Assembly: GCA_973895155.1 (NCBI GenBank)
Contig: OZ316893.1
Location: forward strand, 21,498,955 to 21,562,954
Reading direction: 5' to 3'
Source: Marsupella aquatica
Taxonomy: Eukaryota > Plantae > Marchantiophyta
DNA: 64,000 bases
Shown piece after piece: positions 1 to 64,000 of the stretch. Each line of letters opens with the position of its first letter. Positions within the stretch are counted from its first letter, which is position 1. The notes below the pieces were generated by a model. The model had not been told where the DNA came from. It saw only the letters and a program-made list of their open reading frames with translations, and searched no databases. The translations under genes were made by a program, and so were the position numbers.

Positions 1-1160
1 TCTTTCCATGTGATGTGTCATTTTTGCGGAAGTAGGAACCCCAGGTTTGCTGCAACTTTCATTGGGGTTGAGTTGGGTTAGGTGGTCAGGTTAGCTGGTC
101 TGGTCTTCCCTTCAACCCCACCGTTGTTCACCATGGGGCCCTTCATAAATCTGGCCCACCAATGCCTTTATGAAAACAAAGAAAAAAAAATTAACAAGAA
201 GGATCCTGTTACACTAGCACTCTATTTGACTTAGCTGAGGAGGATATATGAAGTCAGCCATGCATGCATGCACGTTTGATGTGGATGCACTCATGATGTG
301 TGAACGTAGGGAAACGCATCTGTACATCATACAAAAACATACATACGCATACATGCATGCCTATGCACATGCACATGCATACACATGTCCACACAGTACC
401 TCCCTCATACGTACATCAGCATATACGTAGACATCGATCCAGAATCATACAATTATTTATTTTCTCTAAAACCCTTTTTCTAGGTGTGAGGTAGCCTTTT
501 TCAATCAGTTTGGGAGAGGCCAGGGGGAGAGTCCTCTCCTGGCCCTGAGGTGGTTATTGACATATACAATTTTGACACGTGAATGTTAGGGTGGCTTTAG
601 AGGATACTGGTGGCCCTTTGCTTCTTACTATTCACTCTGAAAATTGGAGAGTGTAATGAGTGGATATGGGCTGTAGTTGGCTTTACAAGAGTTGGGACCA
701 TTTAGGTATGGTGTCTTCCTTTCCTATATGGCCAGCTGTGGGCCCAAGGAAATGCTCATGTGGTATGCTTACTCCAAACATTTTCCACCATTGGTTGCTT
801 CATTCAAGTGTTTTGCATTTATTGAACTTTGCTTCAGAAGATTTGGGTATGGAGTCTATCTTTAAAACAAGAAGTGGCAGTCCAGTTAGCTTTGGTGAAA
901 AATAGTCACAAATGCCCGTGACGTGTTGTAAAGCCACCCTTCGTCATTAAATTCTCCTACATTCAAGGAGAACCATTCTACTTGGCAATTTCTCCCTCAG
1001 CAAAACATATATCTTTGCTATAATTCTCAATGAAGTGTGATTTGTCTAGTAAGTAACAAGAAAATTTGATATTTAGAATGTAGTTTTTAACTACATTGCC
1101 AAAGATGTTCCAATTGACAATACTCACATTATTTTATTATATTTCCAAATATGCCACAAT

Positions 1161-1493
1161 TGTTGGTAAGGTTAACTAGGGCACAATTTAACCTTGGTTA
1201 AGGGTTTCCGGTGAAGACTAGTCAAGAGGGGATATACCCTTGTGAGAGTATTTTTTGTGTGCTCATACTTAGGTATCAATCTGAGGAGAGGAGATTGAGA
1301 GGGAGAGAAGAATATTGTCCTAGAGCACCTTGCAAGCTTGTTAGGCTATGGCAGATGTAGATTGTGCATAGTGATTCTTCTCTTGGTCATGAATGTAGCC
1401 TAGACGGGGTAAATCACCTATCTTTGTGTCCATATTGGTTTTCTTGTTGTCGGTGGTTCTCTCTAAAGTGTGTTGTTGCGATATTTCCCAACA
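1161..1493 (+). mobile_element. Probable degenerate solo LTR (copia-related)
   Basis: TGTTG...CAACA termini, 333 bp. Flanks ACAAT/ACTAT form a 5-bp TSD with 1 mismatch. The internal motif gaatgtagcctagacggggtaaatcacctatctttgtgtc resembles ggacgtagcctcatgtggaggtgaaccacgtatctctttgtgtc in the copia LTRs of this window. Confidence 0.55.
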
Positions 1494-2184
1494 ACTATTG
1501 TTGTGTATAGATAAGGGTATATATACAAAACTGTGCCATGTTTGTAAATACAATAAAATAGATGCAACAAGTGTTATCAATTGGAACATCTTTATTGGCA
1601 AGGTAGTTAAAACTTGATTTTGACTATGGTTGTGAGCTAGTAGTGACAGGCATGGGCAGTCTGAGTACAAGGAGCCCTTCCTCTGCATGCACACAGGCTT
1701 TTGGGTCAGTGTGTTTGTTAATTAGTATAAGGTTGGTATTAAAAAGCTTTTAGGACTATGCTCAGGACTATGGTATCTAGATAAACCAGCATGACAATTT
1801 CTTTAGGGTAACTAAACTTGTAAGCATCCCCCAAACAAAAGTAAAGTAGCTTGTCTTGTTTCCCACTCACAAATAGTCTGTGGTGAGAAGAATTATTAAT
1901 CAGTCCTTTCTAGGGTTGGGATGTATATTTTATGAACCACCTAAAGGCAATAAATAAATTAGTGTTAAATAATTGGTACTTGTGTCCTCTCCTCACTTCT
2001 CATGGCCTTACAAGTGTTAGCCCCACTTTTAAAGCCCCTCCACATGTCATCCTTTAATAGACAGTTGTTTAGGTCTTTGAGATTGTGAATTTCTTTCAAA
2101 TACTGGTGGGCCTTTCATGTGATGAATTTAGTTAGTAGTCAAAGATGAAGGAGGAGAAAGATCTTGTAGCCCCTTGGAAGATAT

Positions 2185-2385
2185 AGCTTAGGGTTTAGGT
2201 TTTAGTAATCCCTCATGTATGAGATAGCCCTGAATAAAGATGGGGTCTAGGAGAAGAAAACAAAGAACACTAGGGGGAGTGACAAGCTTAGGGTTTAGGG
2301 TTTAGTAATCCCTCATGTATGAGATAGCCCTGAATAAAGATGGGCTCTAGGAGAAGAAAACAACGAACGCTAGGGGGGAGTGACA
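2185..2385. repeat. 100-bp tandem duplication containing TTAGGGTTTAGG telomere-like motifs
   Basis: agcttagggtttagg...ctagggggagtgaca occurs at 2185 and 2285 with few mismatches. Confidence 0.9.
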
Positions 2386-3636
2386 ATCCCAGAATCCCTT
2401 AATACAAAAGATACACCTTGTCTGACAAATTGAAACAAAAATATACAGTAAAATTGTCAAGAAGATAAAATAATCTGGGTAGTCTCCCAAAAAAGGTAAC
2501 ACCAGAATAATTACAAATAGTTTCTGGCCTTTTTGCCAAAGATGAAAAGCGTGACATGGGTGTTTTTTTTTCTCCCTCTCCAGGCTGAGCCTGCTGTGCA
2601 GCAACAGAAGACTTTCTAAACTGGTATAGTCCAAACATGATTGTATGCAATGCCTCTCTGAACAATGCATCTCTGAACAATGCATGCATAAATACCATGC
2701 CATACCTTGTTCAAAATATTGCACATGGAAGTGGTCATGTCCAACCCATGCTTATGTCTTGGCCACTCTGTAGGGGGCCAAGGCTAGCCACAATGGCATT
2801 TATAGTAGCCAGTTCAACGCATCCTTGCGACTTAGTTAACTAGTGTGAGACAAGCCATAGGAGTACTATGATAGGCATCAAAGGATAACCACATAGGTCA
2901 CTTAGTCTAACTGCCATCCTGTTGCCATGGGAAATTTCATGTTTCAAGATTTTGCATCACGTTATAAGAGCCTACGTGTAGAATAACCCATCCCCTCAAG
3001 AGGGCTATGGGTTAGCCCCTCAAAATCCCAGATAGAACTTCAACTACTCACATTTGGATAAGAGCTCAAATTGCAAGAAGGCCTCTCGGAGGTGCTTCAC
3101 CCTAAGTCACCAAGAGTTCCAAGCAAGACAACTTTCTGTCTCAAGCGGTTAGAGAGCTCTCTGTTAACTCGCCCTTAGTTTGTCAGATAGATTAGCAAGG
3201 GGTGATTTTATGGTGTATCAATTTTTGGGTGGCCACTGGTCTTTTAATCAATCTGATTGGCATATATAAGGGTGGGTATACAAGAAGTTGGTGGCAGTCT
3301 CAACTTTTTTCTGGTCTCCAAGATGTGATCAAGGCCATCCATTGCAGATATACAGTTGCAGTTCACTTTACAAAAAGTTGGGGATAGTCTCTTTCTATAA
3401 TGTTGCTGATCCTAAATGGAATGGAGTGGGGCCCAATTTTTGCTTATGTGAAGCACATTTTTGTCCATTATAGACCACCTCAGTTGGAGGTCTCTTCATC
3501 TGGCCTCTTTGTCCATTCAGATTCCGAGTCATTTGCATTAAAAGTGGACCTACAAGCCCTTCACAAAATCTTCTCTGTTCACATCCAAAAGGACAGACTA
3601 TAGAAAATGAACTACCTGATTTTCATGTGAAATACA

Positions 3637-3981
3637 TGTTAGGATTTACTCTTAGGTCTAGAGTTACGACTGTACCGTAGTTAAGGCTAACCTTAGTTGC
3701 AGACTTGGTTAGGTTAGTTATGTTGTGCACACTCTATAACCAAGCGGTGTTTGCTTGGAGAGGTGGAACTCAGGCTCATTCTTACGGAGCTAGTCGAGAG
3801 ATAGAGAGAGCTTGTGTTGTGGATGCTTGGTATGGCCGGTCGGCCTAGAGTGCAGTAAAGCTCTTGTGTGTTCCCGTGGACGTAGCCTCATGTGGAGGTG
3901 AACCACGTATCTCTCTGTGTCGACTCTTGTGCGTTGGATGGTTCATGGGCTTGCCGTTGCAATTGTCGTCGATGCTCAACA
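3637..3981 (+). repeat. 5' LTR of copia element 1
   Basis: Direct repeat of 9556-9900; about 6 differences by eye, all transitions. Confidence 0.97.
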
Positions 3982-4830
3982 ATTGGTATCAGAGCATGCT
4001 TGGGAGGTGACGAGGTCTTTTTTGTGACGGTTTTCCAGCATTCATTGTTGGTGTTACATTCGGAGTTTCATCGCATGAAACTCGAATGTGTGTGGCTGAA
4101 CGGATAGATTAGTGAGAGGGCTTTCTAACGGTGGTTAGAACTTGCTGATCGGAATCCGTGGTGCGGAGGAATCAAAGTTTGCGTCAATCTGGAGTTTTTT
4201 CATGTTCGACGGTATTTCGGGGAAGAGACCAGAGATCGTTTTTTCAACGGTTTGAGTTGTGCGGTGCGGGAGGTGTTGCATGTTATAGCTCATGTTGGAG
4301 GTTAAAGCGAGCTGTTCGTTTCGGTAGTTGAGTTGCTGTCGAGTGGTTACCGAGTGCGTCATGACGAGTGAAGGAGACGTTCAGATTTTTTTCACAGGCT
4401 ATGGAGCTTGTTCTCATCTGAACCGGGTTACTCGTTGTCACGTCCAACTCGGAGGAAGAAATGCGAAGTGCTATGGCTCAATGTTTGGATCGCAACAAGA
4501 CGGTCATTTTGGGTCCGGGATTGGCACTTGACGCGGAGTGAGTGTGACACGACGGAAGATATTTTTTCTCTGCTGAGCTCGCAGATTGTGTCGGCACAAT
4601 TTGGCAATATTTCCCCGTCGGCAGTCATCGTTTTTACTCGTGGAATTGGCGGCAGCTAGCAACGTTGGATGTTGGCAAATTGTGTTTCCTACGGCAACGT
4701 AACGCGCCGCGGAGAGGTGAGGTGCGGCGGCGACCTAGGGCACAAGGAAAACGACAAAGTTAGTGAATAGTAACTTTGTCCGGGAATTGCTGCGGGATTT
4801 TTGCAGCAACAAGGTTTCAAAGGGTGACTC

Positions 4831-5002
4831 GAGGGAGCTTCGCCCCAAGGGCGACCCAAGAGAGCCTCGCCCCAAGGGCGACCCGACTGGAGCCTCACCC
4901 CAAGGGCGACCCAAGGGAGCCTCGCCCCAAGGGCGATCCGGAGTGACCCGAGGGAGCCTCGCCCCAAGGGCGACCCGAGGGAGCCTCGTTTCAAGGGTGA
5001 CC
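4831..5002 (+). repeat. ~27-bp tandem array (about 6 units) in the copia-1 5' leader; each unit has a TCGCCC-CAA-GGGCGA hairpin
   Basis: Unit gagggagcctcgccccaagggcgaccc is repeated from 4831 to ~5002. Confidence 0.9.
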
Positions 5003-5331
5003 AAAATTTGTATAATTTTTTCCGTCAAAGTTTGTTTTTAATTTTGGTCTTCAGTGTTGGACTCCTAGCTTTGTGGGCTACGCATCGGTGTTCAGTTTTG
5101 AGTTTTTTGAGAAATTGTGAAAAATGACATTTTTTGTGATTTTCTCATATGAGTGATTCGGAGGAGATTTTCGAAGACCTGGAACTTGAAGCACGAGGAT
5201 CACCGCAGCGGTTTGAATTAGAGAGAGAGGAGCAGGAGGAAGAGCACATGACACCAGTACCATCACCGGTGTAACGAGTGGTGGAGGAAGCAGTTCTACT
5301 ACCGGAGCTCACGGTAGTACCAAAGAAGAAG

Positions 5332-8300
5332 ATGGGTACGGTCAAGCTTGGGGGACCCAAGTATGAAGTGACAAAGTATGATGGGCGCTCTGACTACTTG
5401 GTTTGGGAGAAACAGGTGAAGGGAGTGCTCTATGCTTCAGGGATGGGCCAACTGCTAAGCCCTCGTGAAAACGATGTTGATGAGAAACAATGGGACTGCA
5501 TGCAAGAGCAGGGAGTGTGGTGTGTTACACTCTATCTCATGCCTCCCATCATCAAGCAGTTGGGTGCACATAAGGACTGCATGTCCTTGTTTGCGGAATT
5601 GCAGAGCAAGTATCACCGCAAGGAGTTGTCAAACCGGCTCTATACTTCCTACAAACTGATGAGTTTCAGGATGAAAGAATCCGGTACGAAGTTGCGGTCG
5701 TTGACTTGGAAAACCTTGGGGAGACTTTGAATGATGAGACGAAGGCTCTGCAGCTTCTCAGTTCATTGCCTCCATCTTACCAATCCCTATCACGGGTTTT
5801 GTTGCATCGTGAAAGGGATACCATTTCATACAATGACGTGGTAAGTTCTCTGCTTAGTGATGATCTTCAGCAAAAGATGCACATCACGTCACAGCCTTCA
5901 TCCTCTGGTATTGCCCTCAATGTTAACCGTGGGAGGAGTATGCAACGACCAACTGGGAACCGTAGAACCCAGTTTAGATCTAAATCCAGATCTAAGTCCA
6001 GAGGCAAATCCCCTCAAAGAAGGCAGGTGACATGTTGGAAGTGCAACTAGGTTGGACACTTCAAGCGAGACTGTAAGGGAAAGGCAGCTGAATCTTCATC
6101 GGTAAATGTGGCTAGGGCTGATGGAGATGCTAATTTACTCAATGATGAGTATGTATTATGATGCCAGGGGTATGTCTTGTGCACGTCATCTAGGAGAGCA
6201 GATGACGTGTGGATTCTTGATTGTGCTTGCTCTTTTCACATTTGTTACATTCGAGAGTTTTTCAGTTCTTACTCTGTTTCAAACAGTTCAGTTTTGATGG
6301 AAAATGATCACTCTTGTCAAATTGAGGGTATTGGGTCTGTGAAGATTCAAATGTTTGATGACACTATACGCACAATGTTCGAAGTCAGGTATGTACCTGG
6401 CATGCGTAAGAATTTGATTTCACTGGGTGTGTTGGATTCAAATGGTCATCAATAGAGCGTTATTGATGGTGAACTTCAAGTCAGGTCGGGAGAGACAGTG
6501 ATCTTGAAGGGGAGCAGACAGAAAAATTTATGTGTTGCAGGGCAATGCTATATGTGGAGAGGCCAATGTAACCAAGTCTCACGAGGAGATGACTCAACTA
6601 TGACATTCACGGCTAGGCCACATGAGTGAGAAGGGTTTGGCTATCTTACGGAAGAATAGACTCATTTCTAATTTGCAATCTTATAAATTAGAGTTCTGTG
6701 AGCATTGCATTCTTGGAAAGCAACATCGTCGTGCTTTCGGTGTTGGAACACATCGTTCCAAGACGATTCTTGAGTACATACATAGTGACGTGTGGGGTCC
6801 ATCCCCAACTCCCTCACACTCTGGAAAGTTGTACTATGTATTATTTATTGACGATTACTCAAGATTTGTGTGAATTTATTTCATGACGCATAAGTCTGAT
6901 GTCTTATCCATTTTTAAGAAGTGGAAGGCCCAGGTGGAGAATCAGACTGGAAACACGGTCAAGTATTTGGATACAAGGGTGAAAAGTCTGAGGTCAGACA
7001 ACGGCGGGGAATACACTTCAGTGGAATTTGAAGAGTACTATTCAGAACAGGGGATAACTCGCCATCTCACCACAGTTTATACTCCGCAGCAGAATGGTGT
7101 CGCTGAGAGGCTCAATCGGACACTATTGGAGCGGTCACAGAGTATGTTGAGCCAATCAGGTTTATCACAGGAATTTTGGGCAGAAGCTGTCAATACCGCA
7201 GCTTATTTGGTAAATCTTTCTCCTTCTAGTGCTATCAATTTCAAAACGCCATTTGAGATGCGCTATAAGCGGCAAGCAAACTATCATGGCTTGGTAGTTT
7301 TTGGAAGTGATGCATATACTCTCACACCAAAGCAGAATAGGACCAAGTTGGATCCTACATCCAAGAAATGTATTTTTCTTGGGTACCAGAGTGGTGTGAA
7401 AGCCTATAGGCTATGGGATTCTATTGCATGTAAGCTCGTTGTCAATAGGGATGTTTTCTTCAATGAATCCAGATTATTGAAGGAGGTGGAGAATACTCAG
7501 GTCTCCCGTACTGACAAAGGAAAATCTCCTATCCTGGATCTCGTTGAGGGGGAGATTGGTCATGAGGTGCATGATCGGAGAGAAGGAGTTGCTCCAATTA
7601 TGGAGCTGGTTCTTGTGCCAGAGGAACCATAGGAGTTTGTTGATGTTGGTGAGCAGCAAGTGGATGTTGTTGAGCTTCAAATTGTACCAGCTAACGCAGA
7701 TCAACCGGAGTCATCGGCTAGAAGAACATTTGGTCGCACTGTACGCGCTCCACCAAGGTATGGACAATGGGTTGATTCATCTCAGTTGCAAGAGAAGGAT
7801 TTTGTTACTGAAGATGAGGGTGATGCGTTGATACTAGAAGAAGGGGAACCTTCTTCATTTCATGAGGCAAGTGCTTCTAAGGAGCCCGCTAAGGAGAAGC
7901 AGGAGTGGACTGTAGCAATGCAAACGGAGATGCAGTCATTGAAGGACAACAAAACTTGGGAGCTTGTCAAGCTGCCTGAGGGACAGCAAGTGGTGGACAA
8001 CAAGTGGATATACAAGCTAAAGGATCAGTCCATAGGAGGTGGATCGAAGGTCTACAAGGCTAGGTTGGTAGCCAAAGGATTCACACAGGAAAAAGGTGTG
8101 GATTATAATGAGGTCTTCTCACCAGTTGCTAAGTACTCAACAATACGACTATTGTGTGTGCTTGTTGTAATGTTTGGTCTGCTGCTAGATCAGATGGATG
8201 TTGTCACAGCCTTTCTCTATGGCACCTTGGAAGAGGTGATCTTCATGAGACAACCACTAGGTTTTGTGAAGAGAGGGCAAGAGGATTTGGTTTGCAGATT

Positions 8301-9444
8301 GCTGAGATCCTTGTACGGGTTGAAACAGTCACCAAGATAGTGGAATAAGCAGTTTGATGATTGGATTCGTGCACAAGGCTTTCACAGGAGTGTGTTTGAC
8401 CCATGTGTGTATCTTAAACCGGTGAAGAATGTTGTCTTTGGGTTCATTGTTTTAGTACTTTATGTGGATGACATGCTTATTGCGGCCAAAGACAGGTGTG
8501 AGATTGTTAAGCTCAAGGCACTGCTAAGTGTAGAGTTTAAGATGAAGGACTTAGGGCCAGCTAAGAGGATTTTGGGTATGGAAATCACTAGGGACTTGGA
8601 GGCTGGCAAGCTATGGTTGACGCAAAGCAGTTACGCGAGGAAGGTAATTGCAAGGTTCAACGTGGGGGATAGCAAGCCAGTAAGTACCCCGTTGGCTCCA
8701 CACTTGAAGTTGTCATCAGCATTTTGTCCTACGGATGAGACAGAGAAAGGGCTGATGTCAAAGGTTCCTTATGACAAGGCAATGGGGAGTCTCATGTATT
8801 TGATGACCTGCACTAAACCTGATCTTGCCATGGTTATGGGTAAGGTGAGCAGGTACATGTCGAATCTAGGGAAGGTACACTGGGAAGCAGTGAAGTGGAT
8901 TATTCGGTACTTGAAAGGTATCGTGGATCATGGTCTATTGTTTGATGCACATGCTGATAATGCTAGATCATTGATGGGCTATGTAGATGCTGACTATGCA
9001 CAGGATCTGGATCGGAGGAGGTCAACAACAGGTTATGTGTTCACATTAGGAGGTGGATGCATAAGTTGGAGGTCTACTCTGCAGAAGTGTATTGCTCAGT
9101 CTACTATAGAAGCGGAGTATGTTGCAGCAGCGAAAGCAACAAAGAAAGCGATTTGGTTGGATAGACTTATCATTGAGATGGGATTGTCACAGGGGAATGT
9201 GAAGCTCCATTGTGATAGTCAGAGTGCGCTCCATCTTGCTGTAAACCAGGTAATGGACAGCAGAGTGAAGCACATCGATGTCAGGTACCATTTTATCAGG
9301 CAGGCTGTGTCTGATAATCAATTTGAGCTAGTCAAGATTGACGGTAAACTCAACCCAGCTGACACTTTTACCAAAGTGATTCCTTTGGAGAGGTTTTCTA
9401 GACATCGTGATGCGTTGCAGGTTTTGCAATTGCCTCACAAGTAG
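5332..9444 (+). pseudogene. Disrupted gag-pol polyprotein of copia element 1
   Basis: ORF fragments 5278-5730, 5706-6050, 6177-6455, 6622-6873, 6883-7632, 7660-8340 and 8392-9444, separated by stops and frameshifts. Confidence 0.93.
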
Positions 9445-9555
9445 GGTTACTTAAGATTTGTGTAGATACTGAGATATGCTCTTGCTCATTCCTTGTATAG
9501 GCTACGGCTTAGTTCTAGTCTACTCTCATATAAAGAGGGAAAAACCGGTTTGGTT

Positions 9556-9900
9556 TGTTAGGATTTACTCTTAGGTCTAGAGTTACGACTGTACCATAGT
9601 TAAGGCTAACCTTAGTTGCAGACTTGGTTAGGTTAGTCATGTTGTGCACACTCTATAACCAAACGGTGTTTGCTTGGAGAGGTGGAACTCAGGCTCATTC
9701 TTACGGAGCTAGTTGAGAGATAGAGAGAGCTTGTGCTGTGGATGCTTGGTATGGCCGGTCGGCCTAGAGTGCAGTAAAGCTCTTGTGTGTTCCCGTGGAC
9801 GTAGCCTCATGTGGAGGTGAACCACGTATCTCTTTGTGTCGACTCTTGTGCGTTGGATGGTTCATGGGCTTGCCGTTGCAATTGTCGTCGATGCTCAACA
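9556..9900 (+). repeat. 3' LTR of copia element 1
   Basis: Matches 3637-3981 and is followed by TSD ATACA. Confidence 0.97.
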
Positions 9901-10299
9901 ATACAGGTCCCCAATTTGTCTCTTAGCAAATGAGTCCAGCTACACTTGCTGCAATTAGGGTTACAAGACGTTGGGGGCCATAAAAGGATTCTAAAAATCT
10001 TTTAACCCTAACAGGTACAGTATCTTTAGTATCTCAAACGAAAGTCAAGCTTGCTTTGGTGAAAAGTTCACAAACGCCCCTGCACTCTAATGCCCGACCG
10101 ACACTTGACTGGCAGGCCAAAGAACTACCTGACTTACACATGTGATGGACCCTTAGAAAATGAGTCCAGTATCACTTGGTACAGTTAGTTTACAAGGTGT
10201 TGGGGCCCATAAAAGGCTTTCAAAAATTCTTCTAGCCCTGTTGCACTATGTTTAGTGTCTCAAATGGCACTCAAATTTGCTTTTGAGAAATAAGTTCCC

Positions 10300-11460
10300 C
10301 CACACTCTTGTAAAGTCCCAAACGAGCCTTGACTGGCCTGAATAATAACAATGGAATTGTAAAATTTGTTGAAGCTTGAGAGCATTTAAAAGCCACCCTA
10401 ACTCTATTGTCCCTAACAAGACTTGACTCGTCCAAGCAATAATAATAGAGGTGTAATCTTACTTTAAAAGAGCAAACCCCAAGTTAATGTTGGGGTCTAG
10501 GCTTCTAGAGTGAACCCAAAGACTCATCAATATTATGTATGTCAAATGATAATTATCCATGCTTTTTGTCATGGTTTCTATTTACATTCAAAGGATGTGC
10601 ATTAGGCTCATCCTTGGTGAGACCGAAGAACCTTTAAAAACACACCCACCCTAATTCCGTTGTCCCGAGACTTGATTACAGTAGTCTTGTAAAGCCCCCT
10701 TAACCATATTGTCCCAAACAAGCCTTGACTGGCCTGAGTGATAACGATCGAACTGAAATCTTTCGTGAAGCCGGGGAACCGTTAAAATGGACCCTAACTC
10801 TATTGTCCCGAACGACTTGACTCGCCGGATTAATAATATTAGAACTGTAATTTATCGTGAAGCCGGAGAACCGTTAGCCACCCTAACTCTATTGTCCCGA
10901 ACGAGACTTGACTCGCCGCCTCAATAATAATTACAGAACTGAACTCTTTCGTGAACCCGGCGAACCGTTAAAAGCCACCCTAACTCTATTGTCCCTGACA
11001 GACTTGACTCGCCGGAGCAATAATAAGAGAACTGTAATCTTCCGTGAAGACCGCCGGGGAACCGTTAAAAACCACCCTAAGTCTGTTCTCCCGAACAGAC
11101 TTGCCTCGCCGGAGTAATAATACTAATAAGAGAACTGTAATCTTTCGTAGCAGCGGAACCGTTAAAAGCCACCCTAACCCCGTTGTCCCCAACGAGACTC
11201 GAGTCGCCGGAGCAATAATACTCCCGTAGAACTGTACTAATCGTTCGTGAAGCCCGCCGGGGAACCAAAAACTCTGTTGTCCCCAACGCGACTTGAGTTG
11301 CCGGAGAAATAATACTCCCGTAGAACTGTAATAATCTTTCGTGAAGGCCGCCGGGGAACATCAAACTCTGTTGTCCCGAACTCGGCTTGAGTCGCCGGAG
11401 GGAGAAAATGGAACTGTAATAATATGTTTCGCGGTACCGGGGAACCGTTCTGCTGCTTTA
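10300..11460. repeat. ~90-100-bp tandem repeat array (about 8 good units plus decayed upstream units) upstream of the ARID gene
   Basis: GAACTG anchor recurs at ~10750, 10842, 10936, 11029, 11132, 11229, 11323 and 11411. Consensus gaactgtaatctttcgtgaagccggggaaccgttaaaagccaccctaactctattgtcccgaacgagacttgactcgccggagcaataata. Confidence 0.9.
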
Positions 11461-11951
11461 CAGTCTCCCCAACGTCCGGAGAGCGAAACACCGACTGACT
11501 GTTGAGGAGAGTGTCTGGAGAGGGGGGGGGTGGGGGGAGAGAAAATCTTCGAGCAAGATCGGGATTTGGGGTGGCGCAAGATTGGGGATTTGGTTGGGCC
11601 CGCTCGCTTGCCCGTTGGTGGTGGTTCCCTTGCCTGCCTGCCCGCCTTACGTGGGTGTGTGCGTGCGTCCCTCTGCTCCTGCTCCTGCTGTGCAGCGCGA
11701 GCGAGCGGGCGAGCGAGAGAGCGAGAGAGCAGCGAGCGAACGAGCGAAGAGTAAGTATCTGATTCGGAGCTTTGGCGTCGTCGCTCCCTTTTCTTCGTGC
11801 GTGTTTTGTTCGCGCTTTTGATCGGGACGGTCTCTCCTCCAAGAGAATGAATGGGAGGTTTGCTAGCGTGAGAGAATGAGAGCAGTTGCTGGTGGAAAGG
11901 CTACACACAGTGCTGTTTGCAGAGCCGCTTATTCCATGGAGAGTTATTAGA

Positions 11952-11994
<43 letters not shown>

Positions 11995-13100
11995 TCGCGA
12001 AAATAATTTTCTTCTCCTGGCTTTTATTTTGCGCTTCCGTCGGCTCTTGTAGGGTTTTGCTCGACTCTGCTCGGTTAGTTGGTTAGTTCTGGCCGCTGGA
12101 GTGACTGACTGGTCGCGCATTGTGTCGAGCTGTGCTGCTGCCATCGGCTCCAGTTTGTGGAGCAGTGTGGAGAGTGAGAGCCGCTACCTCGGTGTTTGTG
12201 TCTGTTGTGGAGTCCGTTCCACTCTGCTCGTGGGGTTAGTTTGACCCACCGCTCGAGTGTGCATTGCAATACTGCAGGCTCCAGCCTCCTGCACGCGCGC
12301 GAGAGAGAGAGCCTGGCTCGCGTTCGTTCTTTCTGAAGCCACGTCACCGCAAAAATACGAGCGAGACAAGTCGAGTGGTGATATCCCAGCGAGCAACCGT
12401 TACTGCTACTACTACTACCAGTGCTCCTCCTGTCTCGATTAATTAACGTGAGTTTTCCTCTTGCCTGGCCTGGCCTGATTGCTTGCTTGCGTGACTGCTT
12501 GACAATCTGCCTGCTGCTCGTTTGCGAGTTTTTTTTTTTCCCCTTCGTTCTTTGGTAGGAGTTCTCCACCAAGCAAAGCGGTGGCAGGGAAGGAAGAGAA
12601 GAAGGAAGGGTGTGCGGTGGTGCTACTGTTGTGTATGGGTGTGGTGTGCTGTGTGGTTTCTGTAGAGTACTGACGAAGGGGAGTGCTCAATTGTTAGGTC
12701 GTCGTCGTCCGTTCGTCCGTTCGTTCGTTGAGGGTTGGTTTTTGGTTCGTTGGGTTGTGTTTCAGCCGCCCATTTTGCCAAGATCTTTCGATGACTCGGT
12801 GATCTTCGTCGTCTTTTCTCTTGAAGTAAGAGATTGGCGGGGGCTTGGGTGTCTTCGCTGGGCTTGACTGGCTTGGCTTGGGCTGTCCCTCCCTCCCTCT
12901 CCCGCTAGGTTGGTGGCTGGCTGGGTGGCTGCTCTGCTCTGCTCTGAACTGCTGCTTCTGTGGCCTGCTCGGTTGGTGTCTTCTGGGACAACTACAATGC
13001 ACACACTATTAATAATTACTACTGTGCCTGTTCGCGGTGACGAAAATCAAATCAAGACCTCTTGAACCCACGCATCTTGTCACAGACGAATTCGGTTGTC

Positions 13101-16100
13101 ATGACAGAACCGGAAACTGAAACCAAAAGTGGGCCGCCATCGGTTGCCATCGAGACGAGCCAGCTTTTTGCTTCTGCGGAGGAGACCGAGACCGAGGAGG
13201 GAGGGGGAGGAGAAGAAGAAGTAGAGGAGCATCAGGAGCAGGAGACGAAGGAAGAGAAGGAAGAGGAAGAGAAGGAAGAAGAGGAAGAGAAGGAAGAAGA
13301 GGAAGAGGAGCAGCAGGAGGAAGAAGGGCCTGAAGAGGAGGAAGAAGCAGTTGTTGCGAAAGAAGAGCAGGACCAGCAGCAGCAGCAGTCTACCTCACCC
13401 ACAGAAATCGTTGAACAGGTCGAAGAACCGAAGGAGCAGGCTGAGTATGTGAGCAGCAACAACATTAGTAACAACAAGGAGGGCCCCATACCTAGAAAGG
13501 CTGTGAAAGACGAAGGCAAGAAAGAAGATGAGAAGACAAGACAAGATAACAATAAAAAAGTGGATGAGAAGAAAATTGAGGTAACGAAAGTCGAAGCTAA
13601 AAGAGAAAAAGCGGAACGGAAGGTTGTGAAAGTAGAAGACAAGAAAGTAGCGATAGGGAAAACAGTCGGAGGAGTACCAGGAACAGCAGAACAGAAACAC
13701 GAGATGAGGGATAGAATGGAGGACGTTGAGGAGGAAGAAGAGGAGGAGGTTGAGGAGGAAGAGGAGGAGGAAGAAGTCTTAGAAGAAAAAGAAGAGGAAG
13801 AAGAAGAGGAGGAAGAGGAACAAGAAGAGGAAGAGGAAGAAGAGCCAGAGCAACAATTGCAACTGCAACAGGTCATATCGAAGGAGGAGAAGATGGTTGA
13901 GGAGGAGGAGGAAGAGGATGAGGAAGACGATGCCGGCGAAGAGGATGAACTCAACGAAAGAGATGGGTCTCCTGAGGAACAGCTTGCCTTTACGAGGGCG
14001 CTGAAGGCTTTTTTCAAAGATAGGCGTATGGACTATAAAGCTCCCAAATTTTACGGGGAAGAACTCAACGTTCTCAAGTAAGAAACCTACCACGACTTCC
14101 TAACTACATTCTGGAATCTGGAAGCGCTCCTGTCGTCAATTGTTAGAGGCTCCAGTTTTCCGTGTCGTTTGTGCCACCATGATGACATGTACGACTCTCC
14201 TCTTGGAGCCCACATTTCTCACTATGTGATTCAAGAAGATGGTTGACGATCATCGGTAGGCAACGTCGTCTGTTATCGAGCAACCAGGCTGTGGTTGACT
14301 TCCGATTTGCCCCGCAAGTATTGATTTGTAAGGATCCGGGGGCAGCATTCCTTTCCTGCTTGCTCGAGCCGGTGGATCTTGATCAGTATAGTTACCGTGC
14401 GAACAAAATATACTACCTTGTAACTCCCTGCAACCGACTAGGCCTTGTTTTAGAGATAGTCGTTGAAATGGAGGTAAACCTGTGAAGGTGATTTACCCCA
14501 CTCTGTTCGAATGTTTTATGTGGATCAATTTCTACACCTGTGATAAGTTTGTGGGTCCCATGTTTATGTTGTGAAGTACTCTTCTCGCTAGTAGGTGGTG
14601 CTTTGAACAATATGTAGATGGAAACTGACTTTCGCACCTTTTAAATTTATGCAATTGAAATGGGAACCACCTCTGGAGGTATCCTTCATGTATGGGAATC
14701 CGTAAAATTTGATTTCGTTGCGTGCTTCCAAATTAGTAAGCTCAGATTTCGTTGTTGTTCGCTCGTGATTGGTAGGTTATGGAGGGCAGTAACTTCACTG
14801 GGAGGATATGAGCAGGTGCGTTAAGCTTTGCTTTGTTGGAATCGACGATGCACAGTTGAAACTGGAAGTAATCTCTCATAGATTACGAATAGCTGACCTC
14901 GGGGCATCGCTCTTAAGTTGTCTTCAACGACCAGAGTAGCATTACCTGACATGCGTCCAAACGGCCACATTTAATCTTTGCGTTAATGCTGGAGTGTGGA
15001 TTTGTGCGTAGCTGGGACAATTTCTGTGAGTGATTTGTGCGGTACTGGAACATTGATGGCGATTGGGCATAAAATTGTAGTAAGCACTAAAGCTGTGATG
15101 TTTCCCTGCAGGTCACTGCCGGCAAGTTGTGGCGGAAAGTTGGTGAACAGTTTCAACCCCCAAAGTGAGCATGCCGCTGAATCGAATTCTAAGTTAGTAT
15201 TGTCGTTTAAAAATAAGTCTTGAGCGTGGCTAGGGTACTTTCCTGTCTTCCATTTATCTGCTCGCGAGCACATTCCGATAGGTTGCTTATGTGACATAGT
15301 CTGTGTCTCATGAAATCTCGAAAATCTCAGGTTGTTGAATGCAACAATACAAGCATTTATTCTGGTTGTCTATCGGGTGCAGGATAATGTTCTTATTTAC
15401 CTTGAAATGGCCTCAATGATTGTGATTCACGTTTTCTGTTTTGGCTAACATTTAAGATACCTTTGAGTGATTAGACGAAGTTATCTTTCAAGATCATTGA
15501 GCTTACTCGCTTCGCATGCTGCGACGGTTAAATCCTTAAGCTGCGTTTGAGATACGGATATCATATCTGACTTGGCTTTGTGCCTGTCTTGTCTCAGGAC
15601 ATGTACCACACTTTCATGGTCATTTCGCGGCTTTTATGAAAAGGTATGAACAGACCTACGGTTAAATTGCTATATTGTCTTCATCTCAAGGTGCATTAAC
15701 CACCTCCTTTCCTGTATCACTACTTATAGCTATGACGGAAATTAGATAACTGCTCTCTTTCGGTGATGTAGTCTTTAGATTCTCAATCAGATTTCAGTGC
15801 AGCTTTATCACATTTTCATGCTTTAATTACAGTAACGCTCGTGGAGTATTCACACGTCGACTTCATCTCGAGACTAGAATTCTCCAGACCCTTTGACGCA
15901 GTGTGCTAAACATCCGGACCACTGACAACTGTTTCTGTCCTTGCAGGCATTGCTGGAGTACGAGAGGTATCAAGCAGGTGTTTCTTATCCTGCTAGTTCT
16001 CAACCAGATGGTACAATATCGGGAACTGACAGCCAAGCTGCGATGTCTCCTAATACTCCTTCATCACAGGTAGGCTATTGCTTTGGCTCATAGCTAGTAT

Positions 16101-19100
16101 ACTTAACACAAGCAGGTAGGGATAGAGCTCAATGGGATGCCTCGAAATAGTGCAGCATTAATACAAAGTTGCAAAGTAACTTTCAGAATGTGTTCAACCG
16201 GTAGACATGGGCTGCCACGTTACCCATCACAGTGATCTTTAAGTGGTGTTTTTTTCTATTTATTTCTTCTCTTTACGTGACCCAAATGTCACTAGGCCCT
16301 GGAAAGCTTAACAACTGGCATGATCCAAACTCGTTATGTTTCTCTGGGGGATGAGGAGTGGGTCTGTGGAGGAGTTGTTTGCAAGATGACTCTCGTTGAT
16401 GATTCCTCTCTGTGGATGCAGTGTTGTCCTTTATTGTAACTATCTGTGTGTGCTGTCCCCTTACATCTTACAGCCTAGTTCAACACCAGCATCTGGGTCA
16501 GGGAGAATGCGAAGAGATGCCGCAACTCGTGCCATGCATGGTTGGCATGTTCAACGACTGGGCAACGGAGAAGTTGGGGATCCTGTCGTCAAGGTAATAG
16601 ATGTCCTTCACATTTGTGATTTCTTTCTGATGGGGTGATTTGTTTAAAGGTGTTTATGCTGTCTGCTGTTTCTCAGAGCTCGTCTCGTAAGGTTTAGAAG
16701 ATATGAGCTGGTCCTGAAGTTGGTAATATATCTTGCAGGAGAGGCCTGTGCCATCGAAAAAGGAGAAGCAATTGAAGAATTTGGGTACACTCCACTTTTA
16801 CTTGATGCCAACTCGATACCACTTGTATCTCATGCGTGCTTGTGCTCTGCTGCTCAGTTTTAAACTCCGGACTGACTTATCCCATGGACAATTACTGTAT
16901 GATTAACGTCAAGGCATGGCGTTAACAGTTGGATCAAAGCGAAAAGAGACGGTTTCACTTGTCGAGAGAGCAGTGAAGGTGGCCCGTGCCAAAGGTTCCA
17001 AAGGATCTCGGTCTCTTTCTCTGGATGAGGTCCCCACAGGGAAGGCAGTCGTGCCTGTCCCTAACAAGTCCTCTGGCATTTCCAAGAAGGGGCCCAAAGC
17101 AGAGCGTACAAAGCATGTGTCGAAGGTTAACAATATGGAGCCCATGAGAGGTCTCAAGTTGGTGATCACAGATGATGGACCGCCCGCCGACTGGGTTAAG
17201 ATTAATGCTTACAGAACGGTAAGTAGCAGTATAGACCTTAAATCCCTCCTATACTTTGCTGGAATCATAGGTTGTAGGGGAGAGATCTGGGTGAACACTT
17301 ATGAAGTTTTTGTTGATGCATCTGTGTGGGCTTTTCTCGTTTTTGCACTGAGGATGTAAGATGTCGAGTGGTCACTGTTGTGGAGTGGTCACCGTTGGGA
17401 TTGTTCCGGGAATATATTCTTATTGAAGCCACGCCAGCTCCTCTTCAGAACAACTAGGTGAACTGCATGTCACTGCGGTCACTTGGCGTCGTGTTTTCAT
17501 TGGTTCTATATTATCGTGGGAATTAGTGACATGCATCTGCTTTCAATAGTATTGAAGAGGATGCATGAGGAATGAGGTGCTCTTATATTAGATTCATTGA
17601 CCCAATGGAAGTGAGTAGAAAGTACGTGAAGTAAACTCGTACTGACAAACATAAATTAGAAGGATTTTGTGAACCTGAGCTCAAGACCCGCAAGTGAACA
17701 ACCCCTGTGTTGACAAAGATTGGCAGTGTTTACACTTTTATAAACGTAGGGATGGACATCTAATCCTTGGCACGTTCCTTAGAATTAAGGAAGATGAGAG
17801 GGACGGTATACTTATCCGTTCTGGTAAGTTCCAGTGACTGGATGGTCCTGTTTGGATGGACATAGCGCGCTGTAGAGATTGGTACGTGATGAGAGAAGAG
17901 AAACAAGTAACTGCTGCCATGGGAACTGTAATGGATGATCGTGGATTTTCTGCTCAATGATGTCATTGGCATCCTTGAACCTTACTCTTACACCAGCTCT
18001 TATGGAAAGCACAGGGCTAAAGTGCTCCACGTTAACCCGACTGGCTTGTGTCGAAACAGTCCGAGTCTCGTAACCCTCTCATCCCTCAGTTCTCAGTCTT
18101 GAAGTAGTTGGAGAGAACTGGTGAATCCCAAATATCTGAATCAACCCTTATGGGTTGATGAACTCAGTTCTCAGTCTTGAAGTAGTTGGAGAGAACTGGT
18201 GAATCCCAAATATCTGAATCAACCCTTATGGGTTGATGAAGTGGTTGTTATCATCACATTGTCCTATTCCATCATCCAAATTTCCCGAACCGCAAAAATT
18301 GTGTCGATGACGTAACGTAAATTAGATGCCTGCCTGTCAGGTCTATTTGAAAGAACGACTGAGTGTCGAAATGGCTCGGGCAGGACCACTGCTGATGTGG
18401 CAGATAATGGTTGGTTAACTGTCGTTAAGGTACCTGTTTTTCACAAATAAATTCTGCCACTGATTGGGACAGTCCTGGATGGTTTGCGCATGTTGGCAGT
18501 CGGAGGGATATGAAATCTACGCGCTTGTTCCAGGGCTTGCACGAGAGGAGGTAATCTTTCTTAAACCGAGACTTAAGATTTTTCGTTGGCCCTTTGGCAA
18601 GCGCTTGATCGATGGTACATGTTCCTGAGTTTCTTGTTACTTTCGATCTGTTTGATGTGTCTTATTAGGAACTGCACAGCATGAGTGGTGTAAGAAAAGA
18701 AGTCGCGCAAATAATTTTATTCTGCATGACACCCTTGGTTGCAGAAGTGGTGGTCTCTGGGGGTGATTTTATTATGCTGCTTGGGATGGTTGGCTAATTT
18801 GTGTACTCACTTTATTTCATTCACACAGGTAAGGATTCAATGCGAAGAAGGTGGCAGAGTTGTAATATGCGGGTCACCGGAGCAGCCGAATAATCCATGG
18901 GGTGTTACAGCATTTAGAAAGGTGAGCTTCGTACGTTGCCTACTTCTGGTTCTTTTTCTTCTGGTGTTCCACCGGTACTCTTTGCCTATCAGTCGCCGAT
19001 AGGTACTAGTAGATTGTGCCTAGCGGTAATTGCTCTTGAAAAAGCACGGTGTACGGTTCTACGTTGCAAGTGCCCACAGGTTGAATGAATTTTCTATACC

Positions 19101-19445
19101 ACGATAAAACCAAGTGTCCCTTTATATCACCGACTGTTGTTTGTTCGATGTATGGGGCTACTCCTTTTTGATGTGCAGTTACCACGAACAGTATACTGTC
19201 CATATAGCACGTTATTTCAGAGAAGCAAATTCAGAATCTTTTCTGAATCTTAGATTCTGAGATTGAAAGCCAAGCTTACTGTCCAGGTGGTAAGTCACAA
19301 GTGCTAATATGATGCAAAACTTCCATGGAACTTTGTGCAGGTAGTAAATCTGCCGTCAAAAATAGACGCTCATCATACCTCTGCAGTTGTGACTCTTTAT
19401 GGCCAGTTGTTTGTCCGAGTGCCATTTGCTCATGCATTTCAATAG
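13101..19445 (+). CDS. AT-rich interactive domain protein with C-terminal HSP20-like/alpha-crystallin domain (Arabidopsis ARID3/5/6-like class), multi-exon
   Basis: Exons approx. 13101-14077, 14776-14815, 15112-15164, 15598-15643, 15947-16069, 16474-16593, 16739-16785, 16914-17218, 18501-18550, 18829-18921, 19341-19445, all GT-AG. Motifs PKFYGEELNVLKLWRAVTSLGGYEQV..KLWRKVGE, KTCTTLSWSFRGFYEKALLEYE, GSGRMRRDAATRAMHGWH, GPPADWVKIN, YALVPGLAREEV, NPWGVTAFRKVVNLPSKID. Very Glu-rich N-terminus. Probable 5'UTR intron at ~11750-13085. Confidence 0.9.
18085..18240. repeat. Perfect 78-bp tandem duplication in an ARID intron
   Basis: ctcagttctcagtcttgaag...gggttgatgaa at 18085 and 18163. Each unit ends in a small hairpin, atcaaccc-ttat-gggttgat. 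Confidence 0.92.
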
Positions 19446-21339
19446 ATATCTACAATCTGAATAGACGAAAGTTATGAGCTCAGGTCGTCCTGATACAGGG
19501 ATTAGCCCGGGGCTAGATCCTTGAAAGGCTTGAGCTTGTATAGTTCTTAAGTTAGGAAGCATTGAGGGGATTGTGTGGCTCAGTTGTTGAAATGTAAATC
19601 TTGTAGTCTGTCAAGTGCATTGGAGAAATCAATTTAGATAGAGATTCATCAGTGATGTAGAAATAAAGCTGAATTAAATTGAAGTCCGGTGTAATTTTAT
19701 GCGGGTTTGACTGCGTTCCTTCAGTTGTGAGTCAGGGGGTTGCTCTGTGCGTTGCAAGTCTTTGTAGGAGATAAGCGAAAGCCCTCCATGGTGTCAAACG
19801 GCAGGCGGCAGTGGCTCAGACCTACTCAGCAGTATCCCTCTCATTAGGTTTCATTCCTCAATACCAGAGTTGGGGATTTCAGAAAACCCGAAGTGATAAT
19901 TGGGCACATGGCGCACCGGTCGAGCACTTCACTTGCACGGGCTCCGTTAACCTTGTTGCGGTGTGATGATCTTTCATCTGCATCCTGACCTCCGAATCGC
20001 TCAAATGTCGGATGAGCGCATTGAAAGAATGACCCGAGATTGGGAACGGAGGGAACAGAAGAATGACCATTGTTTCACTAGACTGGTGGTTCCTCAATCC
20101 AGTATTTGAGAACACATGTGATGTATAGAGAGTGTCACCATTGGTTTGCATCTCAACATCGACTGGATTAAGAAAGTAATCCCCATTTTTTTTGTTTGCC
20201 TTGAAAACCGAGGGAGACCATGACGCACCGACTAGTAGACCATCACCTTCGGAGCATGCTCATGAAGGGGATCCACCAGCTTAAAGTGGTCAACCAGGAC
20301 CAAGGTGAGGGTTAGGGCTTGGGGTCCCACAGTTCCTTCAATCCACAGCCCATCCCCTGGATTGGGTCGTTTGCCTGTAGGATAGTGTCTCTGCCTTTTG
20401 TTTTCTGGCAGTTTGTAACACGTAAAGACTTCGATCCTCCTCTCCCCTAGATTTCCCATCATGTGCATGCGGTCTCGACAGAATGCCAGGAAGAATTTTG
20501 GAAGAATTGAGGCTGTCAATGACGGCAATACTTAAACAATTGGATGAATGAATTTGTATCAAAGTTTGCCGATCGTCGACAATTTGATGAACGATTTTGT
20601 ATCAAAGTTGGACTATTCTTGATAGGGAAACGGAACAGACAGCAGATGAAGACGGCCATAAAATCAAGATAGAATAAAAGACGAAGAGCTACAAGAAGGC
20701 TAACCTACTGCAAAGGTAAACAGGTACAGAGAATTGATCTCTTCCCGGGTAGTTCTCTCCTGAAATGCATTGGCAACGTAATGTTGACAAATGCAACGCA
20801 CTTGGAGGCCATAGGCAGTGCTCTCGTCAGTTTCCATCTCATTATTTTTTTCAACCTAAGAGTTACCCACCTTCTGTCCCTACTCCCAACAGCAAGCACC
20901 AATCTGATGACACAGAGGTGCAGTGAGGGAATGACAGGACAAAACTTAAGATTCTCCCATCATATTTAGGCTTGACCTGATTTGTTTTCGCATTCATCTT
21001 CAAATTACTTGGTTCTTTCCTCTTTTGTATAACCTTCACGGTTTACTGTTCTTGCCAAAATAGACAACAACAAGTGGAGGAGCTCGTGCATCATGTATGA
21101 CAGCTTGCACGAACTACAGATTGTTGTCCGCACCATGATAGTTTGCTATAGCTGTCTGAGGGAGAATGGGAAGCCATTATAAGCTGGACCTGTGAAAAGC
21201 TTAATCCATTTGTACCTGTGATTACTGCAGAGCTTGTTTCACTGCCCTTCCCAGACATGACTGAAATGAGAAATGGGATTCATTAAACAACAACTGCCTC
21301 CATCCATAAAGAACTGCAGTGACCTGTGGCTCTCATTAT

Positions 21340-22950
21340 AGAGTGCCCCGGTTCAGGACTGAGCTTGAGCTCCACGAAAGGTGGTGAGTGCAAAACCTTT
21401 TTGGCAAGTGCCCACCTTTTATGGTGAGACGCACCACAGGACAAGAATGAGTAGAAGTGAGGGAGGGAATGAGGAGTATATATGGGGAGGTGTGGTTTAA
21501 ACCACCTCTGTCCATATAAAAGGAGAAGTGTCCAAGACTTTTCGATTTTTCACATTTCTCTCCTCTAGGGTGAGACTTTGTTCCACAATTTCAGGAAAAT
21601 GATTCTAAAAATGGTGAAACCTGGTGGATCCAGGTTTTGTCATGGACAGTGGGGCTTTAAAGAGCTCACAGCCCTTCTAAGACCTCATGTCCAAGTGTCG
21701 TTGAGAAGAAAAGATGTCATGTCAGCTAAGAGGTTGTTGAGAGGAAAGATGACGTGTCGGCCAAGAGGTCATGGCATAAAAGATGTCATTAAGTAAAAAG
21801 ATGTTGTTGTGTAAATGATGTCGTAATGATGTCGTTAATAGGTAAAAATACTGTGGCATAAAAGACGTAGTTAAGTATTAAAAAGATGTCGTTGCACCAA
21901 TTGAAATATGTGTAAGTAATGGGATGTCGTTAGTAAAAGGTGTTGTCAAGTAAAATATGTTGTTAACTATAAAAACTCCGATAAATTTGGAGATGAGTTA
22001 GGGCAGAGGATTTTTGCATTTTGTTAGGCTTCCATGTGCGAGGACAAAAAAAAACCCAGTAGGAACCCGGTCCTCGGTCTAGGCGTGGGTGCAAGTCCCA
22101 AACGCAAGACCGAGTCCAGGCAAGGACAAGACCAAGTCCAGGCAAGGGCAAGGGCGGGGATCGGGTGGGTCGTCGAGGCAGGCTTTTAGGGTTGAGTGGG
22201 GGAGCGCGAGGAGGGAGAGTCGGGGCAAGAGGGGAGAGCGGGGTTCGAGAGGCAAGAGGGGGAGAGGCCAGGGAGAGCGGGGTTGGGAGCAGGAGGGAGT
22301 CGGGAGGAGGGGCCGCGAGGTGGGGAGGCAAAAGGGGGCCTGGGAGGCAGAGGGCGGAGCCAGCCAGCCCTGCCCCAAGCCAGCCAGCCAGCATCGGTGG
22401 CCATGAGCTGGGCTGGCTGGCCGCAGGGGGGGATCGCGACATTGCGGCACTGCAATCCAAGTGACTGCTTGAGTTTCCACTTGAGTTTTTTTAGTGTTAT
22501 TGGTTCAATTTTTTCCGGTTTTGATTTTTTCACCCAAAACGGCCCCGCAATTTTGAAAGATGACCATGGTATAAATTGGTGCCATAGTGTATTATAGTTT
22601 TTGATAATTATCACAAAAAATACAGAAGATAAATAGTATATTTTTGACTTGCATTGAAAACAACATCTTGTTCTCACATATGCATTGATGGAAAGTAGAG
22701 GGATCATCATTGATCCTTGTGCTTGCATGGGCTTATTTACTAATTATTTCCCTTTTTCGTTGTCATTTCAGTGTTTCCTTTTTGAAGAGTGTTAGTTCCC
22801 TTTATATTCACACTAAGCTTTAATATCTTTTATTTATTCCTTCCTCTTTTGCTGGAATCTTTTTTTGGACACTCTATATTTGAATGACGACCATGGTATA
22901 AAAGGGTGCAACCTTGTATTATAGTTTAGGATGACATGACCAAATCACTC
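21340..22950. mobile_element. Unclassified insertion with internal degenerate aaagatgtc repeats and a G-rich tract
   Basis: Absent from the homologous segment at ~44330-44680. Contains repeated aaagatgtcgtt-like units (21710-21960), a G/purine-rich tract (22080-22450) and a duplicated gaccatggtataaa..ggtgc..gtattatagttt motif (22562, 22889). No clear TIRs. Confidence 0.4.
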
Positions 22951-24241
22951 ACTCTCTCCCCAATCAGCAACTCAGTTTTAAGAATCTCATTGCCTCAAAT
23001 TGGAGTGAGGGCATGGGAGCTGAAACACTCAGCTTCCCGTCAAAAGCTTTCATCCATCCGTACCTCTGTAAAATGAGTGAACCACTCCCTTGCTTCCTTA
23101 TCAGCTACTCACTATCTCACCAACTCTTTGATAAGAGACATTGTCATCCTATGAAAACTCTCAACAGCTTTTGTCCCTTCACAAAACAATCTGAGAATAC
23201 AAAATTGCTGTAACAAGGGTACAGACTTGGGTACAGGAGGGGATTCATACAAAGTGGAATCAGCCAATTTGCTCATTCTGCTGCTGATGTATGGATGAAT
23301 GTTTGATAACTTCCAAGGTCGCCCACTCACTTCTCAGCAGCAAACTATCTCACTTAACAGGCAGTGAGACTCCGATGGAACTCAGATAAGACTCATTCCT
23401 CAACCCTTTCTCCTACAATAAAGTCAATTCCACAGCAGCAATCTCCCTCCCGTCTATCCCTCTTGCACATGTTGACACCCAAGACAAAGAAGAAACAACA
23501 AACGGGAGCATTCTTTCATTTGAGACACCACTAAAACTGTAGAAGCCGACTGTGGTTCACCATAGATAATGAGAACCGGTCCATGTAACCCACATATGCG
23601 GCACCTGTGAACCAACTCAGGTCAGCTTAGCACCCAACTTTGAGTATCGATGGCTGCGGTCATTAATCCTCTTGAGGCAAGATATGCAAACCATTTATTT
23701 GGAGAGTGATAATTGTGGTTAGAACTAGTTTTGGCAGGAGAAGTGGGCAGATGCTCCTGACTGCTTGTGCATTTGAGAGCCGCCATTCTCTGCCCCACCC
23801 CCTTCTCATTCTGATGATCCCCTTTCTTCCTTCCGTTTCTTGTCATCTTGTCGGCATTGTTCAGTATATTTGAAGCTGCTATATGGTGAATCTACCTTTC
23901 AGATTTTCTCTTATTTGGATTTTTGTGTCATGTATCTTTCTTTGAATATGCCTTAACAAGGGGCATCCTTTGTATCATATAGACTTTTAATTAATTTTTG
24001 GACCCCTTTAATTTTTGGTATCCTAAAGTATTTTGAATTTATTTTGGCAGCTACCATAATTTTAAAACTTTGTTATCTCTTAGATTGAAAGATAAGGCTT
24101 CATTTTCTACCACTTGAACAAAGTTTTTAAGTATTCTCATGAGTGAGAGAAATGATTCTATGTTATATGAACACATTGTGTCTTAAGTTCCCCTCATGGC
24201 CTCCTTTCCTAAGTTTATGGTTTTTATTGAAATGAGTGTCA

Positions 24242-27200
24242 TGTTAAGCATAGACGACATTTGCAACGGCAAGCCCATGAACCATCCAACGCACAATAGT
24301 CGACACAAAGAGATACGTGGTTCACCTCCACATGAGGCTATGTCCACGGGAACACATAAGAGCTTTACTGCACTCTAGGCCGACCGGCCATACCAAGCAT
24401 CCGCAACACAAGCTCTCCCTATCTCTCAACTAGCTCCGTAACAATGAGCCTAAGTTCCGCCAGGGTCTAGCATCAGCCCTGGCTATATGCACACTAGCAC
24501 TACCGCTAACATTAGCTAAGTCCTAACCAGAGTTAGACTAACTGTGGTTAGCTCATGAGTCACAAGACTAGAACAATATTTAACAAACTCCCCCTTGATT
24601 CTTGTCTTGGGGACTAGACTAAATGCTACCATATGGAATCCTCAGCGGGAAGTTCTAGACAATCACCAAACCAGGTCTCCTCCTAAAAACCACAAGGGTT
24701 AACTAAGGGTTAACTATAACTAAGCCGTAGCCTAACAGGAATGAATAATCCATATACAAAATAGTCACACATTGCTAAATAACTCTACTTGCACTACAAC
24801 TGCAAAACCTGCAAAGTAGCACGGTGTCTTGAAAAACTCTCCAAAGGAATCACTTTGGTAAAAGCATCAGCGGGATTGAGCTTTCCATCAATCTTGACTA
24901 GCTCAAAAGTTTTATTAGACACTGCTTGCCTGATAAAATGGTACCTGATATCAATGTGCTTCACCCTACTATCCATCACCTGGTTAGCAGCCAAGTGAAG
25001 AGCACTCTGACTATCACAGTTTAGAGTCATTTTTCCATGCTCTAAACCCATCTCCGCGATCAACTTATCCAACCAAATTGCTTCCTTTGTTGCTTCTACT
25101 ACTGCAACATACTCTGCTTCTGTAGTAGACTGAGATATACACTTCTGCAAGGTAGATTTCCAACTGATACATCCTCCTCCAAGAGTGTATACAAACCCAG
25201 TTGTAGACCTCCTTGTATCCAAACAGCCTCCATAGTCAGAATCTACATAGTCAACTAACGTTCTATCTGATCTGTTATCAAATAGTAATCCATAGTCCTG
25301 TGTTCCCCTCACATACCTGAGAATCCATTTCACAGCTTCCCAATGTACCTTCCCTGGATTTGACATGAATCTGCTAACCTTGCCCATCGCTAGGGCCAAG
25401 TCAGGCCTAGTACAAGTCATCAAATACATCAAACTACCTACTGCCTTCTCATAAGGAATCTTAGCCATCAGACCTTTCTCCACAGCATCCGTAGGAGAGA
25501 AAGCCGATGATAACTTGAAATGTGAAGCTAAAGGAATACTCACTGGCTTACAATTTTCCATGTTGAATCATGCAAGTACTTTCCTCGCATACTGGCCTTG
25601 ACTCAAGCACAACTGTCCAATCTCAGAGTTCCTAAAAATCTCCATCCCTAAGATCCTCTTGGCCTTACCAAGATCCTTCATCCTGAATTCAACACTCAAT
25701 TTCGCCTTGAGACTGTCAACCTCAGATTGATCTTTAGCCACAATCAGCATGTCATCCACATAAATCACCAGAATGATGAAACCAAATACATCATTCTTCA
25801 TCAAGCCTAGTGGCTATCTCATGAAGATCAACTCTTCCAAGTTGCCATAGAGAAAGGCAGTAACAACATCCATCTGATCCATCACCAGACCAAAAAATAC
25901 AACAAGCTGACACAAGATCCGAATTGTGGAATACTTAGCCACCGGTGAAAAGACCTCATTGTAGTCCACTCCTTTCTCCTGAGTGAACCCCTTGGCAACA
26001 AGCCTTGCCTTGTAGATCTTATCTCCACCCTCTGAAGGATTGTCCTTCAACTTGTAAATCCACTTGCTATCCACCACTTGCTGACCTCTTGGAAGCTCCA
26101 CCAACTCCCATGTCTTGTTGTCACTCAAAGATTGCAACTCCCTCTGCATTGTTGCATTCCACTCATGCTTTTGCTCTAAAGCACAAGCCTCACTGTACGA
26201 AGAAGACTCTCCTTCTTCCAAGATCAAAGCCATGTCATCTTCATCAGGTGCAATGTCAATATCATCTAGCTTAGATGAGTCTGCCCATTGACCATACCTG
26301 GTAGGAGCTCTAGTAGAACGACTGGAAGTTCTTCTAGTAGATGACTCAGGCTGATCTGCTGCTGCTGCTGTCTGAATTTGAGGTACCCCAGCAACAATCT
26401 GCTCCTCTTGTTTCATCACAGGAACAAGCTCCAAGCCTGGAGCTTCTCCATCTCTCCTGTCATGAACATCATCATGACTAATCTCCCCCTCAACCCCATC
26501 CAGGATGGGAGATTTCCCCTTTTCAGTATGGGAGTCCTGAGAACTCTCCCCCTCCTTTGATGATCTGGATTCATTAAAGGACACATCTCTACTGACAATT
26601 AGTTTACAGGTTACTGGATCCCATAACCTATAACCCTTCACACCTTTCTGATAGCCAAGGAAAATGCACTTCTTCGACTTGGACTCCAGCTTGGATCAAA
26701 GCTGGGAAGGTGTAAGCACATAAGCATCAAATCCAAAAATCTTTAGATGTGAGTAATCTGCTGGACACCCGTACCTCATTTCAAATGGCGTCTTGAATCC
26801 AATAGAACTAGATGGAGAAAAATTTACCAAATAAGCTGTAGTGTTGACAGCTTCAGCCCAAAACTCATGTGGTAAGCATGATTGACTCAACATACTCCTC
26901 GAGCGATCCAATAGTGTTCGGTTGAGTCTCTCAGAAACACCATTCTACTGAGGAGTATAACTTGTTGTGAGATGGCGGGTAATCCCTTGCTCCTTACAAT
27001 ACGTTCCAAATTCCCCAGAACTGTATTCACCGCCGTTATCCGATCAAAGATATCTCACCTTATTACCAGTCCGATTCTCAACTTGGGCTTTCCACTCCTT
27101 AAAAGTGGCACAAACATTAGACTTATTGTGTAGAAAGTATATCCACACATACCTTGAGTAATCGTCTATTAACGTGACATAGTATAACCGTCCAGAATGT

Positions 27201-30200
27201 GAGGGAGTAGAGGCTGGACCCCACACATCACTATGTACATACTCAAGTACCTCCTTGTTGGTGTGAGTTCCAACTCCAAAGGGTTTCCTGTGCTACTTCC
27301 CTAGCACACAGTGCTCACAAAATTCCAACTTACAAGATTGTAAATTAGAAAGTAATCCTTTTTTCTGAAGAATAGCCAAACCTTTTTCACTCATGTGGCC
27401 AAAACGGAAGTGCCACAGCCGGGCCGTCTCCTCATGAGATAAGGTTACATTGGCTTGATCACAAACTACACTACCCTCCAAAACGTATAGATTGCAATGT
27501 CTCTTTCCCTTCAATACAACTTTAGTACCAGTTGAAACCTGAAGGACACCATTAGCAGAACTCCACTGATGGCCATTTGCCTCTAAAACTCCAAGTGAAA
27601 TGAGATTTTTCATCATGGAATATGTCTCACATTCCTCAATGTTCTCACAGCACCATCAAACATCTGAAATCTTACAGATCCAAGTCCAACAACTTGACAT
27701 GGGATTCCATTTCCCATCAACACTGACCCGTGGAAACCGTGTAAGAATTGAAACAATCTCTTCTAGAGCAAATATGAAAAATACATGCACTATCTAGAAT
27801 CCAGTCATCACTACCTGGATTTGACACTACGTTGAGAGCATAACCTTGACATCACAATATGCCATCATCATCGAGTAAATCTACCTCATGCGAGCTCGAT
27901 GCCGCGTTAGCAGAGGCAGTAGGGACCTTTACTCGACAATCTCTTTTCATGTGACCATGCTTGCCACAATTCCAACATGCAAGAGGCTTCCTCTCTTGCA
28001 ATTTCCCTCTGGATTTAGATCTCCCCCGTGATGTAGATCTAAACCTGTTCTGCCCATTTGTGCGCTGCACTGCTCTTCCTCTGTTCACATTCAGCGCAGT
28101 GCCAGAAGAAGATGTTGTCTGTGATTGACCCAGCTTCTTCTGAGCATCATCAGACAGTAATGAGCTCACCACCTCATTATACGAAATGAACTTCAGATCT
28201 CTGTACAAGAGCACCTGTTTCAAGCCCTGATATGATGGCGGTAAGGAGCTTAGCAGAAGCAAGGCCTTATCCTCATCTTCAACTCCTTTTCCCAGGTTTG
28301 ACAAATTCACCGCTAGACTGTCAAATTCATCCAGGTGATCCTGCATCTTGCTCCCTTGCTTGAGCCTGAGGCTCATTAAAAGAGACTTCTTGTATAGCCG
28401 GTCTGACGCATCTTCCCGGTAGTACTTCTCTCTTAGAGCCTTGAACAGTGACACGCAATCCGCATAATCATCCAGCTGCTTGATGATGTGCGGCTTGAGA
28501 TATAGCATCATTGCATTGACAGCAATCACCTGCTCCTATGTCCACTGCCTCACTAAAATCTCCTCCTCTCCATCATACTGCTCTCGCGAAGAGAGCAGAT
28601 GAGCTAAGCCCATGGCCCGTAGAACACCCTTCACTTGCTTCTCCCACAGCAAGTAGTTAGTACGACCATCGTACGTCTCCACCTCAAACTTCACTCCTCC
28701 AAATCTAGTCATCTTCCTCTTCTTCCCTACTACCGACAGCTCTGGTAGTAGTACAGCTTCCTCCACTGCACGCCGCACCGGTGATCATACCAGAGCGATG
28801 CGGGTTTACCAAGTTCCGCGCAATGTAGTATCATCTCCCTCAACAGGAAGAACCTAGAAAAACCCCGATGGAAATCTGAACCCACGATGATATCAAAATC
28901 GAAGATACCACCCCCTTCCACGGCTGGCTTCCTGCTCGGGATGCCTACCATTCCAATTTTGTCACTAGTTCTTCCTCAAACGATAGCAGCTCCTCCTCAG
29001 ACTCTCCGTCTGACCGTCGCGATCCTGAAGCTCCACCGACGCCAATTCTTCCAGTATCGGAAGTCACTCATATGAAACAATCACGAAAAAACGTCTTTTT
29101 TTGAAACTTCTCATAAAACTCAAAACTCAACACCGCCGCGTAGCCCACAAAGCTAGGAGTCCAATACTGAAAGCCAAAATCAAAATCAAAATTCGATAGA
29201 AAAGTTATTCAAATTTTGGTCGGGGTGGGTAAAACCTTGGGAAACTCCCCCGTTTTGACCACCTCGGAGAATAACCAAAATACCAAGTACAACCTGTTGT
29301 CGGAATTGCGATGTGATCGGTGCACCGCGTTGCTAACTCCAGTGACAACGTCCTCGCCAAAAAAGAACCAAAAAGGTTACGGTTCGACGAACAAAATCTT
29401 TGTTGGACGGCCGAAAAATAGCTCTCTGTTTTTTGGGAATATTCCTGCACAGTCCGACAGGTCTCATAGGGGGCCATTCCCCCTGTCGGAGCAATTAAAA
29501 TGGAGGGTGGCAGGTCCCGGCACAAGAGGAAAAGCAAGGGGAAAGAAAAAAGGTTTAAAATAGGTCCTAAAGGGGTGTAAATGCCCCTTAAGCTCAAAAA
29601 AACGTGCATCCGTGTAGCGCATACGCGAGGCGGGCCAGGCAAACTACACGGTATACGTGAGTATGGCCGGGGTACGCCCAGGCAAATACGGGCGTAAAGG
29701 GGCATGACAGGGCGCGGCCGGATGGAGCCCCCTGGCGTTTAGGTAGTATAGAGGCGCGTATGGGGGCAGGGGCGCGCACGGCGAAGGAGGGTCCGCCGGC
29801 AGCCCGAGGCCGTGTGGGTGCTCCGGCTGAATGGGAGACGGGGAGGGGAAAAGGCGGGCAAGGGGGGGGGGGCGTAACGGGGGCGCGGGAGGCACGGAGG
29901 TGGTATAGAGGTGAGCGCGCGAGCGTGCAGAATGCGCCGGCCGGCGCTGCGCAGCTCGGCGCTGCGCCTTGTTTAACGGGAACCGGGGGGGAGAAAAAAT
30001 GGGTATGCGGAATTGGGGGTATACAGTGTGTGTATACTGACACACTAAAAGGGTGTGTCAAACCCCTTTAAAAGCAGAAGTTAACCCTTAAAAAGAAAAG
30101 GCCTTGTTACAAACCTTGCCGCTTCCGCATTACACAAGCAAAGTGAACACCGTCAACGAGAAAAGTTGCCAAATTGCAACAGCACAGTCTGCAGCTCCAG

Positions 30201-31133
30201 CAGAGTAGAAAATTTCTGCCGCGTCGCCTTCACTCCGCGTCAAGTGCCAATGTCGGGCTCAAAACGATCACCTCGCCGCGATCAAACCATTGAGCCGTAG
30301 CACTTCGCGTCTCTTCCACCGAGTCGGACGTCACGAAGAGAAACCCGGTTCAGATGTGAACAAGCTCCATAGCTTGTGAAAAAACCTGAACGCCTCCTTC
30401 ACTCGTCACGACATACTCGGTAACAACTCGGCAGCAATCCAGCTACCGAAACGACCAGCTCGCTTCAACCTTCAACTTGAGTTATAATGTGCGATCCCCC
30501 GATCACCGCAAAGCTCACACTGTTGAAAAACATGAACTCTGGTCTCTCCCCCGAAAAATCGTCGAACATGAATAAACCCTGAACAACGCAAACTTCAATT
30601 CCTCTGCACCACGGATACCAATCAGCGAGTTCTAACCACCGTTAGAAAGCCCTCTCACTAACCTATCCGCTCAGCCACACAAATTGGAGTTTCATGCGAC
30701 GAAACTCCGAATGTGCCACCGACAATGAACGCTGGAAAAACCTGTCACGAAAAAACCTCGTCACCTCCCAGGCATGCTCTGATACCACTTGTTAAGCATA
30801 GAAGACATTCGCAACGGCAAGCCCATGAACTATCCAACGCACAATAGTCGACACAAAGAGATACGTGGTTCACCTCCACATGAGGCTACGTCCACGGGAA
30901 CACACAAGAGCTTTACTGTACTCTAGGCCGACCGGCCATACCAAGCATCCACAGCACAAGCTCTCCCTATCTCTCAACTAGCTCTGTAACAATGAGCCTA
31001 AGTTCCGCCAGGGTCTAGCATCAACCCTGGCTATATGCACACCAGCACTACCGCTAACATTAGCTAAGTCCTAACTAGAGTTAGACTAACTGTGGTTAGC
31101 TCATGAGTCACAAGACTAGAGCAATATTTAACA
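24242..31133 (-). mobile_element. Full-length Ty1/copia LTR retrotransposon, decayed
   Basis: 344-bp LTRs at 24242-24585 and 30790-31133. TSD TGTCA at 24237-24241 and 31134-31138. PBS (reverse complement TGGTATCAGAGC) at 30776-30787. PPT AAGGGGGAGTT at ~24586-24596. gag/PR/IN/RT/RH fragments on the minus strand. Confidence 0.97.
24794..28712 (-). pseudogene. Disrupted gag-pol of copia element 2
   Basis: Fragments 28536-28778, 27852-28529 (CWNCGKHGHMKRDC zinc knuckle), 27293-27616, 27044-27226, 26696-26911, 25814-26641, 25568-25804 and 24794-25561. Stops plus an internal RT deletion. Confidence 0.93.
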
Positions 31134-31552
31134 TGTCATTCGCACTTAAGGCACATTGAATTAAGTGCACAAATTGTAGCATCTTTGTGTCATAAAATTT
31201 AATTGTACTTTTCATTGGTCACTATGTGCTTTTATTTGCATGTGCTTTACTTATATTAATTTATCCCATTCACGTTTACTATGTATTGTAGTTCTACTCT
31301 CTTATTTTATTCACTTACACATCACTACCAGACAAAAAGTCAAGCATGTTCCAGGATGAGCATGCTATATGTGCATTGTTCTGCTATTTTGTCTTAGAAT
31401 TAATCCAATCCCCACCTAGACGCAAATATCAATCCAATCTCATTAAGAGCAGGGCACACAGGTTTCATACAAGTGAACTCAATCGCAAAGGGAGGAGTTG
31501 AAAGGACCACCTGCACCAGGTGGAAGAAGAGGGAGTGGTGGACTTTTAAGGC

Positions 31553-31572
31553 TTAGGGTTTAGGGTTTAGGG
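31553..31572. promoter_or_regulatory. Telo-box cluster (TTAGGGTTTAGGGTTTAGGG) upstream of EBP1 copy 1
   Basis: About 3 tandem plant telomere units ~770 bp upstream of the ATG. TAGGGTTT also occurs in intron 1 of both EBP1 copies. Telo-boxes are known in promoters of plant translation and ribosome-biogenesis genes. Confidence 0.5.
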
Positions 31573-32341
31573 TCTTTCTTTCACTTTCTCTTCTTCTTGT
31601 TTGCAATGTTCAGCGATTGGTGTGGTGCAATTTCATCTCAGAATTCATCTCATCCAATCCCAACCTTGACTCAAATCCCAGTCCCATCTGGTTTCCAAGC
31701 AGACCAGACAGCTTTCTTACCGCCTGGTCAAGCGGGAGGACTTGAAAGGGCCATCCAAACCAACTGGTTAGGCCAGTAGGCCAGGGGATGAGCCTAGAAC
31801 TGAAAGGCCCCAGGTGTACAATCCCCCTTCCACATACAAGGGTGTGGAGGGTATATGTGTCTGGGTGGGATAGATCATGTGGATAGTGGATGAAAGTTCT
31901 GATTTTATCCTTAGCCCCTGGTTGTCCACTATGCTGCCCTGATTTAATCCTCTCCCTCGTGCCCTCGTGGTGCGGGATCCGTACTGAGATGGGTTCCCTA
32001 CATACAATGAATGTATATCACTATTGGGGTGGGGAGAGTCTAGAAAGTGTTTTTACTCATTTCCCTTCAAGACCAAAAGCAAATGAAAGGGCCCATCCAC
32101 AGCAGGTGAGAGGAGGGACAGGAGGGGTGGAGAAGGAGGGTTTTGGTTAGAGAGGGAAAAAAGAGAAGGGGCCATCCACACGAGGTGAGAGGAGGGGTGG
32201 AGAACGAGGGTTTTGGAGCGAGAGAGAGGGTTTGGATTTGGGGGTTTTGTTCTGAGTTGGGCACAGACACACACGAATGCACACGAATACAGAGGAGAAG
32301 AAATTTGCTTATATCACATTGGGAGTTTGAGAACAACAGCA

Positions 32342-35300
32342 ATGTCGGACGAGGAGACGAAGGACGAGAAGGAGCTCGATCTCTCATCTGCGGACGTCGT
32401 TACAAAGTATAAAAATGCTGCCGAAATTGCCAATAGTAAGCCCTCATGCCCTTCGTTTCGTTTGCCATTCGTTTCTTCGCATGTTTCGTCTCGCTGATTC
32501 TTAGGGCTTATAGTTTTGCGTGGAGAGGTTTAGAATCGGGGGATGTGATTAGGGTTTAGTGTATGTGCGTGCACGAGCATGAAGCAGTTGATTACGGGGC
32601 AGGTCCTGAAATTATCAAATTCTTGGGCCAGCGAGGTTTTCATATTCGGCTATGAAAGGCAAACGGTAACCCTTGTCACAAAATGGAAGTTTACTGGTGA
32701 TACGAGCGCACAGATGGCGGAAACCTGTGAGGACGGTGTTGGGCGCTTTCCCTGGTGTGTCTTCCGAAGAAAGAGGCTTTTTAATCGTGCGCAAGGCGAG
32801 GCCTAATTGTGATATCCTTTGTGTGCACGTTCCATCATTGCAGAGGCATTGCAATTGGTGCTGCAGGAAATTAAATCGGGAGTGAAAATCGTCGACCTTT
32901 GCGAGAAGGGAGATACTTTAATTAGAGAGTACGCCCTAAACCCTCTTTTGTTTCCTATTTTCCGTCTTTGTCCAACCCTTCACTATCCCATGGCCACGAA
33001 TTGTGGCCGGTGATGGGGACAATGGATCAGATCATGTGGGCTATTGCTTTTGACTGCTTTCTAACTACCGAATCTCGGGCTTGGGCATCAACGTTATGCC
33101 TGGCACTAAAGTCGTATCTGTCATTTGGCTCCTGGCAGTCTAACGGCAAATGTATTCAAAAATTCGAAGAAGAAAATTGAGAAAGGAGTAGCGTTTCCTA
33201 CCTGTGTCTCAGTCAATAATACTGTCTGCCATTTTTCACCCTTGGCAAGCGATGAGACAACACTCGTCGCCAACGATATCGTCAAAATGTAAGTTTCGTT
33301 GTCATACCTTGTCATTGTATTCGACAGTACCCACCAATATTGAAGGTATCTCAGGGTTCGTTGAAGGTTTTACTTCTCTTACATGGTGTCTGTCTACATC
33401 TTCAGTTTCTACGCGTTAGCAGAAAGTGTTCCACTGTACATAGGTCTCACACTGGGCGGCTTTTATTTGCAGCGACCTGGGTGTCCACATCGATGGATTC
33501 GTCGCCGTCGTCGCCCACACCCATGCACTTCAAGAGGGCCCCGTAACGGGCAGAGCAGCAGATGTGATCGCAGCAGCAAACACTGCCGCAGAGGTTGCCA
33601 TTCGGTTGGTCAGGCCAGGACGGAAGGTGAGGGGGGTTCGACACGAACAGATGGTCCTTATATTGTTTGACGGTCATGAATTTGTACCTTCGATAATTTG
33701 ATAACACTAATGAAGACCTCTCAAGAGTTGATGCATGCAAGCAGGTCACATCCTTACAGAATGTCTCTGATTTGTGAGTTTATTTGGTCGGTCCCGTCCT
33801 ACCTTAAATATGGTCATGCATTTTAAAATTTACCGTGCTTGTTACTTTCGTCCAGAATAAGGACGTAACAGAGGCCTTGCAAAAGGTGGCTGCTGCCTAT
33901 GATTGCAAAATTGCGGAGGGGGTGCTGAGTCACCAAATGAAGCAGTTCGTTATAGATGCCAACAAAGTTATTCTAAGTGCTGCAAACCCGGATACTCGTG
34001 TTGACGATGCCGAGTTCGAGGAAAATGAGGTTTATGCGATTGACATCGTCACCAGTACGGGTGATGGCAAGGTATGGTATCGAATGGCTTTGCTTGTTGC
34101 AAAAAGAGCGCGATCGGTACTTTGGTTGTGAGAAGCGGAGTATGCTCAATGCCTTTCATTAATTTGGACGAGGTCGTACAGTCGTTGATTCTTGAATCTG
34201 ATTTTCCAAGTCATATGGGATTCGCTAGCAAATCAGCAGTTGTGTTCATCAACAATTGATTTCACGTGTACTCAAGTAAACCCCTGGCTTTGGTGTGTGC
34301 AGCCAAGGTTACTGGATGAGAAGCAAACGACTGTCTACAAACGTGCAGTAGACAAAAATTATCACCTGAAGATGAAAGCCTCAAGGTTCATCGTTAGTGA
34401 GATCAACACAAAGTTCCCAGTTATGCCTTTCACCGCCAGGTATCTTTCTCGATCTTCCTCCTTCCCCAGGTCTTTCCCTGCAGGATGTGCATATCATGGG
34501 GTTCTTAGGAGGGATTGTCTCTGCATGACGGGGAATATGGTGGTCGTTGGATGTGTGTTCAATGACGGTGTGAAGTGTTGCATTACCTTTAATTAGGTGA
34601 ATGATCCTGTCATATTCAGATATCACAGTGATTTGAGCGTGGAATCGTTGTGAATTTGTATAGGGCACTGGAAGAAAAGCGGGCGCGTCTTGGCCTTGTG
34701 GAATGTGTAAACCATGAGCTGCTTATGCCATACCCGGTCCTGCACGAGAAGCCAGGTGCGCTCATGGCTCAGTCACGCGTTTATTTAGAATTTGTATATG
34801 CATGCGAGTTTTCTCCTCATGGTGTGTGTTGGGATTACGTGCTTTTAACCGTAGCAGATCCCTTGGTTCCTTGCAGGTGATCTCGTTGCCCACATCAAGT
34901 TCACTGTGCTGCTAATGCCTAACGGTTCAGATAGAATCACTGGTCATCCTCTTCAAGAGCTTGAGCCAACTAAACCTCTAGAGGATGCAGATGTCAAGGG
35001 CTGGTTGGCTTTAGGAACAAAAGCCAAGAAGAAAGGTGGTGGAAAGAAAAAGAAAGGTGCAGCGCCCCGCCATGTCTGAGTACATTTTGTGTTGTCATTG
35101 CCCATTTTGCATTTCTGAAGTATTTTTTCAGTGAGTTCTTCCAGGGTCGAACTTGTGATGCTATGAGCAGTGCTTTTCCGTAGGATTGAAGGAAAGTATG
35201 CCAGACAGTCGGGTGCACAGAATGCAGCGACTTTGCGTGTAAATGTGGTCACATGTTAGCTGTTTGAAGACTAATGATCTCATGTTCACACTTTTATGCA

Positions 35301-35381
35301 GGCAAGAAAAGTGAGGGCCAAGATGATGCTACTGAGGTGACTGCAGAGGCAGGAGAGGTAGAGAGTATGGATACCACTTAG
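32342..35381 (+). CDS. EBP1: ErbB3-binding protein 1 / proliferation-associated 2G4 (MetAP2-fold), copy 1
   Basis: Exons approx. 32342-32435, 32844-32928, 33139-33288, 33473-33626, 33856-34071, 34303-34439, 34663-34755, 34877-35056, 35302-35381. Motifs [94 protein letters not shown], and a Lys-rich C-terminus. Confidence 0.95.
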
Positions 35382-37126
35382 TTGGATATGGAGACTAGAA
35401 GGGAACATGGGGAGGTAGTAGCTGTGGATAGCTTACTACATTGCTTGTTCCTGGGTAGTTTTGCCGGACAGCTTACCATCAAGCACTGGTATGCTGAGTG
35501 GGCAACTTCGTTTTAGATTAGATTGTGTTGTAACGTTGAGTAGAAGCCATTCCTTCACCTGAAATTTTGTTCTTGATCTCCCATGAGCCTTTCATATTGT
35601 ATGTGAAATGTGATGTCTCCTATCAAGGGGCTTCTCTAGGAGAAGCTGATCCTCTAAACTTTGTCAGGTTACTTGTCCTTTGTGCTGGAGAACGTCTCTT
35701 GGCTTCACTGACCGCAGGATATGCGTAAGTTCTGTTGGAATTATGAAGTCTTCTAATTCTACTCCCAAATGGGTTTGGTTGAGGGATATACTTCATGTTT
35801 CACAAAGATCTATTCGGTACTGAGGTTTCTAATGCTCCTACTCTGCCACCAAATAATCTTTGCGGAGGGGCTGGTGCCAGGGCTGGTTGGGGAAGCGACT
35901 GGTCCCTGTGCGCTCGTTTTCCTGTTTATGTTGACGGAATTGTCAAGGAACATATTAGGCACGTGGATTTGATTTTATCTCGATTTGTTTTCTTCTTGGC
36001 TGTGCCTCTAACTACTTTCGTGCTTTACTTTCAAATACGCGGAGGTTGTACATTTAAGAAAACGCAATCAATCCAGCCGGACATTGTCAAATTCTAATCT
36101 AGCAATTATGAGAGACACCTCTGCGCACATGACCCCGCAGTTATAGTATTCTTGAATCAAGCGATGCAAGTGCTGGCTACCCCTTTCTCTCTCCGGAGAA
36201 GTTGGTAAAGAACGGGGATCTCCATAGTTTGTGCAACGCAGGGATTTCTTGTTAGTGTGCTCAGTCTTTTATACAGCTCCCAGGTGTAGATAAACCAGCA
36301 TCAAACGCGCAAGATGAGATCTGCTAACATAGGGCCCGGCAGTTTGTGACAGTTTCCTAGCTCCCAAGCGGAGATAAATCAGCATGAAACACTCAGAAAT
36401 GAGATCTCCTAACATTGGACCCAACCGTATGTTACATTTTCCCAGCTCCCAGGCGGAGGTAGATCAGCCGTAGAAATGAGATATAACATAGCACCCAACA
36501 GTTTGAAACGAGAGCCATCGGCGAGCTTGCGAAAGTGTGTCAGTCTCCACGCAGGTAATCTCTTACCTTCAGTTTAGCATGCAAAAGTTCCCCCCGGTTC
36601 TGGGATGACGACTCCATGTGGCACTTTCTTTCCTTTGTGATGGAATTCGTTTGTTTCCACACCGGTGGTGACCTTTGACCGAGCCGTCAGTTTTCTGTGT
36701 CGGAGACTCAACCTTGTCAGTGTCGTGGAAGGCAAGGTACATGGGTGCGTCAGGATTGAAGCAGTGCCAAATCGTGCGGTGTATTGGCTCGTCCGAAATG
36801 CGGTGTTCGCCGCTCCTGTTTCTGTTGTTGCCAAGCCTTTTGTTCGATTCATAAGCACAAGTTGGTCTGAGCTAACTGAAAACTGTCCCGAAAACATCCT
36901 GAGGATTATGGAGCGGTATGTTGGCTCTTCCGCAATGCATTGTTCGCCGCCCCGGTTCTCTGATGTTGCCAAAGGCTATTGCTCGATTCATAAGTGTAAT
37001 TTGTTGTGGGCTAAGTGATGACTTTTTGCCGAAAACATTCTCAGGATTCTGGAGCTATCGTGGACTGTAGCTAAGGGAAAACAATTACTAAATTCATAAT
37101 CGTATTCATAATTTTAGGTGAGTAAC

Positions 37127-37260
37127 TTACACATTTATTCCTCTCTACGATTCCGTGAGCTAAAGGACACAGCTTGTTGTAGAGAGAGTGCGTTACACAT
37201 TTATTCCTCTCTACGATTCCGTGAGCTAAAGGACACAGCTTGTTGTAGAGAGAGTGCGTT
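37127..37260. repeat. Perfect 66-bp tandem duplication
   Basis: ttacacatttattcctctctacg...gagagagtgcg at 37127 and 37193. Confidence 0.92.
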
Positions 37261-39017
37261 CTGCTCTGTGGTTTGGTTTCTGGGCTTTCACTGCCATGAT
37301 TTCTGTCTTGTCTTTGCGCATGCCGAAGAGGGTGGACTGGTTAGACCCTGGACGTAAGACAGCGACGTTGGAGAACGAAAATTCGACAAAAGGGAAGAAA
37401 TTTGGCTAAAGCGACGTAGGAATCCTCAGACCGCATGAAAGTTTTTCAACCGTTTCTGCCCGATCCGACAGACTTGTAATTCATCTGCCATCTTTGTACC
37501 TCTCCAGTTGGGTTCTCGTAAAGCTCTAACCGCAAGCCTGGATTATATCACTGGAGGATTTTCATCAAAGCTTGGGCGTTACTCAAGCTTGCTTTCGAAT
37601 CAAGCAGCTCCACATCCGGTAGAACCCTGCAGCCAATCGAATGGACCGGAGGTCAGGAAAGTTGAACGAAGTATTCAATCAAAAGTGAACAGAACTTAAG
37701 TAGGATGTGGGTCCCGATCAACTCGCTGTGCAGTGAAAACTTACAACGCATCTCAGCTTCGTAGAACAGTGCCAAACTTGAGTAGAAAGTCTCGGCCATG
37801 GTGAGGGTCCCGATCGACGCGCTTTCATTTTGTAAATTACACCGCAGCGCAGCTCCCCAGAGTAGTTCAACAGTCACTGAATGGTAAAAATTACTAACAA
37901 CGGTTTATACGCCCGGGACCCTGATCGCCAACTCACGTAGCAAACAACTTGCCAACGTTCGAAAAGGTAAAGTGCTCTACTGCAGATCGGCAAGTTACAA
38001 ATTGTGCAGCTTCTGATGACGCCATATCGGCGAAAACTCTTCACTCACCAAGTTGCAGCGAAGTTTGGATCTGGATTAGCCAACTTTTTCAACGATAAGG
38101 TCGACTTAGTGTATTATGAAACCTCGTATAGATTGTTTTCTTCAACAATCTGCAGGAAAAGAAAAAGCAGAATCGGACAGTATATATCCTGGGGTGTTGG
38201 GCGGTCCGTCCCATCCGTCTCGGTTGGAGACCCGCCCAGCCTCCACGTCCGCCAAGGAGGTCTGCATCTGTGAGAGAAGAGGACCAGGAGCTTTGAAACG
38301 GTGATGCCAGGACGCGGAAGAACAAGTCACGTGTGAAATCGGCTCTCTTTTCAATTCTAGTGCTGCCTGAACGGCTGCCAGTCTTCTCAAGCAACTAGCT
38401 TCGTGGAGGTACTGTTTGTCTGTTTGTCTGTCTGTCTGTCTGTGTCCAATCGCTGCCTTTCGAATGCGGGGTGGATCATGCAACTCTCTAGTTTTTGTGC
38501 TATATTTTAGTGGCGGATGCTTCGATCTTCGAGGCTGAACGCAGTCCTTATTTGAGCTTGCGTTCTCAAATCGATCTGCTGTGCGTTTGAAGGCAAGTAA
38601 ATGAAGGCCTTTAATCTATAGCGTGCTGGAGTTCTGAGGGGCTCACGAGGCTCTGGCTATTCTATGGAGAAAAAAACAGGGGTGTGGTCAATTGTTGAGA
38701 GGGCTTACCTTGTAACCAGATTTTTCCACTATATTTTTCCTATGGTTCATTTGAACGCTGTGAAGATCAACTTGCTTTCTAGTAGACCGCCGCACTTCTT
38801 TCCTTGCACCGAGAATGGCGCACCTGTTATCACTTCATTAACTTTCATTGGAGTGATAATGCGACTTGCACCTGATCAAGGTTCCTCCTGGTCACCGTAG
38901 CTACTCCAGCTGAGCCATACAGCCGACACCGAACTTGTCTGGGTCTCAACGTGGAGCTTGTTCTCTGGGATTTCAGTCACAAATTTCTGTTGTTTCAGTC
39001 TTGGAGACCGTCTACAT

Positions 39018-40295
39018 ATGATGGCTGCCATGAAGTATAGTGTGGTTCTAGTCGTTCTTTACTCCATTCCTGCCACGGCAACAACGGCAGTGTTTCACAC
39101 GAATTGCACCCGACCCGCATCTGATTCCCATTTCAATTTCGTCACTGCACCGAACACGAGGGGAACATTCGAGATACTATGGAGCTGCCTCTTCACCCTG
39201 TTCATCTGCACCTGGCAAGTTCAACATCTGAACGTCCTTCCCCAGAATAGCAGCAGTCGGGAACTGTTTTGGAAAAAGCCATGGTGGATGGTTGTGACGC
39301 TGTTGGCACCTGAGATTTTAGTGGGAACAGCTTTGGAGGATTTTGTGTTAGCTAAGAGGAGCGTGAGATACATGCAACACGAGCTTCCGAAATTGGTTGA
39401 GGAGGGAGGTTGGACGATGACGCACGCTTTCTATGCTAATATGTATGGATTTATGGTAAGGAGGAGGGTACGCACTGAGGGAGTCTCTGCCATTTCCCCT
39501 ATTTCAACAGATTTATTAGTATTAAATGTGGAGAGAATGGTTATATATCTTAAATCTCTTCCTTCCTCAAGAATTTTCATCACCGAAGCCGATATCCAAC
39601 GCAGAGCGAAAGGAGACATTTTTGTAAAATGCATTGCAGGATTCCAAGTCTTCTGGTTCATTGTCCAAGTGTGTGCTCGCAAAGCCCAGAATCTACAGAT
39701 TTCACAACTTGAAATTGCGGTTTTAGCGTTTGCTATCTGTACTTTACCAAGCTACCTATTGTGGATAAAGAAACCTCAAGATGTGAGTGTTCCAACGATT
39801 CTGGACGAGGGTCCTGAACCATTGCCCATCTCGGATGACTGGTTTGACAATCGTGATGCTTCCAGTGAGGCTTCTGTGAATCTGGCTGCCGCTACTACTC
39901 TGGCAGTATTTGACCTTCCTTTAGGAATTTGGCTTGGAATAAACTTAGTGGGCTTCAGTGTGGGAGGCACTATTTTTGGGGCCGCTCATCTATTAGCTTG
40001 GAATCTACACTTTCCCACCCACACTGAGAAAATTCTTTGGAGGACATTTTCAATTATAACAACAGCAATTCCTCCATTGTTTTTACTTTTCTTTGTACTA
40101 GTTTATACATATGAGATTAAGAAAGGCGTTTCTACGCATGAGATGAAGAAAACCCGCGGCATATATTTGATATTCTTCGGGTTATACGCAATTTTTAGGT
40201 TATATCTTGTGGTGGAAAGTTTCAGGTCTTTAGGGTTTTTACCAGCAGGGGCTTTTGTGACAACATGGTCAACATACATGCCACATGTGATGTGA
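39018..40295 (+). CDS. Multi-pass membrane protein (intronless CDS) of an uncharacterised fungal-type family; candidate horizontal transfer
   Basis: 425-codon open frame from ATG 39018, with a hydrophobic N-terminal leader and several transmembrane-like segments. Motifs NCTRP..NFVTAPNTRGTFEILWSCLFTLFICTWQVQHLNV, LLAPE, WTMTHAFYANMYGF, ITEADI..RAKGD..K.IA..QV.WF..Q..AR, ISQLEIAVLAFA, W.KKPQDV, FGAAHLLAWNLHFPT..E..LWR, LY..FRLYLVVESFRSL..LP..AF..TWS...PH. I recall this series from ascomycete hypothetical proteins; not database-verified. Confidence 0.8.
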   Translation: MMAAMKYSVVLVVLYSIPATATTAVFHTNCTRPASDSHFNFVTAPNTRGTFEILWSCLFTLFICTWQVQHLNVLPQNSSSRELFWKKPWWMVVTLLAPEILVGTALEDFVLAKRSVRYMQHELPKLVEEGGWTMTHAFYANMYGFMVRRRVRTEGVSAISPISTDLLVLNVERMVIYLKSLPSSRIFITEADIQRRAKGDIFVKCIAGFQVFWFIVQVCARKAQNLQISQLEIAVLAFAICTLPSYLLWIKKPQDVSVPTILDEGPEPLPISDDWFDNRDASSEASVNLAAATTLAVFDLPLGIWLGINLVGFSVGGTIFGAAHLLAWNLHFPTHTEKILWRTFSIITTAIPPLFLLFFVLVYTYEIKKGVSTHEMKKTRGIYLIFFGLYAIFRLYLVVESFRSLGFLPAGAFVTTWSTYMPHVM

Positions 40296-42106
40296 TACAG
40301 TAACCTACTCGGGGGAATACTATATTTGTGAATAAAAGCTGGGCTTACCAGAAGTCATTTAAGGGATCCAGTAATAGGGGGACTCAAACATAGGCCGTGG
40401 CTTCTTTCCTGGCAGTCCGAGTTAGGTTCCGGTGGACATGGCCGTAAAGGTGTGCAGCAGCCCCCAGGGCAGGTCTGCACACAGTTGCCACGGGGTTTGA
40501 GTGTCTCCCGGCGACCGTTTGGGCCCCAGGGGTTAAGGTGACATGTTTGAAAATACCTGTGCTCGTCTTCCATGATTTCTAGGTGCGAGGTGTAGCAGAG
40601 TGATTTCAAGCAAAGAACTTGCCCTTCTCACTTGGCGCGATGAGTTTGAAGTTCAAAATCACACATAAAATGTGGGGCTGGATCACGCGGGCGTTTCAAG
40701 ATTGAAGGTATGACACTCTGCGTCGCCTGCAGCAATTCTCTATTTCCGCAGCACTGGTATCCCGGTGCGTCAAAAAGTTAAAACCCAAAAAAATCAAGCC
40801 CGTGAAATGAGCCCACGGTCACCCTTACAGACATGAGGGTCATTCCGTGGCAGGATGAACTAGCCCTAATTTTGAGACCCCCTAAATAATCACTTTGGGT
40901 TTTAGGACCTGGCACGTGTGATGTGGTAGAGGAACCTTGCGAGGGGAATACTACAATAGTTTTGCTGAGTGAGGACTTTCATTATCAAAAATGGTTGTTG
41001 GGTGATGCCTTCCTTATTCACTTGGGATTTGGGAAGAAAACACCTAGTGAACAATCATGTTTTACTTTGGATATCTGTATTATTTTTGTCTAGATCATTT
41101 ACAGAAATTTACAAACAATTCTGCAAATTCTCCTGTCCCCATCACTGGTCTGTAACCTTGGGAGACTCCGCAACAATTTCCAACCCAGGCCGAACTCCTC
41201 AATAGACCTTTTCTCATGCTCTCCCAAGTTTCAGTAATGATGCCCCTGTCCATGCTAAGGTTGGTTCGGATTACCGGAGCCCCAGATACAGGACTAGCCC
41301 CACTTTGGCCACTTTCAAGTCATATGCAGACAAACCCAAAAAGTTCCTGTCAACATAGTGTTTTACATATATTACTAATAGAGTGCAATCCAAATATACC
41401 CTTCAGGGTTCCCCTCTAGACTGTGATTCTAAGGGAATAACTACAAGTGCATTTAAAAAACACGGACAGGAGCAAAGATGAAGGGGAAATGATAAGTTTT
41501 TTTGTTGTTGTTGCAAGATTGTTTTTTTTGTCTCATCTCTATTTACATTCAAGGAACATTTAATCAGGCTAGTGTTGACACAAATTTGGATGGGCTATCA
41601 GCTAAACCAAGCCAGGATGTTTGGGCAAAATCAAAAGTACTTTTGATAGTGACCGTAGACAATCATTTACTGTAAATCAGATTTTTCTCCTCATGTGATG
41701 TAAGTCTAAACTTCCAAATGGATATTAATCTTACGCAGCAAGGAACTGTTCTGGCACGAGCTTGGTCGGATTCTGTTGAAGTTTACTTTGATGGAATTGG
41801 AGCTCATTACAAGTCTTTCAGCCCAGTTGAATTTTAGACCCTCATATACGCAAAGAATTGAAGAAGAAGCCTAAAAGGAATTGTATGGCTGGCCAACCAT
41901 CTGCAAGCCAAGAAACACTTACTAATGGAAATCTCAAACCTGGAAACATCTTTGCTTGTCACAAGCAGCGCTAAGTCCATCTCTAGGACTCAGAGTATCT
42001 TTTTTCTTGGTTCCAATCTACAGAGGTTTCCTCATGCTTGAAGCTGAAATCAAGGATATTCTGGAGGCCTACTAGAATGCAAAAGACTTGCATTCTACAA
42101 ATTTAT

Positions 42107-42392
42107 GAAATCCAAGCATGAGCTGGACTGTTGTTGCAAGTTCTTTGTTCAGTTTTATGCCATCAAGTACAAGGATAATACCTCTTTGGTGCACCGAGTG
42201 AGCAGGGCACCTGTGAAAAACCACCAAGCCAAGGAGGAAGATCTTTCAAACTGAGAGTACACAACAGTTAATAGGAACAACACTTCTGCATGAAATACTC
42301 AAAGGTCACATGTGCCCAAAGTCAGATGATCGCCACTAGTCTATTGATGCACTCTTCTTGAAGGAGATTGATCTGAAATTTCTAAGAAGGGA
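42107..42392 (+). pseudogene. Decayed fragment of the CLSY-like gene exon (homologous to 60526-60805)
   Basis: gaaatccaagcatgagctggactgttgttgcaagttctttgttcagttttatg...gatgcactcttcttgaaggaga aligns directly with 60526-60805. Contains indels and a TGG>TAG stop. Confidence 0.88.
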
Positions 42393-44371
42393 GGGGTTTT
42401 CATACCTTCTATCTCTCTCCATGTAACCAAAATCCACCTCCTCCACTCTCTCTTCTTCCACCCTCAGGAGGGGGTCTCTATATGGAGGGCCATACATCAC
42501 ATTAGACATTTTAGGGTTTGACCCTCCAAACTTATAAATGAAACTTTTTTCCGCAACACTCTTTCTTTCTTTAAATTTTGCCATTTTTTAACTTAAAAAC
42601 TCAAAAAAACTTTAAAGGAAATGTTTTTTATAATTAAATAGGCCTATTTGTTCTTTAAAGTCGACCAGGAAACCGACCAATGAATAAAACATGCTCTATT
42701 TGTTCTTCCACAAAACTTTGGAAATTTTCCACCACACCCATTTGAATGGGCCTATAATTATTTTGTCGCATGTGATGTGTCACTTCCATCGATTACCTGT
42801 TGCAGATTACAGCTCATCCCTCTCAAGTGAGTTGTACGGTACATGTCCGTCCTACTCTAAAATGAGACTAGATTGGGATTTACTTCGAGGATGGGATTGC
42901 AATGGGATAAATTCTCAGGTGAAATGGCAGAACAACCCAAACAAGATGAAGAGAAGGACACAACAAAAGGATCATGATAAATGGAGAGAGGGGGAGAGAA
43001 GAACGGCAGCTCTCAAATGCACCCACAGTCACAATGGACATGCCAGCCGTGGTAGAGCCAACCCTTGATATCTAACCAAGTTACTGCACACCAAATTTAT
43101 TGTTTTCATCTCTCAGCTCCGAAGTATGAATGACTGCAGCCATCAATACTCAAACTAAAGTCGGATGCTAAGCTGACCTGAGTAGGATGACAGGCACCCA
43201 TATCTGGGCTACATGAATCAGTTCCCGTCCTCTTCATGAACCTCAGTGAGCTTCTAGGGTATTGTTTTGTGTCTTGAATGCATCTACACACTATAGTAAA
43301 GGACCCCGCTCTTTTCGTGGCATCACCTACTTACGAAAGTAGAGTTGGTGGGAATCAATCCCAACCGTTAGATTCTCATGGAATTATGAATTTTCCTGGA
43401 TCCAGCTCATCATGGTAATACATACCGAGTTTATGCATATTCCTTCCCATTCTTCCTCAAACTACTATCACAAACTGTCATGGTGGCTGCAAGCAGGGTA
43501 GCCGTATTTAGTTCATGAAAGTTGTGGTGGTACACTAGTTCCTTCACTTGTCCTTGTCTAGTTTGGCAAGTCAGAAAACTAAATCCTGAAAGTGTACAAG
43601 AGAGCAAAACAACCAAGTGATTGGCTTATGAATGCAAAAAAAGTTCAGGTCAAGCCAAATTATGATGGCACAATCCTAAGTTTTGTCCTCTCATCCCCTC
43701 ATTGCAACTTTGTGTCATCAGATGGTTGTTTCCTGTCACTTGGGAAAAGGGACACAAGGTGCTCACTCTTTTGGTTATGTCTACCCAAGATGGGAATTGA
43801 AGCGAGCACTGCCTACAGGCTCTAAGTACACAACTTTAAGAACTACTTGTTGCCCTCATTAACATGATGCCCTCATTAACATGCTGCCAGCCCATTTGAG
43901 GGGACAACTACACGGGCAGAGATCGATTTGCTATACCTATTTAAATTTGCGCTAGGTGAGTTTACTTGAAGCTTTTTTCATTCTTCCCCTTCAATCTGTT
44001 GTCTGTCCTATTTCCCAGTCAAGGATCTTTTGACATTGATACATATTCATTCATCAAAATGTTGAGGCTCTCCCAACTTTGAGATAAATAGACAAAGACA
44101 AGTGGAGAAACTAGTGTACCAACTATGACAGCTTTCACAAACTACCCTGTAGCCACCATGACAATTTTATTTAGCTTTCTGAAGGAGAATGGGAAGGAAC
44201 ATGGGAAACAGTATGCAAAAAATGGGTAGTCCCAAGATATGCTAGATGAGGGAAAAACATAATTTAGGGATCCCTTGCTTACTCACTTGCCCACATGTAC
44301 TTGTGATAATTCCCTGCCCTTTGTAGATATGATTGTCACACCCCCAAATTGAGGTAAGGGAATGGGAGAAC

Positions 44372-44664
44372 TGTTGAGGATAATCCCTATCCCGAGACAC
44401 CATGCACATGTGAACACCATACAAAGTAGTCGACACAACGAATACGTGGTTCACCTCATGACCGAGGCTACGTCCACGAGAAAGTAATAGACCTTTACTT
44501 CTCTCTTGCCCAACTCCAACAATGAACTGAAGATCCACCAGGGACTGGCACTAGCCCTGGCTATATACACAACAGCACTACCGCTAACCTTAGCTAAGTC
44601 CTAACCTGAGTTAGCCTAATTGTGGTTAGCTCAAGAGTCACAAGACTAAGAGCAATACCTAACA
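44372..44664 (-). mobile_element. Solo LTR related to copia element 2
   Basis: TGTTG...TAACA termini, 293 bp. Perfect TSD AGAAC at 44367-44371 and 44665-44669. The stretch agcactaccgctaaccttagctaagtcctaac...gagtcacaagacta matches the copia-2 LTR. Confidence 0.9.
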
Positions 44665-45549
44665 AGAACAAACACTCAAAATAATCTCATGCCCTTAAAT
44701 TCAAGTGAGTGCATGGGAGCTCAAATTCATGTCAAAAATATCCATCCATTCATTTGTTCTTTTTGCAGCAAAACAAGTGAATCAGTCCCTTGCCAGCTTA
44801 CTAGCTACTAAACTTCTCCACGATAGGTTCATCATATAGTACGAGACCCCGGTCAATATGGCGCATGTATGTGGCGCCTGTGACCTTATTTAGGTCAGCT
44901 TACCACCTGACTTTGAGTATCAACAGCTGCGGTCATTTGTTCTTGTGAGACAAAAGATGGAACCTGTTGATTCAGAGTGCAATAACTATGGTTAATTAAC
45001 AAGGGTTGGCTCTATCACGGACGGAGTGTCTCCCATGTGCGCGGGTGCATTTGAAAGCTGTCATTCTTCTCTCCCCCTCTCTCCCTTTATGATGATCCCT
45101 TTCTTCCTTTCCTTTTCTTTTCATCTTATTTGTGTTGTTTTGCAATTTTGTTTTGGAATTAATCCCATCCCAATCCCAACCTCCACATGAATCCCAATAT
45201 CATGTCAGTTCACACCAGGGTGGACGGGTGGTTTGCGTCTTGGTCGAGAGGGGAGGAGTAGAAAGAGTCACCCACACCAAGTAGATATATAGTAGAGGAG
45301 TAGGAGGAGTATTTTGGTTAGAGACACACTCAGAGAGAAGGAGAGAGAAAAGGGGAAGGAAAATTATTATTATATTTAAATTTATTATATCTCACGGACG
45401 ACGTGCAAGAGAAAGGTTTAGGTTAGGTTTTTGATTTGGGGGGTTTTGAGTCCTCGAATCGACGCAGACACACGAATCCAGAGCGGGAGTGAATTGCTCA
45501 TTTCTCACAGACAGACACACGAATACAGAGGGGAGAGAATTGCTTTTCT

Positions 45550-45582
<33 letters not shown>

Positions 45583-45735
45583 GAAGGACGACCTGCAAGA
45601 GAAAGGGTTGGATTGGGTTGTGGGTTGGATTGGGTTGTGGGTTGTGGATTGAGTGGGTTTTGGGCAAAGAGGCACACACAGGAATACAGAGGAGAGGGAA
45701 TTGCTTCGATCGTTGGGAGTTTGAGAACAACAGCA

Positions 45736-48700
45736 ATGTCAGAGGAGGAGACTAAGGACGAGAAGGAGCTTGATCTCTCATCCGCGGACGTCGTTACAAA
45801 GTATAAAAATGCTGCCGAAATTGCTAATAGTAAGTCGTTGTGCCCTTCGTTTCGTTTCCATTCGTTTCTTCGCATGTTGCGTCTCGCTGATTCTTAGGGG
45901 TTTAGTTGGTGCGTGGACAGGTTTAGGATCCGGGCATGTTATTAGGGTTTGGTTTGTGTGCTTGCACAAGCATGAAGCAGTTGATTACGGGGCAGGTCCT
46001 GAAATCTTTAGATTCTTGGTCCCGTGGGTTTTGACATTGGACTATGAAAGGCAAACGGAAACCCTTGTCACAAAGTGGAGGCGTACTGGTGATAGGAGCG
46101 CACAGACTGCGCAGAATTGTGAGGACGGTGTTGGGTTCTGTACCAGGAAGAGGAGATGTCTGAACCGTGCGCAAGACAATGCCTAACTGTGATGAACCTT
46201 TGTGTGCACGTTCCATCCTTGCAGAGGCATTGCAATTGGTGCTGCAGGAAGCTAAACCGGGGGTGAAAGTCGTCGACCTTTGTGAGAAGGGAGATACTTT
46301 GATTAGAGAGTACGCCCTAAACCCTTGGTTCTTTCCTATTTTCCGTCTTTTTCCAACCCTTCACTATTCCATAGCCACGAATTGAGGCCAGTGACGGGGA
46401 CAATGGATGGGCTACTGCTTTTTACTGCTTTCTAACTGTCGAATCTTGGGCTTGGAGATATCAATGTTATGACTGGCACTGAAGTCGTATCTGTCATTTG
46501 GCTCCTGGCAGTCTAACGGCAAATGTATTCAAAAATTCGAAGAAGAAAATTGAGAAAGGAATAGCGTTTCCTACCTGTGTCTCAGTCAATAATACCGTCT
46601 GCCATTTTTCACCCTTGGCAAGCGATGAGACGACACTCACCGCCAACGATATCGTCAAAATGTAAGTTTCGTTGTCACACCTTGTCATTGTATGTGATAG
46701 TACCCACCAGTGTTGAAGGCATCTCAGGGTTTGGTGAAGGTTTTACTTCTCTTCATGGTGTGTGTCTACATCTTCATTTAGTACGCGCTAGCAGAAAATG
46801 TTCCACTGTACATAGGTCTCACGCTGGGCGGCTTTTATTTGCAGCGATCTGGGTGTCCACATCGATGGATTTGTCGCCGTCGTCGCCCACACCCATGCTC
46901 TTCAAGAGGGCCCCGTAACGGGCAGAGCAGCAGATGTGATCGCAGCAGCAAACACGGCTGCTGAGGTTGCTCTTCGGTTGGTCAGGCCAGGACGGAAGGT
47001 GAGGGTATTCCACACGAACCGATGGTCTTCATGATTTGTTTGACGGTCATCAATTCTTACCATCGATAATTTTGATACCACTTATTAAGACTTCTCAAGA
47101 TTTCATGCATGCAAGCAAGTTACATCGTTACACAAGGTCTTTGATTTGGGAGTGTTATCTGGTCGGTCCCGTCGTACCTTGAATATGATGTTGTAATGTA
47201 AATTTACCGTGGCTGTTACTTTCGTCCAGAATAAGGACGTGACAGAGGCCTTGCAAAAGGTGGCTACTGCTTATGATTGCAAAATTGCGGAGGGGGTGCT
47301 GAGTCACCAAATGAAGCAGTTCGTTATAGATGCCAACAAAGTTATTCTAAGTTCTGCAAACCCGGATACTCGTGTTGACGATGCCGAGTTCGAGGAAAAT
47401 GAGGTTTATGCGATTGACATCGTCACCAGTACGGGTGATGGCAAGGTATGGTATAGAATGGCTTTGCTTGTTGCAAAAAGAGCGCGATCGGTACTTTGGT
47501 TGTGAGAAGCGGAGTATGCTCAATGCCTTTCATTTAATTGGACGATGTCGTACAGTCGTTGAGTCTTGAATCTGATTTTCCAAGACATCTGGGATTTGCT
47601 AGCAAATCAGCAGTTGTGTTCATCAACAATTGATTTCGCGTGTACTCAAGTAAACCCTTGGCTTTGCTGTGTGCAGCCAAGGTTACTGGATGAGAAGCAA
47701 ACGACTGTCTACAAACGTGCAGTAGACAAAAACTATCACTTGAAGATGAAAGCCTCAAGGTTCATCTTTAGTGAGATCAACACAAAGTTCCCAATCATGC
47801 CTTTCACCGCCAGGTATCTTTCTCTCTCTTCTCCCTTCCTCAGGATGTGCACATCATGTGGTTCTTAAAAGGGATTGTCTCTGCATGACGGGTGATATGG
47901 TGGTCTATTTATGTGTGTTCAATGACGGTATCAGTGTTGCATGACCTGTACTTAGGTGAATTATCATGTCTTATTCAGATTTTGGCAGACTTTGAGGATA
48001 TGATACTGATTTGAGCTTCGAACGCTTGTGAATTTGTCTAGGGCACTGGAAGAAAAGCGGGCTCGTCTCGGCCTTGTGGAATGTGTAAACCATGAGCTGC
48101 TTATGCCATACCCGGTCCTTCACGAGAAGCCAGGTGCATTCATCGCTCAGTCACGCGTTCATCTAGAACTTAGATCGGCATGCGAGTTTTCTCTCTCATG
48201 GTGTTTGTCGGTTTACGTGCTTTTGACCATAGCAGATCCCTTGGTTCTCGCAGGTGATCTCGTTGCCCACATCAAGTTCACTGTGCTGCTAATGCCTAAC
48301 GGTTCAGATAGAATCACTGGTCATCCTCTTCAAGAGCTTGAGCCAACTAAGCCTCTAGAGGATGCAGATGTCAAGGGCTGGTTGGCACTGGGAACAAAAG
48401 CCAAGAAGAAAGGTGGTGGAAAGAAAAAGAAAGGTGCAGCGCCCTGCCATGTCTGAGTACATTTTGTGTTTTGCTGTAAACGGTGGCCATTTACATTTCT
48501 GAAGTATTTTCTCAGTGAGTTCTCCCAGGGTCGAACTTGTGATGTCATGAACGCCGTGTGCTTTTCCGTAGAACTGAAGGAAAGTATGCCAGACTGTCGG
48601 GTGCACCCTATGCAGCGACTTTGCGTGTAATTAGTGGTCACATGTTAGATGTTTGAATAGTAATTCACAGACCCAGGGGAAGGTTTCTTCAATGAATTCC

Positions 48701-48856
48701 AAAATGTGGAGCTCCTATTAGGGGAATGTGTCAGTAGTCATCACACTAATGACCTCATGTTCACACTTTTACGCAGGCAAGAAAGGTGAGGGTCAAGATG
48801 ATACTGCCGAGGTGACTGCAGAGGCAGGAGAGGTAGAGAGTATGGATACCACTTAG
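45736..48856 (+). CDS. EBP1: ErbB3-binding protein 1 / PA2G4, copy 2
   Basis: Same 9-exon structure as copy 1 (ATG 45736; TAG ends 48856). Near-identical protein with few substitutions (e.g. AKPGVKV vs IKSGVKI). Confidence 0.95.
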
Positions 48857-51800
48857 TTGGATACCCAATGACGAGAAGGGAACATGGGGAGTTAGTAGCC
48901 CTGGATAGCTTACTATACTGCATGTTCCTGGGTAGTTTTGCCGCACGGCTTACCTCAAGCACTGGTATGCTGATTGTGCACTTCATTTAGAGTAGATTGT
49001 GTTGTAATGGTGAGTGTTTTGGAGAAGTCATTCCTTCACCTGAAATTTTGTTCTTGATCTCCCATGAGCCTTTCATATTGTATGTGAAATGTGATGTCTT
49101 CTATCAATTGTCTTCTCGAGAACGGGCTGATCCTCTGAACTAGCAGTCAGGTTACTTGTACTTTGTGCTGGAGAATGCTGGTTGGCTTCACTGACCGCAG
49201 CTTATGCGTAAGTTCTGTTCTGTTGGAGTTCGAATTCTACTCCCAAGTGAGGTTGGTTGAGATTTTACTTCATGATCACAGAGAGCTATTCGGTACTGAT
49301 GTTTTGAATGCTGCTACTCCGCCACCAATAATCTTTGGCCGAGGGGGTAGGGCCGGGGGGGGGGTGGGGGGCGCGCTGGGGAAGAGATCGGTCCCTGAGT
49401 GCTCTTTTCACTCTCTGTTGACATGAATTTCCAACGAACATAATAGGGACGTGGATTTTTATTTGATCTTTGATTTGTCTTGTTCTTGGCTGTGCCTTCA
49501 CTTCTTTTCTCGTTTACTTTCAATACGCGGAGGTTGTACATTTAAGGAAACGCGATCAATCCAGATGGACATTTTAAAATTGTGATTTAGCAAATATCAA
49601 AGACACCTCCGTGCACATGACCCCGCAGTTAGAGTCTTCTTTTATTAAGAGATCCAAGCGCCGGCCACTTGTTTCCTCTCGGGAGAAGTTGGTAAAGAAC
49701 GGAGGATCTCCATTGTTTGTGCAACGCTGGGATTTCTTCTTAGTGTGCTCAGTCTTTGCCCAGCTCCCAGGCGTAAATAAATCAGCATCGAACACGCAAA
49801 AATGAGATCTCCTAACATAGAACCGGGCACTTTGTGACAGTTTCCCAGCTCCCAGGCGGGGGATAAATCAGTATCGAACACGCAGAAATGGGATCTTCTA
49901 ACATAAGACCCAACAGTATGAACCCTGAGCCGTTGGCGAGCTTCCAAAAGTTCTCTCCCCACATGAGGTTTCTATGTGGTTTGGTTAGATTGTGTTTGAG
50001 ACATGTTTGGTGGAACGGAGCTTGTTTCAAGTCATTCAACCAAGTTGGATTTTGGCGACTCATATACTCAAAGAAGAAGCAGAAGAAGAAGAAGAAGCCT
50101 TGAAGGGATTGTTGGGCTGGCCAAGGATCTGTAACTCAAGAAACACTAATGGAAATTGTCGAACTTGAAAACATGCACTTTGGGAGAGAGACTACTTGCA
50201 TTTCTAGAACTCACCGGATGGTTTTTCTTAGCTCGGATGTGGAGTGCTTTAGTCATGCTCCAAGCTGATATAAAAAAGCGAATGCCATGCTCCAAGCTGG
50301 AATCTAAAAGCAAATGTGCATTCTTTGAATGTTAATAGAAAGGGCCCATTCTGTAAATGTTAATAGAAATATTTTTTTTGGGATTCCTAGGAAAAAGAGT
50401 AAACCTATTACCAGTGTATCCCTCCGAGTACTTATGACTCTTGTCGACTTCAGGCCTATTCAACTGGGATGGTTCCAAGTCGAAATACGGGAAGGCTCGG
50501 CGCAGCACAAATGTATTTTGATATACCCGAAACATGGATTTTATATAAACCCATGGATCGTGAAAAATTAGTGACACCGTCTCCTGGCGAAATATCATTA
50601 TAATCTCCGGACAAAATTAGTCAATTATTTCCCAAATATAATTCTAGTTTTAATCCATTACGTGGGAGTGCTATACAATGTTCAGTGATACAATTACAAC
50701 AAAACAATCACCATGAGTGATATCATTATTTTTTACATACATAACATCCTATGATTCTTTCCATCCATAGCTTATATCATTTTGACTTCGCCCTGGAAAC
50801 CCAGACCACAACTATAGCTTATATCATTTTGACTTTGCTCTAGAAACCCAGACTGCAACTCTAGCTTTTATTATTTTGAATACATATCATCCCATGTTTA
50901 TTTTCATCCACATAGTCAATAGTTTATATCATTTTGACTTTGCTCTAGTATTTCATTTTGACAAACATAACATCTCATGGTTCTTTCTATCCACATGGTC
51001 AATAACTAATATCATATTGATAAACATAACATCCCATGGTGCTTATACATCCCGTGGTTCTTTCCATCCACATAGTAACAGTGTAGAGGCTTCACTTTAG
51101 AAACTTAGAACTCAACTCTAGCTTCTCATCACCATTTATTAGTAAGATTATGGAGATCTACAAGATTACACAAGGCTTGCAAGAGCCGTTGCTGTCCATG
51201 CAATAGTGACTGAAATGGCCCTCTTGCGTGAATGGAGCCATTCCATTGCAGACCAATCCAGTCGAATACAGGCCGTAAGTAATGCTTGTTTGAACCGAGA
51301 CATAGATGTCACCAAGGTAAAGGTTTGCCAAGCTGATTGGAGGTGCCCCTCCATTTACCCAATATTTTTTACTCTTTGAAGCAGGAGTATATAATCTCAG
51401 GAAAGTTTCAAACTTTGTCATGTAATAGATTGGACATCAAAAAACCTGTTAGAAGAAATCGAGCTCAAATAGAGAGTAGAAGTAAGAAGGTTGTCCCAAG
51501 AAACAAACAAGTCTGCCAAAAACCAACACTTTATAGTTGGTGGGGGTGCCTGAAAAAGCCACTTGATGCATCCCTCACAAAAGTGACACACCCTTCCCAA
51601 AATTCCATTAAAAATGCAGCCTTTTCTTTTGCTATAAATTGGCTGATGACTTTGTGCAGTCCATGTGCCTGGATGGTCAAGGTACAGTGTCGGGGACAGT
51701 GTCTCGGTCCATCCAAATTCATTTCCAGGTAGTTTGGGTGTATATGCAAAGAGTTAGGCTACAATAGAGTTAAATATCTAGATACTCTAGAGTTAAATGT

Positions 51801-52106
51801 CTGTCTGTGATTATCTAATAGTAACAAACTATGTCAGGCTATGTTTTCTGCCTCATTATCATTCTCTTATTAACAACAAGTTTGGGGCATCTGCAAACTC
51901 CTAAGTAGTGGAGTTAGATTTCTACACTAAATATCAATATATTGTACAGTTAGATATCTAACTGGAAAATGAAGTCTAGATGAACTTCTTAAGTAGATTT
52001 GCCAAAATGCTCCCATGGATTTTGCAGAATTAGATATATAACTAGAAAATGAAGCCTAGATGGACCTCGACATTTGCCACTGGGGTGGGTTGCATTTTAC
52101 TCACAA

Positions 52107-52170
52107 CTAGCAAGTAACCCGTGTGCATGCACAGGAAGGGCACCCTTACCTAGACTCCCTATATAGGCCC
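52107..52170 (-). mobile_element. Helitron-like 3' terminus
   Basis: Minus strand reads ...cccttcctgtgcatgcacacgggttacttgCTAG|t: a GC-rich hairpin ~10 nt before CTAG and a following T. A degenerate copy lies on the + strand at ~1655-1712. Confidence 0.6.
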
Positions 52171-53771
52171 GTCCCTACTCTCAAGTCTAAGTAAATATCA
52201 AACGTTTATGTTACCATATATATAAAAATCATTATGGTTTATGGTTTTACTAGCTCGACAGTCAGTCACACATGGGAGACTTTGTTTGGTATGTTACTGA
52301 AAATATTGCTCATTGGTTCACCTTGTTGGGTGGTTTCTCTCTACTTCCATGGGAGCATTGATCACACTCCATCTAATAAAAGCATCTCATGTAGTGGGCT
52401 GGGATCTTCTTTGGATTTATTGGAAACCCCACAGGCTCATTTAAATAAAACTGAGATCAGTCTATTTATCTATAACTATATAATCCCAATAGAAAGTTGC
52501 TCTGGGGTCTACTCTCTATACTGAAACCTCTAGATATATAGCACAGTGCCCAAGGGCAAAAAATGCCAAAACGGGAGACATAATCCCAAAGGCAAAGCAA
52601 CCCCAATGAAGGGGAGGAAAAGAGGGGAAAGGGCCCCAAGAAAACCAAGCCAAGAACAAGCCTTAGACCATGACTTTGGGGGCATAACTGAAGTTTGGGA
52701 TGCATGCAGAAAATAGGACTGGGTTTAGGGGACAGGTCATTGGACATATACAAACGGTGAATAGTAGGGAATATTTGTTTTCGAAGGTTTTACTTCCTCA
52801 CCCTCTATTGATGTTCAAAGTCTTCTGGTCTGTTCAAAGAAGGACACTGCCACCAACAACCAACATTTTGTAGAGTGAACAGTATAGTTGTATCTCTCCA
52901 ATGGATAGCACTGATTGCATCTTGGAGGGCGGACAAAAGTTGAAACTGCCCAAACTTCCTGAAAAGAAACTCTAAACCATAGGCCCTGAAAAGTTGCTTT
53001 CAGTTGTGATTGTATAGTTACTAGCCTGCCCTTCCCAAAACATAATCCTGGGTCCGGGACTGGGTCTTTGTATAATGTTGCCTATCCTACATGGGATGGA
53101 GTGGGCCCCAAATTTTGCCCTTGTGGAGCATATTTCCCAGTTGTTAGACCACATCTATTGAAGGTCTCATCATTTGGCGGCTTGGTACAATCTCATTTTG
53201 AGTCATTTGCATTAAAAGTGGACCAACAAGTCCTTCATCAGATCTTCTATTGTCTGAGCTAGAAAGGCTCTAGCCAAACAACTATGTGACCTTTGACGTG
53301 GAGTGGGTCCCTCACTTGGGTCTTAGCAAAATTCACCAGCTTTACAAGAAGTTGCAGGGCCATCAAAGGATTCTAAAACCTCTTTTAGACCCACTACACT
53401 ATGTTGGGTGTCTGAAATGGTCCTCCAATTCACAAGTGCCCCCACTGTCTTGTAAAAGCCCCCATCAAAGGAGTCCAAAACCCCCTTTTAGACCACTACA
53501 CTATGTTTAGGTATGAAATGGTACTCCAGTTCACAAGTGCCCCCTTGTCTTGTAAAGCCACTTTTAAACCATGATTTTGATGATGTGTCCCCACTATCTT
53601 GTAAAGCCACCCTTAGACCCTAATTCTGATGACATAACTGAAAGAAGGGGAGAGGAGGGGAGGGGAGGGGGGCAGGCTGAAAACAATCAAAACATGGATT
53701 GGGGAAGTCATTGATGATGGTACATAGTAAAGAATATATTTTGAGGTAGGTACTATTTGTACTCACTTTTA

Positions 53772-53937
53772 TATTTATGTTCAAAGAAGGGGCAGTCAGG
53801 TTTGTTCAACAAATTAGCAATAAATGTGTCCTTTTCATACTACTTCCCACACACCTATTTATGTTCAAAGAAGGGGCAGTCAGGTTTGTTCAACAAATTA
53901 GCAATAAATATGTCCTTTTCATACTACTTCCCACACA
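53772..53937. repeat. 84-bp near-perfect tandem duplication
   Basis: tatttatgttcaaagaaggggcagtcagg...cttcccacacac at 53772 and 53856. Confidence 0.92.
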
Positions 53938-56624
53938 CTAGTGCACAGAATCATTATAAACATGAACTAATTAGTTGTCACAAGGTGAGAATTGACAGCC
54001 GGTCAAAATACTCCTAAAAATCTATAGACAATATCTATAATATAGTATGCTCATTCCGAACATGCTTAATATTTTATCTTGTAATGATATGTAAGTGAAT
54101 AAAATACTAAAGTAGAACTAGAATACATATTAAGTGTGAATGGGGATAAAATAATATCCCGAATAATATAAGTAGAGCACATGCAAAGAAAAACACATTG
54201 TGAGTGACCAATGAAAAGTACAGTCAAGTGCTATAACACAAAGGTGCTACGCTATGTGCACTTATTAATTCAATGTCCCTTATTAATGACATTGAATGGA
54301 TGAATATGGCACTAATTAATCTCTGTGAATTTATGCACTAATAAATCTATGTTTTACATCCAAATACTTCAAAATTTACTAAGATTTGCATTATTCCAAG
54401 TTTCACAAACAGTACCTTAAATTGCTAAACCAGATCCGTCATTATGATGGGGTCCAAAAATGGCCTCAAAACCTATTGTCGGCAACGGCATTGCATAATT
54501 GGAATTGGAACTGTATTGTTCAGCCTCTTGTGACCATGTAGCTTTGGTCATGGGCTTGGTTATTAAACTTGTTTGCATGAACCTGATAGTCCCTGTTGTA
54601 TTCTATTTGTTGCTACAAGCCATGGTGAAGATTGTGACAATTGTTTTTAGTAGAAACATAAGTCACTGTATCTTTGGAGGGGTTGACTTTATCCTACCTA
54701 ATAGAGTGGGAAAAGTGACTAGCGATCAACTACTATAATATGTAATCCTGCCAATACTTTTATTGGTATGCTTACAAACTTGAAAAAAAAGGGAAAAGGA
54801 CTCTCCTGTCATTCTGGATTGATTGACAGGGAATGCCCAAACACATATTTTACTTTTATAATAGGATACAAGGTACATGTGATGGGGCTATGCCAAGCAC
54901 AACAAGTGTTTTGTTTTTGGCATGGAGCAGGTAGAGAATTACATTGTCATGAAAATCTTTTGGGGCATGAGAGACTTTTTGGCTTTTTGCATCTGAATGT
55001 AGGAATTTATAATAAAAATTACAAAAAAATTACCCCCTATCTTTTGATTCTCTTTGGTATCACCTATCAAAGTTTAATTATCCCAAAGAATGAAAAGGTG
55101 GGAGGAAGGGAGTGGCAAGGGAGGGAAGAGATAAGGTAAAAGATGGAGGGAAAAAATAACAATGTTCCCCTCCAGATAACATTGCTTGACCACACCTTCA
55201 CCTCACAATGCCCCAATGGCCATTGCCTCTCCTGCACGTGTATCCTTGCCAGCATCATCATTTTCACAACAACATCAATGTTTTTTCCAAAATGAAATAA
55301 AAAAGCAAATTAAAGTGAGGCAGGTTGTTTTTACTTCTCTTTAAAAAAATGTTATTAGAGATACAATCCCAAATTTTGTCATTCCATCTAAACTTCCAAC
55401 ATTCTCTTTAAGAAACTGAATAAGGAGGCTAATGAGACCAAGATCCCATTTTTTCTCCCTAAGAGAAAAAAGTGTTTAACATGCCTCGACATCTCCATAA
55501 GTCTTGCTCTAGCTTTTGCCCCAATTCTTTTCTTTGCCTGGGGCCCAGCTCCTTGCCCCCATTTGCGCCTTTCGTCCCTGCTTTTGTTTCATCTTCCATA
55601 TCATTGACAATAGAGATTCCTTCCCAACTCTTGCCCCTACTTGACAATTAAACTAGCCTCACCCCTACATCTTTGCCTTGCCTTGACATCTTTGCCTCAC
55701 CTGGATATCTTTGTTGTGCCTCTAATATTCTGTGCAATGCACAAGCATGAGGCTAGTGTTGCTAAAAAAAGGTAAAACAAATGACAAAGTAGTAACAGCT
55801 AAAGAGGTAGAGGACAAACACTAAACTGCAATGAAGAGGGCAAATGCCAACCCCAAAAAGCATGGAATGTAGCTATCTTCGGTGCACTTAAAGTTATTTT
55901 GCATGTAGCAGGCCCTCAATTCTCCGACCGTTAAAACTCTCTATACCGCTGCAAAAAAGCCTTTCTTCTTTGTTTTCATGTGGATGTTTTGCAGGTGCAC
56001 TTTGTAGTGAATTTATCTGTTTCAAAGGTTGGGACGTCAATTGTTGCAACATTTGCAGTCTTTGCACTCAGATTTCTGCTTAAGAATATGTTGATTTTCT
56101 CTATGGAGGTGATTATGGCACAATCTTCTCTTGCACTAACACGCTGCCAGACCATCAGTTTAAGGTGCAAATTGAAGGGCCGGCCACGTGCAACAAAACC
56201 CTTAAGGCATGGATCAGGATACTGATTTGACCCACATTTTTCCTGGCATCATAGACTCACCAGCTCTAGTAATCATCCGATCAGGGAATATAAGGCTATT
56301 CCTCCCATCTACTGGATTAGCTACTGGACTCATGACATGTCTGTTTGAGGTGGCTCTCGGCCCAATGTTGTCTAATAGTGATCCTAGGGTTTGGTGACCT
56401 GTCTTACATATTGCAGTGCTTGTTTGGGGTGTGCCAAAGCCCCTTTAGATTTGTTTTTCTTTGTACCGCGCTGGTTTTTTGAGATATGCTATGGCCCCTT
56501 TAAATTTGTTTTTTCTTTGTGCCCGGTTGGTCTGTTGTGGTGTGCTATGGCCCCTTTAAATTTGTTTATCTTTGTGCCTGGTTGGTCTTTTGTACTGTGC
56601 TACTGCCCCTTCTGGGACTTACTA

Positions 56625-57112
56625 CATTGCCACACTTTTTTGGCATAATACATAGATTGCCACTGATTGTTTCCTATTATCACAATGCCATTGTTGTTTA
56701 TTGCAGGCTTAAAAAATCAACCTGGGTTAGCTCCTTCACATCCAATGGCTATCATGGCACCTAGTCTCATGGTTGGACGGCTCCAGTCTCCCTCCTGGTG
56801 ACTTTCACCACCCTCAGCAGGGTAGAAGCAAAGGCTATACGTAGGCACATACTGGCCCTTGACAAAGGTCATGTGTAGGATGGGATGATAGGACCAACCG
56901 ACCCACTCTCACTCTACTGATCTAAGGGTGGGCAAAGTCACCTTGAGGGAGACCCAGACCATTCCATCCCAAAACTGGGTCCTATCATCCATGGGATGTG
57001 AAGGAACTAACCGAGGTAATTTTCTAAACCCATAAACAAAAACAGTAGCATTGTGATAAGTATATAAAAGTCACTGACAATGAATATATTATGCCAAAAA
57101 AGTGTGACAATG
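56625..57112. mobile_element. Non-autonomous long-TIR (fold-back/MITE) element with TA flanks, inserted in a ~55-bp minisatellite
   Basis: cattgccacacttttttggcataata... (56625) is the reverse complement of ...tattatgccaaaaaagtgtgacaatg (57112), with imperfect arms of ~200 bp. TA on both sides. The host repeat gcccctttaaatttgttt..ctttgtgcc.g.tgg spans 56439-56620 and resumes at 57115. Confidence 0.75.
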
Positions 57113-58011
57113 TAGATTTGGTTTTCTTTGTGCCCTGCTGGTGACCCTTTCTTTGTGCCCTGCTGGTTTTAGCCCGGGCTGTCAGTGGAATACATTGGTT
57201 GCATAGCTGCCTTTTTCAAATAAAATATAAAAAACTATTATGCAGGGTGGACTGTACCCTGAAAACCAAATGAGGGTATGGGAAATGAATGTCCTCATTC
57301 TCGACAAACTTCTTCATGAATCAAGATTATGGCTGTACAGCATTCTGTAACGCTCATTGATGCCTTTGTGGGCTCTGACAGCTAGCTCGCAGAAGCGAAC
57401 GAGATTTGTGAGCTGTAGATTGTAGAATACGGACTGTGGAAGCGAATGTCTCACCTCCATATAGACCGAAATCCAGAGACCAGAGGCGCTCTCATTGGAG
57501 ATCATTCAGTACCTTTTGCTTTGAAATTGCTTCAAAACGAATGGAAATGTCTCTCTCTCTAGCTACCTCTCTCTCCCATAACAGATGAGCAGCAGTATTT
57601 TGTGGAAGAGAATTCAACGAGGTGTTGTGCTTCACTGATGGAGTGATGTAGCAATGTGGAGTTGGAAGGAAAGTAAATAAAGCTCATCGATGGAGTAGCA
57701 TTGTTTCGCCCATCTCCGGAATCTGGGATGTGGGAAAGAACCAAAGAATTCTAAGAGAGAAAGGATGAGTGAATGGAAGGAAGCAAGGAGTTGAAGCTGT
57801 TACGAATGATGTATTCTAAGAGTACAATTGCACTAAAGGGCGATGCGAATGTTGAGAGGAAAGGGACAGAAAGGGGCGGCAGAAAGGATTTCGGATGGAA
57901 TGAAGTACTGTAAATTTCAAGTACTGTACAACAGTGTACACGAGAAGCTGGCTGGCTGGTTCGATTGCTCACTGTCAAGAGTGTGATGAGTGGTAAGCCG
58001 GGAGTGGGACA

Positions 58012-58014
<3 letters not shown>

Positions 58015-58057
<43 letters not shown>
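58015..58057. repeat. (GA)n microsatellite
   Basis: Run of GA dinucleotides. Others occur at ~11952-11990 and ~45557-45582. Confidence 0.9.
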
Positions 58058-58060
<3 letters not shown>

Positions 58061-59719
58061 TGAATGAATTGAATTCTCTACTCCGAACAGCAGTAGAAGG
58101 GAAGAGCGGAAGGAGGGAAATGCAGAAGCCGGGTGTGACCTCTTGAATGGATGAGCAACGTGCTCACTTTTCCAGTGTTACAGCAGAGGCTAAAGGGGAT
58201 CGATCTAGGGAGAGTTTTGCTCGATTGGCACTGTACTTTATGCAAGAGTGGTACGTTACCATTTCGGGCGCCGGTGGAGAGGAACCCCACCCCCTGTGAC
58301 CAGATATGTGCCAGGCAGACAATGTTGGTGAATATCGTGCGAGTGAGAGCTGAGCGAGTCAGGGGCAGGTGACAATGAGTGCGAGTCCAAACTTATTTTT
58401 TGGGGATCATTGAAAAGCTGAAACGGAGTGGAAATAGCTGTTCTCTGTGGACGACTGGACAGCCGAATTGGAAACCAGGGTTGTTTACGTTTTGGTGGCC
58501 GACTGGACCGTTTGGATAAGGAGAATGGGGAGACGCTTTCGCTCTCGTTTCCTTTCCTTCCTTTTCTTTCCATGGGATGGGAGTGATTTCAAGTAGAATA
58601 ATTGTCACTTTGATAGCAACGGTAAAATAGAGCATAGAAGCGGCTACCGGGCCAGGATTGGGAGCAGCAGCAGGAGGAGGAAGAAGAAGAGGCGGTGGCC
58701 GTTCTGGCGTCATGGCTGGAATGAAAAGTGTCACAGCTCCCGAAACGGTGGACGATAAGCTTGCCCGGCCTTGTATGTGACATAATCACATTCTGTCACA
58801 CGCACCCACTCCCTTTTCTATCTCCTCACTTCCAGAATGCTCATTTCTACTGCCCATGCAAGTTGGATTGAAATTGTTTGGCGATTGCGAACAATGCTGT
58901 ACAAATGGTAGGTGATTGAATATTAGCACCTGAATGAATGAATTTTCTTTCTAATCCGGACAGGCGGATAGACCGAAAGAAGACTATTAGGGAGAGATGA
59001 ATTTCAATACATCCGAGGAGCTGAAAGAACGATTAGAGGAGCCAATGATTTGCTTTGAGCCAAGGAGGTTGGTAGCAGGCAGCAGTACCGTACTCGGTCT
59101 GGTTTGCCATCAACACACTCTGCTGCTTGATCTCTTCGCCAAATAAAATCAGAGAATGAAGATGACTCCGGCCCTTCATGTCCCATCGATATCGTCTTTC
59201 TAAACAGAGTGACCAAAAGGAAGTAGAAGCCAAGAGTCGCGCCGGCGATACGAACCCTGCCCAGAGCCTAACTGTTCTTTTAGACAACTGAATCTAATTG
59301 CAGGATATGACAACTAGGAATGGTCCTTAATTCAGATTTCTGGTTCAGGTTTGGGCAAATAGACGAGAGCTGACTCGAGAGTTCCATCAAACCTGATTCC
59401 GGTACACTACTCGAGACGGACCCAGAGAATGAACAAAACAATGAATAAACTGAAAGTCACGTGGTTGATAAATGGACACGATGAATGGCTTTTACTATCC
59501 TTTCAATGACTAAGTCAAGTCTCCCCGAAAGTCTAGCTAAATTGAGAGAAAGAATGAATGACTTTTGTTGTCCTCGCAATGAATCAATTTGAGTCCACAG
59601 GAGGGACTTGAAATAAATAGAATGAATGGCCTTTAGTTATACTCTGGCTCTGAAGTGACCACAGAGTTCATACTCATCGGAAAGTGTTTGTGGGCTCTCT
59701 TGGGTCGTACCTTTCACAG

Positions 59720-62700
59720 GTTTCGAAGCCTATTTGAAGGGCGCTTGGTGGGAGGTAGAGATCCATCAGCGGCGGCCATGGCCCGCAGGGGCAGAGAAGT
59801 TCCTCATTCGATATCTCGAGCTTAAGGACGAAGACGACGAATGGGTCTCCCTCGATTTTCTGCGACTTCGTGCCCGAATGACGGATGATTGGGACTGTAC
59901 CAACCTTAAAAAGGGAGTTGATGTCTCAGTCTCTGGTGTGCACCATCCCCAAGCGGAGCAGCACCGATCACCCACAACTATGGTAAACCGCAACCTCTCT
60001 AGCCGCCTTTGTTGCTTCTCTACCATCAGACCTGCACTGCAATTTTCAAGCATTGAACTTTTCGTTGTAAATTCGTCTTGCTACTTGCCTCAGCTTGTCT
60101 CATGTTTAGTGACTTCTGGCCTTTTGACGCCTTGGAATTCCCTTCCCTTGCTTCAATTGCGGATCTGCGGGCTTCCAGATCTTTGACATACAACGATGCT
60201 TTAGTGCTTGTTGACTTCGAACTCGGGGTCATCTGGTTCTTGTTATCTAGGAACTGTAAGACTTGATTTTCCTCACTTCTCGAGCATGTTGCCAGGCTGA
60301 GGTAGACGAAGTAGATGCACACGAGCCTTGTCTCCATCTTTTTCGTTCATCTTTTGGGATCGTTTGTACTTGCTCCCAAGACTCTGGATCCTGAACGATC
60401 ACACTCGATAATGTAACGCATTGATTAACTTGCCTTTTGGGGTGGGACTTTAGTAGCTCTATTTGTTGATAGTCATGATTTTGTAATTGGCAGGCTTCGT
60501 ACGATGCTAAGATCGTAAAAGTTTCGAAATCCAAGCATGACTTGGATTGCTGTTGCAAGTTCTTTGTTCAGTTTTATGTCATCAAGGATGGTGCCTCTTT
60601 TGTGCACGGAGTGAATAGGGCACTTGTGAAGAACCACCCAGCCAAGGAGGTAGATATATCAAAGTTGAGTATATTGCAGTATCCAGGAATAACACCTCTG
60701 CATGAAATACTCAAAGCTCACATTTCCACGAAGGCGGATGATCGACGGTGGTCTATCGATGCACTCTTCTTAAAGGAGACTGAGCTGAAAATTCTTAGAA
60801 GAGGAGAGGAAGAAAGCATGACCACTCCACGAGGTGCCTGCCTACCTGACGTGTCTGAGGAGGATCTAACAAATCCGGGTGGAAGACCGGGGACAGTAAA
60901 AGGCCAGCATTTTGGCGGAAGTAAATCACTTAAGTTTCCTGACGTAGAGACTGCTACTCAGTGTGGCAAAGGATGGGCTGATGCAGCTCAAAAAAATCCC
61001 AGAAGGGAAGTAAATGAAGTGGATCACCGAGGGATGAAGAACCCACAGATGAAGGATTTGAAGTATCCTGGCCGTGGATTGAAACGGAAGCACGAGCCCG
61101 TGGAAGAGAAAGTGATCAGCGACATTGAAGACTACTCCCCCGGCGTGAGCTCACGGTTTGCCAGATCGAAGGACATGGCACCTGGTGGGTCAAGGAGGTT
61201 AGACAAGAATTCAGGACAACGTGTGACTGGCCCTGGTCATCAGTCACTCCACAAAACTAGAGAACCCGTAGACCGGAAACGAGGAAGAAAGTTAAAGATG
61301 ACAGATAGTGAATCTTCTCCAGAAAGCTCTCCTGATCTCATTGAAAGTGACCATAACAGCGAGAGAGGGAGCAACCGTGAAGGGTTTTTCAAACGAGGAA
61401 GACGTGAAGAACAACAACCTGGGAAAGCCCATAGACATCATGAACACAGGAGCTCCAGATACGACCTTCACAAAGCTTCAGAGCCAGCGTTAAAGAACAA
61501 AAGTTACGGAAATAGCAAGCGAGGGCATTCTCCAGGTATGAAGTGGAAAGTCGAAGATAGAGATCGGGAGAGATATTATAATACCCAGAAAGCAGAGAAA
61601 CGGAGCTTGGATGGAAAGGATTCAAAACCAGACAAAATGCCTGGAGTAGAGAGTTCTGGACGTAGAAGAGGTCGTCCTAGAGGCCACACGGTAAAAAACG
61701 GTAAAGGATACGAATGGAGGGAGGAGAAAACTCCTCGAGATATGAACGACAATCTAGGTAGAGCCGAGTATTCTAAAGAACCTGGACTCGAGAGGAGTGG
61801 GAAACCCAATGCCGACTTTCAGTCCCCCAACAATGTCACTGCCTTCGGTGATAGCCAGGAGGTCGAAACTAGTCGGGAAATAGGGACAAGGGAAAATGAC
61901 AATCTTGCAGAGAGGATTGTGACAAAGAGGTCAAATGAAAGGCTGCAGAAACTGAGCCCTGCGAAGCCAACTACAAAGCAGAAAGAACATGGGAAACGAG
62001 GCAATGATCCAGCCTCGGCGAAGACGGATTTACATTTGTCATCATCAAGTCCAAACTCTGCAAGTGAACTTGGCTCTCAACAACTGAGAAAATTGAGGCC
62101 TCGCGTTCCTCTGAAGTCAAAGAAGTCTCTTCCGATTTCAAGCAAGTCTAATAAGATGCAGCGAGACGCAGACAAGGAAAATCTTGCTAAAGAGAAAGTT
62201 ATCGATAAGCCACCGCCACTCTACATGAATCTTTTGGTGAACAACTTTAAAGAGGGTGATGATACTCAAATGCAGCGTCCTACTAATGAAAAGAAACTTG
62301 ACGGCGGCCTCAATGACAGCTGGGATCCCGTGGTCGAGGACCTTCTTTCTGATGATTCAGATTGCAATATAGTTCCTGAGAGGAAATCTCTGCCGCAGAA
62401 GTTGTGGCAAGAGTTTGATGAACCAGCACCTGCAGTAAGTCTTCTGCCCAATACTCAATTGCCATTAGAGAATCTTGACAATATTTTCTCTGTGTACCCG
62501 ACCATTTCTGTATCCACTTTTCTCGTCCTTGGAATTCTTCCTCCCGGCTACTGCCAAGTCCATCTGGGACCATCTTGCCTTATTGCCTTGCCCATGTGGT
62601 AGATGGAGAAGAAAACATACAAAGTATGTCTACTGTGAAACTCAATGGAAAGGTGTTAAGTATGAGTTCATCTCGATGGTAAGAAACGGTCCTAAATATA

Positions 62701-64000
62701 ATTTAGCAAAAGTTGGAGAGTGATATGAGGCTGACTCACATTGGTCGACGAACCTTCCAGGTACTCTTAGAGCGGCTATTTACTGGTGGCTATCTGAAAG
62801 GACTCATGACAAGCTCAAATCTGGATAGTGGTAGAACATGTGGAAGACATTCCCAAATTTGTGTCTGTTGTAGTTGTATGTAAGGATGCTCCAAACTGCC
62901 TGAACGTTGCAGTTTGCCAAAGGGTCTTGAACAGTTTTCCTTGATGATAAGATAGGATCAACTGGATCAAACAGCACATGCCAATCTGCGCTCTGTGGAT
63001 TGACTTTTTGCCCATCTCTTTCGCAGTCTTCAGTTTTGCTTTTTGTGTAGGTTAGCACGGAGCAAGCCTTGCCGCTAACTTCACAAGAAGCTGGGCAACC
63101 TGAAGTGTTAGAATGCGATGGCGACATTGAGGGAATCAGATGTGAACACAAGAATCAATTATTCAAAGATGATGTCGGACAAGTTTGTATGAATTGTGGG
63201 ATTATCACAGATCGTATTGAGGATGTGGTTCCTCAAGTGGTAAGCGTTCACTGCTTGTCTTTTCCTTTCAATTCAGTGACTGAAGAACTCGACATTTAGA
63301 ACCATGAGTTTTTTTTATAACGTCCTAATGTCTCTATTTATTGGGTGGTTGTCATAGTCCTTGTTAGCGAAGCTGAATTTCTTTACAGGAATATCAGGGT
63401 CTCTATTGAGGTTGACTTGGATTGCACAGGAACTTCCTAAGCGCCGCCTTCGAGAGGCAGATCAGGATGAGTGGGATTTTGATAGATATTCTCCAGACGG
63501 AAACGAGGGAGCAGTAGGGTACGACCAGATCAAGAATGAGGAGGTTGTACCCATGCTGAATACATCTCTACCACCTCATTATGCCAAGCAAATGCATCCT
63601 CACCAAAAGGATGGTTTTGAGTTTCTCTGGAGGAACCTTGGCTTTGATGCACAAGGAAATTTGAGAACCAAGAGGGCAGATAGGAACGCAGGCTGCATCT
63701 TGTCCCATGCTCCCGGTACTGGCAAGTCCTTCCTGATTATTTCATTTTTAAAAAGCTACATGGATAGATTTCCTACTTGCCGGCCACTAATTGTGGCTCC
63801 CAAGATTATGCTTCTGCGCTGGCAGAAAGAGTTTGCAAGATGGAAATCAGACATCAAGGTTTTCATACTGAACACAGCACTCACTTCTGGGAAGAGGCTT
63901 CTGCAGAAGCATGAAGAAACTGGGGTTGTTAGTCTCAAAAGTCATCAAATGAATTCCAGATCACAACTTAATACCCTCAGGTCGGCTATTCTCTATGAAT
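59720..64000 (+). CDS. CLSY: CLASSY (CLSY1/2-like) SAWADEE-SNF2 chromatin remodeller, partial (start uncertain, 3' end beyond window)
   Basis: Exons approx. 59720-59982, 60494-62434, 63051-63239 and 63430-end. SAWADEE-like N-terminus (FEAYLKGAWWEV, LRLRAR..DCT.LKKGVDVSV, YDAKIVKV...H...CCCKFFVQFY). Cys/His motif CEH..FKDDVGQVCMNCG. SNF2 motifs MHPHQKDGFEFLWRNL, GCILSHAPGTGKSFLIISFL, RPLIVAPK..L..WQKEF..W. Confidence 0.88.

Follow-up and report, generated by a model that had tools for sequence, protein, structure and literature searches.

A fungal-family membrane-protein gene in a leafy liverwort locus, probably acquired through an old horizontal transfer

Results

Organization of the locus

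The window analyzed in this study, meaning the whole stretch of 64,000 nt of Marsupella aquatica DNA, carries at 39018-40295 (plus strand) an open reading frame (ORF) encoding a membrane protein of 425 amino acids with a predicted signal peptide at about residues 1-21, six or seven membrane helices and a cytosolic alpha/beta insert, which belongs to a Dikarya family lacking a Pfam entry. The ORF lies between two intact EBP1/PA2G4 genes of the same strand (copy 1 at 32342-35381 and its tandem duplicate, copy 2, at 45736-48856), each with nine exons, 395 encoded amino acids and introns that are all of the GT..AG type. Two related copia retroelements are found at 3637-9902 (plus strand) and 24242-31133 (minus strand), whose LTRs show 98% and 96% identity and whose coding frames are disrupted, with longest open stretches of 367 and 293 codons; an LTR-like fragment lies at 44427-44665. 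A preliminary description of this DNA had proposed an intact single-exon frame among spliced plant genes and decayed transposable elements, and all three points were borne out by the stop-free translation, the flanking EBP1 pair and the broken state of both copia elements. The GC content of the ORF (0.44, GC3 0.44) is like that of its surroundings, and the GC3 of EBP1 is 0.51. Elsewhere in the window, a Glu-rich frame at 13101-14081, free of Pfam matches, has an end resembling the start of an ARID domain, and an exon of an SNF2-family helicase occupies 63358-64000 at the window end.

The spliced EBP1 proteins share 95-96% identity with those of Calypogeia fissa, 88% with Riccia and M. paleacea, 84% with Sphagnum and 79% with seed plants, and one EBP1 exon is 100% identical to C. 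fissa and 94% identical to Riccia and Marchantia; since EBP1 is closest to C. fissa, the ORF locus belongs to a leafy liverwort close to Calypogeia. The tandem duplication comprises units at 32257-36536 and 45660-49951, and the two gene copies are 96% identical in their coding sequences (28 synonymous and 14 non-synonymous codon differences) and 89% identical in their introns. Two EBP1 genes also occur in C. fissa, but on separate contigs. The ORF is contained in a 5.2-kb block (36537-41786) of the first duplication unit that is missing from the second, where position 49951 continues directly into 50006; insertion after the EBP1 duplication and deletion from the second unit are both compatible with this arrangement and cannot be told apart, and the flanks of the block show neither terminal repeats nor target duplications. 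In addition, 54 nt at 40907-40960 (plus strand), located 631 nt downstream of the ORF 3' end beyond a multi-copy repeat, match 40276-40329 (the last codons and the start of the 3'UTR) at 74%, and may be what is left of a tandem copy that has decayed.

The DNA of the ORF region was identical in four runs from two studies. In run X1, which may be the window's own sample, one contig corresponded to 37231-40765 without a single difference and neighboring contigs of similar depth covered 35589-37156 and 40742-42589, and run X2, from the other study, matched 37231-39131 and 39954-42161 in three pieces; run X5 held only two identical 151-nt pieces and was left out. The read contigs tile 35589-42589 except for a break upstream at a 66-nt tandem repeat, and no single read record of these four runs and two studies joins the ORF to EBP1. 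In runs X2 and X4, the exact sequence is accompanied by a version diverged by ~9% at the EBP1 introns, the upstream DNA and the ORF, in differing ratios, and over positions 30000-49999 and the ORF run X6 contains diverged versions only, a pattern that suggests two related taxa mixed in these samples rather than an allopolyploid.

Upstream of the ORF, a candidate 5'UTR intron of 590 nt spans 38409-38998 (plus strand), with GT..AG borders, a GTCT microsatellite at its start and eight upstream ATGs that its splicing would eliminate. Its acceptor AG ends at 38998, as proposed previously, whereas the donor GT lies at 38409 instead of ~38412. According to a splice matrix trained on the eight distinct EBP1 introns, the donor ranks eighth among 60 GT sites and the acceptor eighth among 49 AG sites. 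The T content upstream of the ORF steps from 0.21 to 0.32 (p=0.003), the values for EBP1 exons and introns being 0.22 and 0.34, and the best change point falls at ~38330, away from the candidate donor. These sequence features weakly support the candidate intron, which can be considered plausible. A TATA-like site at 38181-38187 (plus strand), presumed functional, is the sole match to the pattern in 37801-39018. The presumed first 5'UTR exon also contains a 10-codon upstream ORF at 38304-38336, and one contig found in runs X2 and X4 skips 38292-38366, which spans this upstream ORF.

Homologs and family membership

Searches of a protein database that includes Riccia, Marchantia, Sphagnum and angiosperm proteins returned 49 matches to the ORF protein, namely four from C. 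fissa (54, 44, 46 and 49% identity), 18 from named fungi (17 ascomycetes and one basidiomycete) and 27 without an organism name, with no named plant beyond C. fissa; the 66 matches to a profile of the five liverwort proteins likewise named the same four C. fissa proteins as the only plants. An exhaustive HMMER search recovered 10,377 clusters at E<=0.001. Among the best 150 of these, 19 were looked up and all nine naming an organism were fungi, including Geoglossum, Acephala, Podospora, Biscogniauxia, Glutinoglossum, Leucocoprinus and Fibroporia, and fungal identity to the ORF protein within the same best 150 clusters reached at most ~49% over the matched stretches. Clusters of Ascomycota and Basidiomycota were also found in the ESM Atlas at 0.97, without a named match. 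The BLASTP/HMMER check of the proposed fungal affinity therefore left only fungi among the named matches other than C. fissa. Pattern scans of viral and prokaryote contigs detected no member of the family, and a metagenome scan with the liverwort alignment gave no relative, the locus of highest identity (L010) being fungal-like.

No Pfam family was assigned to the ORF protein and PDB sequence searches returned nothing significant; when 24 family members were compared with Pfam, only a fused DnaJ passed the cut-off, and no fusion with HET, NACHT or repeat domains was found. The Dikarya family is, we assume, PANTHER PTHR35043. This name was absent from the literature searched, including the supplements of PMC12890914 and PMC11906373. 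All motifs named in the preliminary description occur in the ORF protein and correspond to conserved columns of a 149-sequence alignment, in which the ORF protein keeps 55 of the 58 columns conserved at >=85%, its three deviations being equal to the fungal median. Membership in a fungal membrane-protein family was thereby confirmed through full-length homology, the ordered motifs and two glutamates (E99 and E232) that are invariant in 149 of 149 rows.

The closest relative, C. fissa CAM6088010.1, is 54% identical over the full length and has the same signal-peptide and N-C-T start, but it is found on a different contig from either C. fissa EBP1 gene, so that synteny with the ORF locus is not demonstrable. 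The other C. fissa members of the clade are CAM6084336.1, CAM6123449.1 and CAM6123519.1 ('unnamed protein product'). The contigs that carry the C. fissa homologs measure 34, 47 and 5 Mb; EBP1 and CAM6084336 share the one of 47 Mb, 139 accession numbers apart. Proteins from Geoglossum simile (KAI9766810.1), Acephala macrosclerotiorum (KAF8861684.1) and Podospora (KAK4444478.1) share with the ORF protein the core motifs, E99/E232 and the predicted topology, whereas the liverwort copies differ from fungal members in their shorter loops, in D195R and S197A and in the lack of a conserved P-N-D motif before helix 5. Some members are unusual: in the basidiomycete proteins P0321 (Leucocoprinus) and P0326 (Fibroporia) the N-terminal half typical of the family is tandemly repeated, and one member, P0264, has a DnaJ domain.

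Phylogenetic analysis

In a FastTree phylogeny of 186 rows, from which two rows longer than 900 amino acids were omitted, the five liverwort proteins formed one clade (100) with no unnamed row inside it. The mixture-model tree was unrooted and built from 68 rows, picked for length and spread from the top matches of the query and including three named basidiomycetes; it recovered the liverwort clade at 100/99, with the ORF protein and CAM6088010 as sisters (99/89), and placed this clade within a group of 51 rows (99/98) in which every named fungus belongs to the Pezizomycotina (Leotiomycetes, Eurotiomycetes, Sordariomycetes and Geoglossomycetes). The immediate sister group of the liverwort clade was weakly resolved (63/89). 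In AU tests, neither a sister position of the liverworts to the 47 rows of the Pezizomycotina subfamily (p=0.258) nor their joining to two basidiomycete rows (p=0.136) was rejected. Nesting within fungi, the tree result expected from a transfer, is accordingly given by the best tree but not statistically forced by the AU tests. Two more specific placements were also considered: the sampled homolog of Hyaloscypha hepaticicola was rejected as sister of the liverworts (AU test, p=0.021), and the mixture-model tree gave no support to Geoglossomycetes, the top named fungal match, as the donor.

The liverwort proteins lie at a distance of 2.5 from the subfamily (38% identity), against 2.33 (39%) within the subfamily, whose rows are selected top matches, and 3.63 (30%) between the subfamily and the basidiomycetes, represented by three rows only. 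The liverwort proteins are thus nearer to the subfamily than the basidiomycetes are, the opposite of what would be expected had they descended from the common ancestor of plants and fungi. The substitutions D195R and S197A, common to all liverwort rows, may be read as in keeping with one transfer event. Regarding gene structure, the ascomycete-type fungal locus L028 holds a single open frame of ~560 codons, and basidiomycete-type loci show gaps of ~40 nt that resemble introns; given an intronless ascomycete-type locus, the lack of introns in the liverwort gene requires no RNA intermediate.

Paralogs and selection

Copy number of the family in the host was estimated from read contigs alone. At 80% likeness, 81, 73 and 23 contigs of runs X2, X4 and X6, respectively, fell on the ORF, and up to 10 contigs per ORF site carried a differing letter. 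So many divergent contigs imply that the host and a close relative carry several paralogs, and the ORF is a member of a multi-copy liverwort family rather than a singleton. Of 40 listed differences, 20 were synonymous, where 28% would be expected (p=0.003; omega ~0.4); the 40 sites are the best-supported subset of 270, are pooled over paralogs and in several cases share codons. Four of five independent net indels were in frame (-6, +39, -42 and +3) and one was not (-29). Truncation affects two of the four proteins of C. fissa, and one read-contig paralog is frameshifted. At the sequence level, the family pattern resembles a birth-and-death process in which purifying selection operates. The synonymous excess and the mostly in-frame indels also support the earlier claim that the gene has been retained under selection.

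The copy in the window has changes of its own. It carries P74L and G143Y at columns conserved at 97%, and its paralogs keep P74; a second copy of the ORF is ~91% identical (28 differences in 309 nt), and this divergence approaches that of the introns of the tandem EBP1 copies (89% identical). The two substitutions and the near-intron-level divergence indicate that constraint on this copy may be relaxed. The terminal branch of the ORF protein measures 0.42 and that of its C. fissa sister 0.48.

Predicted structure

The structure model of the ORF protein reached a pLDDT of 86 and a pTM of 0.85. Hydropathy, loop charge and an N-C-T sequon, the last found in 76 of 142 rows, suggest that both termini are luminal. 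Behind the signal peptide, the predicted order is helix 1, a pair of helices interrupted at P98-E99, an alpha/beta insert in the cytosol whose loops are long and variable, and then another five helices; the loop at 221-230 conflicts with the positive-inside rule. One face of a helix carries Q210, W213, Q217 and R221, and H324, Y390, R394, E400 and R403 are conserved. With the whole model and with residues 22-265 as queries, Foldseek comparisons with PDB and viral models retrieved only generic helical bundles (best E 0.49 and 0.96), and the same was true of VIA, where the best Z values were 9.7, for a vinculin tail with 119 aligned residues at an rmsd of 3.5, and 7.1; these results do not by themselves prove a novel fold. 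Set against known channel, transporter or membrane-enzyme folds (bestrophin, ORAI, VTC, NINJ, CREST and GPCR-like), the membrane core gave nothing beyond such bundles in these same searches.

Discussion

Altogether, the searches, the trees and the paralog patterns support the fungus-to-plant transfer put forward in the preliminary description, and we consider it very probable that an old transfer from a fungus to a leafy liverwort, shared with C. fissa, gave rise to this gene. Fungal contamination or a chimeric assembly could be suspected, because leafy liverworts house ascomycete endophytes (bioRxiv 2025.04.01.646537) and the span from the ORF to EBP1 is absent from every single read record of the four runs, but such an artifact is extremely unlikely when identical DNA was found in two studies with contigs tiling across the region, the closest relatives are on megabase-scale C. 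fissa contigs, one of which carries EBP1, the ORF matches its surroundings in GC content, the fungal proteins in the best 150 of the 10,377 clusters are so distant and sisterhood with the sampled H. hepaticicola homolog was rejected. Vertical descent of an ancient eukaryotic family, followed by its loss from every other sampled plant and alga, is somewhat less remote and still very unlikely. The unrooted tree and the AU tests leave the root unplaced, and with relatives known from the best 150 clusters distant plant or algal members may exist; against this, the liverwort proteins are as near to one Pezizomycotina subfamily as its own members are, and nearer than the basidiomycetes, no other plant was named in 49 or 66 matches and the scans of viral and prokaryote contigs were without a relative. 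A single transfer from a filamentous ascomycete to an ancestor of leafy liverworts is therefore the likely course of events. Such a transfer probably started with the uptake of an intronless ascomycete gene as DNA, which would then have acquired a host promoter and 5'UTR intron and undergone birth-and-death duplication within the liverworts.

Origin by transfer and retention of the ORF, taken jointly, are quite probable. The transfer could be real and the copy in the window nevertheless a redundant duplicate that is silent or has come under relaxed selection, as its specific P74L and G143Y substitutions, the absence of the 5.2-kb block from the second tandem unit, the weak splice-site scores of the candidate 5'UTR intron and the 9% divergence from the nearest second copy might indicate. 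We regard such redundancy as unlikely, since the frame is full-length, only three of the 58 conserved columns are altered and the terminal branch is not longer than that of the C. fissa sister.

With regard to function, a channel or transporter ranks first among the possible readings, ahead of a membrane enzyme and, in third place, a non-self sensor or effector. Channels and transporters typically have acidic residues buried where helices break, as well as polar stripes, and on the basis of the model the ORF protein may tentatively be seen as a channel or transporter of the secretory pathway or plasma membrane. The signal peptide would be cleaved and the luminal N-terminus glycosylated; six membrane-spanning helices would be joined by the pair broken at P98-E99, probably re-entrant; E99, E232, the Q210-W213-Q217-R221 stripe, H324 and R394/E400/R403 might surround a pathway taken by ions or a small solute, and the cytosolic region of H70, H136, K198 and D200 could serve for gating or ligand binding. 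That the protein acts where rhizoid and fungus meet is speculation.

The other functional readings share the same origin. A membrane-embedded enzyme, such as a lipid- or glycan-modifying hydrolase or transferase with His, Glu and Cys as catalytic residues or metal ligands, would account for the conservation of H70 (138/149), H136 (146/149), H324 (144/149), C64 (144/149), E337, E400 and the luminal C30, and enzymes are encoded by many of the fungal genes reported in liverworts (PMC12513842, PMC12890914). It is nonetheless rather doubtful, because the predicted topology sets H70/H136 and H324 on opposite sides of the membrane, leaving no single shared site, and because in the 12 of 30 fungal loci scanned the neighbors formed no common biosynthetic cluster and shared no Pfam family. 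Less likely again is a non-self sensor or cell-death effector expanded through conflict with fungi. The family is very large and fast-diversifying, with hypervariable loops (77-334 amino acids), its liverwort branch shows birth and death, with half of the C. fissa proteins truncated and one paralog frameshifted, and HET-domain and NACHT genes are found at a distance of 4-7 kb from the homolog at locus L028 (L028:74-4217); however, such neighbors occurred at only one of the 12 scanned loci, none of the 24 members scanned was fused to HET, NACHT or repeat domains, and the conserved core is inside the membrane rather than on a variable ligand surface.

Transfers of fungal genes into liverworts are amply documented, and the event as such comes as no surprise. 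PMC12513842 describes 1,809 transferred orthogroups in 49 streptophytes, with ~229 per bryophyte, and notes that transferred genes are often intron-poor, lie in LTR-rich regions and lack a known function; PMC12890914 and PMC12454661 report further fungal transfers into bryophytes. No paper was found on this membrane family or its transfer, and Supplementary Data 8-12 of PMC12513842 may list it. What matters here is that the gene was retained and multiplied in a lineage hosting ascomycete symbionts in its rhizoids, and that its product stems from a very large fungal family with a confident structure model and no family, structural or functional match. According to the main text of bioRxiv 2025.04.01.646537, in the form available, C. 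fissa has a recent genome duplication and forms an ericoid mycorrhiza with H. hepaticicola, and axenic cultures and RNA-seq with and without this fungus have been obtained; that text contains no mention of horizontal transfer. As such RNA-seq data exist, a link to the symbiosis is testable on existing data. The chance is small that ericoid-mycorrhizal leafy liverworts captured and expanded an ascomycete membrane protein of undescribed fold that now serves them as a channel or transporter where rhizoid and fungus meet. If that were true, a component of the symbiosis would have been borrowed from the fungal side, and studies of what a fungal family of 10,000 clusters does would have a first point of entry.

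Among the liverwort genes of fungal origin described in PMC12513842 and PMC12890914, the MTPSL terpene synthases, the fruit-body lectin FBT, YANB, EUPF, RDS1 and GH88 are enzymes, lectins or a stress-linked gene, whereas the product of the ORF is a multi-pass membrane protein that has no Pfam or structural counterpart, of a family that among plants was seen here only in Calypogeia-like hosts. All of them nevertheless resemble the ORF in having a fungal donor, few or no introns, an LTR-rich setting and later duplication.
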